DNA of 59,400 bases, counting the filler, from Coriobacteriales bacterium (GTDB taxonomy: Bacteria; Actinomycetota; Coriobacteriia; Coriobacteriales; UBA8131): assembly GCA_031263105.1 (NCBI GenBank). It is 6 parts of 6 records of this genome, joined end to end, with 100 filler letters (N's around TTAATTAATTAA, not from the genome) between each part and the next. Parts side by side here need not be neighbours in the genome. Positions count along the whole stretch, not along the records: positions 23,253 to 30,490 come from JAISGJ010000232.1; 5 more parts are not named here. The stretch is one strand, 5' to 3'. Under the pieces are notes generated by a model. That model made no database searches. It was not told where the DNA came from and worked only from the letters and a program-made list of their open reading frames with translations. A program made the translations under genes and the position numbers. Of this stretch, positions 1 to 59,400 are shown one piece after another (the stretch's first letter is position 1; every line of letters begins with the position of its first letter).

Positions 1-23
1 TCGTCTTAGTACGGAGGAAAATC

Positions 24-458
24 GTGAGTACGTATTACGCCAAAAATGGCGAAGTGCCGCGCGAGTGGGTTCTGATCGACGCAACTGATCAGGTCCTGGG
101 ACGCGTGGCTTCAGAGGCCGCCCAGATTCTCAGAGGCAAGCGCAAGCCGCAGTACACGCCTCATGTGGACACGGGTGATTTTGTCATCGTCGTCAACGCG
201 TCCAAAATCAAGGTGACGGGTGCCAAGGCGACCAGCAAGATCTATTATCGACACAGTGGGTATCCCGGTGGTCTCAAGGAGGAGAGCTTCGCGGAAGCAA
301 TGGCGAAGCATCCTGAGCGTGTTATTGAGCACGCGGTGAAGGGCATGCTCCCCAAGAACACCCTCGGCCGCGCCATGGGACGGAAGCTCAAGGTGTACAC
401 CGGCCCCGACCACCCGCACAGGGCCCAAGCCCCCCGCGAGATAAGCTTGAAGGGATAA
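24..458 (+). CDS. rplM: 50S ribosomal protein L13
   Basis: [44 protein letters not shown] motifs; GGAGG RBS before GTG start. Confidence 0.99.
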
Positions 459-461
459 GCG

Positions 462-866
462 ATGGCAAAGAACACGAACAACGACGCCATCTACCATGGC
501 ACCGGTCGTCGCAAGAACGCCATCATGCGCGTGCGCATCCTGCCGGGCAGCGGCAAGGTGACCGTCAACGGACGTGACGGCAAGGAGTACTTCGGACGTG
601 ACGCGCTGCTGGACTATGCGCTCACGCCCTTCAAGGTGACGGAGACCGTCGACCACTTCGACGTGGTCGCCCTGGGCAACGGGGGCGGCGTCTCCGGGCA
701 GGCCGGCGCCCTGCGCCACGGCATCGCCCGCGCCCTCCTAGAGGCCGGCGACTACCGAGGCGAACTGAAGAAGGCCGGCTTCCTGACGCGCGACCCGCGC
801 ATGGTGGAGCGCAAGAAGTACGGCCTGAAGAAGGCCCGCAAGCGTCCGCAGTTCTCCAAGCGCTAG
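462..866 (+). CDS. rpsI: 30S ribosomal protein S9
   Basis: [26 protein letters not shown]-terminal [11 protein letters not shown]. Confidence 0.99.
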
Positions 867-2297
867 ATGCCGCGTCTCTTCGGCACCGATGGGGTTCGCG
901 GTGTCGCGAACAAGGGCCTTACCTGTGGGATGGCCTTCGCGTTGGGCGTTGCGGCAGTCGATGTGCTCGGCCCGCGCCTCGTCATCGGACGCGACACGCG
1001 CAGGAGCGGGCCCATGCTCGAGGCAGCCCTTGTCGCAGGCATCGCCTCTGCCGGAGGCGATGCCCTGCTCGCGGGCATCGTCCCCACTCCCGCCGTCGCC
1101 CTGCTCGCACGCGGGCTTGCGGCCTCGGGCGGCGTGGTCATATCGGCGTCGCACAACCCCCCTGAGTACAACGGCATAAAGTTCTTCGATGCCGAGGGCT
1201 TCAAGCTCGCGCCCGAGGCAGAGGACACGCTCGAGGAGCGGCTGCAGGCGGCGGTGCGGCTGCAGGCAACCGCAGGCCCGCTCCCCTCCCCCCTGCCGGG
1301 CGCGCCTGCAACGACGGGGGCGGGCGCCGATGCGCCCAAGGCGACCGGCGGCACCGTGACGGCACCGAGGACGGGGGCCGAGATCGGCACGGTGGCGCCC
1401 GTCGAGGACGCCTTCGAGCGCTATGTGGCCCACGCGACGGAGACCGTCCGCTCGCAGGGCATCGACCTTGCAGGGCTGCACGTCGCGGTCGACTGCGGCC
1501 ATGGGGCCTCTTTTGCGACCACACCCGAGGCGCTCAGGCGGCTCGGCGCGACCGTGACTGCCGTCAACGCGGACTTCGACGGCGACGACATCAACGTCGG
1601 CTGCGGCTCGACCTGCCTCGGGCCCCTCAAGGAACTCGTCGCCGAGACCGGCGCCGACGTCGGGATAGCCCACGACGGCGACGCCGACCGCGTGCTCGCC
1701 GTCGACGAAAAGGGCGAGGAGCTGGACGGCGACGTCATAGAGGCGATATGCGCCCTCGACCTCAAGGAACGCGGGCTGCTCGCGCACGATGCCGTGGTAT
1801 CGACACAGATGTGCAACCTCGGCTTCGTCGACGCCATGCGGGGCGCGGGCATCGAGGTCGTGCAGACCGACGTGGGCGACAGCCACGTGCTCGCCGCCAT
1901 GCGCGAGCGCGGCCTCTCCCTCGGCGGCGAGCAGTCGGGGCACACGATCTTCCTCGGGCACAACAGCACCGGCGACGGGCTCGTGACGGCCCTGCAGCTG
2001 CTCGCGGCCATGAGGCGCAGCGGCAGACGCCTCTCCCGGCTGCGCAAGGTGATGGCCCGTTACCCCCAGGTGCTCGTCAACGTCAGGGTCTCCGACCAGG
2101 CGGGCCTTGAGGGCTCCGAGGCCGTCGCAGGGGCCGTCGAGGCCACACGTGCGCGCCTCGGCGGGCAGGGACGCGTCCTCGTCCGCCCCTCGGGCACCGA
2201 GCCGCTCGTCCGCGTCATGGTCGAGGCGAAGGACGGGCAGGCCGCCCATGACGAGGCTCGGCGGCTCGCCTCGCTGGTCGAGCAGGAACTGGGATGA
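867..2297 (+). CDS. glmM: Phosphoglucosamine mutase (with Ala/Pro/Gly-rich insertion)
   Basis: LFGTDGVRG, ISASHNP, DGDADR, GGEQSGH, RPSGTEP motifs; next to glmS. Confidence 0.97.
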   Translation: MPRLFGTDGVRGVANKGLTCGMAFALGVAAVDVLGPRLVIGRDTRRSGPMLEAALVAGIASAGGDALLAGIVPTPAVALLARGLAASGGVVISASHNPPEYNGIKFFDAEGFKLAPEAEDTLEERLQAAVRLQATAGPLPSPLPGAPATTGAGADAPKATGGTVTAPRTGAEIGTVAPVEDAFERYVAHATETVRSQGIDLAGLHVAVDCGHGASFATTPEALRRLGATVTAVNADFDGDDINVGCGSTCLGPLKELVAETGADVGIAHDGDADRVLAVDEKGEELDGDVIEAICALDLKERGLLAHDAVVSTQMCNLGFVDAMRGAGIEVVQTDVGDSHVLAAMRERGLSLGGEQSGHTIFLGHNSTGDGLVTALQLLAAMRRSGRRLSRLRKVMARYPQVLVNVRVSDQAGLEGSEAVAGAVEATRARLGGQGRVLVRPSGTEPLVRVMVEAKDGQAAHDEARRLASLVEQELG

Positions 2298-2403
2298 GGG
2301 CAGCCCTGCGGTGCTGCGGCGCAGCGGCGTACTGGTACAATGAAGCATCAGGGAAGCGCCGACCCGTGCGTTGCGCGCCATCCGGCGACAAAGGAGCTGC
2401 CTC

Positions 2404-4275
2404 ATGTGTGGGATAGTTGCGTTCACAGGAGCGACGGAGGCCCTGCCCTTCCTGTTGGACGGCCTCAAACGGCTCGAATACCGTGGGTACGACAGCGCGG
2501 GCGTTGCGGTCGTGCACAGCGAGGCGCAAGGGGGCGCCCCCAAGGCCGCCCTCAAGGTCGTGCGGCGCCAGGGCAAGGTCGCCACGCTGATAGAGGCGCT
2601 CTCGGGGACCGAGGTCGCAGGCACCTGCGGCATAGGGCATACCCGCTGGGCGACGCACGGCGTGCCGAGCGAGCAGAACGCGCATCCGCACCTCGACTGC
2701 TCCGGCAGGATCGCCGTTGCGCACAACGGCATCATCGAGAACTACACCCACCTCAAGGACAGGCTCGTCGAGCAGGGCCACTGCTTCACGTCCCAGACCG
2801 ACACCGAGGTCATCGCCCATCTCGTCGAGCAGAACTACGGGGAGACGGAAGGCGACCTCACCGAGGCGGTCCGCGTGACGGTCGCGCAGCTCTCCGGCTC
2901 CTTCGCGCTCGCCATCCTCCACGCCGGGCACCCGGACATCGTCGTCGTGACCCGCAACGACTCGCCGTTGGTGCTCGGAAGCTTCGAGGACGGCGCCATC
3001 GCCGCCTCCGACACGCCGGCACTCATCGAGAAGACCCGCGACATCGTCTACATCCGCGACCGCGACCTCGCGGTACTGCACGGCGACGGGCGCATCGAGT
3101 ACTTCGACCCCGCAGGCGAGCCCTTCGTGCCCAACGTCTACCATGTGGAGTGGAGCCTTGAGCAGGCCGAGAAGGGCGGGTACCCGGACTTCATGCTCAA
3201 GGAGATAAGCGAGCAGCCCCGGGTCATCCGCGACACCATCGCCGACCGCTTCGACGACAGGACCCGCACCCTGCGCTTCCCCGAGCTGCCCTTGACCGAC
3301 GAGGAGCTTGCGGACATCGACCGCATCTACATCGTCGCCTGCGGGACCTCCTACCACGCGGGCCTCATCGGCAAGGAGCTCATCGAGAACTGGGCGCGCA
3401 TCCCCGTCGAGGTCGAGGTCGCCTCCGAGTTCCGCTACGGCAACCCCATCATCAGCGCGGACACCCTGGTCATCGCCATCTCGCAGTCCGGCGAGACGGC
3501 CGACACCCTCGAGGCCGTGCGCCTGGCACGACAGGCGGGGGCGCACGTGATCGCGCTGACCAACGTGGTCGGCTCGCGCATCACGCAGGAGGCGCAGACC
3601 GTCCTCAACATCAAGGCGAACATCGAGATCGCGGTCGCGGCCACCAAGTCCTTCCTTGCGCAGGTCACGCTCCTGACGCTGCTGGGGCTCTACTTCGCCC
3701 AGGAGCGCCTGCTGCTCACCGGGCCGCAGATTCAGGAGATATTCGGGGAGATGCGGCAGCTTCCGGGGCAGATAGAGCACATCCTCGCCGACACTGCGGC
3801 GATCGAGCGGGCGGCGAAGGCGTGCTGCGAGGCGACGACCGCGTTGTTCATCGGCAGGGGCGTGGGGGCCACGACCTGTTACGAGGGCGCGCTCAAGCTC
3901 AAGGAGGTCAGCTACCTCCATGCAGAGGCGTTCTCGGCGGGGGAGATCAAGCACGGCCCCATCGCACTCATAGATGCGGCCGCAGGAACGCCCGTCGTCG
4001 CCGTCGTCACACAGAGCGCCACGCGCGACAAGATGCTGGCGAACATCGAGGAGATGAAGGCGCGCGGGGCGCGGGTGATCGCCGTCGCCACCGAGGGCGA
4101 CGGGCGCATCGAGAAGCTGGCCGACCACGTCATCTACATCCCGCCCACACGGGAGTGCCTCTCGCCGATAACGGCGAGCGTGCCGCTCCAGCTGTTCGCC
4201 CGCTACATCGCGGTCGAGCGCGGCTGCGACGTCGACCAGCCCCGGAACCTTGCGAAGTCGGTGACCGTTGAATAG
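2404..4275 (+). CDS. glmS: Glutamine--fructose-6-phosphate transaminase
   Basis: Starts MCGI (ATG 2404, AAGGAG RBS); LEYRGYDSAG, GHTRWATHG, SQSGETADT, PRNLAKSVTVE. Confidence 0.99.
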   Translation: MCGIVAFTGATEALPFLLDGLKRLEYRGYDSAGVAVVHSEAQGGAPKAALKVVRRQGKVATLIEALSGTEVAGTCGIGHTRWATHGVPSEQNAHPHLDCSGRIAVAHNGIIENYTHLKDRLVEQGHCFTSQTDTEVIAHLVEQNYGETEGDLTEAVRVTVAQLSGSFALAILHAGHPDIVVVTRNDSPLVLGSFEDGAIAASDTPALIEKTRDIVYIRDRDLAVLHGDGRIEYFDPAGEPFVPNVYHVEWSLEQAEKGGYPDFMLKEISEQPRVIRDTIADRFDDRTRTLRFPELPLTDEELADIDRIYIVACGTSYHAGLIGKELIENWARIPVEVEVASEFRYGNPIISADTLVIAISQSGETADTLEAVRLARQAGAHVIALTNVVGSRITQEAQTVLNIKANIEIAVAATKSFLAQVTLLTLLGLYFAQERLLLTGPQIQEIFGEMRQLPGQIEHILADTAAIERAAKACCEATTALFIGRGVGATTCYEGALKLKEVSYLHAEAFSAGEIKHGPIALIDAAAGTPVVAVVTQSATRDKMLANIEEMKARGARVIAVATEGDGRIEKLADHVIYIPPTRECLSPITASVPLQLFARYIAVERGCDVDQPRNLAKSVTVE

Positions 4276-4930
4276 CGAGAGGGACGCGCCCCCTGCGCCC
4301 TCCACGTCGAGCGGCGCAAGCGACGATGCTCCCGCGCTGGGCAGCGCGACAGGTGCGCTCTCTGCGCTGGGCAGCGCGGCGGATGCGCCGCCCCCTGCGT
4401 CCTCCGCGCCGAACAGTGCCGCCCCTGCGCCACCTGCGCCCTCCGTCGCGGGCCTCGGCGTGGACATCATCGAGATCGCGCGCATGGAACGCGCCCTCAA
4501 GCGCACGCCCCGGATGCGGGAGCGGCTGTTCTCGGAGGGCGAGCGAGCCTATGCCTTGGGCAAGGCTCGCCCTGCCGTGCACTTCGCGCTGTTCTTCGCC
4601 GCCAAGGAGGCGGTCCTCAAGGCGCTCGGCACGGGCTTTCGGGGCATGGCCTTCACGGACGTGGAGGTCACGCACGACCGGTACGGACGGCCGGTCCCGG
4701 TGCTGCGCGGGCACGCCCGCGAGGTCGCAGACGCTCAGGGCGTCGTCGAGATGCAGCTGTCGCTTTCCTACACCCATGCGGTGGGGGTCGCCTCCGCAGT
4801 CGCCATCAAGGAGCAGGACCGCCCCCAGAAGGACGAGAAGGCCGACCCGCGCGCCGACCTCGCCCGCCAGTTCAAGGAGATGCGCTCCCTGCTCGACGAC
4901 ATGGACGAGCGCCTCAAGGGCCTGTCGTGA
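4268..4930 (+). CDS. acpS: Holo-[acyl-carrier-protein] synthase with low-complexity N-terminal extension (start uncertain)
   Basis: GLGVDIIEIAR, FAAKEAVLKALGTG, LSLSYT motifs. Confidence 0.93.
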   Translation: MNSERDAPPAPSTSSGASDDAPALGSATGALSALGSAADAPPPASSAPNSAAPAPPAPSVAGLGVDIIEIARMERALKRTPRMRERLFSEGERAYALGKARPAVHFALFFAAKEAVLKALGTGFRGMAFTDVEVTHDRYGRPVPVLRGHAREVADAQGVVEMQLSLSYTHAVGVASAVAIKEQDRPQKDEKADPRADLARQFKEMRSLLDDMDERLKGLS

Positions 4931-5994
4931 CCAACCATGAGCTGGCGGCCCTGCTGCCGCCCGTCCCGCACGATGCCCATAAGTACACGCGCGGAAGCCT
5001 CCTCGTGCTCGCCGGCTCCCTGCGCTTCCCCGGCGCCGCCGTGCTCGCGGCGCAGGCGGCGACGCGCACGGGCGCGGGATATGTGACGCTGGCAATCCCT
5101 GGGCCTGCGGCAGCGGCCGCCCACGCACACCTGCTCTCGGTGCCGGTGCTTGCCGCCCCAGCGACCGAGGGGGCCTTCGCCGCCGAGGCCTGGGGCCATG
5201 TTCGTGCCCAAGCGGGGCATATCGACGCCCTCGTGCTCGGCCCCGGCCTGACCGTCACCGCCTCCACCGAGGCCTTCGTGCGCTCCGTGCTGCACGACGC
5301 CGCAGGGGCCCCGCTGCTCCTCGACGCGGACGCCCTCACCGTCCTCGCGTCCCTCATGCAGAAGGAGCCCGCCTTTGCCGTCGGCGCCCCCTCCCTGCTG
5401 CTCACCCCCCACGCCGGGGAGCTCCGCCGCCTGCTCGGGTCGGACGGAGCGGCAGGCGGCGGAGCGGACGACAGCGCGGGCAGTCAAGGCAGCGCCCCGG
5501 CGAACCCCCTGACCTGCGGCCCGACCGACAGGGCGGCGGACGGCCGAACGGACGACCCCGCAGCCGCCCGGACGGACGGCCCCGCAGCCGCACAACGACC
5601 CGCCGTGACGCTCGCCCAGGCTCTCGTCGCCTGGGGCGCACCAGGCGCGCCCGCCCCCTTCGAAGCCGTCGTCGTCGCCAAGGGCCCCACGACGCACATC
5701 GCCTCGGCAACCTCGGCAACCTCGGCAGGCACCGCCCCCCACGGCCTGCAAAGCCGTTCCCTCTCCCCCGGCACCCCGGCCCTTGCAAAGGCAGGAACCG
5801 GCGACGTGCTCTCCGGCGTCATCGGCTCGCTCCTCGCACAGGGCATAGCGCCCTTCGACGCCGCCGTGCTCGGCGTGAGCCTGCACGGCAGGGCAGGACG
5901 CCTCGCCGAACAATCCCTGGGCCAACGCGGCACCTGCGCCGAGGACCTGCCCGCCTGCCTCCCCCTTGCCCTCAAAGAGATCGAGGGCCGCTGA
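4927..5994 (+). CDS. nnrD: ADP-dependent NAD(P)H-hydrate dehydratase, stand-alone (no epimerase domain)
   Basis: HKYTRG.LLVLAGS..FPGAA, GPGL, LDADAL, LTPHAGE, AGTGDVLSG. Confidence 0.92.
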   Translation: MTNHELAALLPPVPHDAHKYTRGSLLVLAGSLRFPGAAVLAAQAATRTGAGYVTLAIPGPAAAAAHAHLLSVPVLAAPATEGAFAAEAWGHVRAQAGHIDALVLGPGLTVTASTEAFVRSVLHDAAGAPLLLDADALTVLASLMQKEPAFAVGAPSLLLTPHAGELRRLLGSDGAAGGGADDSAGSQGSAPANPLTCGPTDRAADGRTDDPAAARTDGPAAAQRPAVTLAQALVAWGAPGAPAPFEAVVVAKGPTTHIASATSATSAGTAPHGLQSRSLSPGTPALAKAGTGDVLSGVIGSLLAQGIAPFDAAVLGVSLHGRAGRLAEQSLGQRGTCAEDLPACLPLALKEIEGR

Positions 5995-6000
5995 GAAGAC

Positions 6001-6198
6001 CAAGGCGGAGACCCAGACGTCAAAGCCCGGGTGCGCGACTTCGAGGAGGCCATCCAATGGCTGACGGATTACGGCGCACTCAGGAAGGTGAACCGCGTCG
6101 CCGCGATCAGGGGCCCGCTTGCCGGCTATGAAGAGCCTGCGCACTTCAAGCTCTTCACGTTGGACGTGGGCCTGACCTCCGCACTGGCCATGGAGTGA
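6001..6198 (+). pseudogene. Internal fragment of an AAA-ATPase/DUF4143-type gene
   Basis: Frame 1 reads ARVRDFEEAIQWLTDYGALRKVNRV..PLAGYEEPAHFKLFTLDVGL*, resembling the DUF4143 region; no N-terminus. Confidence 0.65.
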
Positions 6199-6296
6199 GC
6201 GATGTCCAGTTCACCAGAATCGCTTGGGAGGACCTGGCAGGCCGAGGACCGCGAGACAATAAAAGCGGCGGGGGCACAGCCATCGAGAAACCCATT
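6195..6296 (+). pseudogene. Degenerate Txe/YoeB toxin remnant
   Basis: MSDVQFTRIAWED, then after a frameshift WQAEDRETIK, then ..IEKP; YoeB-like segments separated by deletions. Confidence 0.55.
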
Positions 6297-6340
6297 CGGC
6301 GAAGTCAGGCGGGTGACACACTGTTTGGCTGTTACACATC

Positions 6341-6532
6341 CTACATAACCGCAAGCATCCGGCTCAATTGCTCCTGTTTGCGATGGAGCACCTGCACCTC
6401 CTGCTCGCGCAGTGCAGCCAGTTGGCGGATGGCTATGATCCTGTCCTCCAGAACCCGCTTGGACGGGGTGTCGCCCCAGTCCGACCAGTCAGTGCCGGCC
6501 TCAGCCTCAGCTATGATCTTTTCGTAATCCAT
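6341..6532 (-). CDS. Small acidic/coiled protein, probable antitoxin
   Basis: 63 aa, overlaps the 3' end of the upstream toxin-like gene. Confidence 0.55.
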   Translation of the reverse strand: MDYEKIIAEAEAGTDWSDWGDTPSKRVLEDRIIAIRQLAALREQEVQVLHRKQEQLSRMLAVM

Positions 6533-6767
6533 CAGCTTTCCTCAGTTTCACGATGTTGACACGCATGGCATGGAAAACCACCCGCCTTTGAGCGTCATAG
6601 ATGACCTCGACTGCGTCGCCGCTCTCATCAAATCCATAGACCAGTATGGCATCGTCGCTTTTGTGCGTTTTCGAGAGGAACGGGTCTGCGATGACGCCCA
6701 GGATCGCATCTTTGTCAATCCCGTGCTTGAAGGCGCTGTCTGTAAATATGAATTCAAGAGCATCCAA
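6507..6767 (-). CDS. BrnT/RelE-fold toxin-like protein
   Basis: SAFKHGI...VYGFD..G..VEVIY...VFHAM pattern; AAGGA RBS; extended -10 TGTTATAAT on minus strand at 6799-6807. Confidence 0.65.
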   Translation of the reverse strand: MDALEFIFTDSAFKHGIDKDAILGVIADPFLSKTHKSDDAILVYGFDESGDAVEVIYDAQRRVVFHAMRVNIVKLRKADGLRKDHS

Positions 6768-6864
6768 AATGTGACATCCGTTTCCTTCATCTGAGCAGAT
6801 TATAACATGATTTCATACTCATGAGAGCAATCCTCGGGATCGATTGCGCCATAGCGATTTGTGC

Positions 6865-7052
6865 GTTACTGTGTTCACACCCCACTGTCATTCCGAGTCC
6901 TTCGGCTGCGCTCAGGATAAACTCCGCCGAGGAATCCTCGGCTGCGAAGCAGCCGACCGCAGGTCGAAGCGCCTTCTGGCCGCAGTCGACCGCTTGCGCG
7001 ATCGAAGATTCCTCGACAGGCTCGGAATGACAGTGGGGGTGCGAACAGTAAC
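6865..7052. mobile_element. Palindromic MITE copy, non-matching arms, no TSD
   Basis: Ends GTTACTGTGTTCACACCCCACTGTCATTCCGAG ... CTCGGAATGACAGTGGGGGTGCGAACAGTAAC; same family as 27397 and 37464. Confidence 0.85.
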
Positions 7053-7101
7053 AAAAATCACTTTTGAGTTTGGAGCAAGAAAGACCTAGCCAGGAACGTG
7101 C

Positions 7102-9769
7102 CTACCTCCCTCGCTTCCAGTGGGCGTAGAGCGTGACCGCCTTCGTGACCTTCGTGCTTGCCGTAACCTTCTGGCCGCCGGACTTCTTCGTGTACCAGCC
7201 GAGGAACCTGTACCCGCTGCGCTTCGGCACAGAGAGCTTGACGAGCTTCGAGCCATAGGCCTTCTTTAGGGAGGATGTCGGGGCCTTGCCCACCTTGCCG
7301 CCGTTGGCGTTGAGCCTCACGGTGTAGGTCTTGGCCTTCCAGTGGGCGTAGTAGGTGACGTTCCTGGCGACCTTCGCGGCGGCCCCCACCTTCGTGCCCC
7401 TCGCCTTGGCGGTGTACCAGCCTTGGAAGGCGTAGCCCGTGCGCACGGGCGTGGCAAGCTTGCCGAGCTTCTGGCCGTAGCTCCTCTTGACGGAGGAGGA
7501 GGCCTTCCCCGCCACCTTCCCGCCGCTTGCGTCGAACCTCACCGTATAACTGTTCGCCTTGTACCGCGCGGTGACCACGAGGTCGGAGGTCACGCTTGCA
7601 AATGCCCTGTCCCAGTTCGCGAAGGCGTGCCCCGTGCGCACGGGTGCCTTGGGCGCGCTCGCCGCCGCACCGTAGGCGACCTTCTGCGGCGTGCCGAGCA
7701 CCCTGCCGTCCCAACCCTTGAAAGTTACGGTGTAGCTGTTTACCTTGTACTGCGCGGTGACCGTGAGGTCGGAGGTCACGTTGGAGAACGTCTTGTCCCA
7801 GCCCGTGAAGGCATGGCCCGTGCGCACAGGGGCGGCCGGGGCGGGCGCGGCGGAGCCATGGCTGACCCTCGGTGCCGCAAGCACCCTGCCGTCCCAGTCC
7901 CTGAAGGTGACGGTGTAGCTGCGTATCGTCCAGTGCGCGTAGTACGTGACGTCGCCCGTGACGACCGCGGCGTCCGTGACCTCCGTGCCGCCCTCGGCCT
8001 CCGTGAACCAGCCGTCGAAGCCGTAGCCGATGCGCGGGGGCAGCTGGGGAGCCGTGGCTGCGTCGCCGTGGGCGACGTTCTGCACGTCGATCTCGGAGCC
8101 GTCGTGGCCTCTGAAGGTGACCGTGTAGACGTCCGCCTCCCAATGCGCCCAGTAGGTGGCGTCCGCGAGCGCATTCGTGACGGAGGCAACCTCCGTGCCG
8201 CCCTCGGCCTCCGTGAACCAGCCGAGGAAGGTGTGGCCCGTGCGCGGGGGCAGTTGGGGCGCCACGGCCGCCGTGCCGTGGGCGACGTTCTGCACGTCGA
8301 TCTCGGAGCCGTCCTGATCCCTGAAGGTGACCGTGTGGGTGACTATGACCTCCTCGACGCTCGCGAGCGCCGCGTGCGCGTCCACGAGGCCGTGGCCGTA
8401 GTAGTCGTCCCTGCCGAGGTCGCCGAGGTCGACGGCGGTGCCGTAGAGGGCCTGCTGGACCTCCTCGGGGGTCAGCGTGGGGTTGCGCGCGAACAGGAGG
8501 GCGGCTATCCCTGAGACGACGGGGGCGGCCTGCGAGGTGCCGGTCATGGAGGCCCATGAGTCCGGGCCGCTCGAGACGTTCGGGCCGTCATGGTAGGTGC
8601 TGTAGACGTCGAAGCCCGGCGCGGCTATGTCCTTCGCGTCGTTGTGCTGGCTGAAGCTGGCCCATTTGTTTTCCCATCCCACGGCCGTCACGGCGGTGAC
8701 CTCGGGGAAGTCGGAGGGGTAGTGGGGGACCGAGTGCTCGCCGCTTTCGTCCTCGACGAGGTTCTCCGGCTTGCCCGCGTCGTTGCCGGCGGCGGCGACG
8801 GTGAGGATGCCGGCGGCCTTGGCCTCGGCGATCTTGGCCTGGAGCGCATAGTCGAGGGCGCGGCCGCCGAGGCTCAGGTTGACGATGCGGACGTTCGCGC
8901 CGTGCTCCTCGTTGCAGGACATGACGTAGTCGTAGGCCTTTACCTCGTCGGACGTCCAGGCCCCTATCGTGCCGTCCCCGTTGCGGTGGAACACGTTGAC
9001 GGGCAGCACCTTGGCGTTGTAGGAGACCCCGGCGGTGAGCAGGCCGTTGTTCGCCCGTGCGGCCGCGATGCCCGCGACGTGCGTCCCGTGGCCGTTCAGG
9101 TCGCCCTCGGCCCCTGCGGACGCGCTGAGCGGCCGGTCGTTCACCACGTCCCAGGCGAGGTCCGCGATGATGTTGTCCTTGAGGTCGTTGTGGTCCATGC
9201 GGATGCCGGTGTCGACGACGGCGATGGCGACGGAGCCCTCGGTCCTCTTGAGGTCCCAGGCGTCGAAGGCCCTGACGGAGTACAGCCACCAGCCGGTGAT
9301 CTGGTCGTCAAGGGTGTCCGGGTCGTCGACCGCCGTGGCGGACGGCGCGTCGGGGGCGGGGATGCCGCCGGCGCCGGCATCGATGCCGGACGCAGCGCCG
9401 CTGCCGCCGTCGGCACCAGGCACGGCATCGTCGTCGGGGACGTCGTCCACGAGGCTGTAGAGGTAGTTCGGCTGCGCGAAGGCGACGCCCTCCTCGCCGG
9501 CGAGCTCGAGGAGCGCGTCCTCGACCGCGACATCCGGGGGGAGCTCGACGAGCAGCGTGGCGCCGCCTGCGGAGCCGCCGGGGGCGGATGCGGAGGCGTC
9601 GGCACCGGAGACGGACGCGGCCGAGTCGCCGCCGCCCGGCCCGCCGCCGCCGGCCCCGGAGGCCTCGGAGATGACCTCCACCTCCACCGCCTCGGCGCCC
9701 TGCCCGGAGAGCCCCGCCACCGACTCCTCGACGGCGGCCGCCTCGACGGCCTCGGGGGCGTCCCCCGCC
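7102..9769 (-). CDS. S8 subtilisin-like serine protease with C-terminal InlB B-repeats (5' end cut by contig edge)
   Basis: Triad motifs VVDTGI, HGTHVAG, GTSQAAP; six repeats of VTF/VRF...P.RTG..F.(G/N)W...(YAHW/TAQY). Confidence 0.93.
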
Positions 9770-9869
9770 NNNNNNNNNNNNNNNNNNNNNNNNNNNNNNN
9801 NNNNNNNNNNNNNTTAATTAATTAANNNNNNNNNNNNNNNNNNNNNNNNNNNNNNNNNNNNNNNNNNNN
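9770..9869. other. Artificial contig linker (also 19157-19256, 23153-23252, 30491-30590, 54302-54401)
   Basis: Five identical 100-nt blocks of Ns around TTAATTAATTAA (stops in all frames). Confidence 0.99.
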
Positions 9870-9877
9870 GGGTGTCC

Positions 9878-10813
9878 TCACCTCAACTTGACTGAGGACT
9901 GCTCGATGCCGATGCCTTCCAAGCCAAGGACTCGTAGAAAAGCGATAAAACCCTGTTTGGCAAGCTCGGTCTCCACTGTTGGGGAGACGGTTATCCGTTT
10001 GAACACCTCAGTGGGCTGTGCGATCTCTAACTCGATATACGGCGTTACGATGCCCGTATCGCCCATCCGGTACCTCTTTGCAAGGCCCGGGCACCCCTTG
10101 AAGTCGTTTGGTATTGCGAGAACGAAGCGATATTCGTTCTCTGCGGCAAAGGCTGGGTTCTTCGTGAAGACCTTGCGCTCGTTCACATGTCTGAGCTTCA
10201 TTTCCTCAAGCCAATCGCACGGGTCTCCGTACCACGAATAATCGTATTCCTCTTGTTTCATTGCCTGATCATATTGATCATAGAGTTGATAAAGCTCCCT
10301 GTATCGGCTCAGGAATCCTTGAACCTGCTCGTCGAAATCATAGATGACCCTGCCGTGAGTGAGGTGGACCTCCTTCGTGTCGAGCCTCCTGACGGCAGCG
10401 TCAAGCCCTACTGCATCCAAAGCCAAGTTGTATCCTCGATAGGCGCCGTTCTTTGTGTAGTGGTTCCACATCGTGATGTTGTCGCTGTCCATTGCTGTGC
10501 ACAGCATGTAGTACCGGCAGTACTCGTAATCGCAATCGAACGAGAACGGGGTGGAGCCCTCTTTGATGCCGTAGACATCTTCGTGTGTTGTAAAGCCCCT
10601 CAAATCATTTGCGTCGGTGTCGCTCGTTTCCTCGCTGCGCTCGGTCGCCAGCAAGTCCAAGGCCCTTTTCAATGGCTTTTTGTAGTATTCAAGTTCGCTC
10701 TTGTCGTTGAGAAACTGACTGTCTGTAAACCATAACGTCTTGTTTTCAAGAATACTCTTGAGGCCATCAGGGGAGCTATAATGATAGACGGTGTCATTTG
10801 TTTCAGCCATCAT
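9878..10813 (-). CDS. DUF2971-domain protein (possible defence-associated)
   Basis: VYHYSS..GL.SIL..TLWFTD..FLND.SE, MWNHY, K...F..ENEYR; lower GC than core genes. Confidence 0.8.
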   Translation of the reverse strand: MMAETNDTVYHYSSPDGLKSILENKTLWFTDSQFLNDKSELEYYKKPLKRALDLLATERSEETSDTDANDLRGFTTHEDVYGIKEGSTPFSFDCDYEYCRYYMLCTAMDSDNITMWNHYTKNGAYRGYNLALDAVGLDAAVRRLDTKEVHLTHGRVIYDFDEQVQGFLSRYRELYQLYDQYDQAMKQEEYDYSWYGDPCDWLEEMKLRHVNERKVFTKNPAFAAENEYRFVLAIPNDFKGCPGLAKRYRMGDTGIVTPYIELEIAQPTEVFKRITVSPTVETELAKQGFIAFLRVLGLEGIGIEQSSVKLR

Positions 10814-10979
10814 GTCCTCACCTTGGCCACCTCAACGCCCTCATCGCCATGCCGTCTCTACGCTATCAGGTCGCTTGGCGTAATCTTGCGGATGCTGTCG
10901 AGATAGCTGTACGGGCTGCCCTTGTCTCGCCAACGATTCTTGATGTCGGCGGCGGCGGCCCCAAGCGCGATGCCGCCAG

Positions 10980-11436
10980 CTGCAGGAGCAGTCGAGGTTA
11001 CGGAGCTTGCTGCAGCCGCTCAAGTCGAGTTCGGAGAGGTTTTTGCCGCGGCATTCGAGGTTACGAAGTTTGGTGCAAGCGCTCACATCGAGGAAATGAG
11101 AATAGGGGGAGTCCCAGCCCCAGTAGTGACTCGTTGTCTGCAAAACCATGGAAACCACAGCTCGTCCGCCGAGGGTTGCAGGAACGACGAGATCCCTGGA
11201 ACTCCCCGTGTAGCTGGTGACGTAGGCTCCGGCCCCGTACTTCGCACTGCCGTCCTTGACGGTATAGATTAAGTCCGCCTCACTCGTTGGTGCCATCATG
11301 CTCGCCCCCAGTGAGCGCATGGCAGACTCGGCGGACACCGCATCCTCACCGCAGGCAACGGACACACCGCCACCAAGAGGCAGGCAAGCGCCTTGCGCGG
11401 GACGGTCCTGTGCGATGCGGTGCGTTCGTATCCCAT
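10980..11436 (-). pseudogene. Truncated, frameshifted paralogue of the LRR surface protein at 14090-17452
   Basis: RKALACLL signal region, YTVKDGSAKYGAGAYVTSY..VPATLGG, two LRR units, then joins unrelated sequence; upstream leader similar to 17453-17500. Confidence 0.85.
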
Positions 11437-11557
11437 GGTGACTTCCCTTCTGTCGTCCCGGCTGTACTCTCGCGGGCAGCAGGGCTTACCTCCAAAGTCA
11501 ATCGACTTACCTAAGTCTTGACTATAAGCCCTGGCCTATGGCCTGCCCGGACATGAG

Positions 11558-11576
11558 CCCCCCCCCCCCCCCCCCC
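11558..11576. repeat. C19 homopolymer (G19 on coding strand) upstream of the LRR pseudogene
   Basis: Counted directly. Confidence 0.85.
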
Positions 11577-11622
11577 ATGCTGCACGGCAGATGTGCCTGC
11601 AAATATACCGTCTCCCCATCCG

Positions 11623-12903
11623 CTAAGCATTCATTGCGTGTGCGAGGATGTCCACCGTGTCGAGCTCCTCGATGTGCAGCCTGCCTTCAAGCATGAGCTT
11701 GTGCATCAGGTTCCTCCCCTGCGCTGAACCGATGGAATCTCCGTATCCGTCGATCAGCCTTGTGACAAGCGAGAACTGATCCCGTTTGATCTCGTCTGCC
11801 TTCGACTGATTGTGAATCGAGTAGTAAAAGGCGAGGCGCACTCTCCTGTTGTATAGGTCCAAGGTGTCAAATATCGAGTAGATGTATGACTGGTCCATAG
11901 TTCCGAACGAGTGCCCGTAGAATTTCGCCACGGTGATGCCTTCGCATTGTGACAACACTGCCGTCGGCTTGTTGTACAGCTTCCTGAACGTCTTGGTGAA
12001 CCCAATCGCTGACTCATCGACACCCTTCTTGTCGATCCCAATGATGATGTTGCCTCTGCCGTCGTTGCCTTTCAGCGTTCCATGCACATGGAACACCGCC
12101 GCCTCGTTCTCGAACGGCTGGGTGTAGTTGAAGGACATGACGGTCGAATTCCCGCCGGGCTCCAAACTGCGGATATGCGACAGCAGCCTTCTCGCGTCAG
12201 CGGCGTAGCCGCTCGCCGCCCCCACGGCCTTGTTCAGATATCTGGCGAATTCGCGTTCCAGGATGTTCAGCTCCTTGAGGAGAATGCCGAGGAGCAGCTT
12301 CTCGTCCTTCTCCCTGCCTCGCGGCCTGAAGCCTCCTCGATCCTGATAGTTCGCGCCTTCCAATATCTCATAGAGAAACTCGTCCTTGTACCGCGATGCG
12401 AGCAACCTATGGGCCGGGCGTATCGAATCGTCCTCCAGAAACATCTTTTTGAAGTCAGCGTTCATGTAGTGGAAAAGCGACCTGCGCTCATCAGGCTGAA
12501 TGCTGAAGATGTCGCCGATTGCCTCGGCTCTCGATAAAACCGAGTGGATGAACTCCTCGACATCTTTCCAGAGCCTTCCGAAAGCCTCCTTGTTTTGATA
12601 CATAAGGATGTCCCACGCCGTCATCGTCAGCTGATTCGACTTGGACGCGTTGTCGGTTTGGAAGTCGTCGCCAACGAGCCGGTCAAAATCAAGGGCAGCG
12701 GCGATACTCTCGTTGTTGGCGCCCTGCCCCAGAATGAGCTTCAAAGCCTTCAGAAAGCGTCCGTTCCACCTGCTTCTCGTCCAGTCTGAAAACTTTGATT
12801 TCAACCCACACGCCAGATCGAAACCGTTCCCGATCACTATCAGCTGCTTTGGTGGTGAGACACAATCGATTGGAGGGCCGCCCGTGTCTTGATAGATCGC
12901 CAT
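11623..12903 (-). CDS. AbiH-family (SIR2-like fold) abortive infection protein
   Basis: LIVIGNGFDLACGLKS, SFNYT, HVHG, FYGHSFG..D..Y motifs. Confidence 0.85.
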   Translation of the reverse strand: MAIYQDTGGPPIDCVSPPKQLIVIGNGFDLACGLKSKFSDWTRSRWNGRFLKALKLILGQGANNESIAAALDFDRLVGDDFQTDNASKSNQLTMTAWDILMYQNKEAFGRLWKDVEEFIHSVLSRAEAIGDIFSIQPDERRSLFHYMNADFKKMFLEDDSIRPAHRLLASRYKDEFLYEILEGANYQDRGGFRPRGREKDEKLLLGILLKELNILEREFARYLNKAVGAASGYAADARRLLSHIRSLEPGGNSTVMSFNYTQPFENEAAVFHVHGTLKGNDGRGNIIIGIDKKGVDESAIGFTKTFRKLYNKPTAVLSQCEGITVAKFYGHSFGTMDQSYIYSIFDTLDLYNRRVRLAFYYSIHNQSKADEIKRDQFSLVTRLIDGYGDSIGSAQGRNLMHKLMLEGRLHIEELDTVDILAHAMNA

Positions 12904-12970
12904 TGTAAGCTCCTATGGATAGTGCGATAGGAGAACCGACCGGCTCTCCTCGAATTGCCGAAACGAGCCG

Positions 12971-13645
12971 TCAAAAAATAGGCTCCGGGTCTTTGGCCCA
13001 CTTTTTCTTTAGCTCCGTGTGCTCCTTGAAGCCATTCAGCTTGTATGGCAAGACGTAGAGGTAGTCGATAATGTGCCCGACGAATCCAACCATGTACTCG
13101 ACATCGAAAAAATCGTAGTCAGCCTCCTTGCCATGTGCAGCGTCGTCGCCGAAACGCTTCGTCAGATACGATGCTTCTTTGAGAAATTCGGGGAGTCGCT
13201 CATCTGCGGAAATCTCCTCGATCTTGTCCTTGAGTCCCCATTCCGTTGCCCCCAAGTCACACAGTATCAGCTCCAGTGTCCGCCTGAGCCCCATTGCGCA
13301 CAGACTGTGGTCGATCCCGTGTGCGCGAACCGCCGCCTGGTACGCCTTCGCAATCTTCTTCGGCACTGCCGGGCTGCCGACAGAATGGGAGGGAAACAGG
13401 ATGGTTTCCTGCGACTCGTAATCAGGCGGCAGGCATGACTCTTCGTCGCTGTAAATCTCATGGAGCGTCGGCCTGTGGCAGGTCGGACACACCAACAACC
13501 TGTACGTGTAATGGAACTGGAACTCGTCATCCGGCTGCTGGGAGCCCCACTCGTGTATGCCGACCACCTCCATGACCGTCTCGTTTCCGCAATGAAGGCA
13601 GAGAACCGGCTGGGTGGTGTAGCCCTTTTGGCAGTCCGAATCCAT
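12971..13645 (-). CDS. DUF4145 (HEPN-like) protein with N-terminal Zn ribbon
   Basis: CLHC...CPTC, LRRTLE, L..KI, FGDDAAH; start MDSD chosen from RBS-like sequence. Confidence 0.78.
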   Translation of the reverse strand: MDSDCQKGYTTQPVLCLHCGNETVMEVVGIHEWGSQQPDDEFQFHYTYRLLVCPTCHRPTLHEIYSDEESCLPPDYESQETILFPSHSVGSPAVPKKIAKAYQAAVRAHGIDHSLCAMGLRRTLELILCDLGATEWGLKDKIEEISADERLPEFLKEASYLTKRFGDDAAHGKEADYDFFDVEYMVGFVGHIIDYLYVLPYKLNGFKEHTELKKKWAKDPEPIF

Positions 13646-13646
13646 C

Positions 13647-13955
13647 CTATTCGTCCTTATGAGGATACCCTGTTGTGCCGTATACAGACATGTGGCAGAG
13701 GGCCGACTTGTCATACTTTCTCGGCATCGAGCGCAAGCCTCCCTTTTCCGTCCTCAGCCTTTCGACATGGTCATCGCCGAGGACATGGACGCTTGTTTCA
13801 TGGGCCGGGCAATATTCGTATGCGCCCTCGAACGCGTCGTTCAGCTGCTCATAGTAAGCGCAGTGCAGCCTGTCGTTTTGAATGATGTCCTCGAGATGCT
13901 CCATGCCGCTCGGCGTGGAGACATCCTTGTATTTGTAAAGCGGCATCTTGACCAT
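13647..13955 (-). pseudogene. Truncated DUF2971-like gene
   Basis: LYKYK...DII.N.RLH.A.Y..LNDAFEG, then degenerates after about 75 codons. Confidence 0.6.
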
Positions 13956-14089
13956 AGGTATCCTCCTGTATCGACAACGGCTCTTAGGCAAGGCTCGAAG
14001 GCTTTCAGGCCACAGATTCAGCCACAGGACACGATGCAAATTTAACACCGCATCCAGCAACAGATACGTCTCCCGATATCACAAAGCCG

Positions 14090-17000
14090 CTACCTCACCC
14101 GCTTCCAGTGCGCGTAGAGCGTGACGTTCTTGGTGACCCTCGTGGCCGAGGTCGCCTCCGTGCCCCTCGTCTTGGAGGTGTACCAGCCTTGGAAGGCGTA
14201 GCCTGCGCGGGTGGGGGCGCTCGGCCAGCCGAGCTTCGAGCCGTGGGCCCTCTTGACGGAGGAGACGGCCTTCCCTCCCACCTTGCCGCCGTTTGCGTCG
14301 AGCCTCACGGTGTAGGCCTTGGGCTTCCAGTGGGCGTAATAGGTGACGGACCTGGCGACCTTCGTCCTGGCCGTGACCTTTGTGCCCTTGACCTTGCCGG
14401 TGAACCAGCCCTGGAAGTCATAGCCTGTGCGGGCGGGCTTTGCGAGGGTGCCGACCGCCCTGCCCTTCTTCTTCGCCACGGAGGCCGTGGCCGCCCTGCC
14501 CACCTTGCCGCCGTTGGCATTGAGGGTGACCACGGGGTCGCTGACCTTCCAGTGGGCCCAGTAGGTGACGTTCCTTGCAACCTTCGCGGCGGGCGCGGCC
14601 CTCTGGCCGCCGGACTTTGCGGTGTACCAGCCGAGGAAGTCGTGGCCTGAGCGGGCGGGCCTGGCGAGGGCGCCGAGGGACTGGCCGTAGTCCCGTTTCA
14701 GGGAGACGGAGGCCTTGCCGGAGACCTTGCCGCCTGCGGCGTCGAGCCTGACGGCGTAGGTGTTTGCCCTGTACGTCGCCGTCACGGTGAGGCCGGAGGT
14801 CACGCTCGCGAAGCCCCTGTCCCAACCTGTGAAGGCGTGCCCGGTGCGGGCGGGGGCGGCGGGGGCCGAGGCCGCCGAGCCGTGGGCGACCGTCTGCGTC
14901 GCGAGCACCTTGCCGTCCCAGCCCTTGAAGGTCACGGCGTAGGCGTTCAGCCTGTACTGCGCGGTCACGGTGAGGTCGGAGGTCACGCTCGCGAACGGCC
15001 TGTCCCAGCCCGCGAACGCGTGGCCCGCGCGGGCGGGGGCGGCGGGGGCCGCCGCAGCAGCGCCGTGGGCGACCGTGCGAACCGCGAGCGCCGCGCCGTC
15101 CCAGCCCCTGAAGGCCACCGTGTGGGTCACAACCGTCCAGCGGGCGTAGAAGATCACGTCGCCTGCGACGGACGTGGCGGGGCCGACCTGCGCGCCGCCG
15201 GAGGGCGCGCTGAACCAGCCGTCGAACGTGTGGCCCTCGCGCGCGGGCACCGGCAGCGCCCCCACGAGGGAGCCCTCGGCGACGGCGCGCCCCGCCACGA
15301 AGGAGCCGCCCCGGCTGTCGAAGCTGACCGCGAACGTCGCCGTTCCCTGCGCGTCCTGCGGCAGGACGTTGTCGGAGCCGAAGCGCTTGACGAGGGCGCG
15401 GCGGGCGTCGGAGTCCGGGATGCGGTTGTTCCTGCAGTAGAGGGAGGCCAGCCTGGGGTTGCCCGCGACGTCCAGGGACGCGAGGTAGTTGCCGGAGCAG
15501 CGCAGGGACGCGAGGTCGGCGTTGCCCGACACGTCGAGGGAGGAGAGGAGGTTGTCGGAGCAGTCCAAGGTGCTAAGCGCGGGGTTCTGGCCCACGTCCA
15601 GGTTCGCAAGCGAGCCGCCGGAGCACTTGAGGGTTGCGAGCGAGGCGCAGCCGCTCACGTCCAGCGAGGTGAGGGAGTTGCTGCCGGAGCAGTCCAAGGT
15701 TGTCAAGGCGCTACACCCACTCACGTCGAGTGCGACGAGGGCATAGAGCGGACGGGCTTCGCCAAAGCCGAAGCCATACTTTTCGCCCGACAGCGATGTC
15801 AGCGCGGTGCAGCCGCTCGCGTCCAGTGAGAGAAGGCTGTTGGACGGGTAGCGCAGCTCGGCCAGCCTCGTGAAGCCGCTCACATCGAGGGAGTCGAGGT
15901 AGTTGCGCCCTGAGATGAATTCTCCGACATCAGTGTGAACGTAGGAGCTGCCGCAGTTCAGGTACTCAAGCTCGGTACATCCTCTCAGCCCCGGCAGCTC
16001 AGCGAAGCCGTTGCCGGAGCAGTCAAGGCGCTTCAGGCGGGTGTTCTTGCTCACGTCCAGCGAGGCGAGCTTGTTGCCACCGCAGTCCAAGTATTCCAGG
16101 TTGATGCAGGCGCTCACGTCGAGGGCAGTGAGATTGTTGGTGAACGAAACCATGTCTCCGATCGATTCGACTCCACCGCAGTCCAGATACTTCAGGGCGA
16201 CACAGGCGCTCACGTCAAGCGAGGTCAACTTGAAGCCCCGCAAGGAGACCGAGACCACGGGCTGCCCGCCGAGGGTCGCAGGGACGACGATGTCCTTGGA
16301 GTTCCCTCTAAGGGCGGTGACGTAGGCGCCGGCCCCGTACTTCGCGCTGCCGTCCTCGACGGTGTAGGTGAGGCCCTCCGAGCTCACCTGCGGCCAGACG
16401 CTGGCCGCCCCGAAGCGGCTGACGAGCGACTGGAGGGCGTCGGGGTCGTTGATGCGGTTGCCGGAGCAGTTGAGGATCGTGAGCGCGGCGCAGTCGCTCA
16501 CATCGAGGGCGGTGAGGTTGTTGTAACGGACGACATTGTAGTAGTCGTAGGGGTCTAAGTAGGAGATGCTGCCGCAATTCAAGTACTCCAGCTCGGTGCA
16601 GTTCCCCACTCCCGTCAGCGCGGCAAGGCCGTTGCCGGAGCAGTAAAGGCGCTTCAGGTGGGTGTTTACGCCCACGTTCAAGGATGCGAGGTCGTTGCTG
16701 GTGCAGTCCAAATACTCAAGCAAGGGGCAAGCGCTCACATCGAGAGAAGTGAGGTAGTTGCGGTTGTAATGGTAGTTCCAGTCGTTGTAGTGGCCGCAGT
16801 CCAGATACTTCAGGGCGCCACAGGCGCTCACGTCCAGCGAGGTCAGGCCGAGGCCCTGCAAGGCGACCGAGACCACGGGCTGCCCGCCGAGGGTCGCGGG
16901 AAGCGTGACGTCTTTGGGGCTCCCACTGTAGGAGGTGACGTAGGCCCCGGCCCCGTACTCCGAGCTGCTGTCCTTGAGAGTGTAGGTGAGGCCCGTCTCG

Positions 17001-17452
17001 CTCGCCTGTGTCGTCACGCCCGCCCCTAGCGGGCGTATGCCCGTCGGAGGCGCGGCGGTGGCCTCCGGTCCGTCGGCTCCAGAGACAGCAGGCCCGGATG
17101 CCTTTTCGACGGCAGGGACGTCGTCGGCAGGCGCTTCGGACTCGGCGAGGCTCCCAGCCTCGTCTGGCGCACCGGATGCCGCATCCTCGTCGACAACTGC
17201 CCCTGTGACGGGCGCTGCGTCCGGCTCCGCGTCGGATGCCGCGTCCGCTTCCGTAGAAGAATCGTCCTCCGGCTCCGTGTCGATTGCGACTGCCTCGATG
17301 CCGTCCGCTGTGGACGGGCCAGCAACGTCGCCCGCCTCCGCGCCGTAGGCGACAGGTGCGCCGCCGAGCGAGAGAGCAAACACGACCGCCAAGAGGCAGG
17401 CAAGCGCCTTGCGCGGGGCGGTCTTGTGCGATGCGGTGCGTGCGTGTTCCAT
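14090..17452 (-). CDS. Secreted/surface leucine-rich-repeat protein with InlB B-repeats (internalin-like)
   Basis: Signal peptide RKALACLLAVVFALSLGG; many LxxLDVSxCxxLxYLxC repeats; six B-repeats; start MEHART at 17452 with GGGGAG RBS. Confidence 0.92.
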   Translation of the reverse strand: MEHARTASHKTAPRKALACLLAVVFALSLGGAPVAYGAEAGDVAGPSTADGIEAVAIDTEPEDDSSTEADAASDAEPDAAPVTGAVVDEDAASGAPDEAGSLAESEAPADDVPAVEKASGPAVSGADGPEATAAPPTGIRPLGAGVTTQASETGLTYTLKDSSSEYGAGAYVTSYSGSPKDVTLPATLGGQPVVSVALQGLGLTSLDVSACGALKYLDCGHYNDWNYHYNRNYLTSLDVSACPLLEYLDCTSNDLASLNVGVNTHLKRLYCSGNGLAALTGVGNCTELEYLNCGSISYLDPYDYYNVVRYNNLTALDVSDCAALTILNCSGNRINDPDALQSLVSRFGAASVWPQVSSEGLTYTVEDGSAKYGAGAYVTALRGNSKDIVVPATLGGQPVVSVSLRGFKLTSLDVSACVALKYLDCGGVESIGDMVSFTNNLTALDVSACINLEYLDCGGNKLASLDVSKNTRLKRLDCSGNGFAELPGLRGCTELEYLNCGSSYVHTDVGEFISGRNYLDSLDVSGFTRLAELRYPSNSLLSLDASGCTALTSLSGEKYGFGFGEARPLYALVALDVSGCSALTTLDCSGSNSLTSLDVSGCASLATLKCSGGSLANLDVGQNPALSTLDCSDNLLSSLDVSGNADLASLRCSGNYLASLDVAGNPRLASLYCRNNRIPDSDARRALVKRFGSDNVLPQDAQGTATFAVSFDSRGGSFVAGRAVAEGSLVGALPVPAREGHTFDGWFSAPSGGAQVGPATSVAGDVIFYARWTVVTHTVAFRGWDGAALAVRTVAHGAAAAAPAAPARAGHAFAGWDRPFASVTSDLTVTAQYRLNAYAVTFKGWDGKVLATQTVAHGSAASAPAAPARTGHAFTGWDRGFASVTSGLTVTATYRANTYAVRLDAAGGKVSGKASVSLKRDYGQSLGALARPARSGHDFLGWYTAKSGGQRAAPAAKVARNVTYWAHWKVSDPVVTLNANGGKVGRAATASVAKKKGRAVGTLAKPARTGYDFQGWFTGKVKGTKVTARTKVARSVTYYAHWKPKAYTVRLDANGGKVGGKAVSSVKRAHGSKLGWPSAPTRAGYAFQGWYTSKTRGTEATSATRVTKNVTLYAHWKRVR

Positions 17453-17576
17453 GGTGACTCCCCTTCTGTTAGTGCGACTGTGCTTTCGCGGGCAGCAGGG
17501 GACGGGCACGGGCACACGTGCCGGAGGGCGCGTGTGCGGGCGGTGCCTCTGCGGTGCCGCGCACATTCTTTAACAT

Positions 17577-17608
17577 AGGGTACCCCCCCCCCCCCCCCCC
17601 CCTGTCAA
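17577..17608 (-). promoter_or_regulatory. Candidate phase-variable promoter TTGACA-G20-TACCCT for the LRR gene
   Basis: TGTCAA at 17603-17608, C20 at 17583-17602, AGGGTA at 17577-17582. Confidence 0.65.
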
Positions 17609-17787
17609 GTAGGTAAACGAGAAAAATAAAGAAATCCAAGTTATTGCGCTGCGCTTGCAGCGAGAGTCCGGGATCGCATGAGACACTATGATTGGAAAGC
17701 CCGTCACTCTGAACAGCATCTGTCTTATCGACAGAACCGCACCGGTTTGATAGTATGAAGTCAGAGAAGACGAGAGGAGCCCTCGTT

Positions 17788-18027
17788 ATGCACATAGCAT
17801 TGAGCGACCTGAAGGTGAACGTCGGAAAGTACGTTGACCTGGCGTCCACGGAAGACGTGGTCATCACCAAGTACGGCAAGCCCGCCGCCAAGATCATCCG
17901 CTTCGACAAGGAGCCCTGGTACTTGAAGCGCATGCCCGAGGAGGTCACTTCCGTCGAGCAGCTGTTCGGGACGCTCCCGGGCGACATCGACCTTGAGGAT
18001 GCCAGGACGGAGAGGCTGTCCAAGTGA
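17788..18027 (+). CDS. Phd/YefM-family antitoxin
   Basis: IALSDLKVN.GKYVDLA..EDVVITKYGKPAAKI; GAGGAG RBS. Confidence 0.88.
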   Translation: MHIALSDLKVNVGKYVDLASTEDVVITKYGKPAAKIIRFDKEPWYLKRMPEEVTSVEQLFGTLPGDIDLEDARTERLSK

Positions 18028-18437
18028 GGGCGCTGCTTGACACGAACGTCATCATGGACGCCCTGCAGGAGCGCCGTCCGCTCGATGTCGAGGCGAAAGA
18101 AATCCTGCGACGGGGACAAGGCGGAGAAATCGACCTCTTGTTCACCGCCAATGCCGCAACCGACATCTTCTACCTGTACAGCAAGGCGAGAGGGAAAAAG
18201 TCGGCACGAAGCGCGATAGGGTTTTTGCTCAACACCTACGACGTGGCAGACGTCACGCACGAAGCCTGCGTCAACGCACTCAGTATCCCCATCGAGAATT
18301 TCGAGGATGCGCTCGTGGCAGAGTGCGCGAAAACGGCGGGAGCCGACTATATCGTGACACGCGACACCGGGTTTCAAAATTCGGCATCCCCGGTTGCTGC
18401 GATAGGTCCCGCATCGTTCCTGGATCTGCTGAAATAG
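18024..18437 (+). CDS. PIN-domain (VapC-like) toxin
   Basis: LLDTNVIMDAL, FEDAL, DYIVTRD; GTGA overlap with the antitoxin. Confidence 0.9.
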   Translation: MRALLDTNVIMDALQERRPLDVEAKEILRRGQGGEIDLLFTANAATDIFYLYSKARGKKSARSAIGFLLNTYDVADVTHEACVNALSIPIENFEDALVAECAKTAGADYIVTRDTGFQNSASPVAAIGPASFLDLLK

Positions 18438-18463
18438 CTGCCATGCGTGAACAGGCGAATTGC

Positions 18464-18497
18464 CCCCCCTGTCCTCAAAGACATCGAGGGCCGCTGA
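18464..18497 (+). repeat. Copy of the last 34 bp of nnrD (att-like scar)
   Basis: 31/34 identical to 5961-5994, ending at the TGA stop. Confidence 0.8.
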
Positions 18498-18596
18498 CCG
18501 CGCGAACATGCGGTCCGGCGGTTCGCGCCAATATGCCCAACACGTGGCTTGCTTCTGCAGCGAAGTCTCGGTAGGGCGCCTGCTCGGTGTCTCTAC

Positions 18597-18624
18597 TTGA
18601 CAGTAGTTATAACATACGTACAAT
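18597..18624 (+). promoter_or_regulatory. Sigma70-type promoter TTGACA-N16-TACAAT, probably leaderless brnTA mRNA
   Basis: -10 ends 6 nt before ATG 18631; no SD sequence. Confidence 0.65.
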
Positions 18625-18630
18625 ATAATT

Positions 18631-18909
18631 ATGAAAAACCTGCACTTTCAATGGGATGCCGCGAAGGACAGGGCCAACCAGAAGAAGCACGGCGTTTCTT
18701 TTGAGGAGGCCCGGACGGTCTTTTACGACATCAACGCCAAGGTGATCGCCGACCCCGACCACTCCGACGACGAGGACAGGTTCGTCATCCTCGGGGCGAG
18801 CAGGAGGCTGAGGGTGCTGGTCGTATGCCACTGCTACCGCGAGAACGACGAGACGATACGCATCATATCAGCGAGGAAGGCGACAAGAAATGAGCAGAGC
18901 CGCTATTGA
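18631..18909 (+). CDS. brnT: BrnT-family toxin
   Basis: FQWDAAK.RANQKKHGVSFEEA, HSDDEDRF, IRIISARKAT. Confidence 0.93.
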   Translation: MKNLHFQWDAAKDRANQKKHGVSFEEARTVFYDINAKVIADPDHSDDEDRFVILGASRRLRVLVVCHCYRENDETIRIISARKATRNEQSRY

Positions 18910-18919
18910 GGGGGACGGG

Positions 18920-19156
18920 ATGAGGGCGGAGTACGACTTCTCGGAGGCGGGGGCGAACCCGTATGCGAGGAGGCTGAAGCGCCAGGTGACGATACGCCTG
19001 GACGCGGCTGTCATCGACTACTTCAAGGAGCAGTCGGACCGGACCGGCGTGCCCTACCAGAGCATCATCAACCTGTACCTGAACGACTGCGTCCAGCAGG
19101 GCAGGAAGCTGACCTTCGTCTGTCGCGGAGCGCGCCGGGCGGGGCGCGCGGGCGCG
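18920..19156 (+). CDS. brnA: BrnA-family antitoxin (runs off the contig end)
   Basis: MRAEYDFS...NPYA, VTIRLD..VIDYFK, GVPYQSIINLYL. Confidence 0.88.
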
Positions 19157-19341
19157 NNNNNNNNNNNNNNNNNNNNNNNNNNNNNNNNNNNNNNNNNNNN
19201 TTAATTAATTAANNNNNNNNNNNNNNNNNNNNNNNNNNNNNNNNNNNNNNNNNNNNCCCGCGCCGCCGCCGCCCGCGCCGCCGCCGGCAGCGCCGCCGCC
19301 GACCGCCTTTGTCCACAGCGAGGGGAACACGAGGGAGGGCC

Positions 19342-20019
19342 ATGCATCGCAGGAGCGTTCTGGTCGTCACCAGGCAGCCTGAGCTTGCGCACAGGCTCAG
19401 GGGGCTTCTTGCCGGCATGGACGCCGACGCGCGCTTCGTCGCGCTGCCCTTGATGGCCGCGCTCCAGGAGTGTGCGGGCGCCGAGTTCGACCTCGTCGTC
19501 GTCGGGGGCGACCGGGGGTCCCTGGAGGGCCTTCCCGAGGCCGAGGAGGCCCTGTTCAGGGACTTCGCGCCTGCGCTCTTCGTCGTCGTGCCGCCCGAGT
19601 CGTTGGCGGCCCTGCGACTTCCCGTCCGTCTCCCCCATGACTTCGTGACGACGTCCGCCCCCGACCTCGAGTGCCAGGTGCGCCTGCACCAGCTCCTATG
19701 GCCGGGCGAGGAGGCCGGGAGCACGGACTTCGTCCGTGTCGGCTCGCTGACCCTGAACCTTGCGACCTATCAGGTGAAGGTCGAGGGCGCGACCCTCGAT
19801 TTCACGTATCTCGAGTACGCCCTGCTCGCCTTCCTGATAACGCATCCCGGGCGCACCTACTCGCGCGACGCCCTGCTGCGCCGCGTCTGGGGCTTCGAGT
19901 ACTACGGGGGCTCGCGCACGGTCGACGTGCACGTGCGCCGCGTCCGCGCCAAGCTCGGCCCCGAGCTCGCCCAGCACCTCGAGACCGTCCGAGGCGTAGG
20001 CTACCTCTGGAGCAGCTGA
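19342..20019 (+). CDS. OmpR/PhoB winged-helix regulator with atypical receiver (GlnR-like)
   Basis: LDFTYLEY.LL.FL..HPGR.YSR..LL..VWG.EYYGGSRTVDVHVRRVRAKLG; no kinase nearby. Confidence 0.85.
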   Translation: MHRRSVLVVTRQPELAHRLRGLLAGMDADARFVALPLMAALQECAGAEFDLVVVGGDRGSLEGLPEAEEALFRDFAPALFVVVPPESLAALRLPVRLPHDFVTTSAPDLECQVRLHQLLWPGEEAGSTDFVRVGSLTLNLATYQVKVEGATLDFTYLEYALLAFLITHPGRTYSRDALLRRVWGFEYYGGSRTVDVHVRRVRAKLGPELAQHLETVRGVGYLWSS

Positions 20020-20092
20020 GCCTGCGCCGGAAGGCCCCCGAAGTGGCGCGAAGCGCCGGGGCGGCTCATGCGAGATGCCGCGTGGCGGGGAG

Positions 20093-20120
20093 GCGGGACG
20101 TCGAGGACGCCGTCCCCTAC
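20093..20120 (-). repeat. GTAG-type REP palindrome (related copy at 27805-27832, + strand)
   Basis: GTAGGGGACGGCGTCCTCGACGTCCCGC versus GTAGGGGGCGGCGTCCCCGACGCCCCGC. Confidence 0.7.
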
Positions 20121-20386
20121 GGATGCCCCCGCCCGCCGCCCCGTGCCCGCTCTTCTCCCCATTCCATTCCCTTGCTGCCGTCCGCCGGGTGCGGGGGCCG
20201 TGCCTCGGCGGCGGGGCGGCGGCGGCGGGCGGCGGCAGCCTGCAATGCCGTACAATGGGATGCGCTCCGCCCCCGGCCCCACCCAGGGAAGTGCCGATTT
20301 ATTCATTGCGCACCATCTGGCGCACAAGCAATAATCGGCACTTTCCTCGCAGCGCCCATATCCCGACCCATCCCGAAAGGACCTCC

Positions 20387-23146
20387 ATGAACACCATCGC
20401 GATAATCGACGGCAACTCGCTCATGCACCGTGCGTTCCATGCGGTTCCGCCGTACATGAAGGCACCGGACGGGCGGCCTACGAACGCGTGCTTCGGGTTC
20501 CTGTCGATGCTGCTGAAGCTCGTGGACGACTTCAAGCCCGACGGCATCGTGTGCGCCTTCGACCACGGGGTTCCCGCCTTCCGCTTCGATGCGATAGAGA
20601 AGTACAAGGCGCAACGGCTTCCCACCGCCCCGGACCTCAAGGCGCAGTTCCCCATCATCAAGCAGATACTCACCTCGCTCGGCATCCCCGTCGTCGAGAG
20701 CGAGGGCTGGGAGGGCGACGACATCCTCGGCACGCTCTCGGCCACCGGCGAGCGCGAGGGCATGAAGGTGCTTCTCATCACCGGCGACAAGGACGCGCTG
20801 CAACTGGCGAGCGAGCACACCTCGATAGTCAACACGAAGACCGGCATGAGCGATGTGGTGGTCTACGGCCCCGAGGGCGTCGTGGAGCGCTGGGGCGTCA
20901 CGCCCGAGCGCGTGCCCGACTTCCTGGGGCTCATGGGGGACAGCTCGGACAACATCCCCGGCGTCCCCGGCGTCGGCCCCAAGACCGCCACGAGGCTGCT
21001 GCAGGTCTACGGCACGCTCGAGGAGGTGCTTGCGCACGTCGACGAGATCAAGGGCAAGCTGGGGGAGAACGTGCGCAACAACATGGCGCAGGCGCGCGCG
21101 AGCAAGGTGGTCGCGACCATCAGCTGCGACGTCCCGCTCGACTGCAACCTCGCCCAGGTGCGCTTCCCCGCCTACGACGCGCAGGAGGTCACCGCGACCT
21201 TCCACGAGTTCGCGCTCAACTCGCACCTCAAGAAGGTGCTGGCCCTTATCGGGAAGCAGGACTCGGCCCCGCGCGGGAGCAGGGTGCTTGCGGCGCTGGA
21301 GGACGAGTCGCTCGAGTTCAGGGTGCCGCTGAGGGGCGCCGATGCCCTGTGCGCCCTGGAGGAGGCCTTGGCGCAGGGGAAGCGGGAGAAGGGCGGGGCC
21401 CTGGATGTCGAGGCCGTCCCGGATGCCGGGGGCGCGGTGGTCGCCGCTGCCCCGGACGCCGCCGCCCCCGACGACCAGCTCGCCCTGTTCCTCGAGGCGC
21501 GCACGGGGGACTCGCTCTTCGACAACGACCGGCTGCTCTACGTCGCGAGCAGGGACCACACCATGCTCTTCGAGGGGGACGAGGTGGATCCCGTCTGCGC
21601 CCGTGTCATCAAACAGGGCAGGATCGTCGTCCTCGACAGCAAGACCCTGCTCCAGGAGCTCGTCCCTGCGGATGCCGCCCTTCCTGCGCTGATCGGCCCG
21701 GACGACGTCTCGCCGGCGCATGTCTTCGACCTCTCCTTGGCGGCGTACCTGCTCGACTCCACGCACGACACCCAGAGCGAGCTGCTCGTCGAGCACTACA
21801 TCTCCGACGGCATCCCCGAGCCGACCGAGGAGCTGCCGCGCGGCGCCATCCATGTGGCCGTCTTTCGCAAGCTCGGCGCCATCCTCCGGCAGCGCCTGAT
21901 AGAGGACGGCTCCCTCGAATGCTTCACGCGCATCGAGATGCCGCTCGTGCCGGTGCTCGTGTGGATGGAGCGCTGGGGCGTGAACGTGGACACCGACCTT
22001 CTCACCACGCTCGCCGCAAGCATCGGCGAGGACGTCGTGCGCCTTCGTGCGCAGGCGCTGGCCGAGGCGGGGGAGGACTTCAACCTCGACTCGCCCAAGC
22101 AGGTCGGCGCCATCCTCTTCGAGAAGCTGGGGCTCCCTCCTGTCAAGAAGACCCGCACGGGCTACTCGACGGACGCGGCCGTGCTCCAGGAGATCAAGGG
22201 CCTGCACCCGCTGCCCGGCATCATGCTCGAGTACCGGGAGCTGTCGAAGCTCAAATCGACCTACCTCGACGCGCTGCCGCACCTCATCGGCGGCGACCGC
22301 CACATCCACACCTCCTACAACCAGACGGTCGCCGCCACGGGGCGGCTCTCGTCGAGCGAGCCCAACCTCCAGAACATCCCCGTGCGCACCGAGCTCGGGC
22401 GCAGGATACGCGCGGCGTTCATCCCCGACCCCTCCTGCTTCGGGGGGGACGAGGCGGTCTTCCTCGCGGCGGACTACTCCCAGATAGAGCTGAGGCTCCT
22501 TGCGCACCTCTCGGGCGACGAGGGGCTTATCGAGGCCTTCGTCGAAGGGGAGGACTTCCATGCCTCGACGGCCGCCCGCCTGTTCGGCGTCCCTGCCGAC
22601 GAGGTGACCCCGCAGCTGCGCTCGCGTGCGAAGGCGGTCAACTTCGGCATCGTCTACGGGCAGCAGGCATACGGCCTCGCGCAGTCGCTCGGCGTCAGCT
22701 TCCAAGAGGCGCACGACATGATAACCCGCTACTTCGCGGCCTATCCGCAGGTGCGGCGCTACCTCGACGAGACCGTCGAGCAGGCGCGCGAGAAGGGATG
22801 GGTGCAGACGCTGTACGGGCGCAAGCGCCATATCAGGGAGATATACTCCGGCAACTCCAACATGCGCTCCTTCGGCGAGCGCACTGCGATGAACCACCCC
22901 ATGCAGGGCAGTGCCGCCGACATCATCAAGCTCGCGATGATCGAGGTCGCGCGCCGCCTTGAGGCCGAAGGGCTCAGGTCGCAGATGGTGCTGCAGGTCC
23001 ACGACGAGCTCGACTTCAACTGCGCCAAGGACGAGCTGGAGCAGATGTCCGTCCTCGTGAAGGAGGTCATGGAGGGCGTCGCGGACCTCAAGGCCCCCCT
23101 CGTCGTCGACGTGGGCCACGGCCCCGACTGGTCCAAGGCGCACTGA
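20387..23146 (+). CDS. polA: DNA polymerase I
   Basis: IDGNSLMHRAFHA, GDSSDNIPGVPGVGPKTA, TGRLSSSEPNLQNIP, DYSQIELR, QVHDEL; AAGGA RBS. Confidence 0.99.
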   Translation: MNTIAIIDGNSLMHRAFHAVPPYMKAPDGRPTNACFGFLSMLLKLVDDFKPDGIVCAFDHGVPAFRFDAIEKYKAQRLPTAPDLKAQFPIIKQILTSLGIPVVESEGWEGDDILGTLSATGEREGMKVLLITGDKDALQLASEHTSIVNTKTGMSDVVVYGPEGVVERWGVTPERVPDFLGLMGDSSDNIPGVPGVGPKTATRLLQVYGTLEEVLAHVDEIKGKLGENVRNNMAQARASKVVATISCDVPLDCNLAQVRFPAYDAQEVTATFHEFALNSHLKKVLALIGKQDSAPRGSRVLAALEDESLEFRVPLRGADALCALEEALAQGKREKGGALDVEAVPDAGGAVVAAAPDAAAPDDQLALFLEARTGDSLFDNDRLLYVASRDHTMLFEGDEVDPVCARVIKQGRIVVLDSKTLLQELVPADAALPALIGPDDVSPAHVFDLSLAAYLLDSTHDTQSELLVEHYISDGIPEPTEELPRGAIHVAVFRKLGAILRQRLIEDGSLECFTRIEMPLVPVLVWMERWGVNVDTDLLTTLAASIGEDVVRLRAQALAEAGEDFNLDSPKQVGAILFEKLGLPPVKKTRTGYSTDAAVLQEIKGLHPLPGIMLEYRELSKLKSTYLDALPHLIGGDRHIHTSYNQTVAATGRLSSSEPNLQNIPVRTELGRRIRAAFIPDPSCFGGDEAVFLAADYSQIELRLLAHLSGDEGLIEAFVEGEDFHASTAARLFGVPADEVTPQLRSRAKAVNFGIVYGQQAYGLAQSLGVSFQEAHDMITRYFAAYPQVRRYLDETVEQAREKGWVQTLYGRKRHIREIYSGNSNMRSFGERTAMNHPMQGSAADIIKLAMIEVARRLEAEGLRSQMVLQVHDELDFNCAKDELEQMSVLVKEVMEGVADLKAPLVVDVGHGPDWSKAH

Positions 23147-23252
23147 GCACGTNNNNNNNNNNNNNNNNNNNNNNNNNNNNNNNNNNNNNNNNNNNNTTAA
23201 TTAATTAANNNNNNNNNNNNNNNNNNNNNNNNNNNNNNNNNNNNNNNNNNNN

Positions 23253-23405
23253 CGCCTCTCCCTCGCCCACGAGGCCCGGGTCTCGGGCCGCACCCCCGAC
23301 GACGTGATAGCCTCCATCCTCGCCGGCATCGCCGTCCCCTACTACGACGAGGACGAGGCCCGAGGCCTCAAGCAGGCCGCAGGCGGCGACGTCTTCGTGC
23401 GCTAG
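23253..23405 (+). CDS. moxR: 3' end of a MoxR-family AAA+ ATPase (cut by contig edge)
   Basis: [29 protein letters not shown]...*; first 77 bp identical to 30414-30490. Confidence 0.85.
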   Translation, partial: RLSLAHEARVSGRTPDDVIASILAGIAVPYYDEDEARGLKQAAGGDVFVR

Positions 23406-23478
23406 CCCTGGGCCGGCGCTCCGGCCCGGGCGCTGCCCCCGCACCCCCATGCGCCGCAAGCGGTCGTCACGTTGCCGA

Positions 23479-23600
23479 CCCCCACTGTCATCCCGAGCGG
23501 AGGGGGCGAAGCCCCCGCAGCCGAGGGATCCTTGGGTCCGAACGCCCGGAAAACGCACCGCGTTTTCAGCGAGGGCGGGCCGACAGGCCCACGGAGTGCC
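23479..23600. repeat. REP-like mosaic palindrome related to the MITE arm
   Basis: CCCCACTGTCATCCCGAGCGGAGGGGGCGAAGCCCCCGCAGCCGAGGGATCC plus GAAAACGCACCGCGTTTTC hairpin; related sequence at 28276-28390, 31262-31302 (reverse) and 59124-59200. Confidence 0.85.
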
Positions 23601-23727
23601 CCGAAGTGCCGGGGTGGTTCCAAGGCGGCGGGCGTGCGCCTGCCGCCTTGGCGCAGCGGGCGCAAGCAAGCGGAGCGTCGCGCCGACAGGCGGCGCAGCC
23701 GCACCGCACGGAAGGAAGGAGCAGGGC

Positions 23728-24711
23728 ATGGAGAGGAGACGGCCCCCGGCCCCCGCCCGCGCAGCCCGCGCCCTGGCGGCCTGCCTCTTGGCCGCAGCCC
23801 TCGCCCTTGCGTGCGCCGTGGCGGCGCCTGCCGCCCCGGTGGCCGCCGGGCTCCCCGCCGTCGAATACGATGCCGGCACCGCCTCCGAGCTCGAAGGGCA
23901 TTTCGAGACGGGCCGCGACTGGTGGGAGGGCCTGAGCCCCCCGCCGCCCGCGCCCCGGTACGCCTACTCCATAGGGTGCGACTTCGGGCCCGAGTGGCTC
24001 TGGAACACCCAGGTCGCAGGCAGGACGGATTATGCAGGGGACTGCACCCCCGGCGTGCTCTATGCCGCAGCCGCCTACGGGACGGCGGGCTACGCGAGCT
24101 ACAGCAACACGAGCCCGACCGTGGGCTACCTTCGCGGCAAGAACCCCGGGGGGTCGACAGACAGGCTCGGGAGCGACGTGGTCTTCCTGTTCGGCCACGG
24201 CAGCTACAACAACGTCGTTTGCGGGGACTACGAGTACGACGGGCTGCTCGGCACGGAGCCGACGGGCTCGGACTACATGTGCGGCGTCCGGTGCGGCGGC
24301 GACGGGCAGTCTGCGGACACCCTGTTCAACTACGCCGGGCTGGCGGGCAGGGACCTCTCCGGCACGAGGCTCATCTCCTTCGTCGCCTGCAACACGGCGG
24401 GCTACCTGGAGGGCGACGACGAGGGGGACCACCACTTCGGCGACAACATCTGCGAGGCCGCGCGGGACTGCGACGCGCAGGCCGTCCTGGGCTTCACCGG
24501 CAAGATACACCCCTTCGGCGACGCCGGCCTGTACTGGCTCCAGAAGTACAACGACGCCTTGGTGTTCGGCTACACCGTTGAGAACGCCTGTTTGTATGCG
24601 AACGAATATGCAGATATCTATGCCGAAGAGCACAACGAAGTAGCACCTGTGGATCTGGTCATGTACGCCAAGGTTCTCGGGGACACGACGGTGACGATAG
24701 CCCCCGCCTGA
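23728..24711 (+). CDS. Secreted protein with putative caspase/gingipain-fold (clan CD) His-Cys dyad
   Basis: Signal peptide; VVFLFGHG ... LISFVACNT; AAGGAG RBS before ATG 23728. Confidence 0.65.
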   Translation: MERRRPPAPARAARALAACLLAAALALACAVAAPAAPVAAGLPAVEYDAGTASELEGHFETGRDWWEGLSPPPPAPRYAYSIGCDFGPEWLWNTQVAGRTDYAGDCTPGVLYAAAAYGTAGYASYSNTSPTVGYLRGKNPGGSTDRLGSDVVFLFGHGSYNNVVCGDYEYDGLLGTEPTGSDYMCGVRCGGDGQSADTLFNYAGLAGRDLSGTRLISFVACNTAGYLEGDDEGDHHFGDNICEAARDCDAQAVLGFTGKIHPFGDAGLYWLQKYNDALVFGYTVENACLYANEYADIYAEEHNEVAPVDLVMYAKVLGDTTVTIAPA

Positions 24712-24758
24712 TCGAAGGGACGCACACGGGACGGCCTCGCAGAAAGGAGCCGACAGGG

Positions 24759-25694
24759 ATGGAAGACAGAAAAAGGCGGAAGGCGAGGCGCACTGCGCTG
24801 ACTGCAGGGCTGGCCGTGCTGCTGCTGGCCGCTGCCGCAGCGGCGTTCCTCTTCTTTGCGCCCGCGCCGCCGAGAGGCACGGCACCGCTCGAAGCGCCGC
24901 CGGCAAGTGCAGCTCCGAGCGAAACGTCGCCGAGCGGGCCGGACGACGGGGTCTCGCCCGGTGCCGAAGACAAGAATCAGGACGATGCCGGGGATGTCGC
25001 CGTTTCGGACGCGGCCCTTTCGCCGCCGCCGGACCCGCCTGCCGCCGAAGGGGAGGTCCGGGCAGAGGCCGGGGAGGGCCTCGCCGACCCGGACGCGCCC
25101 CCGCCGTCGCTGCTGGACCTGCCGGGCGTCCACCCGGCCTCCGGAGAGTTCGCATTGGGGAGCGTCCCCGAAGGCAAGGAGCTCGACCTCTCCGGGAACG
25201 CGGACGGCTATGCGGCGATAATCACGGCCATCAGAAGCGCCGACCCGGACTTCGATCCCGAGGGATACAGGGTGGCGGAACACGTCTCCCATCAGGACGA
25301 GAACGGCGTCCCCGACCACGGCGACGTGAGGGTGACGCTGTACATCGGGGACATCAAGACGTCGTCGAGCTGTTACGTCAATGTCGACGGCAGCGATATC
25401 CAGTTCGTGAGCACCACAAGGCTCTACCACCCCACCGCCGCCGAGATGGAGCAGGCGAGGCAGCAGAGGGCCGACTTCGAGGCAAACCCCGCGAGCAGGG
25501 AGGCGATCGAGCGCACGAAGGCATCGATGTGGCCGGACGGGACGGGCACGACCCAGCTGGAGTACTCGGAAGACTACGGCTATGTCTTCAAGACCGGCAG
25601 GCTCTACCTGACCATAACCGACGACCGCCGCCAAGGCGGCGTCATCGTCGCCAAGCAGGAGAGGATAGACTGCCTGGAGGTGCTGGGAAGATGA
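24759..25694 (+). CDS. Membrane-anchored extracellular protein of unknown function
   Basis: Basic N-terminus, one hydrophobic helix, Pro/Ala/Asp linker, globular C-terminal domain. Confidence 0.75.
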   Translation: MEDRKRRKARRTALTAGLAVLLLAAAAAAFLFFAPAPPRGTAPLEAPPASAAPSETSPSGPDDGVSPGAEDKNQDDAGDVAVSDAALSPPPDPPAAEGEVRAEAGEGLADPDAPPPSLLDLPGVHPASGEFALGSVPEGKELDLSGNADGYAAIITAIRSADPDFDPEGYRVAEHVSHQDENGVPDHGDVRVTLYIGDIKTSSSCYVNVDGSDIQFVSTTRLYHPTAAEMEQARQQRADFEANPASREAIERTKASMWPDGTGTTQLEYSEDYGYVFKTGRLYLTITDDRRQGGVIVAKQERIDCLEVLGR

Positions 25695-25926
25695 GGGGCC
25701 CAAGGCCGTCCTCCTTCGTTGCTTTCCGGGCGGCCCCCGCCGGGAGGGCGCCCCTCAAGGGGCGGCTTCCTTCGCTGGCCGTGCGGCCGCAGATCGCGCT
25801 TTGATGTGTCGTGATTCTGCACTATACTAGCGGTGTGGCCTGACGCACGTTCAGGTGAGCAAGGTTTGAGAATCTGCGGACAGCGAATTGCACCGTTGGC
25901 AGGCCCTGCGGGAACGGAGTACAGAC

Positions 25927-26160
25927 ATGACCGAGATGGTGTTGAGCAAAAGCACGCTGCAGGAAACCCTGCTCCCCCTGATTCCGACGGAGCGCGTCAG
26001 GCTGCGCGAGGACGGCGGCGTCATCAGCCTCACCCCCGTGCGTGAGGGCAAGGGCAGCGGGCTTCTCGGCATTGGCGCAGGGAGCAAGCTGACGACCGAG
26101 AGGTTCTTCGGGTATCGGCGTGAGGACATGGAGATCGAGCACAGGGCTCACGGCAAATGA
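25927..26160 (+). CDS. Putative antitoxin (AbrB/VapB-like)
   Basis: 77 aa, VRLREDGGVISLTPV; ATGA overlap with PIN gene; GGAG RBS. Confidence 0.65.
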   Translation: MTEMVLSKSTLQETLLPLIPTERVRLREDGGVISLTPVREGKGSGLLGIGAGSKLTTERFFGYRREDMEIEHRAHGK

Positions 26161-26339
26161 AGAAGTACGTGCTGGATGCCTGCGCCCCGATAGCGCTGTT
26201 TCAAAAGGAACAGGGGCCTGACATAATCGAGGGCCTTCTTGTGGCGGCGGCGGGCGGCAGCTGCTCGGTGTCTATGAACGTCGTTAACCTGCTTGAGGTC
26301 TATTACGGCTATCTGCGGGCCGGAGACACCGCACAATGA
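26157..26339 (+). pseudogene. Truncated VapC/PIN toxin
   Basis: YVLDACA.IA....E.G...VNLLEVYY, stops at 60 aa; C-terminal half of the PIN domain missing. Confidence 0.8.
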
Positions 26340-26773
26340 ACGCCATCACTGCGACACAGGCTGCGGAGCTTCTCGTTGCTGCGGCCGTCGGCATTTGGGA
26401 GGGAGCCGACATACAGGTCTCAATCAACATCGCTGTCAGCGAGAGGCTGAAAAGTGCTACGAGCAAAGATGGGGGACTTGATCTGCAGCAGGTCTTTATC
26501 ACGGACAGCGACATGCGGCATATCAAAAACCGCCACGGTTCCGGAGAGGATGCGCTTGGCCAAATCGATATAACGCCAGAGGACTTCGCAATGATACCGA
26601 TTATCCTCAGCGAATATGACGAACTTATAAGAGGCGAGGACGATAAACTGGGAAACGCCCGGTTCATGCTGACAAAGAACCTGAGCGGAACAGTGTATCT
26701 GGCGACTGTCCAAAGGGGAAAGAAAAAGCTGGAGGTTCGCACGTTCTATAAAAGAAAGCCCGGTGCCTCATGA
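26336..26773 (+). CDS. PBECR3-like (Barnase/EndoU/Colicin/RelE-fold) ribonuclease
   Basis: ITDSDMRHIKNRHG..E...GQIDITPEDF..IP.I...YD...TFYKRK; lower GC. Confidence 0.72.
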   Translation: MNAITATQAAELLVAAAVGIWEGADIQVSINIAVSERLKSATSKDGGLDLQQVFITDSDMRHIKNRHGSGEDALGQIDITPEDFAMIPIILSEYDELIRGEDDKLGNARFMLTKNLSGTVYLATVQRGKKKLEVRTFYKRKPGAS

Positions 26774-26814
26774 CAAGTGTCCTTGGGCATACGTCCGAAA
26801 CGACCCGGGTTTCT
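26753..26814 (+). ncRNA. Candidate structured RNA (three-helix junction with CGT-CCGAA-ACG hairpin) over the PBECR stop codon
   Basis: Hand-folded pairings: AGAAA(G)CCCGG/CCGGGTTTCT, TGCC/GGCA, GAC/GTC, CGT/ACG; functional strand unknown. Confidence 0.45.
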
Positions 26815-26848
26815 ATGGGTGTTATTGTAACACGGTTTCAAGGAGGAC

Positions 26849-27130
26849 TTAAACGACTTTAGGCAGGCAGGCGGTAACCGTAACAGTAAAATAGGCGACG
26901 ACGCTCATTTTTCGGGCAAAGCCGTCCGATTCGTCGTCCGTATAGAAATAGGTCCTCGCAAGACCGCTGCGCTCAAAGGCCAAGGCGTTGTTTTGGATGA
27001 AACGCTCTATGTCATTGTCGCGGATACAATGAAACTCCTTGAACTTCCTCTCAAGCTCAGGGAGCCTCTCGGGTTCTGAGGGCATCTGTTCTCTGAGGGA
27101 ATTGAGGCGCAGCTCACCTCTCATTGGCAT
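26849..27130 (-). pseudogene. Truncated GNAT acetyltransferase toxin
   Basis: F.C.RDNDIERFI...A..FE....ARTY...VVAYFTV, ends before the acetyl-CoA motif. Confidence 0.7.
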
Positions 27131-27299
27131 ACTCTTTGCCGAGCGCCTCCGCCAGTTTTTTCGGGTTGCCCCACTTTATACTGTGACGTCTGTACGGCTC
27201 GGGGTTGGCTTCCTGCTCCTCAATTTGAGCAATCATCCGATCTGCCGCATCGTCGTCGACAACAATCAACTTCCCAATACTCGAAGTAGCCACAGCCAA
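27114..27299 (-). CDS. Small antitoxin-like protein with (M)ATSSI N-terminus, partner of the GNAT gene
   Basis: AGGAGG RBS; overlaps GNAT start; similar N-terminus to 29906-30079. Confidence 0.7.
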   Translation of the reverse strand: MAVATSSIGKLIVVDDDAADRMIAQIEEQEANPEPYRRHSIKWGNPKKLAEALGKEYANER

Positions 27300-27396
27300 C
27301 CTCCTTCCTGTGCCCGGGTTCCTTTGGGCATCATATCATAGAATGCTTGTCCTCCAGAACACAAACGAGGGGACGAACACAAAATGGGCTACAGTG

Positions 27397-27558
27397 GTTA
27401 CTGTTCACACCCCACTGTCATTCCGAGCTCCGCCGAGGAATCTTTGGACACGCAGTGTCCAACGGCAGGTCAGGGGGCCTCTCGACCTGCGGTCGACCGC
27501 TGGCGCAGCCGAGGATCCCTCGGCAGGCTCGGGATGACAGTGGGGTGTGAACAGTAAC
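27397..27558. mobile_element. 162-bp MITE with 8-bp TSD CTACAGTG
   Basis: 25-bp perfect terminal inverted repeat GTTACTGTTCACACCCCACTGTCAT; CTACAGTG at 27389-27396 and 27559-27566. Confidence 0.92.
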
Positions 27559-27721
27559 CTACAGTGTTGCTGCCTATGATGCCGACCATTGCCCGAGACA
27601 GGCATTGTGTCCTCGGATTTGACGTTTTCAAGATCCCCGTCGAAATCTGTTGGGGAATCCGGCTTGCGCCAAGTCCCCTTTGCGCAAAACCGCCCTGTCC
27701 TCATGTGATGGTTGGCTGCGA

Positions 27722-28119
27722 GCACGCCGTCCTGACCGACGAGATGAGCTGCGCCCAGCCCAGCAGGCGAGGCTGCCGCCCCGGCGAACGCAGGCGCGGC
27801 ACTCGTAGGGGGCGGCGTCCCCGACGCCCCGCCGCCTGGTGCAGCGGCAGGTGACGGTGGACGGCACCGCGCACCCGCTCGACGAGCCCTTCATGGTGCT
27901 GGCGACGCAGAGTCCCATCGAGCAGGTCGGCGCCTCGCCCGTGGCGGCATCGCGCTCCTTGCGCTGGCGCGCGCCTACGTGCTCACGCGCGGCCGGGGCT
28001 ACGTCCTGCCCGACGACGTGATAGCCTCCATCCTAGCCGGCATCGCCGTCCCCTACTACGACGAGGACGAGGCCCGGGGCCTCAAACACCCCGCAGACGG
28101 CGACGTCTTCGTGCGCTAG
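27722..28119 (+). pseudogene. moxR: Degenerate moxR copy (Walker B region to stop) with REP insertion, two deletions and a frameshift
   Basis: AVLTDEMSCAQP / [25 protein letters not shown] / VGASP / [22 protein letters not shown] / IASILAGIAVPYY...*. Confidence 0.88.
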
Positions 28120-28220
28120 AGGCGAGCCGGCGCTCCGACCCGGGTGGCGCCCCTGCACCCCCATGCGCCGCGAACAGCCGTTATGTTGTGCCAGCCACAG
28201 GGGACACGCGCACGACAATT

Positions 28221-28481
28221 CCCCTCGCCCACGAGGCAAAGGTGGCGGGCCGCACCCCCACCGTCATTCCGAGCCCTACTGTCATCCCGAGCGGAGGGGG
28301 CGAAGCCCCCGCAGCCGAGGGATCCTTGGGTCCGGGCACCCGGAGAACGCACCGCGTTTTCAGCGAGGACGGACCGACAGGCCCACGGGACGCAAAGCGG
28401 CCGACCGCTGGCCGAAGCGCCTTCCGACCGCGGTCGGCCGCTGGCGCAGCCGAGGATTCCTCGGCAGGCTCGGAATGACAG
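28221..28481. repeat. Short moxR scrap (LAHEAKVAGRTP) fused to a composite palindromic element
   Basis: CCCTCGCCCACGAGGC..GGGCCGCACCCCC runs into two tandem arms ..GTCATYCCGAG and closes with CTCGGAATGACAG. Confidence 0.75.
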
Positions 28482-28584
28482 CGGGGGCGAGGGAGAGGCG
28501 GTGGAGCTCAGGGTGACACAGTGGTGTCCGTGGAGGGTGTGACGGTTAGCAATCGAGCTATAGGTTCGAAAGCGAGCTGTGACG

Positions 28585-28755
28585 AGCGACAAAGAGCGAC
28601 AAAGGAGAGCGACAAAGGAGCGACAAAGCGAGCGAGCGACAAGAGCGACAAAGACAAGAGCGACAAAGAGAGCGACAAAGGGACAGCGACAAAGGGACGG
28701 TACTGTTTTGTCACACTGGACAGCGACAAAGGGACGGTACTGTTTTGTCACACTG
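28585..28755. repeat. Imperfect AGCGACAAAG minisatellite ending in a perfect 37-bp tandem duplication
   Basis: About 10 AGCGACAA(A)G units; 28682-28718 identical to 28719-28755. Confidence 0.9.
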
Positions 28756-28818
28756 AGAGGGGACGCGGACTTGGGCTAGCTTTGGCATTGTCGCCTCGTG
28801 CTGCTGGCGTACTCGTAG

Positions 28819-29064
28819 CTATCTCGACATGCCGCTGAATGTGCTGCGAAGGCTCGCCTGTCCTCGGCTGAAGCGCCCGTTCTGCAGGGACGGGAGTGAG
28901 TCCACGATGGTCAGGCCGTGCTTCTCTGCCATGCGCCTTGCCGCCGCATCGGTGTGCAGCGCTCTCTCGGCAGGGGTCATGTCCTTCTTCTCCTCGTATA
29001 TCTGCAGGCGAATCTTGTGTATCTCACGCATTGCCTCAGGCTCGTCCCTCAGCTCGTCAATCAT
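28819..29064 (-). CDS. Putative antitoxin downstream of PIN gene
   Basis: EPEAMREIHKIRLQIYEE.KDMT..E; overlaps the PIN stop. Confidence 0.65.
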   Translation of the reverse strand: MIDELRDEPEAMREIHKIRLQIYEEKKDMTPAERALHTDAAARRMAEKHGLTIVDSLPSLQNGRFSRGQASLRSTFSGMSR

Positions 29065-29530
29065 TTTCGACCACCTCCGTCGGGGAATATATGCCAATCG
29101 ACCTGTAACCTTGCTCAAAGTTGACAGCTGCCGTCATCTCGATGGTTTTTCGCTTGACGATGTGCTTGAAGTTGAAGCTGACCATCACATCAAGTCCGTG
29201 TATCGTTGCCATCGCGATATGTATAGCGTCCAGCTTGTATTTCTCTGGAATGATGCCGGCTTCGATGTATCGGTTCGCCAGATCCTCTGCCTCATCGCTC
29301 GTTGCGAGCATCGCGATAGCGCAGTCTCGGATCAACGCCGTCATGTTGCCTTGTTTGGGCTCAGGCGCCCTCTCCAGTTCTTCGAGCACGTAGACGGATG
29401 TGACAGGCTCGTACTTTCCCTCGCGAATCTCATCGAAGAGCTTGAGCGTGTCGCGCTGTTTTTCTGGGTCGTTGTCCGCGAAGCAGAAGTTGAAGATCGA
29501 GGTCTCTATGTAGATACGTGGGACGCGCAT
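29057..29530 (-). CDS. PIN-domain protein (toxin), apparently intact
   Basis: IYIETSIF, S.YVLEEL, DAIHIAMAT, VSFNFKHIV; start MRVP at 29530. Confidence 0.88.
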   Translation of the reverse strand: MRVPRIYIETSIFNFCFADNDPEKQRDTLKLFDEIREGKYEPVTSVYVLEELERAPEPKQGNMTALIRDCAIAMLATSDEAEDLANRYIEAGIIPEKYKLDAIHIAMATIHGLDVMVSFNFKHIVKRKTIEMTAAVNFEQGYRSIGIYSPTEVVEND

Positions 29531-29905
29531 GGCAGGCTGCCTTCCATTGGCCGGTTCAGTCAGTATAGCGCAGTCTGCATGCAATCGCTCGTCCGGACAC
29601 CCGATTTGCGCCTCCGATCGTCTGCCCCGATCGTCTGCATTAGGGAACGGGCAGTACGGTGACAGACAGAGAGGTGACAGGGAGACGGCACCCGCCCCCT
29701 TGGCGCAGCGAGCGCAAGCGAACGGAGCGTCACGTCTGCAAGCGGCGCAGCCGCGCCGCACTGTGTGCGGCACTGGCGCCGGCCAGCCCGTGTACTTGGC
29801 AGACTGTTGGCAGGCATGCCGTCCCCCGTCGTCCGAAGCCGCATGTTCTGCAGTATTATATTTCAGATAGGAAAGAATTTGATTCTTGAAATGAGGTGAG
29901 CGGAC

Positions 29906-30079
29906 ATGGCAACAAGCAGCATATTCAGTACCATCAAAGTGAGTGACGAGAAGTCGGCGCAGAGATTGCTCGATGCCATGATTGCTACCGAGAAAGCCGA
30001 AGCGAACAAAAGGCCAAGACCAATTCGCGCCAAAGAACTGAAGGGCAAGGACCTGCAAGGCTTTTTCAAGGAGGGCTGA
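29906..30079 (+). CDS. Small MATSSI-type antitoxin-like protein (57 aa, below the ORF-track cutoff)
   Basis: GAGGTG RBS; MATSSIFSTIKVSDEKSAQRLLDAM...FFKEG*. Confidence 0.7.
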   Translation: MATSSIFSTIKVSDEKSAQRLLDAMIATEKAEANKRPRPIRAKELKGKDLQGFFKEG

Positions 30080-30081
30080 CC

Positions 30082-30185
30082 ATCGACTATCTCATCGTAA
30101 ACCTTGCCGAGCTGCCGAGCGGCCAAGGAGTGGAGAGAACCGAGCTGTTCCTCTCCACTTTTCGAGCAGGCACAATCAGGACGTG
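30082..30185 (+). pseudogene. N-terminal remnant of a GNAT toxin
   Basis: DYLIVNLAEL...G.E.....LSTF, frameshift, SSRHNQDV, then merges into moxR at GACGTG. Confidence 0.55.
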
Positions 30186-30490
30186 CTGGCCGTGCGCGCG
30201 GCGGCGCGCGAGGTCTACGCCTCCAAGATGATCATGCGCTACGTGGTGGAGATCGTCACGGCGACGCGCGACAACCCCGAGGTGCAGGTCGGCGCCTCGC
30301 CCCGTGGCGGCATCGCGCTCCTTGCGCTGGCGCGCGCCTACGTGTTCGCGCACGGCCGGGGCTACGTGCTTCCCGACGACGTGAAGGCCCTCGCCCCCCA
30401 CGTCCTGCGCCACCGCCTCTCCCTCGCCCACGAGGCCCGGGTCTCGGGCCGCACCCCCGACGACGTGATAGCCTCCATCCTCGCCGGCAT
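30180..30490 (+). pseudogene. moxR: 5'-truncated moxR copy (C-terminal lid region)
   Basis: YVVEIVTATR...[18 protein letters not shown]...[22 protein letters not shown]; no ATPase domain upstream. Confidence 0.85.
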
Positions 30491-30618
30491 NNNNNNNNNN
30501 NNNNNNNNNNNNNNNNNNNNNNNNNNNNNNNNNNTTAATTAATTAANNNNNNNNNNNNNNNNNNNNNNNNNNNNNNNNNNNNNNNNNNNNGGAATTTTTG
30601 GCCAGGGGGCGGGTGTGT

Positions 30619-30801
30619 GTAACACGACACACCCCCACTGTAATTCCGCCCCCCGCCGAGTAATATTGGCACACGCTGTGACCCACGGCAGGTCAGGGTG
30701 CCCTTCGACCTGCGGTCGACCGCTGGCGCGGTCGAAGATTCCTCGACAGGCTCGGAATGACAGTGGGGGCTCGGAATGACAGTGGGGGTGTGACGTGTAA
30801 C
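30619..30801. mobile_element. MITE variant (right end GTGTGACGTGTAAC, tandem arm); left end unreliable
   Basis: Same core and GATTCCTCGACAGGCTCGGAATGACAGTGGGGG arm; arm end duplicated at about 30750-30788. Confidence 0.7.
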
Positions 30802-30912
30802 AGACTCCGGCCCTCTGGCCAAACTTTCCCGGAATCCCGGTTGCGCGATGCCCCGAGGTTCGCTAACATAGGTACCCGCGCCCGGCAGGGCCCCAGGCTC
30901 CGGCTTGGCAAC

Positions 30913-30986
30913 TGGGGTGTCGTCTAATGGTAGGACAGCGGATTCTGGTTCCGTAAGTGGGGGTTCAACTCCTCCCACCCCAGCCA
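30913..30986 (+). tRNA. tRNA-Gln (CTG)
   Basis: Acceptor TGGGGTG/CACCCCA, anticodon loop TT-CTG-GT, GTTCAA T-loop, encoded CCA. Confidence 0.96.
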
Positions 30987-31050
30987 AGAAAGCCCAAGGT
31001 GTCCCGTTGAGGGTCGCCGAGCAGCTTGGAGCAGATAGCGCGTTCAGCAT

Positions 31051-31127
31051 GGCCCGTTCGTCTAGCGGTTTAGGACACCGCCCTCTCAAGGCGGAGATCG
31101 TGGGTTCGAATCCCATACGGGCTACCA
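31051..31127 (+). tRNA. tRNA-Glu (CTC)
   Basis: Acceptor GGCCCGT/ACGGGCT, anticodon loop CT-CTC-AA, GTTCGAATC, encoded CCA. Confidence 0.97.
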
Positions 31128-31301
31128 CCCATTCCCAGGCCCCCGGAAGGGGGCCTGTCGCACGTCGTCGGCGGATTCGCCCCCACGACCCCTTGCCCGG
31201 TTCCGGGCGTCCGCCCCGCCCCGCACCGCTCACCCCATGGGTGCTCGCAGGCTCGCACCCGACCTCGCTGAAAACGCGGTGCGTTTTCCGGGCGCTCGGC
31301 C

Positions 31302-31378
31302 CCCATACGGGCTACCACCCATTCCCAGGCCCCCGGAAGGGGGCCTGTCGCACGTCGTCGGCGGATTCGCCCCCACGA
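31302..31378 (+). repeat. Perfect 77-bp direct repeat of the tRNA-Glu 3' end plus terminator hairpin (31112-31188)
   Basis: Base-by-base comparison; includes CAGGCCCCC-GGAA-GGGGGCCTG. Confidence 0.9.
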
Positions 31379-31392
31379 TTCCCCAACCGGGC

Positions 31393-31737
31393 CTACACGC
31401 CTGCCTTCTTGTACTTCAGGCCGAGGAGGCACAGCTGCTCCTTTGCCTTCTCCTGGCCCTCGTAGCTCAGATTGCGGTACTCGCCGAGGACCTTGACCTC
31501 GTCTTCCCCCAAATCGTCCGGCGCAGGGGCGACCGGCCTGTCGTTGCATATCAGCCAATCGGCAGAACATCCGGCCATCTTGCAGACCGTGACGATCATG
31601 GAGGCCTTTATGTCTACTTTGCCATATTCATAGCGTTGATAATTCTGCGGGGTCATGCCAAGGCTCTTGCTGAGCTCGAGCTGCGTGACGGCAAGCACGT
31701 CCTCCCGCACCTGCCTGAGCCTGTTCGGATACTTCAT
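31393..31737 (-). CDS. XRE-family HTH repressor
   Basis: NRLRQVRE...TQLELSKSLGMT..NYQRYEYG...CSADWLI; AAGGTG RBS. Confidence 0.88.
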   Translation of the reverse strand: MKYPNRLRQVREDVLAVTQLELSKSLGMTPQNYQRYEYGKVDIKASMIVTVCKMAGCSADWLICNDRPVAPAPDDLGEDEVKVLGEYRNLSYEGQEKAKEQLCLLGLKYKKAGV

Positions 31738-31885
31738 ACGATCACCTTCTTTGGATGAGCCCACATGGCAGTACAACTTTACCAGAATACAAAAGCAACT
31801 TTTGCAAATCATGGAACTCCCTCTTGAAGTACAATAAAAATTAAGGTATTTTTAGGTATGAGGCAATAAGTGTTGTTGCATTGGG

Positions 31886-32149
31886 GTGAACGTGACATTA
31901 AAAACCATTGCAAGTGAGCGGGCGCTCCTTGGCATCGACCAAGGGGGACTCGCAAAACTGATAGGGGTGAGCCGGGCGACGGTATCGGGCTGGGAGCTCG
32001 GGACGTCGGAGCCGGGCGGCGAGTCGATCAGGAGGATGACCCGGGTATTCGGATGCTCGGCCGACTACCTGCTCGGCCTGTCTGCCGACAGGCGGCAGCC
32101 GCCCCTCTTGCAGGCCGAGGGCGCCCCCCAGAGCAAAGACAGGGAGTGA
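31886..32149 (+). CDS. XRE/Cro-like HTH protein, divergent from the repressor
   Basis: IASER..LGIDQ..LAKLIGVSRATVSGWELG...FGCSADYLLG. Confidence 0.85.
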   Translation: MNVTLKTIASERALLGIDQGGLAKLIGVSRATVSGWELGTSEPGGESIRRMTRVFGCSADYLLGLSADRRQPPLLQAEGAPQSKDRE

Positions 32150-32214
32150 CGTGACGGAGGAATGACACTGACGCGACATAAGGAACAGGCCGAAACGAGA
32201 AAGGCGGCCTGCCG

Positions 32215-32574
32215 GTGAGTGCCCTTGAGCGAACCGATGAGCTGAAGCAGGCCATCGGGGAAGCGGGGGCGGCCGTGTACGAGGCCAGGATGCTGGCGAC
32301 ACGGCACGGCGAGCCTGCGATCGCCGATATCCTTGGGAGGGCGGAGGCAGAGATGACGAGGGCATTGGCACTCGTCGACCCGCGTCTGAGGGTCTTTCCC
32401 ACGAGGGGACGCGCCGAAACGACCGACGAGCTGCCCTTGGCGATCGCCGATGCGATGAGCGGGGCGATGACGGCCGGGGACATGGCAAAACGCTATGACT
32501 GCATGGCGGCCGCAGGCGTCCTCGAGAAGGCCAGCACCGCCTTGGTCTCGGCGCTGGCACATGCCGTGGACTGA
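32215..32574 (+). CDS. Hypothetical helical protein
   Basis: 119-aa ORF following the Cro-like gene; no motif recognised. Confidence 0.5.
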   Translation: MSALERTDELKQAIGEAGAAVYEARMLATRHGEPAIADILGRAEAEMTRALALVDPRLRVFPTRGRAETTDELPLAIADAMSGAMTAGDMAKRYDCMAAAGVLEKASTALVSALAHAVD

Positions 32575-32685
32575 GGCGCGAGCCCTCGCCCGAGACAGGC
32601 GCACAGGAGCGCCTCGGGCTGGATGGCACGCTGCCTCGGCACGGCCTCCGCTCTGTCCGGGACGTCCCGGCCGAACGGGTCCGGG

Positions 32686-34272
32686 CTACCCCCGCGCAAG
32701 CTCCCGTGCCCGCCCGATCCGTGCGAGCACGTGCGTCCTGCCGAGCAGCTCCAACGACTCGAACAGCGGCGGCGAGACCTTGTTCCCGCAGACGGCCACG
32801 CGCAGCGCCTGGAAGACCGCCCTGGGCTTCCTGCCCAACTCCTCAGGTATGGTGCGCAAGGCGGCCTCGATGACGGAGGCCTTCCACTCCAAGGCCTCGT
32901 CGCCGAGGAGCGCCTCGGCGCGGGCAAGCGCCTCGGCAGCACCCTCCACACGCAGGCATTTCTCGATCGACTCCCCGTCGAGCGCCACCTTGTCGCCGCT
33001 GAAGAGGTAGGCGAGCATGGACACGGCCTCCGCCATCGTCTTCGCCCGCTCGGCGACGAGCGGATAAAGGGCCTCGTACCACGGACGGTTCTCGGCGATG
33101 TCTGCCGCAACGGCCTCGGGCGTGGCGGGCGTCCCGTCCACGAGCAGCAGCTGCCCGCCTCCGCCCTCGGCGCCCTCCCTGTCCTTGACATATACGAGTG
33201 CGCCCTCCCGCGTCAGGCCATGGCGCTCAAGCAGGGGGACGAGCGCACGGGCGAAGGCCTGCGCCCCCATGCCCTTGAGGTAGCTCGCGTTGACCCAGGC
33301 GAGCTTCGCCTCGTCGAAGACGGCGGGGTTCTTGGAGATGCGGTCGAGCGTGAAGTTCTCGACGAGCACGTCCCGGGCAAAGAGCGTGGTCTCGCCGTCC
33401 AGCGACCAGCCGAGCAGCGCAAGGTAGTTGAGCAGGGCGTCGGGGAAGTAGCCCTCGTCCTTGTAGGCCTCGACGCCGGTCGCGCCGTGGCGCTTGGAGA
33501 GGCGCTTGCCGTCCGCCCCGAGGATCATGGAGAGGTGGGCGAAGCGCGGCACGGGCATGCCGAGCGCCTCGTAGACGAGTATCTGCTTGGGCGTGTTGGA
33601 GAGGTGGTCGTCGCCCCGGATGACGTGGGTGACCTCCATCAGGGCGTCGTCGACGCAGACGACGTAGTTGTAGGTGGGTGTGCCGTCCGTGCGGACGAGG
33701 ATGAAGTCGTCGAGCTGCGTTGCGGGGAATGCCGTGGTGCCGAAGACCAGGTCGTCGAAGACCACGTCGCCGCGGCCTTCCGGCACCTTGAGGCGCCAGG
33801 TGTGCGGCTCGCCCGCCTCGATGCGGGCCTGCGCCTCGGCGGGCGGGATGTCACGGCAGCTTCGGTCGTAGCCGGCATAGGCCTTTGCCGCGAGCGCCGC
33901 CTGGCGCTTGGAGGCAAGCTCCTCTGCGGGGCAGAAGCAGGGGTAGGCGGCATCGCGCGCCTTCAGGCGCTCGAGCATCTCCCGGTAGAGGGGGAAGCGC
34001 TCCGTCTGGAGGTAGGGGCCGAAGGCGCCGCCGGCACCGGGCCCCTCGTCCCAGTCGATGCCGAGCCAGGTGAGGGCCCGGATGATCTGGGCGGTGTTCT
34101 CGGAGGTTGAGCGCCCGGGGTCGGTGTCCTCGATGCGCAGGATGAGGCTCCCTCCGAAATGGCGTGCGAACGCCCAGTTGTAGATCGCGGTACGGGCGCC
34201 GCCGATATGGAGCTTGCCCGTCGGCGACGGTGCGAAGCGCACGCGGACGCGTGCGCCGGTCGGATCAGTCAT
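32686..34272 (-). CDS. gltX: Glutamate--tRNA ligase
   Basis: RVRFAPSPTG.LHIGG, LRIEDTD, VIRGDDH, RLSKRHGA, SPPLFES. Confidence 0.98.
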   Translation of the reverse strand: MTDPTGARVRVRFAPSPTGKLHIGGARTAIYNWAFARHFGGSLILRIEDTDPGRSTSENTAQIIRALTWLGIDWDEGPGAGGAFGPYLQTERFPLYREMLERLKARDAAYPCFCPAEELASKRQAALAAKAYAGYDRSCRDIPPAEAQARIEAGEPHTWRLKVPEGRGDVVFDDLVFGTTAFPATQLDDFILVRTDGTPTYNYVVCVDDALMEVTHVIRGDDHLSNTPKQILVYEALGMPVPRFAHLSMILGADGKRLSKRHGATGVEAYKDEGYFPDALLNYLALLGWSLDGETTLFARDVLVENFTLDRISKNPAVFDEAKLAWVNASYLKGMGAQAFARALVPLLERHGLTREGALVYVKDREGAEGGGGQLLLVDGTPATPEAVAADIAENRPWYEALYPLVAERAKTMAEAVSMLAYLFSGDKVALDGESIEKCLRVEGAAEALARAEALLGDEALEWKASVIEAALRTIPEELGRKPRAVFQALRVAVCGNKVSPPLFESLELLGRTHVLARIGRARELARG

Positions 34273-35857
34273 CGAGGTCCTTTCGGGAGCTGCCCGGACG
34301 CGTCCTGAGGGCGAGGCCGGCAGCGGGGTCATAGGCGGAGAGGAAGGCCGGCACGGTGATGCCGCCTGCGAAGCCGGCTATGATGCCTTTTTGGCCGGCG
34401 CGCACGAAGATGCCGCTGAAGCGTCCCTTGTAGAGGTAGAGGCCCGTGAGGTTGTTCCAAGGCTCGAGCGCCAGCGCGTCGAAGCGCGCAAGGCGCCCTC
34501 CGTCGGGGCCGAGGGGGACAAGGCGCGTGTTGGGCGTGGCGTACTGCCTGCAGAAGGCCTGGACGACATAGGGGCGGACGCTGCAGGCCTCTATGGCGTC
34601 CTCCCACTCGGCCTGGCTGTGGTCGATGCCCGCATGGACCCCTTGGGAGGCGTAGCCCTCGTTGGGCTTGAGTATCCAGGCGTCCTTGTCGGAGCGCAGG
34701 GGGCCGAGGTCGACGGAGGGGTCGTCGAGGCGTGCCGTATAGGGCACATGCCTGCGGACGAAGCAGGCCTCCTCGTCGGTGAGGAAGGCCGAGGTCTCAG
34801 GGAGGTGGAGCACCGCGAACAGCTGCTTGCAGTGGGCGACCTGGGTTCTGAAGCCCCCTATCATGCAGATGCTCCGGTCGCCGACGGCGCGGGCGAGCGC
34901 AAGGGCCCCCCGTGCCGCCCCGGGAGAGCCGACGTCCTGGGGCCGCACGCCCTGCCCTTCGAGCTCCGCCAGCAGCTCGCCGGTCACCGCCCGACGGTAG
35001 ACCGCGTCTATCCTCGATGCGCCGCAGGCACCGTCCGCCGCGCCCGTCTGTCGGCGCGAGGGCACGACGTCGGTCCCGTGCAGCGCGCCGTCCTCGTACA
35101 CCAGGCTGGAGACGTCGCAGACAAGGCAGCGCAGCCCTCGCGCCTCGAAGCGCGAACGGAACTCCTCGAACTCGTAGGAGGTGGCGCTCGACGCATAGTC
35201 GACGATGGCGACGCAGGGGCCGTCCGGACCCGCGCTCGCAGCAGCCCCGGACGCGGCAGGCGCAGCCCCACCGTCCGCCCGGACGCTCGACCCATACAGC
35301 GCCAGGAACTCGTCGACCCAGCCCTCGAAGAGCTCCTGCGCCTCGAGCGCAAGGCCGCCCTCGCCCTGCGCGCGCACGAAGGCCACGGAGCGCATGAGGG
35401 CGTTCGCGCCCTCGCGGTCCTCGTTCATGGCGGATGTGCCGTCGGTGTTGAACTCGCAGAGCATGAAGTCCAGCGTCCCCTCGTCGAGGAAGACGTCCAT
35501 GCGCATGACGGGGATGAGCGCATCGTAGCCGGTCGGCAGGCATATCAGGTGCTCGAGCAGGGGAGAGAAGCCGAAGAGGCGGCGGTATGCGGCATCGTCG
35601 AGGAAGCGCCGCGTGACCTTCTCCAGTATCCTATAGGCGACCGTGGCCTGCGCGTCGAGGAAGCGCAGCGCATCCATGTCGTAGAGCTTGGGGATGAAAC
35701 CGAGCCCGATCACCTCGCCGTGATAGACGGCCGTCGAGCCGTCAAGGTAGGCCTGAGCCGCAAGGCGGCCCGGCAGGTCGCCCCCTTCGTGCTCGAAGCA
35801 GCTGCGGTATGCATCCGAAAGCGCAGGGAGGGCCGACGGCGCGGCGATTTCCGACAT
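34265..35857 (-). CDS. Circularly permuted ATP-grasp amide ligase (glutathione/glutathionylspermidine synthetase-like)
   Basis: MRMDVF, CEFNTDGTSAM, IDAVYRR, WILKP.EGYASQGV..G, YVVQ. Confidence 0.8.
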   Translation of the reverse strand: MSEIAAPSALPALSDAYRSCFEHEGGDLPGRLAAQAYLDGSTAVYHGEVIGLGFIPKLYDMDALRFLDAQATVAYRILEKVTRRFLDDAAYRRLFGFSPLLEHLICLPTGYDALIPVMRMDVFLDEGTLDFMLCEFNTDGTSAMNEDREGANALMRSVAFVRAQGEGGLALEAQELFEGWVDEFLALYGSSVRADGGAAPAASGAAASAGPDGPCVAIVDYASSATSYEFEEFRSRFEARGLRCLVCDVSSLVYEDGALHGTDVVPSRRQTGAADGACGASRIDAVYRRAVTGELLAELEGQGVRPQDVGSPGAARGALALARAVGDRSICMIGGFRTQVAHCKQLFAVLHLPETSAFLTDEEACFVRRHVPYTARLDDPSVDLGPLRSDKDAWILKPNEGYASQGVHAGIDHSQAEWEDAIEACSVRPYVVQAFCRQYATPNTRLVPLGPDGGRLARFDALALEPWNNLTGLYLYKGRFSGIFVRAGQKGIIAGFAGGITVPAFLSAYDPAAGLALRTRPGSSRKDLDD

Positions 35858-35866
35858 GGGGCCGTG

Positions 35867-37270
35867 TCACCCCCTCGACCCGGAGGGGGCCTCGGGGCCC
35901 GCATCGACGAGGGTCGTCCGTGCGGCGACGAGCCGGGCAAGGGGCTCGAGGTAGGCCCGGTCGGCCCGCCTGAGCGAGACCTGGGCCATCCCGAGCAACT
36001 CGTCGAGCCATTCGGGGACGGGCCTTCCGTAGACCTCGGCACCGTAGCCCTTCGCGCGCAGTGCCGCCTTCGCCTCGGCAATGGCGGCGGCATCTGTGCC
36101 TGCCAGACGGGCATCGAGCATGCCGAGCGCCTCCTCGCTGTAGAACAGCCCCTTGACGAGCGCGACGAAGGCGAGGGCGTGCTCCAAGGGCAGGGAGTCG
36201 GCGACGCGTATCTCTATATAGGTCTTGAAGCGCACGTCGAAGAAGAACAGCGAGAGGATGTGCTCGACCTCCTTGCGGCCCAGCTGCCGGTCGGCGAAGG
36301 CCGCAGTGAAGCTGCGGCCTTCCTGCGCGACGCCCCGTGCTGCCCCCGTCCCGTCCTCCTCGACCGTGAAGACGGCCTCTGCGTCGAGGACGGCCTTCGC
36401 GTAGGCTGTGAAGCCGAAGCCCTCCTCGAAGGTCCCCGGCGCCGTCATGGAGCGCCCCGCATCCACGTCGTCCCAGACGGCGGTGCGCGCCATGCGCTCG
36501 GGCACGGGAAGGCCCGGGACGCCTCCCTGCATGTCCGCGCCCGGCACGCCCCTTCGTGCAGCGGCGACGGGCGTTCCCTCGAAGACCGGGCTGTTGTCCG
36601 TGACGAACGCGAAGAGGGGGCCGAGCGCGTTGGCGACGCGGAACTTGCGGACGGCGTCCTCCTCGCTCGAATAGTCGATGCTCACCTGGGTCGCGGCCGT
36701 TGCGCGCATCATGCAGGCGCCATGCCTGCCGGTCTCCCTGAAGTGCCTGTCCATGAGGCGGTAGCGCTCCTTGGGGATGAGGGGGACGTCCTCCGCGCGG
36801 GCAGAGGGGTGATAGCCCAAGGCAAGGGCCTCGTAGCCGAGCCCGTCGAGCAGCGGGTCGAGCTCGGAGCGGAACGCGCGGTAGACGGCCTCGACGTCGG
36901 CGACCTTCCAGAGGGGGGAGATGCTGACCTCGAGCTGCGCACCCGGCTCCAAGGTGAGGCTCGCATCGTCGCGGGCCAGGCCTATGAGACGCCTGCTCCC
37001 GTCGTCCTGGGGCTCGTAGACCTTCTCCGTATAGAAGGGCGCCAGCCGCTCAAGGATGCTGCCCACGCCCAAGGCGCCGGTCACAGGGTCGTCGAGGTAG
37101 GGGACGTGCGCGTGGTCGCCAACGCGGACGATGAAGTGCTCGAGCTCGAGCCCGACGCAGGCCCCGCACCCATGCTCGATCCCGCATGCGATGTAGTCCG
37201 AGATGGCAGACGCCTGCTGCCGCTGCCGCGCCGCAGCATCGGCGCCGCCGCTATCGTGGTGATGGCCCAT
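35867..37270 (-). CDS. gshA: Glutamate--cysteine ligase family (GCS2)
   Basis: GLELEHF, LTLEPGAQLEVS, PKERY.LM, MM..TAATQVSIDY, NSPVFEG, FFDVRFKTYIEIR.ADS. Confidence 0.85.
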   Translation of the reverse strand: MGHHHDSGGADAAARQRQQASAISDYIACGIEHGCGACVGLELEHFIVRVGDHAHVPYLDDPVTGALGVGSILERLAPFYTEKVYEPQDDGSRRLIGLARDDASLTLEPGAQLEVSISPLWKVADVEAVYRAFRSELDPLLDGLGYEALALGYHPSARAEDVPLIPKERYRLMDRHFRETGRHGACMMRATAATQVSIDYSSEEDAVRKFRVANALGPLFAFVTDNSPVFEGTPVAAARRGVPGADMQGGVPGLPVPERMARTAVWDDVDAGRSMTAPGTFEEGFGFTAYAKAVLDAEAVFTVEEDGTGAARGVAQEGRSFTAAFADRQLGRKEVEHILSLFFFDVRFKTYIEIRVADSLPLEHALAFVALVKGLFYSEEALGMLDARLAGTDAAAIAEAKAALRAKGYGAEVYGRPVPEWLDELLGMAQVSLRRADRAYLEPLARLVAARTTLVDAGPEAPSGSRG

Positions 37271-37463
37271 AGAGCCGACATGCCTTCAATGTGCCTCCTC
37301 GCCCCTGCAGGGCATGCAGTGCACGGCGGGCATCTCGATGTGCCCCCGTGCTCCTTGTAACGCCATCCCATCCTAGCACAGCGAGCCGGACGGGTCGTGT
37401 CAAAAGGAAAACCGATTCGAAACCGATTGCGCTGATTTCGCTGCGGGCGGCAGCGGTTTGGAC

Positions 37464-37625
37464 GTTACTGTTCGCACCCCCTCTGTCATCCCGAGCCTGC
37501 CGAGGGATCCTCGACCGCGCCAGCGGTCGACCGCAGGTCGAAGCACCTTCCGGCCGCAGTCGGCTGCTGCGCAGCCGAAGATCCCTCGGCAGGCTCGGGA
37601 TGACAGAGGGGGTGCGAACAGTAAC
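37464..37625. mobile_element. 162-bp MITE with 8-bp TSD GTTTGGAC
   Basis: 46-bp perfect terminal inverted repeat; GTTTGGAC at 37456-37463 and 37626-37633. Confidence 0.94.
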
Positions 37626-37663
37626 GTTTGGACGGCGACGGACGGCACCGGCGAATCTTCCCC

Positions 37664-37692
37664 TTGTGAGCGCCCGCGATAATCCGTATACT
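37664..37692 (+). promoter_or_regulatory. Candidate rpsA promoter TTGTGA-N17-TATACT
   Basis: Consensus-like boxes with 17-nt spacer. Confidence 0.5.
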
Positions 37693-37819
37693 GGTTTAGT
37701 TCTTCGCAGGTGCTGCGGAGGGATTGTACTGTTGGCCCCGAGACAAGTGTGTGCGCTCGACGACGTGTGTGCGATGGAGAGCGTGACGGACGGGGCCCCT
37801 AATTGAAAGGGGTCCACCT

Positions 37820-39253
37820 TTGAGTGAGATCAAGAACACCTCGATCATCGAGCTGGAGGATGTCGACGACGACGAGATGAACCGGCTCATCGACGCGACC
37901 ATCACCGAGTTCGACGATGGAGACCTCGTCACCGGCATCGTCGTCAAGATCGAGCATGACGAGGTGCTCCTCGACATCGGCTTCAAGTCGGAGGGCGTCA
38001 TCCCGGCACGCGAGCTTTCCATCCGCAGGGACATCGACCCCTCCGAGCTCGTCAGCGTCGGGGAGAAGATCGAGGCACTCGTCCTTCAGAAGGAGGACAA
38101 GGACGGACGTCTCATCCTCTCCAAGAAGCGTGCCGAGTACGAGCGCGCATGGATCGACATCGAGGAGAAGTTCAACTCCGGCGAGAACGTCGTCGGCGAG
38201 GTCATCGAGATAGTCAAGGGCGGCCTCATCCTCGACATAGGGCTGCGCGGGTTCCTGCCGGCCTCGCTGGTGGACCTGCGCCGCGTGAAGGATCTCGAGT
38301 CCTTCATGGGCGAGCAGGTCGAGGCCCGCGTCATCGAGATGGACCGCAACCGCAACAACGTCGTCCTGTCGCGCCGCGTCGTGCTGGAGGAGGGCCGCAG
38401 GAACGAGCGTTCCGAGATTCTGGAGAAGCTCGTCAAGGGCATGCGCCTGAGGGGGACCGTCTCCTCCATCGTCGATTTCGGCGCCTTCGTTGACCTGGGC
38501 GGCATCGACGGCCTCGTGCACATCAGCGAGCTCTCCTGGAGCCATGTCAGCCATCCCTCGGAGGTCGTCAAGGTGGGGGACGAGGTCGAGGTCGAGATAC
38601 TCGAGGTCGAGCTCAACCGCGAGCGCATCTCGCTCGGGCTCAAGCAGACCACCGAGGACCCCTGGCGCCAGCAGGTCAAGAGCTTCCCGGCCGGCTCCAT
38701 CATCGAGGGCAGGGTGACCAAGCTCGTCAGCTTCGGCGCCTTCGTCGAGCTGGGCGACGGCATCGAGGGCCTCGTCCACATCTCCGAGATGGCCATGCGG
38801 CACATCGAGTCGCCCTCCCAGGTCGTCCATGTCGGCGACACGGCGCACGTGAAGGTCATGGAGATAGACCCTGAGCGCCGCCGGATATCCCTCTCCATGA
38901 AGGCCGCCGCCGAGACCCTCGGCATCGAGATCAAGGTCTCCGAGCCGGACCCGAACGCCCCCAAGCCCAAGCAGAAGGCGCGCAAGGAGAAGGCCCCGGC
39001 AGAAAAGGCGGGCGCAGGGGCGAAGGCCCCTGCGGAGAAGGCCGCCGCCCCCGCCGATGCCCCCGCAGAAGCGGACGGGACGTCCGTGCCGAGCGGCGAC
39101 GGCATGCAGGCCCCTGCCGAGCCCGGGCAGCCCTCCGTCGAACCGGAGCAGGCCCCTGCCGCAGAGGCCGTGACGGAGACAGCCGAGGCCGCTGCCGAGG
39201 AGACCCCTGCCGACGCGGCCGCTGCGGCCGACGCGGCCACAGCCGAAGAATAG
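37820..39253 (+). CDS. rpsA: 30S ribosomal protein S1 (four S1 domains, Ala/Pro/Glu-rich tail)
   Basis: LLDIGFKSEGVIP, GLRGFLPASLV, FGAFVDLGG.DGLVHISELSW. Confidence 0.98.
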   Translation: MSEIKNTSIIELEDVDDDEMNRLIDATITEFDDGDLVTGIVVKIEHDEVLLDIGFKSEGVIPARELSIRRDIDPSELVSVGEKIEALVLQKEDKDGRLILSKKRAEYERAWIDIEEKFNSGENVVGEVIEIVKGGLILDIGLRGFLPASLVDLRRVKDLESFMGEQVEARVIEMDRNRNNVVLSRRVVLEEGRRNERSEILEKLVKGMRLRGTVSSIVDFGAFVDLGGIDGLVHISELSWSHVSHPSEVVKVGDEVEVEILEVELNRERISLGLKQTTEDPWRQQVKSFPAGSIIEGRVTKLVSFGAFVELGDGIEGLVHISEMAMRHIESPSQVVHVGDTAHVKVMEIDPERRRISLSMKAAAETLGIEIKVSEPDPNAPKPKQKARKEKAPAEKAGAGAKAPAEKAAAPADAPAEADGTSVPSGDGMQAPAEPGQPSVEPEQAPAAEAVTETAEAAAEETPADAAAAADAATAEE

Positions 39254-39262
39254 CCTCTACGC

Positions 39263-39300
39263 CCCTCCCGCAGGCCCCTGTCACGGGAGCTGCGGGAGGG
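39263..39300 (+). terminator. GC-rich hairpin after rpsA
   Basis: CCCTCCCGCAG...CTGCGGGAGGG; only a weak T tail. Confidence 0.5.
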
Positions 39301-39316
39301 GCCTTTGCAAGCGGCC

Positions 39317-41119
39317 ATGACAGACCCCCGCCATATCAGGAACTTCTCCATCATCGCCCATATCGACCATGGCAAATCGACGCTCGCCGACCGGGTGCTG
39401 CAGCTCACCCATACCGTCGCCGAACGCGACATGGTGGAGCAGGTGCTCGACTCCATGGACATCGAGCGGGAGCGCGGCATCACCATCAAGTCACAGGCGG
39501 TCCGCGTCATGTACGACGCCGACGACGGGCAGACCTACCAGTTCAACCTCATCGACACACCGGGGCACGTGGACTTCACCTATGAGGTCTCACGCTCGCT
39601 CGCCGCCTGCGAGGGGGCCGTGCTCGTGGTCGATGCGACCCAGGGCGTCGAGGCCCAGACCGTCGCGAACGCCCTCATGGCCATGAACGCCCGGCTCGAG
39701 ATAATCCCCCTCATAAACAAGATAGACCTCCCTGCGGCCGACGTGGAGCGGGCGCGCCAGGAGATCGAGGAGGGCCTTGCGATACCCGCCGACGACGCGC
39801 TGACGGCCTCGGGCAAGACCGGCGAGGGCGTCAGACAGCTGCTCGAGTCCGTCGTCGCGCGCATACCCGCCCCGACAGGGGACGCGGGCGCGCCTCTCTC
39901 CGCGCTGATATTCGACTCCTACTTCGACCCCTATCGCGGCGTCATCGCCCTGATCCGCGTGATCGACGGCAGTATCGCCGCCGGCATGCGCATCCGCCTC
40001 ATGGCGACCGGCATCGTCACGCAGGTCGAGGAGGTGGGGGTGCGGCGCCCCGCGAACACGCCCGTCGAGGCCTTGGGGGCAGGGGAGGTCGGCTACCTCG
40101 TCACGGGCCTCAAGGACCCTGCGGACGTGCGGGTCGGCGACACGGTGACCCTCGCCAGCGGCGGCGCCCCGATCCCGCTTCCCGGCTACCGCGAGGTGAA
40201 GCCCATGGTCTACACGGGGCTCTTCCCCTTGGACGGCGACCAGTACCCCGACCTGCACGACGCCCTCGACAAGCTGCAGCTCAACGACCCTGCGCTCGTC
40301 TATGAGCCGGAGACGAGCCATGCCCTCGGCTTCGGCTTCCGCGTGGGCTTCCTCGGCCTGCTCCACATGGAGGTCGTCAAGGAGCGCCTTGAGCGCGAGT
40401 TCTCGCTCGACCTGCTCGCCACTGCGCCCAGCGTCGAGTACCATGTCCACCTCACGGACGGCAGGATGCTTGCCATCCATTCACCGCAGGAGATGCCCGA
40501 TGCCGCAGGCATCGACCGCATCGAGGAGCCCTGCCTTTCCGCCACGGTCATCATCCCCCCCGACTACGTCGGTGCGGTCATGGACCTGTCCGTCGCGCGT
40601 CGCGGCACCTTCTCCACCATGCAGTACCTCTCGACGACGACGGTGGAGATGAAGTGGGAGATGCCCCTGTCCGAACTCATCATGGACTATTTCGACCAGC
40701 TGAAGAGCCGCACGAAGGGCTATGCCTCGCTCGACTACGAGTTCTCCGAGTACCGCGCGGCCGACCTCGTCAGGCTCGACATCCTGCTGGCGGGCAAGCC
40801 GGTGGACGCCTTGAGCTTCATCGTCCACAGGGACAAGGCCTACGCGACCGGCAGCGTGCTGGCGCAGAAGCTCAAGGCGATAATCCCGCGCCAGCTCTTC
40901 GAGGTGCCCATCCAGGCGGCGATCGGCGGCCGTGTGCTTGCCCGCACGACGGTCAAGGCGCGACGCAAGGACGTGCTTGCCAAGTGCTACGGCGGCGACA
41001 TCACCCGCAAGCGCAAGCTGTTGGAGAAGCAGAAGGCCGGCAAGAAGCGCATGAAGAACATCGGCAACGTCGAGGTTCCCCAGGAGGCGTTCATGGCGAT
41101 TCTGAAGGTGGATGAGTAG
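39317..41119 (+). CDS. lepA: Elongation factor 4 (LepA)
   Basis: [55 protein letters not shown]. Confidence 0.99.
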
Positions 41120-41131
41120 CGCCTTCGGCGG

Positions 41132-41175
41132 CAAAGGGGGAAGGGGAAGGGTGTTCCCTTCCCCTTCCCCCTTTG
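41132..41175. repeat. Polypurine/polypyrimidine hairpin after lepA (terminator or REP-like)
   Basis: CAAAGGGGGAAGGGGAAGGG-TGTT-CCCTTCCCCTTCCCCCTTTG perfect inverted repeat. Confidence 0.75.
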
Positions 41176-41324
41176 GAACCCCTATCTCCTTCCCCGGGCC
41201 TTGGGCCTGCACGCTGCGCGGCAGGCCGGGTTTGGGGCATTGTCGTGGGCAGATGGGGCCGCGCGTTGCGCGGCGGGGCGGACTTGGGATGTTGTTGTGG
41301 ACAGAGCGGACTTGAGGTGTTGTT

Positions 41325-42269
41325 ATGGGTGAGATATCGGAGTTGTTGGGGAGGGGGAGGTTGTTGGCGCCGATGGCGGGGGTGGGGGATCCGGTGTTCA
41401 GGGGGATATGTGCGTCTTTTGGGGCCGATCTGACGTATACGGAGATGGTTTCGGCTAAGGGGCTTGCGTATGGGAGTGGGAGGACGGAGGGGTTGCTTGC
41501 GTCGGGGGAAGGGGAACGAAGGGTGGCGGTGCAGCTGTTCGGGAGGGAGCCGGAGGTCCTTGCGGAGCAGGCGAGGAGGCTTGAGTCGAGGCATCGGGGG
41601 CGGATCGGGCTCATCGACGTCAATATGGGGTGCCCGGCGCGCAAGGTGGCGGGGAAGGGGGAGGGGGCGGCGCTCATGAGGGAGCCTGCGCTGGCGGGGC
41701 GCATCCTCCGGGCGGTCGTGGAGAGCGTCTCGCTGCCGGTGACGGTCAAGTTCCGCAAGGGGTACGAGCTGGGGGAGGACAGTGCCGTCGAGTTCGCGAG
41801 GATGGCCGAGTCCTGCGGGGTCGCGGCCGTGACGGTGCATGGGCGCACGGCGCGACAGCTCTACCATGGGCAGAGCGACCGGGAGGTCGTTTCGCGCGTC
41901 GTGCAGGCCGTCGCGGTTCCCGTGATAGCCAGCGGCGACGTCTTCACGTGCGAGGACATCCGCGAGTACCGGGAGCGTCACGGCGCCCGTGCCGTCATGG
42001 TGGCGCGGGGGGCGCGGGGCAACCCTTGGATATTCTCCGACGCCTTCTCCGACGCAGGCCCCACGACCGAGGAGCGCGTGCGCGTCGCCCACGAGCACAC
42101 CGTGGGCCTCGCGCGCCTCGCGCCGCACCGCCTCGCCGGCATGCGCCGCCACATCGCCTGGTACTTCAAGGGCACGCCTCACGCAGGCGCCATCAGGCGC
42201 GCCGTCTGCGACTGTGCCTGCCTGCAGGACTACGAGGCGCTCCTCGAACAGATACTCGCGTGGCGGTGA
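41325..42269 (+). CDS. dusB: tRNA-dihydrouridine synthase (DusB-like)
   Basis: LAPMAG, YTEMVS, QLFG, IDVNMGCP, TVKFRKG, VHGRT, ARGA.GNPWIF. Confidence 0.93.
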   Translation: MGEISELLGRGRLLAPMAGVGDPVFRGICASFGADLTYTEMVSAKGLAYGSGRTEGLLASGEGERRVAVQLFGREPEVLAEQARRLESRHRGRIGLIDVNMGCPARKVAGKGEGAALMREPALAGRILRAVVESVSLPVTVKFRKGYELGEDSAVEFARMAESCGVAAVTVHGRTARQLYHGQSDREVVSRVVQAVAVPVIASGDVFTCEDIREYRERHGARAVMVARGARGNPWIFSDAFSDAGPTTEERVRVAHEHTVGLARLAPHRLAGMRRHIAWYFKGTPHAGAIRRAVCDCACLQDYEALLEQILAWR

Positions 42270-43475
42270 GTGATGGAGCGTCTCCCCTATGGTGCCCTGT
42301 ACCTGCACGTCCCCTTCTGTGCGCAGCGCTGCGGCTACTGCGCCTTCGCGACCGAGGCCGCACGTCCCGACGACCCGCGCCTCGATGCCTATGTCGAGGG
42401 GCTTGTCCACGACATCCGCGCGGCCGCGCACGAAAGGCTGCTCGGCCGCGTCGAGACCCTCTACATCGGTGGCGGCACCCCGAGCTTCCTCGGCCCGCGT
42501 CGGCTCGTCAGCCTCGTCTATGCCCTGTCGCTCAGTGTGCCGCTCGGCCCCGACACGGAGTTCACGCTCGAGGCGAACCCCGAGTCCCTCGCCCCGACGC
42601 TCGTGCGCGACCTGTACGCGCTGGGAGTGAACCGCTTCTCCTTGGGCGCACAGAGCCTCGTCGACGAGGAGCTGCGCGCGCTCGGCCGCAGGCACACGGC
42701 CGCCGACACCCGTCGCGCACTGGCCGCCGCCCTCGAACGCACGGGCAACGTCTCCCTCGACCTGATGTGCGGGATACCCTTGCAGGACAGAGGGAGCTGG
42801 AAGGCGAGCCTCGACGAGGCCTGCGCCAGCGGCGTCCCCCATGTGAGCGTCTATCCCCTCAGCATAGAGGACGGCACGCCCTTCGCCCGTGCTGTGGCGG
42901 CAGGCAGGCAGGAGGGCCCCGACGAGGACGGGCAGGCGCAGATGATGCTCGACGCGAACGAGCTGCTCGAGGCCGCAGGGCTTGCCCGGTACGAGGTCGC
43001 GTCCTTCGCGCGGCCGGGCCTCGAATGCCGCCATAACATCGCCTATTGGACGGGCGTGCCCTACCTGGGGCTCGGCAGGGGGGCGGCGGGCATGCGCGAG
43101 GATCCGCGCACAGGCGAGAGGCAGCGCCTCCTCGACGGCAGGGTCGTCGAGCGCCTCGACCCTGCGCAGGCGGCGCTCGAGGACGTCATGCTCGGCATGA
43201 GGATGTGCCGGGGCGTCCCCGCAGGGCTCCTCCAGAGGGCCGTCGGCCACAACCCCCGGCTTGCCGCAGCCTTCGCCGAGATGGAGGGCCTCGGCCTCGT
43301 CGAGTCCGACGGCCGCCGCTACCGTCCCACGTCGCGCGGCTGGCTGCTCGGCAACGAGGTCTACCGCAGGATATGGGACGCGGCAGAGGACGGCGCGGTG
43401 CGCGGCCCGGCGCAGCAGGTGCCGGAAGGCGCGCCGGTGCGCGCCCCGGCGCGGCGGACGGCGGGCGACCCATGA
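42270..43475 (+). CDS. hemW: Radical SAM heme chaperone HemW (HemN-like)
   Basis: YLHVPFC...CGYC.F, YIGGGTPS, EANP; lepA-hemW-hrcA context. Confidence 0.9.
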   Translation: MMERLPYGALYLHVPFCAQRCGYCAFATEAARPDDPRLDAYVEGLVHDIRAAAHERLLGRVETLYIGGGTPSFLGPRRLVSLVYALSLSVPLGPDTEFTLEANPESLAPTLVRDLYALGVNRFSLGAQSLVDEELRALGRRHTAADTRRALAAALERTGNVSLDLMCGIPLQDRGSWKASLDEACASGVPHVSVYPLSIEDGTPFARAVAAGRQEGPDEDGQAQMMLDANELLEAAGLARYEVASFARPGLECRHNIAYWTGVPYLGLGRGAAGMREDPRTGERQRLLDGRVVERLDPAQAALEDVMLGMRMCRGVPAGLLQRAVGHNPRLAAAFAEMEGLGLVESDGRRYRPTSRGWLLGNEVYRRIWDAAEDGAVRGPAQQVPEGAPVRAPARRTAGDP

Positions 43476-43590
43476 CAGTTTTCTTACGATTGGGCGGGAA
43501 CGTGCCGCGAAAGCCGTGCTCCTGCTACCATTGAGGCTTCCAAAAATGCAAGGAGGGACCCGGGGCATCAACGAGGAGAAAGGTCGCAAG

Positions 43591-44343
43591 GTGCTGACAA
43601 GGCGACGTCAGAAGGTGCTCATGGCACTGGTGGACGAGTATGTGGAGAGCGCTTCCCCCGTCGGTTCGGGACGCATCGCCCAACAGTACCTGACAGAGGT
43701 CTCCCCCGCGACCATCCGCAACGAGCTCATGGGCCTGGAGACCGAGGGCTACGTGCGCTCCCCCCACACCTCGGCCGGGCGCATACCGACGAACACCGGG
43801 TACAGGGTCTTCGTGAACGCGCTCCTTTTGCGGGAACGCCTTGCACCTGAGCAGGATCCCGCCGTCGCACAGGGCGCGACGCTCGGCGAGCTCGGCTCCC
43901 GCGCCCTGGACGCCGAGCAGGCCGCAGACAGGGCGCTTGCCTTCCTCAGCGGCGCGACGGGGCTGCTCTCCGTCCTGTGGTCCGTCAGGTCCCAGGCCAC
44001 CGTCCGCCATCGGGGGCTCCCCCAGCTGCTTGCGCAGCCGGAGTTCCATGACGCCACGGCGCTCGTGCCCCTGATGCAGCTCATCGAGGACGAGGCGGCA
44101 CTCGCCCGCCTGTTCGTGTCGGCGCTCGGGGCAAACGGCTTCTTGGTGAAGGTCGGGATGGACGGCAGGGACGGGCGCCTCTCGTCGTACTCCATGGTCG
44201 CCGAGGTCCATGGCGAGGAACAGCCCCAAAGGGCGTTGGCGGTCTTCGGGCCGACGAGGATGGACTACCGCAGGGCGATCCCTGCGGTGCTTCTGGCCTC
44301 GCGTCTGCTCGACGGCGCACATGCACGCATCCCGGGCCGCTAG
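43591..44343 (+). CDS. hrcA: Heat-inducible transcription repressor (short form)
   Basis: LT.R..KVL.ALV.EY..SASPVGS, SPATIRNE, PHTSAGRIPT..GYR, GPTRMDY; GTG start 43591. Confidence 0.93.
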   Translation: MLTRRRQKVLMALVDEYVESASPVGSGRIAQQYLTEVSPATIRNELMGLETEGYVRSPHTSAGRIPTNTGYRVFVNALLLRERLAPEQDPAVAQGATLGELGSRALDAEQAADRALAFLSGATGLLSVLWSVRSQATVRHRGLPQLLAQPEFHDATALVPLMQLIEDEAALARLFVSALGANGFLVKVGMDGRDGRLSSYSMVAEVHGEEQPQRALAVFGPTRMDYRRAIPAVLLASRLLDGAHARIPGR

Positions 44344-44417
44344 GGAGACGACGAGCAATGGCTGTGCGCCGAACCTCGGACCCTGTGCGCCGAACGTCTC
44401 CCTGAGAAAGGACATCT

Positions 44418-45545
44418 GTGACGGTTGATTACTACAAGGTCCTCGACGTGTCGAAGGACGCAAGCGAGGCCGAGGTCAAAAAGGCGTTCTATCGGAAGGC
44501 GCGCGAGCTGCACCCCGACGTGAACAAGGCCCCCGACGCCGAGGAGCGCTTCAAGGAGCTGAACGAGGCCTACGACGTGCTCTCCGACGGCACGAAGCGC
44601 TCGCAGTACGACCGCTTCGGCAAGGTGAGCGGCGCAGGCGGCGCAGGCGGCTACCAGTACGTGGACTTCGAGGACCTCTTCGGCAGCGGTTTCGGCATGG
44701 GCGACATCTTCAGCCAGTTCTTCGGCGGTGCCGCCTATGGGCGCGCGAACATCCGGCAGGAGGGCCGGGACATGGGCATCGGCCTCAAGCTCACCCTCGA
44801 GGAGGTCGCGTCGGGCGTCAAGAAGGAGATCGTCTACGACCGCCTCGCACCGTGTGCGACCTGCAGCGGAAGCGGGGTCGGCCCCGGAGGCCAGACCGTC
44901 GACTGCGCAAGCTGCCACGGCACGGGGCGCGTCGTCTCCATCCAGCGGACCTTCCTCGGCGACATGCAGACACAGGCGCTCTGCCCGGACTGCGGCGGCA
45001 CGGGCAAGACCATCGACGTCCCCTGCCCGGACTGCGAGGGGCAGGGGAGGCTCCCCGACCGCGAGCATGTGACCATCGACGTCCCCCATGGCATCCGCGA
45101 CGGCCAGCAGCTGCGCCTCTCGGGCTACGGCGAGGCCGGCCTGCACGGGGCCGCCGCAGGCAACCTCATCGTCACGGTCCGCATCGAGCCCCACAAGGCC
45201 TTCAAACGCGACGGCGACCACCTCCATATCAACAGCCGCATCTCGGTCACGCAGGCGGCCCTCGGCGCCCATGTCGAGGCCTGTGGCATCCTCAAAGGGG
45301 AGAAGATCCTGCTGGAGGTGCCGGAAGGCTGCCAGAACGGGCAGATCGTCCGCGTGCGGGGCAAGGGCCTGCCGCGCTTCCGTAAGGAGACGCGCGGGGA
45401 CCTCTACGCCCATATCGAGGTCGTCGTCCCGCGCAACCTCACGAAGCGTCAGAAGGAGATCCTCGAGGAGTTCGCCCTCGAGCTTGGGGAGGAGATCGGT
45501 GGCAAACGCTCGACCATGCAGAAGATCAAAGACGCCCTCTCCTGA
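44418..45545 (+). CDS. dnaJ: Chaperone DnaJ
   Basis: J domain with HPD, G/F region, four CxxCxGxG repeats. Confidence 0.98.
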   Translation: MTVDYYKVLDVSKDASEAEVKKAFYRKARELHPDVNKAPDAEERFKELNEAYDVLSDGTKRSQYDRFGKVSGAGGAGGYQYVDFEDLFGSGFGMGDIFSQFFGGAAYGRANIRQEGRDMGIGLKLTLEEVASGVKKEIVYDRLAPCATCSGSGVGPGGQTVDCASCHGTGRVVSIQRTFLGDMQTQALCPDCGGTGKTIDVPCPDCEGQGRLPDREHVTIDVPHGIRDGQQLRLSGYGEAGLHGAAAGNLIVTVRIEPHKAFKRDGDHLHINSRISVTQAALGAHVEACGILKGEKILLEVPEGCQNGQIVRVRGKGLPRFRKETRGDLYAHIEVVVPRNLTKRQKEILEEFALELGEEIGGKRSTMQKIKDALS

Positions 45546-45598
45546 CGCCATGGGGCACGCAGGGGGCAAGGGGACGCCTGCGGGACGGGCGGGATAGG

Positions 45599-46429
45599 GT
45601 GGCCCTTCCGCACTTCTTTGCCGCCGGCCCCTTCGAAGGGGCGCCCGGCGAGACGGCACGCCCCCTTCTTGAAGAGGCGGCCCTACGGCATATGCGCACG
45701 TTGCGCCTTCGCCCGGGAGAGCATGTGGTGATAGGGGACAGGCCGGGGCACGGCTGGGAGATGGAGCTCCTGAGCGTCCCGGGGCATCGCCGCGACGCCC
45801 TCGAAGGGACGCTCGTCGGCGAGCATGCCGACGCTCCGGAGACAGGGCTCACCCTGGTGCAGGGCATCTCCGCCGCAGAGCGCATGGACCAGACGCTGCG
45901 CCAGACGACCGAGCTCGGGGTGTCGCGCGTCATCCCCTTGGAGTCCGAGCGCTCGAACGTGCGCCTCGATGCCGCAGCCCGCCGCGCGAAGCAGCGCCGC
46001 TGGCAGCGGATAGCGCAAAGCGCCGCCGAGCAGTCGGGCCGGCTGCGCATGCCGGAGATAGGGCATCCGGTCGGCCTTGGCGACGCGCTCGCGCTGCTGG
46101 AGGGCCACGACGCCCTCTTCCTGTTCTGGGAGGAGCCGGGCGGCACGACGTTCGGGGAGGCCTGGGAGCGCGCTGCCGCGGCCCACCGGGAGGCCTCCTT
46201 GCACGGCACGTCGCAGGGAGGCGGCCCCGGTTCCCTGGGCGCCCCCGTTCCCCGTACCGCCCTGTTCGTAGGGCCGGAGGGCGGCTTCAGCGCCTCCGAG
46301 GCACGGCGCATGCAAGGGGCGGGCGCATACACCGTCAGCCTCGGCAGCAACATACTCAGGACCGAGACCGCCGCCGTGGTCGCCTGCACCTTGGCCCTTT
46401 CCCGTCTGGGGGCGCTCGGTGGGCGCTGA
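45599..46429 (+). CDS. rsmE: 16S rRNA m3U1498 methyltransferase
   Basis: TELGV..VIP, AAEQSGR, VGPEGGFS, LG.NILRTETA. Confidence 0.95.
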   Translation: MALPHFFAAGPFEGAPGETARPLLEEAALRHMRTLRLRPGEHVVIGDRPGHGWEMELLSVPGHRRDALEGTLVGEHADAPETGLTLVQGISAAERMDQTLRQTTELGVSRVIPLESERSNVRLDAAARRAKQRRWQRIAQSAAEQSGRLRMPEIGHPVGLGDALALLEGHDALFLFWEEPGGTTFGEAWERAAAAHREASLHGTSQGGGPGSLGAPVPRTALFVGPEGGFSASEARRMQGAGAYTVSLGSNILRTETAAVVACTLALSRLGALGGR

Positions 46430-47705
46430 GTTCTTCGTCTGCAACCTCGGCTGCAAGGTCAACCGCGCCGAGTCTGACGCCCTCGTCCGCACGCTCGTGG
46501 CGGCGGGTGCGGCGGCGGCGGGCCGCGACGAGGCAAAGGTCGTCGTCGTGAACACCTGTACCGTCACCGGAGAGGCGGAGGCAAAGGCGCGCAAGGCCAT
46601 CCGCCAGGCGCTGGCCGGCGCGTGCGACCCCTGGGTCGTCGCCACCGGCTGCGCGGTGGCGGTGGCGCCCGAGGCCTATGCCGCGCTGGGCGCCCGTGTC
46701 GTCGTCGTGCCGGAGAAGGACGCCGCCGCCGCCCGTGCCCTCGAGCTGCTCGGCTGCCCGCAGGCAGGCTGCAACGACGCATGCGCGCCCCCGGCGGACG
46801 GGCCTCTTAAGGCGCAGGGCCTCAAAGGGTGCGGGACGCTCGGCACGCGGCGCATCCTCAAGATACAGGACGGCTGCGACAACCGGTGCAGCTACTGCAT
46901 CGTGCACGTCGCGCGCGGGCCTGCCTGCTCCGTGCCTGCGTCCCGCATAGCCGTGCAGCTGCGGGCGGCCGAGGAGGAGGGGGTGCGCGAGGCCGTCCTG
47001 GCCGGCATCGACATCGGCAGCTACCTCAGCGAGGGGAAGGACCTGTGCGCGCTCGTGGAGGGGCTCCTCGCCGCCACCTCGAAGCTGCGCCTGCGCCTCT
47101 CGTCCCTTGAGGTGCAGCATGCCTCCGACAGGCTGCTCGGGCTCATGGCCGCCTCGGACGGCCGGCTCTGCGCCCATCTCCACCTCCCGCTGCAAAGCGG
47201 CTGCGACCGAACGCTGGCGCTGATGCGGCGCCGCTACGACACGGCCCTCTTCGCCGAACGCGCGGCCCGTGCCCGTGCCCTCATGCCCCGTCTCGCCCTC
47301 ACGACCGACGTCATCGTCGGCTTCCCCGCGGAGCGCGACGAGGACTTCCGCGAGAGCAGGGCGTTCTGCGAGCATATGTCCTTCTCCCGCATCCATGTGT
47401 TCCGTTACTCCCTGCGCCCCGGCACACCGGCTGCGGCACTGGGCCCTGCCGTCCCTCCCGAGGAGAAGGCAGAACGTGCACAGGCCCTGCGCACGATGGC
47501 CGCAGCCATGCGGCGCGCGGACCTCGTCGGGCGCCTTGGCGACGTCGAACGCGTCCTCGTCGAGCGCAGCGGGCAGGGCACCAGCGAGAGCTACCTGCGC
47601 GTCGGCCTGCCCGCAGGCCCGCTGCCCGGCGCGCTTGTCGCCGTGCGTTTCAGCGCCTGCCGTGATACCCTTATGTACGGCACGCCCCTGCAACAGGAGG
47701 ACTAG
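46419..47705 (+). CDS. mtaB: MiaB/MtaB-family tRNA methylthiotransferase (MtaB-like by context)
   Basis: LGCKVN.AES, VNTCTVT, KIQDGCDNRCSYCIV, HLPLQSG, YSLRPGT. Confidence 0.85.
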   Translation: MGAEFFVCNLGCKVNRAESDALVRTLVAAGAAAAGRDEAKVVVVNTCTVTGEAEAKARKAIRQALAGACDPWVVATGCAVAVAPEAYAALGARVVVVPEKDAAAARALELLGCPQAGCNDACAPPADGPLKAQGLKGCGTLGTRRILKIQDGCDNRCSYCIVHVARGPACSVPASRIAVQLRAAEEEGVREAVLAGIDIGSYLSEGKDLCALVEGLLAATSKLRLRLSSLEVQHASDRLLGLMAASDGRLCAHLHLPLQSGCDRTLALMRRRYDTALFAERAARARALMPRLALTTDVIVGFPAERDEDFRESRAFCEHMSFSRIHVFRYSLRPGTPAAALGPAVPPEEKAERAQALRTMAAAMRRADLVGRLGDVERVLVERSGQGTSESYLRVGLPAGPLPGALVAVRFSACRDTLMYGTPLQQED

Positions 47706-47708
47706 GAA

Positions 47709-48676
<968 letters not shown>

Positions 48677-48677
<1 letters not shown>

Positions 48678-49195
48678 TGGAGGATCTGACGACGGGCTGT
48701 GCGGTCGACCTCGTCATAGACAACCGCAGCGGCCACGAGCTGCCCCTTGCACGGCTCGAGGGGCTTGCGGCCTTCGTGTGCGGCCGCGAGGCGGCAGGGC
48801 GCAGGGAGGCGGCTTCCGAGGTGGAGATCTCCCTCTCCTTCGTGGACGAGGAGGAGAGCGCCCGCCTCAACGCCGCCTGGCGCGGCAAGGACGGGCCGAC
48901 CGACGTGCTCTCCTTCGAGCTCGACGGCCTGTGCGGGGAGCTGGACGCCGCGTTCGGCCCGGGCGCGGCGGCGGCCTCCGGGCGCGTGCTCCTCGGCGAC
49001 ATCGTGATCCAGCCGGACATCGCGCGCCGCCGCGCCGCCGCAGAGGGGATCGGCTTCGAGCAGGAGCTGTGGGTGCTCCTCGTCCACGGCATCCTGCACC
49101 TTGTCGGCTACGACCACCTGACGGACGCGGACGCCGAGCGGATGGAGGCACGTGAGGACGAGCACCTGCTCGAATGGGGACGGCGCGATGGGTGA
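48677..49195 (+). CDS. ybeY: rRNA maturation endoribonuclease YbeY
   Basis: PTDVLSF, LGDIVI, HGILHLVGYDH. Confidence 0.96.
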
Positions 49196-49559
49196 GCGGC
49201 CACAGGGCCTGGGAGCGTCCCTGCGCTGCGCCTTCGAGGGCGTGGCCTATGCCGTTCGCACCCAACGCAACATGAGGATCCATCTTGCCGTTGCCGTGTC
49301 GGTGCTCGTCGTGGGCGCCCTCGTCAGGCTGAACGCCGTCGAATGGGCGCTCGTCGCCCTCTGCATCGGGCTCGTCATCGCCGGCGAGCTCGTCAACACC
49401 GCCTTGGAGGCGCTCGTGGACCTCGCCTCGCCCGAGGCCCACCCCAAAGCGAAGGCGGCCAAGGACGCAGCAGCCGCAGCCGTGCTCGTCCTCTCGTTCG
49501 TCTCGGTCGTCGTCGGCGTCCTCGTTTTGGCCAACGCGCTCGGCCGCCTGACGGCATAG
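49188..49559 (+). CDS. dgkA: Diacylglycerol/undecaprenol kinase
   Basis: QRNMRIH, ELVNTALEALVD, AKDAAAAAV; three hydrophobic helices. Confidence 0.92.
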   Translation: MGERPQGLGASLRCAFEGVAYAVRTQRNMRIHLAVAVSVLVVGALVRLNAVEWALVALCIGLVIAGELVNTALEALVDLASPEAHPKAKAAKDAAAAAVLVLSFVSVVVGVLVLANALGRLTA

Positions 49560-49571
49560 GGGAGGCGCGCC

Positions 49572-50498
49572 ATGGGACCCGACGCGCAGGCAGGCGAGGG
49601 CGCTGTCTTCAAAAGCGGCTTCGTCACGCTCGTCGGGCGCCCCAACGCAGGGAAGTCGACCCTGTTCAACGCCGTCCTCGGCAAGAAGCTCGCCATCGTG
49701 TCGGGGACGCCCCAGACGACGCGCCACCGCTTCCGCGCCATCGTAAACGCCCCCGGCTACCAGCTCGTGCTCGTCGACACCCCCGGCATCCACAAGCCGC
49801 ATGACGCCTTGGGCGAGGAGCTCAACCGGTCCGCCTGCAAGGCCGTCGAGTCGGTGGACGCCCTCTGTTTCGTGCTCGATGCCACGCGCGCCTTCGGAAG
49901 CGGCGACCAGTGGATACTCGATGCGACCGCCCGCTCGAAGGCGCCCCGCATGCTCGTCCTCAGCAAGTGCGAATGCGCAGGCGACGCCGAGCAGGAGGCG
50001 CAGGTCGCCGCAGCATGCGCCGCCAACCGCTTCGATGCCGTCGTCGCCCTGAGCGCGCACACCGGCGCGGGCATCGGGCGCTTCGTCGAGACGGCCGTCT
50101 CGTTTCTGCCCGAGGGCCCGTGCTGGTTCCCGCCCGACGTGAGCTGCGACCAGCCCTTGGAGGTCATCGTCGCGGAGTTCATACGCGAGAAGGTGCTCGC
50201 CTCGACCTTCGACGAGGTCCCCCATGCGGTCGGCGTGCAGGTGGAGGAGCTCTCCTTTGACAGGCGCAAGGGGCACTGCTCCGTCCGTGCGACCGTCTTC
50301 GTCGAGCGCGAGTCACAGAAGGGCATACTCATAGGGCACCGTGGCGAGAGGATAAAGCAGGTCGGAACCCAGGCGCGCCTCGACCTCGCACGCTTCCTTG
50401 CCGCGTCGGTCTACCTCGACCTGCGCGTGAAGCTGCGCCGGCACTGGCGCAGGGACGCGAGCCAGATACGGCGCTTCGGCTACGGCGAGGGCGCCTGA
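49572..50498 (+). CDS. era: GTPase Era
   Basis: SGFV.LVGRPNAGKSTL, PQTTR, DTPG, KH domain; G4 motif diverged (SKCE). Confidence 0.95.
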   Translation: MGPDAQAGEGAVFKSGFVTLVGRPNAGKSTLFNAVLGKKLAIVSGTPQTTRHRFRAIVNAPGYQLVLVDTPGIHKPHDALGEELNRSACKAVESVDALCFVLDATRAFGSGDQWILDATARSKAPRMLVLSKCECAGDAEQEAQVAAACAANRFDAVVALSAHTGAGIGRFVETAVSFLPEGPCWFPPDVSCDQPLEVIVAEFIREKVLASTFDEVPHAVGVQVEELSFDRRKGHCSVRATVFVERESQKGILIGHRGERIKQVGTQARLDLARFLAASVYLDLRVKLRRHWRRDASQIRRFGYGEGA

Positions 50499-51262
50499 TG
50501 GGCCTCGACTCGGCGACGATGCTGGTGCTCAGGAAGACCAAGCTCGCAGAGACGGACCTCATCGTCACGGGCTTCTCCGACGAGGGCAGGCAGGTGCGCG
50601 CTGTCGCAAAGGGCGCACGCAGGCCCGGCTCCAAGCTCGGTGCGCACCTCGAGCTGTACTCCGTGGCCCGGGTGCTCCTGCGCAAGGGACGCAGGCTCGA
50701 CCTCGTCACGGAGGCCTTCGGCATCGACAGCAACAGTGCCTGTCGCGCCGACGTCCTGCACTCGGCGGGTGCCGCCGCCGTCGTCGAGCTGTTGGACAAG
50801 GTCTCGGCGGACGGGGACACCGAGGCGAGGCTCTTCCCCCTTGCCTGCGCCGCGCTGCGCAGCGTCGGCGCCGTGCCCGACGAGGGCGTCCCCCTCGTCA
50901 CCGCCGCCGCCGTGCTCAAGATATCCGCCCAGCTGGGATTTCGCCCCTCGTTCGTGCGATGTGCCTGCTGCGGGGGCGCCGAGGGCGGCGCCATGCCCGC
51001 CTTCTCCTTCGAGCAGGGCGGCGTCATATGCGAGCGCTGCCTGCCCGGCCTGCCCGAGGGCGGCGGCGGCCGCAGGGACGCCCGCCTCGTCGGCTGGGCC
51101 GAGGTGCTTCTCAACGGCCGCTTCGGCGACCTCGAGCGCCATGCGGACGGGGAGCATGCGGCCTTGGGCCGCGAGCTGCTCGCCTTCTCCCGTGAATGGC
51201 TGCGCTTCCATCTCGTCGACCGCCTGCGCTCCCTCGACTTCCTGCTGAACTTCCCCGTCTAA
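50498..51262 (+). CDS. recO: DNA repair protein RecO
   Basis: VLRKTKL.ETD.IV, AVAKGARRP.SK, CACC...GG.IC..C Zn finger; follows era. Confidence 0.93.
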   Translation: MGLDSATMLVLRKTKLAETDLIVTGFSDEGRQVRAVAKGARRPGSKLGAHLELYSVARVLLRKGRRLDLVTEAFGIDSNSACRADVLHSAGAAAVVELLDKVSADGDTEARLFPLACAALRSVGAVPDEGVPLVTAAAVLKISAQLGFRPSFVRCACCGGAEGGAMPAFSFEQGGVICERCLPGLPEGGGGRRDARLVGWAEVLLNGRFGDLERHADGEHAALGRELLAFSREWLRFHLVDRLRSLDFLLNFPV

Positions 51263-52743
51263 GGGGGGCCCCCCCCCCCCCCCCCGGGGGGGGGGGGGGG
51301 GGGGGGGGGCCCAAATTTCCAGTGCCGTGTAATTGAAACAGCGAGAGGAGGACGGGGAAGACACATTTAGCTCTTGTTCATAGTTAAACTTTGTCCTGGG
51401 TTCTGGAAGTAGAACTTGAATATTACTCAGGTAGCAGGCCTATTCCATGTGCTCCTCTATTAGGAACAAGTTGAAGAGAGTTGAGTTCAATTGGTTCAGA
51501 ATCCCTAGACCTCTAACACAAAGAATCATAAAGCTGTCTTCCTTGGTGCTGTACCAGTAGTAACACATTCAACAACGCTTTGCCATCGCCTGACAAAGTA
51601 TTCTATGTAGCAATGGAATATATTTGTGTTAGGGGTGAGAAAGTTGCTACGCGAAGTGGGAAAGACGCAGCATGTTTCTTGTTGGATAGCTACGAAGTAG
51701 AGAACAGTAGTCATGGGTTAACAAAGCACGCTTGGGTTTTGCAGCCGGCGTTCAAGGGCCCTTAATAACGTCTGTTATATGCTCTTGATCTAGCGAAACT
51801 TAACACGAAACACCAATTACACGCGTTAATAAATTGCAATGATGATCGTTATTTAATGAGGGGAAGCATATTTCCGTAAATTACAACTAATTATCAAGGA
51901 AACTCTAAACCGAATAACATTATGCCTAGGAGCGAGAGATTTCACTTCTATCCTGCCTTCTACTAAGTGAAAGAAATAACTATCAGTTCCTATTCTTTCA
52001 AATGAACAGAGAGTGAAAATGGTATCAACAGTCTCGCCTTCTATGTAGCCTTGACATGGAATTTTACAGAACCGTTTCGCGTCTACATTACTGTCACTCG
52101 TTCATCAGCTATGTTTTGGCCTTCTCTTTCACTGATGTTAGAATGTTAGAATGATTCATTTACAAAAGAATTTGAGGTGTAGACAGAACTTGGAGTCAGA
52201 TTATTCTGTCTCTTTTAAGAAATCGAGAGCAACATTGAATCGTATACAAACAATAGCAAACAGTATAGAAGTACATAAAGGAATTATGCAAATTTAAGCT
52301 TAAACTACATCCTTCATGTAGAAGGTACGTTGACTAAATTACAAGGAATAAGAGGCTAAAACTGTCCTATAGGAAGCATTCGGAGAATAAAACATTCAGT
52401 TACAGTGAACAGTTGCGGTAAATGTCACTTCAGGCAGTGCATAAGTCCGAAGCTCAATAAAGAACGGTCATTTCAGCATAGGCACGAAAAGCGTTGCACA
52501 GCCCCCGCTAAGCTTCAGATGTCAGACGTGTCTGAGTTAAATTACTGGATTTCTTCGCTGGTCAGCATCCCTCTAAACCACATTCCTTTTCGGGAAGCTG
52601 ATAGCTCTCAGCAGGTCAATAAATTCCCCATCTTTTGCGGAACCCGAAGAATAACTGCCATTTTACAACATGCCCTGAATCCTTCCCCGAGCCCAGTCCA
52701 CGCTCTTAAATTCTACTTCTTCTGGATCCCATTCCCATTTACA

Positions 52744-53050
52744 GCCGGAATAGAGCAGTCGGTATAGCGGCCGGCTAAGGGCTGAACGGCCGATGAATCG
52801 GAATTCGATTCCAGGTAGAGGCAAGGTTTTTCGCATCTCCACATCGTCCAGACCAGTTCTGGGGACCATCCACCTTCCAATCGAACGGGTGCTGATGGAT
52901 CTTCTTCAGGGGGTTAAACGGCCGGAGTAAGAAGGTGGCCACTCACCTCAAACTAGTGCTTAGGCCGAGAATGCATGACTCTATACATCCACTTCGCTAT
53001 AAGCCTTCATAGCGTATTGCTTAGGTAGTTAGGCAAACAGACAACTTCAC
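52744..53050 (+). mobile_element. tRNA-derived SINE, termite Talua-like, diverged
   Basis: A-box-like TAGAGCAGTCGG, B-box-like TTCGATTCC, body CGTCCAGACC...CCACTCACCTC..CTAGTGC; family recognised from memory. Confidence 0.7.
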
Positions 53051-53586
53051 ATTTCCTACACGCAGGTTCCCAGATAATGTCTTCCCTTCAGGTTCCGATA
53101 CTAGCATTCTATATTCCTCACGTCACTCCCTTTCTTGCTATGTGCTCCGTACACATTTCATACACATGCCGCTAATACAGCAGCCTCTGACTGCACTAAA
53201 GCATGTGCACACAGGCAAAGTGTATAATTAACAGTCTCCAGCCTCCCCCCCCCCCTTTCATTCTCATGCTATTTGCAGTATCTGCGCCTCACAATGCCAT
53301 TACATTCTCCAGCACATCTCTTGCTTCAGATGCCTGGCATATTTCTGGTGAGGAAACACGCAAAGTAGAGTTAGTGAGTCAGTTTGTGCATACCTTAAGG
53401 TGACAAGGGAGACGGCTTGATAAAGCTGATAAGGCAGTTCCATTGCACAAACATTTCTGCAACTACGATCTCATACACCTTAGGACCCTTTATTCGTTGC
53501 GGAGTATTAAATATTTACTTTTTTCAATAACTGATAAGTATTATTATTAGTAGTATTATTTTATTAAAAGTAGTAGTACTACCAGT

Positions 53587-53878
53587 GACCACCTCTGTGG
53601 TCTAGTCGTCACAGTTCCTGGCTACAGATCCAGAGGTCCGGGTTCGATTACCGGCACTACCAGATTTTCTGAGAAGTAGTAGGTCTGGAACGGGGTCCAC
53701 ACAGCCTCGTGAGTACACTTGAGGAGCTACTTGTAAGAAAAAGTAGCTGCTTCGGTCTAGAAATCCGAGAATACGGCCGCAGGGATCCGTCAGGCTGATT
53801 ACGTGGTACCCTTTATCCGCAAAAGTTGGAACTAACTTCGCCGACAAGTTCGCACGTTGACTCAGGCCACGAAGTTTA
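53587..53878 (+). mobile_element. tRNA-derived SINE of a second termite-type family
   Basis: TGGTCTAGT A-box, GGGTTCGATTACC B-box, body GGTCTGGAACGGGGTCCAC.CAGCCTCGTGAG; simple-repeat tail. Confidence 0.75.
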
Positions 53879-53915
53879 GTTTTTCTTAGTTCTTTAGTAA
53901 TAGCAGCAGTACTAC

Positions 53916-53963
<48 letters not shown>

Positions 53964-54401
53964 CAGCAACAAATTTTTATTTCTTTCCTCTTACGCATGC
54001 TCATGCTCTAAGCTGTTAAGGTTACATTTAAATAAATACGATTAGAACGGAATTATTGCTTCTTTTGTCCTTGTACGCGTGCATGTTTTTTCTTGTTTCT
54101 CTTTTCTCGTGCTTACTGTATAATTGGTCCTTGGGCTCTTGAGTAAGCACATAAATAAATAAATAAATATTTTAACTAAATTAAGTTATTTTAATACATA
54201 ATCCCTTCTTCATATTTTACACATAGTTTACGAAAGGACACGACAATTCTTAGAACCTTTCCAATTGTAGACAGAGAATACTATCTTCATAACCATGAAA
54301 TNNNNNNNNNNNNNNNNNNNNNNNNNNNNNNNNNNNNNNNNNNNNTTAATTAATTAANNNNNNNNNNNNNNNNNNNNNNNNNNNNNNNNNNNNNNNNNNN
54401 N

Positions 54402-55736
54402 CTGCCCATAGACCAGCAGGTCAACGGCATCCAGGCCGCGCAGGCCGTGAACGCGCTCTGGGCCATAACGGGCAACACCGACGTGCCCGGCGGCAACATC
54501 GTCATCCGCAACGCCTTCGACCAGAACGTCTCCTACAACTACGGCTTCCATCTCCTGCCCGACGAGGTTCGGACAGAGCGGCTGGGCAGCGAGTTCCCCC
54601 TGCTCTCCAAGGCCGGCTTCAGCGCCTCGGCCCATGCGGACTCGGTATTGCAGGCCATCGAGACCGCAGAGCCCTACCCTGTCCGCATGGTGTGGATGAG
54701 CTCGACCAACCCGATAGCCAACATGGCCGCAGACGCGCCGCGCGTCTACAAGGCGCTCAGAAGCGTGGACTTCGTGGTCGTCAACGACCTCTACCTGACG
54801 CCGACGGCCGTGGCCTTCGCGGACGTCTTTTTGCCTGCGGCCATGAGCTGCGAGCGCGACTCCCAGCGCTGCTGGTGGACGCCCGCGCGCTCCATGAAGA
54901 AGGTCACCGAGTTCGCCGACGTGCGCTCGGACGAGAACATCGTCACGGACCTGGGCAGGCGGCTGCACCCAGAGAACTTCCCGTGGACGGACGAGGTCGG
55001 CTGGAACACGAACATCATCCAGACCGAGATGCCCGGCCTGCCGGTCTCCTCGTTGCCCGAGATGCAGGAGAAGGTCTACCTGTATCCCGAGTTCAACTAC
55101 CGCAAGCACGAGAAGGGCCTGCTCAGGCCCGACGGGCAGCCGGGCTTCAACACGCCGTCCGGGCGCGTCGAGCTCTACAACACCATCTTCATGCTCTGGG
55201 GCTACGACCCCTTGCCGTACTTCGAGGAGCCGTCCTGCTCGCCGTACTCCGCGCCCGAGCTGTACAAGGAGTACCCCTTCGTGCTCACCACGGGGGCGCG
55301 CTCCTACGAGTTCTTCCACTCCGAGCACCGCCAGCTCGAGACGATGCGCGAGTTCCACCCCTGGCCGCTCTTCGAGATGCACCCGGACGCGGCGGACGCG
55401 CTCGGCCTCGCGGACGGCGACTGGTGCTGGATCGAGAACCAGCGCGGGCGCTGCCGCCAGAGGCTCAAGGCCAACCCGACGCTCGATGCGCGCGTCGTGC
55501 GCGCAGAGCACGGCTGGTGGTTCCCGGAGCTCGAGGGGGCGGAGCCCGTGCTGTTCGGCGTGTTCGACTCCAACATCAACAACCTCACCCCCCAGTGCGA
55601 GAACGGCCCCACGGGCTTCGGCGCACCGTACAAGAACCAGCTGTGCACGGTGTACCGGTGCACGCCGGAAAACAGCGGCGACATGCCGGGGACGGTGGTC
55701 ACCCGTCAAGGAGGCTTCGGGCAGCAAGGGCAGTAG
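54402..55736 (+). CDS. Molybdopterin (bis-MGD, DMSO reductase superfamily) oxidoreductase, C-terminal part
   Basis: AITGN.DVPGG, DLYLTPTA..ADVFLP, GFNTPSGRVEL, LTTGAR..FFHSEHRQ, MHP..A..LG..DGDW. Confidence 0.92.
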   Translation: MPIDQQVNGIQAAQAVNALWAITGNTDVPGGNIVIRNAFDQNVSYNYGFHLLPDEVRTERLGSEFPLLSKAGFSASAHADSVLQAIETAEPYPVRMVWMSSTNPIANMAADAPRVYKALRSVDFVVVNDLYLTPTAVAFADVFLPAAMSCERDSQRCWWTPARSMKKVTEFADVRSDENIVTDLGRRLHPENFPWTDEVGWNTNIIQTEMPGLPVSSLPEMQEKVYLYPEFNYRKHEKGLLRPDGQPGFNTPSGRVELYNTIFMLWGYDPLPYFEEPSCSPYSAPELYKEYPFVLTTGARSYEFFHSEHRQLETMREFHPWPLFEMHPDAADALGLADGDWCWIENQRGRCRQRLKANPTLDARVVRAEHGWWFPELEGAEPVLFGVFDSNINNLTPQCENGPTGFGAPYKNQLCTVYRCTPENSGDMPGTVVTRQGGFGQQGQ

Positions 55737-55808
55737 GCCGACGTGCCGGGCCCGCAACCGGCCTGACCCTGATGCCCGGGGGCAGGCGAGGAAAGAAAAG
55801 GAGAGGCA

Positions 55809-56057
55809 ATGTTCAGCGTCGAGTCCCACGAGTACGACCCTGAGACCGGTATCGACACCTTCGTGTTCGCCCCGCTTGGCATGAAGGCGCTGATCAAGGT
55901 CACCGAGAAGGAGGAAGGCAGTCCCAAGGTGTTCCTGGGCGTGGAGGCGACCTATGTCCAGCAGTCCGTCAAGGAGCCGGAGTGGACGGTCTGCGGCAAC
56001 AAGGAGATCGCCGAGATAGCCTTGGGGTATTACGCGGAGCGCAAGGGAAGCGGCTAG
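55809..56057 (+). CDS. Small hypothetical protein in the oxidoreductase operon
   Basis: GGAGAGG RBS, typical codon usage, 82 aa. Confidence 0.75.
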   Translation: MFSVESHEYDPETGIDTFVFAPLGMKALIKVTEKEEGSPKVFLGVEATYVQQSVKEPEWTVCGNKEIAEIALGYYAERKGSG

Positions 56058-56072
56058 GAGAGGAGGATTGCG

Positions 56073-56570
56073 ATGGCTGGAACCGATGTCGAAAAGGGCG
56101 TGCATATCGTCCAGTATCCACGGGAGGTGTCCCTGTGCGCCGGTTGCGGCGGCTGTGAGATAGTCTGCTCGTTCGAGCATTTCGGCGCAGTGGGCAAGCA
56201 CACGGCGCGGCTCTTCGTCGACAGGGGCACGATCGACATGATGCACACGGTGTACGCCTGCCAGCAGTGCGCAGACCACCCCTGTTACGATGCCTGCCCG
56301 CCCAAGGTGCAGGCCATGCAGATCGACGAGGACGGCATGGTCTGGATCGACCAGGACGTCTGCATAGGCTGCAGGAGCTGCATCCGCGCCTGCCCGTTCA
56401 CTCCCGCGCGCATCAACTACAACTGGGAGGTCAAGAAGTCGCAGAAGTGCGACCTGTGCCGTGGGCGCGAGGGAGGCCCGGCCTGTATCGAGTACTGCCA
56501 GGTCCGTTGCATCGGGCTCTCCGACGGGCCCGTCCCGGTGCCGCCGCCGCCGCCCGCGCCTCCGGGCTGA
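56073..56570 (+). CDS. 4Fe-4S dicluster electron-transfer subunit
   Basis: CAGCGGCEIVC, CQQCADHPCYDACP, CIGCRSCIRACP, KCDLC..PACIEYC. Confidence 0.95.
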   Translation: MAGTDVEKGVHIVQYPREVSLCAGCGGCEIVCSFEHFGAVGKHTARLFVDRGTIDMMHTVYACQQCADHPCYDACPPKVQAMQIDEDGMVWIDQDVCIGCRSCIRACPFTPARINYNWEVKKSQKCDLCRGREGGPACIEYCQVRCIGLSDGPVPVPPPPPAPPG

Positions 56571-56588
56571 TCGCAGAAGGGAAGCAGG

Positions 56589-58652
56589 ATGACAACCGAC
56601 GAGAACGGGAAGCCCTACGGCTACGCAGGGAAGATCGCACGGATAAACCTGACCGACAAGAGCGTGGGCATTATTCCGACCGCCGACTACCTGCCCGACT
56701 ATGTGGGCGGGCGCTGCATGGCCAACAAGATATTCTACGACGAGGCCCGCCCCGGCGTGGGCGCGTTCGACCCTGACAACATCATGGTCTACATGACCGG
56801 CCCCACCTGCGCCACAGGGATACCCTGCGGAGGCAGGAGCCTGTTCACCTCGATATCGCCCAACAGCCTGCCGGAGCAGTACTGTTGGAGCGGCCTGGGC
56901 GGGTTCTTCTCGGTGGAGCTCAAGTGGGCAGGCTACGACGGCCTCGTGCTGGAGGGTGCGGCGGATACGCCCACCTACCTCTACATCGAGGACGACAGGA
57001 TCGAGTTTCTGCCTGCGGACTGGCTCTGGGGCACATTCGTGCACGAGAGCCAGCTCATGCTGGAGGAGGTGCACGGGCACGACGTGCGCAGCATGGTCAT
57101 AGGCCCCGCCGGCGAGAACCTCGTGCGCAACGCCTCCATCACGTCCAGCAACGACAGCGCCGCCGCCAAGGCGGGCTTCGGCGCGGTCTGGGGCTCGAAG
57201 ATGCTCAAGGCGATAACGTGCAAGGGCTCGGGATCCTTCCGCCCTGCGAGCATCGAGAAGACCCTGGCCCTGCGCAAGAGCATGGGGCAGCCCGACTACC
57301 GCCTGAAGCCGCTCTACCGCCTCGATGCCTACGACATCCCGGCGGCGGCCAACAACCACCTCGAGGTGCCGGAGGGCTTCGGGCTCGGTTTCGTGGCCTG
57401 CTCCTTTGGCTGCAACCAGCACTGCAACCAGCTGTTCACGGACGTCAACGACGGCTTCGGCCTGGGGCGCAGGCAGAACCGCATCGAGAAGTGCGTGGGC
57501 CGGTACGCCTTCGCCTATTACGACGACGCCACGTGGATGCCGGCCATGAGCTACTGGACCGAGCAGAACTTCTTCCCGTCCTGCAAGATGATGGCGACGG
57601 ACTTCCCCGAGCCGGACGTGACGGACCCGGACATCGGGGAGCTCTTCGGCATGCGGCCGGGCGACACCCTGGGCCACTGGAAGCCCAACTGGCACAAGGG
57701 CAACACCATGATGGACCTGTGCAACCAGTACGGGCTGGACAAATGGGACACCATCGTCTGGATCTTCCCGTGGCTTGCCATGGGCTCGAAGGAGGGTGTC
57801 TTCGACGACATGGACTTCGGCATGGAGATCGACTGCGACAACGAGGAGTTCGTGAAGCACATCCTCGACATGATCGTCTATCGCAAGGGCGAGCTGGGCG
57901 ACCTTCTGGCCGAGGGCATGGCACGCGCCATCCGCACGCTCGGCAAGGAGAAGTTCGGCGACACGATATACCACGGCCGCTACTCCAACATCAGCCAACA
58001 GAACCTGCCCCTGCGCATCTCCAACGAGTCCGCCTGGGGACACAGCTTCCACTGGCAGGGCAGGGGCTTCCAGGGCGCCAACGACATCACGCAGTGGCTG
58101 CCCATCACCATCGAGCTGATGACGTCCACGCGCGATGCGCAGACGGTCACGCACCACAAGGACTTCCTGGAGTGGCGCCACGCCGTCAAGGACGACGTAT
58201 GGTCGAACCCTCTGGTGCCGCCCTCCATCGTCCGCAACGAGAACGGCGCCGAGCTCAAGGACACGGTGATGGCCTGCGAGTTCCAGACGCCCGACCTTAT
58301 CAACACCTCGTTGGAGGCCCAGATGCTCGAGGCCGCGACCGGCGACGAATGGACGAAGGAGATGACGGACGCACTGGCCGAGCGCTCCAAGCTGCTGTTC
58401 CGCGCCATCCTGATGAGGCACTCGGGCCGTTGCCGCGAGCAGGAGGTCGACGCCGTGTTCCCGAGCATCGAGATGCCGGACGCCGAGGGCAAGACGGTCA
58501 CCTTCGAGCAGTTCAACGAGCTGGTCGACGGCTATTACCGGGAGCGCGGCTGGGACAGGGAGACCGGCTGGCCGACGCGCGACACCTGGACGAGGCACGG
58601 CCTCGGGTACATCGCAGACGACATGGCCGCCTTGGGCAAGCTGCCTGCGTAG
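56589..58652 (+). CDS. Aldehyde:ferredoxin oxidoreductase family (tungstopterin WOR) large subunit
   Basis: GYAGKIARINLT, ELKWAGYDG..LEG, IGPAGENLV, GFGAVWGSK.LKAI, YY..RGWD..TG.PT. Confidence 0.92.
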   Translation: MTTDENGKPYGYAGKIARINLTDKSVGIIPTADYLPDYVGGRCMANKIFYDEARPGVGAFDPDNIMVYMTGPTCATGIPCGGRSLFTSISPNSLPEQYCWSGLGGFFSVELKWAGYDGLVLEGAADTPTYLYIEDDRIEFLPADWLWGTFVHESQLMLEEVHGHDVRSMVIGPAGENLVRNASITSSNDSAAAKAGFGAVWGSKMLKAITCKGSGSFRPASIEKTLALRKSMGQPDYRLKPLYRLDAYDIPAAANNHLEVPEGFGLGFVACSFGCNQHCNQLFTDVNDGFGLGRRQNRIEKCVGRYAFAYYDDATWMPAMSYWTEQNFFPSCKMMATDFPEPDVTDPDIGELFGMRPGDTLGHWKPNWHKGNTMMDLCNQYGLDKWDTIVWIFPWLAMGSKEGVFDDMDFGMEIDCDNEEFVKHILDMIVYRKGELGDLLAEGMARAIRTLGKEKFGDTIYHGRYSNISQQNLPLRISNESAWGHSFHWQGRGFQGANDITQWLPITIELMTSTRDAQTVTHHKDFLEWRHAVKDDVWSNPLVPPSIVRNENGAELKDTVMACEFQTPDLINTSLEAQMLEAATGDEWTKEMTDALAERSKLLFRAILMRHSGRCREQEVDAVFPSIEMPDAEGKTVTFEQFNELVDGYYRERGWDRETGWPTRDTWTRHGLGYIADDMAALGKLPA

Positions 58653-58713
58653 CCTGCCTGCGCAGGCACGACCCACAGGGGCCCCTGCCCATGCAGGGGC
58701 CATCGAGAGAGGA

Positions 58714-59022
58714 GTGGACATGGTACATATGATCACGGTGGTCAAGGTCGACGAGGAGAGGCTGGACGACATCGCGGCGGCGGCGGCAAAGCTGGCCGAG
58801 GGCGTGCGCGCCGAGGACGGCTGCATCTCCTACCAGCTGCTGAGGACGGTGGGCGCACGTGACACGGTCATCTTTCTGGAGGCCTGGGAGTCCCTTGAGG
58901 CCTTCGGCGCCCACGTGGCATTGGGCGAGGAGGCCGGCACGCCGCTGCAGGAGTTCGGCACGGTCATCGGCCCGGCCTCCCTGGGAGAGCCCCTGCACTG
59001 GGACGCAGAGGTGCTGGTGTAG
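58714..59022 (+). CDS. ABM-domain (antibiotic biosynthesis monooxygenase-like) protein
   Basis: VRAEDGCISYQL, FLEAWESLEAF.AH. Confidence 0.8.
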   Translation: MDMVHMITVVKVDEERLDDIAAAAAKLAEGVRAEDGCISYQLLRTVGARDTVIFLEAWESLEAFGAHVALGEEAGTPLQEFGTVIGPASLGEPLHWDAEVLV

Positions 59023-59047
59023 ACGTTGCGCACGCTGCAGCTCACGC

Positions 59048-59400
59048 CCCCCACTGCCATCCCGGGCCCCCACGGCCCTCCCGAGCCCCCACTGCCATCC
59101 CGGGCCCCCACTGCCATCCCGGGCCCCCACTGTCATTCCGAGCCTGTCGAGGAATCCTTGGGTCCGAGCGCCCGGAAAACGCACCGCGTTTTCAGCGAGG
59201 ACGGCGCGACAGTCCAGTGGACTGGAAAACAGCCCAGTGGGCTGTTTCCGGGCGAAGCTGCGAAGCAGCGGGGGAGCCCCTGAGCGGGTGAGCCCATGGA
59301 ACCGACAGGCCCACGGGACGCGAAGCGACCAAGGCAGGTCGGGGGGCCCTTCGACCTGCGGTCGACCGCTGGCGCGGTCGAAGATTCCTCGACAGGCTCG
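59048..59400. repeat. Five tandem 19-bp copies of the MITE arm followed by a long composite palindromic element (runs past window end)
   Basis: Units like CCCCCACTGCCATCCCGGG at 59048-59142; closing GATTCCTCGACAGGCTCG at 59383-59400. Confidence 0.88.

Follow-up and report, generated by a model that had tools for sequence, protein, structure and literature searches.

A conserved structured RNA, predicted to be transcribed antisense, overlaps the 3' end of a stand-alone PBECR3 gene for a predicted toxin

The window analysed here is the whole 59,400-nt stretch of DNA from a Coriobacteriales bacterium (assembly GCA_031263105.1), and the features of the locus within it are collected in Table 1. 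The central gene encodes a protein that matches Pfam family PF18812 (PBECR3) with E 8.9e-13 and 48.6 bits against a cut-off of 30, residues 34–141 aligning to profile positions 3–109 of 115, which bears out the original prediction of a stand-alone PBECR3 gene. The gene overlaps an upstream reading frame at an ATGA, as had been predicted, but the description of that frame as a truncated vapC is plausible rather than firm, because its match to the Pfam PIN profile is weak (E 0.0048; 17.9 bits, where the cut-off is 23.6; profile positions 1–47 of 120). The 77-aa ORF further upstream had no family in Pfam, NCBIfam, PADLOC or PHROGs, and a promoter scan placed a promoter-like site beside it at 25801–25828. 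On the other side, the acetyltransferase fragment (E 8.1e-10 to phrog_1758; residues 26–85 on profile positions 19–71 of 184) stops 17 nt from the small-RNA promoter described below. A survey of 71 neighbour ORFs at 15 loci found no common family and no recombinase, integrase or transposase. As the neighbours differ at all 15 loci and no partner is conserved, the predicted absence of a protein antitoxin stands.

Table 1. Features at the PBECR3 locus, numbered along the window
Feature	Position	Strand	Remarks
77-aa ORF upstream of the PIN fragment	25927..26160	+	possible cognate antitoxin
60-aa N-terminal fragment of a PIN-like (vapC-like) gene	26157..26339	+	overlaps the PBECR3 gene at ATGA
Stand-alone PBECR3 (BECR-fold) predicted RNase toxin gene	26336..26773	+	145 aa; Pfam match
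Toxin stop codon TGA	26771..26773	+	falls within P2b
U-rich run beyond the closing stem P1 (with the end of the stem, CUUUCUUUUAUAG)	26744..26752	-	possible terminator tail
Core of the predicted antisense small RNA, three-way junction	26752..26819	-	covariance model R1 match, covariation, G-U bias
Extended -10 element TGTTACAAT of the small RNA	26824..26832	-	predicted start ~26815-26818
93-aa N-terminal fragment of a GNAT-type acetyltransferase gene	26849..27130	-	convergent; phrog_1758
61-aa ORF upstream of the GNAT fragment	27114..27299	-	possible antitoxin; sub-threshold Pfam matches only

The 145-aa protein is predicted to be an endoribonuclease toxin. The BECR fold is an alpha/beta fold in which a meandering sheet comes after an N-terminal helix. 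The AlphaFold2 model (pLDDT 87.7, pTM 0.83) consists of helices followed by strands at residues 96–99, 108–116, 119–127 and 132–140, with the final five residues as coil. Its best 10 neighbours by VIA-align were RNase toxins of the RelE, BrnT, CdiA-CT and colicin D type, with Z scores of only 4.1–6.3; a Foldseek search with the model gave no neighbour at E 0.001 or better. In 15 sequences, R61, H62 and H67 were invariant and T136 nearly so. In the excerpts of Iyer et al. 2017 (PMC5512222) used here, the BECR catalytic residues are a His in a helix and a C-terminal Thr or Ser, the PBECR domains in polyvalent proteins of phages and conjugative elements are predicted to be metal-independent RNases, and both solo and polyvalent PBECR forms are described. 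The protein had no match in PADLOC, NCBIfam or PHROGs, and none in a sequence search of the PDB. No close relative was found by tblastn in the phage and plasmid collections, or in a scan of proteins from viral contigs. No conserved 5' UTR or partner for an anti-SD sequence was seen in the toxin leaders of 10 loci.

A three-helix fold had been drawn by hand at 26753–26814, and RNAfold gives the same three-way junction, from either strand. Read on the plus strand, P1 is formed by AGAAAGCCCGG (26753–26763) and CCGGGTTTCT (26805–26814), P2a by TGCC (26764–26767) and GGCA (26786–26789), P2b is a GAC-AAGT-GTC hairpin (26772–26781) and P3 is a GTC-CGAAAC-GAC hairpin (26793–26804). In the predicted minus-strand RNA, the closing stem P1 brings the 5' and 3' ends together, P3 is an invariant GUC-GUUUCG-GAC hairpin, and the P2 arm has an internal loop that is conserved (CAAGGG / AGCAYGA) below a capped hairpin that varies. 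The predicted free energy was −21.1 kcal/mol for the plus strand (z −1.89; 8/200 shuffles as stable) and −23.8 kcal/mol for the minus strand (z −2.36; 5/200 shuffles as stable), and single-sequence folding energies were ordinary (z −0.06 to −1.8). The folding energy of the element alone is within chance; it is conservation that raises the element above chance.

An element of about 65 nt was found 3' of the toxin gene in 38 of 40 related loci, as well as in the window; the two loci without it both stop at a contig edge. RNAalifold, run on the raw MAFFT alignment, did not recover P2, since that alignment placed the variable hairpin wrongly, and so a hand-set structure and a covariance model built on 25 distinct relatives were used instead. 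This model, R1, matched the window at 26752–26819 on the minus strand with 61.8 bits (E 2e-15). Among the 25 distinct sequences, 89.5% of cells were paired and 13 of the 20 pairs had compensatory changes, which none of 500 shuffles equalled, and slid controls reached only 22–47% pairing. With 32 distinct sequences aligned by, and therefore fitted to, the model, these values were 91.9% and 15 of 20 pairs. The stop codons of the relatives' toxin genes (TAG, TGA or TAA) covary with the opposite arm of the P2b hairpin. The fold over the stop codon that had been predicted is a conserved, covarying element.

The constraint at the 3' end of the toxin gene acts on nucleotides and not on protein, because the length of P2b varies out of step with codons, synonymous sites are fixed and the protein tail is coil. 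Relative to the toxin frame, the core of the element is offset by 0, 1 or 2. The codon for Gly149 in the tail was GGT in 12/12 sequences and that for Ala150 was GCC in 12/12, unlike invariant Gly and Arg codons inside the gene, where the third-base entropy was 1.4–1.8 bits. A strain variant of the Adlercreutzia caecimuris B7 locus (L003) had no substitutions in 4368–4478, versus 22 over 611 nt. The primary sequence of the element is conserved across Actinomycetota, Bacillota and Spirochaetota, and its unpaired nucleotides are near-invariant across these three phyla.

The element is also found outside stand-alone genes. The core ACGTCCGAAAC lies 3' of PBECR3 domains inside phage polyvalent genes, where it is used in all three frames, so that its conservation is irrespective of frame. 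Depending on the polyvalent gene, the core 15-mer is translated as TSETT, YVRND or ERPKRP, and the polyvalent proteins show conserved peptides at the site of the element (ALDA...PGLNVRNDSD or PHA...GTSETTP). Of the 53 viral loci with the exact 15-mer, 48 lack a PBECR3 domain in the vicinity and were taken as chance; a 25-nt degenerate pattern had no matches in the phage, plasmid and viral collections. Some of the sequence similarity may derive from a coding linker of polyvalent proteins. The presence of the same predicted RNA gene antisense to the coding sequence after PBECR3 in polyvalent virion-protein genes suggests that the RNA partners the domain, rather than being a property of this locus only. 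Other PBECR3 subfamilies occurred in 19 of 401 Bacillota genomes, where a strong model match was found only at the own locus of genome G004 and weak matches only after polyvalent domains. Because matches are so few there, the RNA as modelled is not universal to PF18812.

Several kinds of evidence bear on which strand carries the functional RNA. The core helices contain 24 G-U pairs when read on the minus strand versus 5 on the plus strand, and on the minus strand the P2b loops are GNRA in four lineages. The polyvalent and phage instances were more stable on the minus strand in 9/9 cases, and the stand-alone instances in 24/35. An extended -10 element had been noted on the minus strand; it is present, and a TANNNT box ends 11–17 nt before the anchor in 30/35 distinct instances, 24 of them with TGn (at random positions, 13.3% and 1.3% respectively), the other 5/35 having no -10 box. 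This promoter is 6–10 nt from the closing stem. In 8/9 polyvalent and phage instances a TTGACA-like box with a 17-nt spacer to the -10 was seen by eye, and a generic scan found a promoter and a terminator-like site flanking the element in L093 and L063. Finally, at least five U residues occur in the 8 nt after the stem in 23/35 instances on the minus strand versus 8/35 on the plus strand. The U-rich run is possibly a terminator tail; it is absent in 12/35 instances, mostly in the high-GC group. Because of the G-U bias, the fixed distance of the -10 element and the U-rich tails, the evidence says that the structured RNA would be the antisense transcript itself, of about 75 nt, and not an mRNA fold lying under a separate antisense RNA. 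The original prediction of a plus-strand fold with a separate antisense regulator is thus kept as regards the antisense promoter, which is conserved, and revised as regards the strand of the fold.

The RNA outlasts the toxin gene. In 17 of the 40 loci the toxin ORF is frameshifted, cut at the 5' end or otherwise aberrant, and the RNA there still scored 60.7–85.8 bits. Orphan copies (L047, L048, L072, L075 and copy 1 of L026/L028–L032) retain the promoter and only the last 3–10 codons of the toxin gene. Loss of the toxin with retention of the RNA and its promoter reads as an antitoxin-like pattern of decay, although the orphans may be recent, non-functional relics. In RNA-first genome searches the element was sporadic, with one copy per genome, and was carried by 8/151 Eggerthellaceae, 4/151 Coriobacteriia and 1/151 Spirochaetota genomes.

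From the features and their conservation we consider the locus, on balance, to be probably a two-gene toxin/RNA-antitoxin module, apparently a new one. Gene 1 would encode the 145-aa BECR-fold protein as a predicted endoribonuclease. Gene 2 would be a convergent small-RNA gene on the minus strand with its own extended -10 element, giving an RNA that starts at about 26817 and ends in the U-rich run near 26745. Because its gene lies opposite the toxin gene, this RNA would be a perfect complement of the toxin mRNA across its last ~9 codons, stop codon and 3' UTR. We infer that the small RNA neutralises the RNase, and that it may do so in two layers. In the first layer it would pair with the 3' end of the toxin mRNA, like the RNAs of 3'-overlapping type I systems and lambda OOP. 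In the second, the PBECR3 protein would recognise the folded RNA as a pseudo-substrate or inhibitor, like the toxins of type III systems. Direct recognition by PBECR3 would explain the evidence better than mRNA pairing, because the unpaired nucleotides are near-invariant in three phyla and orphan copies survive.

An extension of this module reading, which we put forward only tentatively, is that PBECR3 RNases in general have a dedicated immunity RNA, a three-way junction of about 75 nt whose gene lies antisense at the 3' boundary of the domain. The RNase would bind it as a pseudo-substrate and thereby be inhibited, and the RNA would have three roles jointly. It would be the antitoxin of chromosomal stand-alone modules; it would provide self-protection or superinfection immunity inside the polyvalent virion-effector genes of phages; and the orphan copies would serve in host defence against injected PBECR3 effectors.

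If instead the toxin mRNA's own 3' fold, on the plus strand, is the functional one, it could be the site that the RNase itself recognises or cleaves, giving self-limiting feedback, or a 3' stabiliser, with antisense transcription secondary; the decoy or self-cleavage target of the original prediction is of this kind. The core always comes just after the PBECR3-coding part, in any frame, as expected of a site coevolving with the enzyme, and P3, being invariant, carries no strand information. Two positions pair (as G-U or A-U) on the plus strand only, in 21/25 and 24/25 sequences, and the plus strand was the more stable in 11/35 stand-alone instances. However, the mismatches in the core helices are A-C on the plus strand and become G-U on the minus strand, the conserved promoter runs the opposite way, the U-tract follows the fold mostly on the minus strand, and the orphans retain the element and its minus-strand promoter without any toxin mRNA as a target. 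We consider a functional plus-strand fold unlikely.

It is similarly improbable, in our judgement, that the antisense RNA is real but not an antitoxin, acting as an OOP-like regulator that silences the late polyvalent gene in lysogens, or as a trans-acting sRNA with other targets. The arrangement of promoter, fold and terminator in phage late genes does resemble that of known phage antisense RNAs, but a regulator acting purely in cis by antisense pairing would not need its primary sequence conserved across the three phyla, and the tight tie to one RNase domain everywhere, orphan remnants included, points to the domain as the partner.

A site acting at the level of DNA, such as an att-like boundary for recombination or module exchange or a junction of polymorphic-toxin cassettes, would fit several features of the flanks. 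Two direct copies of the element lie 2.8 kb apart in L026 and L028–L032, the right flank changes exactly where the element ends in L037 and L029, and the module in the window sits between the N-terminal halves of two other toxin genes. This explanation is nevertheless quite improbable, given that no recombinase was found among the neighbour ORFs, that exchange at a site used in all three frames would frameshift the product, and that it leaves the covariation, the strand-specific G-U bias, the sigma-70 promoter and the U tails unexplained. Least credible of all is a functionless relic of the coding sequence for a polyvalent linker peptide, left behind when a stop codon made the gene stand-alone: conserved peptides do occur at the site in polyvalent proteins, but they are the same nucleotides in different frames, stand-alone copies whose proteins are ~45% identical retain the element, with compensatory changes and with indels that are not multiples of three, and the L003 strain variant is free of substitutions there.

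Searches against known RNA families, small ribozymes such as the hammerhead, sRNAs and antitoxin RNAs included, gave no counterpart. The original prediction had likened part of the fold to a tRNA, with a T-loop. This likeness did not hold up: ARAGORN found no tRNA gene in 26700–26850, only tRNA-Gln and tRNA-Glu at 30913–31127, and Rfam 15 gave no match at the element when 26600–26950 was searched at E up to 10 (two chance-level matches, both elsewhere). At the gathering threshold the whole window contained two tRNAs only, and six related loci had no Rfam match at E up to 1. Further readings were rejected. A hammerhead, compared by eye only, does not fit the junction lengths of 0/4/1. Recoding or read-through into a downstream frame is ruled out because the core lies at three different offsets from the toxin frame. 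The idea of a small ORF within the RNA was dropped, since the AUG of that ORF is replaced by ACG in about half of the sequences. As for an integron attC or att site, there was no recombinase in the 71 neighbour ORFs, and the RYYYAAC...GTTRRRY ends were not seen by eye. A literature search found no description matching the element or its pairing with PBECR3.

Among known systems, a similar layout is that of txpA/RatA and bsrG/SR4 of Bacillus subtilis, type I systems with a 3'-overlapping convergent antisense RNA. As in these, the toxin and small-RNA genes converge and overlap at the toxin 3' end, a protein antitoxin is lacking and the RNA gene has a promoter of its own. The mark of type I, an RNA gene that lies antisense to the toxin gene and complements its mRNA, is seen here in silico as a conserved minus-strand promoter and a fold over the last codons and stop. 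The toxins of those systems are small membrane peptides, however, whereas the one here is a 145-aa BECR-fold RNase. The type I antitoxin RNAs known to us are restricted to lineages, with no conservation of primary sequence across phyla; unlike them, the three-way junction of ~65 nt stays conserved across three phyla and phage genes. SymE/SymR and RalR/RalA of E. coli likewise place a nuclease-type toxin under small-RNA control, but SymR overlaps the 5' end and start of symE, RalA is trans-acting with Hfq, neither is known to have a conserved three-way junction over a stop codon, and the toxin folds are unrelated to PBECR3. Lambda OOP is likewise short (~77 nt) and is transcribed from its own promoter, to its own terminator, against the 3' end of a phage gene, cII; it is not known, however, to be linked to a toxin domain or to form a three-way junction conserved across unrelated hosts.

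BECR-fold RNases (RelE, colicins D and E5, CdiA-CT and PBECR) count among the most common weapons of bacterial and phage conflict, and to our knowledge all known ones are restrained by proteins. Colicin D/ImmD, CdiA-CT/CdiI and RelE/RelB share the fold class and presumed RNase chemistry of PBECR3; these toxins are neutralised by proteins, in contrast to the PBECR3 loci, which have no conserved protein partner. In the excerpts of Iyer et al. 2017 (PMC5512222), which treat the same family PF18812, there is no mention of an RNA partner, immunity factor or antisense gene, and the stand-alone chromosomal clade with a (P/S)GAS(C) tail and the RNA is absent from them. In the type III systems ToxIN, CptIN and TenpIN, as the excerpted accounts describe them, an endoribonuclease is neutralised by an adjacent structured RNA and the systems are mobile across phyla (PMC3401426, PMC5772629). 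The present locus is similar in having a predicted endoribonuclease-type toxin beside a structured RNA, both found across phyla. The RNAs in those accounts are tandem repeats, upstream, co-oriented and processed by the toxin, and the toxins are ToxN-like; here the toxin is PBECR3, and there are no tandem repeats in 25700–27400 and no repeat RNA upstream and co-oriented with the toxin, but one antisense unit downstream of it.

A conserved structured antisense RNA would add an RNA-based mode of control or immunity to the BECR superfamily, and would give PBECR3, so far only a predicted RNase, a testable function. It may also account for a conserved 'linker peptide', so far puzzling, in the polyvalent virion proteins of phages, as the reflection of an RNA gene encoded on the opposite strand. 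The element is a new candidate RNA family, with a defined promoter, fold and tail, for Rfam-style curation, and at ~550 bp the system is compact enough to suit the study of how an RNA might neutralise a ribonuclease. Should the immunity RNA prove real, BECR-fold toxins would have their first immunity factor made of RNA, and it would stand between types I and III as a new kind of RNA antitoxin.

The element over the stop codon of the PBECR3 gene is, as judged from sequence comparison, a member of a conserved, covarying and promoter-bearing family of antisense small RNAs tied to PBECR3 domains (predicted RNases) at their 3′ boundary. Besides the protein itself, five close relatives of similar length were found, with 45–82% identity by alignment (47–82% by BLASTP), all of them ending in KPGAS(C). 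A pattern scan gave 7 loci in species genomes, from Eggerthellaceae (including Adlercreutzia caecimuris B7 and Candidatus Rubneribacter), a Eubacteriales family XIII MAG and Spirochaetaceae and Treponema MAGs, as well as 33 loci in metagenomes and none in viral contigs. When the gene ends were compared side by side, conservation was far higher over the last five codons, the stop and the next 45 nt or so than in the protein.

The three-way junction that the original prediction had drawn by hand was returned by RNAfold on both strands, with an unexceptional energy (z −1.89 and −2.36 for the two strands); single-sequence z-scores of the element are ordinary. The covariation among homologues that the prediction had proposed to look for was found. 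A hand-set structure of four helices was used, consisting of P1 with its extension, P3 (GUC-GUUUCG-GAC), P2a (GCC/GGC) and a variable P2b. In an alignment of 25 distinct sequences in minus-strand orientation, standard pairs filled 89.5% of 487 cells and compensatory changes occurred in 13 of the 20 pairs. None of 500 shuffles reached these values, and sliding the partners by 1–3 columns reduced pairing to 22–47%. Paired changes occur in the outer helix (TCGGG/CCCGA, CCCGG/CCGGG, CCAGG/CCTGG, TCAGG/CCTGA) and in the stop-codon hairpin (TAGCC/GGCT, TGATC/GATC, TAACCG/CGGTT). P3 is invariant save for two wobble changes and is therefore uninformative for or against pairing, and RNAalifold did not recover P2 from the raw alignment. 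A covariance model of the element (R1) scored 61.8 bits (E 2e-15) on the window copy and matched 38 of 40 loci, contig ends having cut the other two; six loci carry a second copy. Over 32 distinct model-aligned matches, pairing was 91.9% of cells and covariation 15 of 20 pairs, in an alignment that is fitted to the model and hence leans towards it.

The constraint acts on the nucleotides and not on the protein. Length differences in P2b are not multiples of three, and the Gly codon lies 28, 35, 36 or 37 nt from the conserved core, which rules out a conserved extension of the reading frame through the downstream part. Across 12 intact genes, Gly149 is always GGT and Ala150 always GCC, while third-position entropy is 1.4–1.8 bits at invariant Gly and Arg codons elsewhere in the same genes. 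The last five residues are coil in an AlphaFold2 model (last block pLDDT 69). Of the 22 differences that a strain variant of the A. caecimuris locus shows over 611 nt, none falls in 4368–4478, the stretch with the element and its promoter.

Phage polyvalent proteins bear out the frame-independent conservation that the original prediction had also proposed to check. At E up to 0.001, a family profile matched 1654 cluster representatives among 1.84 billion proteins, many being domains within proteins thousands of residues long. Two loci, L005 and L034, are polyvalent genes combining PBECR3 with LPD3, ART-PolyVal, LPD23 and MuF_C, and L005 has a complete element (50.6 bits) in frame inside the ORF. 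Conserved peptides follow the domain in polyvalent proteins (P0011–P0125) in two flavours, ALDA...PGLNVRNDSD and PHA...GTSETTP. Where DNA was available, the linkers PGLNVRNDSD, GTSETTP and ERPKRP are one nucleotide string in three frames: the core reads TSETT in L005, L092 and L093 (near-identically in L052 and L063), YVRND or YVRNV in L076 (equal to L137) and L061, and ERPKRP in L115. On the opposite strand, the lysine run preceding these peptides gives the antisense RNA its U-tract. The element of L076/L137 scored 41.1 bits (E 1e-10), and the helices of L115 differ entirely in sequence but still form the three-way junction. The exact 15-mer of the core was present in 53 viral contigs; in 5 a PBECR3 domain ends 37–50 nt upstream, in the same geometry, and the 48 with no PBECR3 domain beside it are taken as chance matches. 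Other PBECR3 subfamilies, which occur in 19 of 401 Bacillota genomes, gave no strong RNA match; in the form modelled here, the RNA is therefore a trait of one large branch within the family.

The strand was assigned from several features. Non-Watson-Crick cells of the core helices that are A-C on the plus strand are G-U on the minus strand, giving 24 G-U pairs on the minus strand versus 5 on the plus, and 94.2% versus 89.6% standard pairs. Read on the minus strand, P2b is capped by a GNRA loop in L003 and L016 (GUAA) and in L009 and L018 (GAAA), four lineages in all. The antisense extended −10 of the original prediction is present in the window as written, and a minus-strand −10 box lies 10–17 bases beyond P1. 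A TANNNT ends 11–17 nt before the GGG anchor in 30 of 35 distinct instances, 24 of them with a TGn extension, against 13.3% and 1.3% at 4998 random positions in the same loci. Transcription from this box would start about 7 nt past it, where the closing stem begins. A U-rich stretch follows the stem in 23 of 35 instances on the minus strand and in 8 of 35 on the plus; the minus-strand U's are the complement of Lys/Arg codons preceding the tail. Among polyvalent or phage instances the minus-strand fold was the more stable in 9 of 9 (by 1.2–11.6 kcal/mol), and a TTGACA-like −35, 17-nt spacer and −10 were seen by eye on the minus strand in 8 of 9; a generic scan placed promoter and terminator-like sites around the element in L093 and L063. 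Contrary to this assignment, two plus-strand positions would pair on that strand only, and among 35 stand-alone instances there are 11 in which the plus strand folds more stably. We conclude that the selected fold is probably that of an RNA some 75 nt long encoded on the minus strand, and an antisense small-RNA gene very likely exists here; the mirror fold of the toxin mRNA may also matter.

Whether the RNA acts on the toxin was considered from its retention. As assigned by reading the sequences of the 40 loci, the toxin ORF reaches the tail in 19, shares one aberrant internal stretch in 7 (L026, L028–L033), has a premature stop or frameshift in 5 (L006, L018, L025, L039, L040), is 5′-truncated in 5 (L007, L024, L035–L037), is cut by contig ends in 2 and lies in polyvalent genes in 2. 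The RNA still scores 60.7–85.8 bits in the 17 disrupted loci, no lower than in intact ones. RNA-first searches found one copy per genome, sporadically: in 5 of 5 source genomes, 4 of 151 Coriobacteriia, 8 of 151 Eggerthellaceae and 1 of 151 Spirochaetota. By tblastn, 4 of 10 RNA-bearing Coriobacteriia genomes have no PBECR3 ORF adjoining the RNA (L047, L048, L072, L075), and beside these orphan copies the −10 box and just the final 3–10 codons survive (...WKKNLSGASC*, RSGASC*, MGASC*); a Pfam search found PBECR3 in only 2 of 151 genomes of the class sample. An extra orphan copy lies 2.8 kb upstream of the gene-linked copy, in direct orientation, in L026 and L028–L032 (about 454–673 and 3384–3460). 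This first copy has no toxin gene and abuts a convergent yhcG-like gene.

An antitoxin would be expected to show this pattern, in which the RNA persists where the toxin has been lost, and we hold with moderate confidence that the small RNA neutralises the predicted PBECR3 RNase, either through antisense pairing or by binding the protein. The right flanks of L037 and L029 have been exchanged precisely at the element's end, which would suit a DNA-level boundary for module exchange or recombination, but no recombinase occurs among 71 neighbour ORFs of 15 loci and this reading is very improbable. The same ORFs, which include type ISP, HsdM and EcoEI-R restriction-modification genes, hemN, smpB and yhcG, share no common family. 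The module is therefore self-contained, about 550 bp long and without a protein partner, in agreement with the lack of an obvious protein antitoxin noted originally.

The PBECR3-type assignment of the protein held in the Pfam search (Table). Its AlphaFold2 model (pLDDT 87.7, pTM 0.83) has RelE-, BrnT-, CdiA-CT- and colicin D-type RNase toxins as best structural neighbours (first ten Z 6.3–4.1), which agrees with a BECR fold but is weak by itself; Foldseek returned nothing significant. R61, H62 and H67 are invariant and T136 nearly so. Passages of Iyer et al. 2017 (PMC5512222) predict an RNase and describe solo forms, with no mention there of an RNA or immunity partner. Rfam 15 had no match to the element in the window or six related loci, and PADLOC and NCBIfam gave nothing for the toxin. 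No description of the RNA was found in literature on PBECR3, polyvalent proteins, RNA antitoxins and phage antisense RNA (including passages of PMC5512222 and of a 2026 bioRxiv BECR classification). The original observation is confirmed, and its significance is larger than could be seen at the time.

Features of the window and their coordinates
Feature	Position	Strand	Remarks
Contig spacers	9768-9871, 19154-19256, 23153-23252, 30491-30590, 54302-54401		N around TTAATTAATTAA
Contig bearing the element	23253-30490		7.2 kb
Identical 77-nt contig ends	23253-23329, 30414-30490		
Third, diverged copy of the 77-nt stretch	27967-28043		
60-aa ORF, weak PIN match	26157-26339		profile positions 1-47, E 0.0048, below cut-off
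PBECR3 domain ORF, 145 aa	26336-26773	+	PF18812, E 8.9e-13, above cut-off
Predicted small RNA	~26817 to ~26745	-	
Extended -10	26824-26832	-	TGTTACAAT
93-aa ORF, N-terminal part of GNAT acetyltransferase, convergent	26849-27130	-	phrog_1758, E 8.1e-10, profile positions 19-71/184
Small ORF of a further pair	28819-29118	-	
Larger ORF of that pair	29057-30058	-	
Palindromic repeat family copies	27384-27557, 6926-7052, 28392-28500, 30633-30830, 37439-37650, 59093-59400		
Diverged coding repeat arrays	7110-8336, 10973-17500		units of 63, 183, 210, 222 nt
Triplet run	53895-53969		(TAG)n / (GTA)n, about 75 nt

The window is a chain of at least six draft-assembly contigs, and synteny across the spacers is therefore meaningless. 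The PBECR3 ATG and the stop of the preceding 60-aa ORF share the ATGA overlap originally reported. This ORF had been called a truncated vapC; it matches the N-terminal part of the PIN profile, but below cut-off. From the partial PIN-like and GNAT matches, the PBECR3 unit is flanked by the N-terminal halves of two other, convergent toxin-type genes. The PBECR3 and RNA module sits exactly between them, and it looks as if it had replaced the 3′ halves of both.

The ends of the same contig are identical and an ORF continues through them (...AVPYYDEDE...); this points to a circular or tandem unit or to an assembly loop. The contig also holds a further pair of a small and a larger ORF, the latter with about 155 C-terminal residues that appear PIN-domain-like by eye. 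Palindromic MITE- or REP-like repeats of about 130–170 nt, with terminal arms GTTACTGTTCACACC...GGTGTGAACAGTAAC, are intergenic on several contigs. Two contigs carry long arrays of coding repeats, which by their look are leucine-rich or Ig-like repeat surface-protein genes, and a triplet run was also seen.

Some stand-alone modules lie directly 3′ of restriction-modification genes, namely HsdM (L009), a type ISP enzyme (L014) and a type I R-subunit C-terminal domain (L024). Anticodon nucleases such as PrrC are lodged in type I restriction-modification loci, and the position of these three modules recalls that arrangement.
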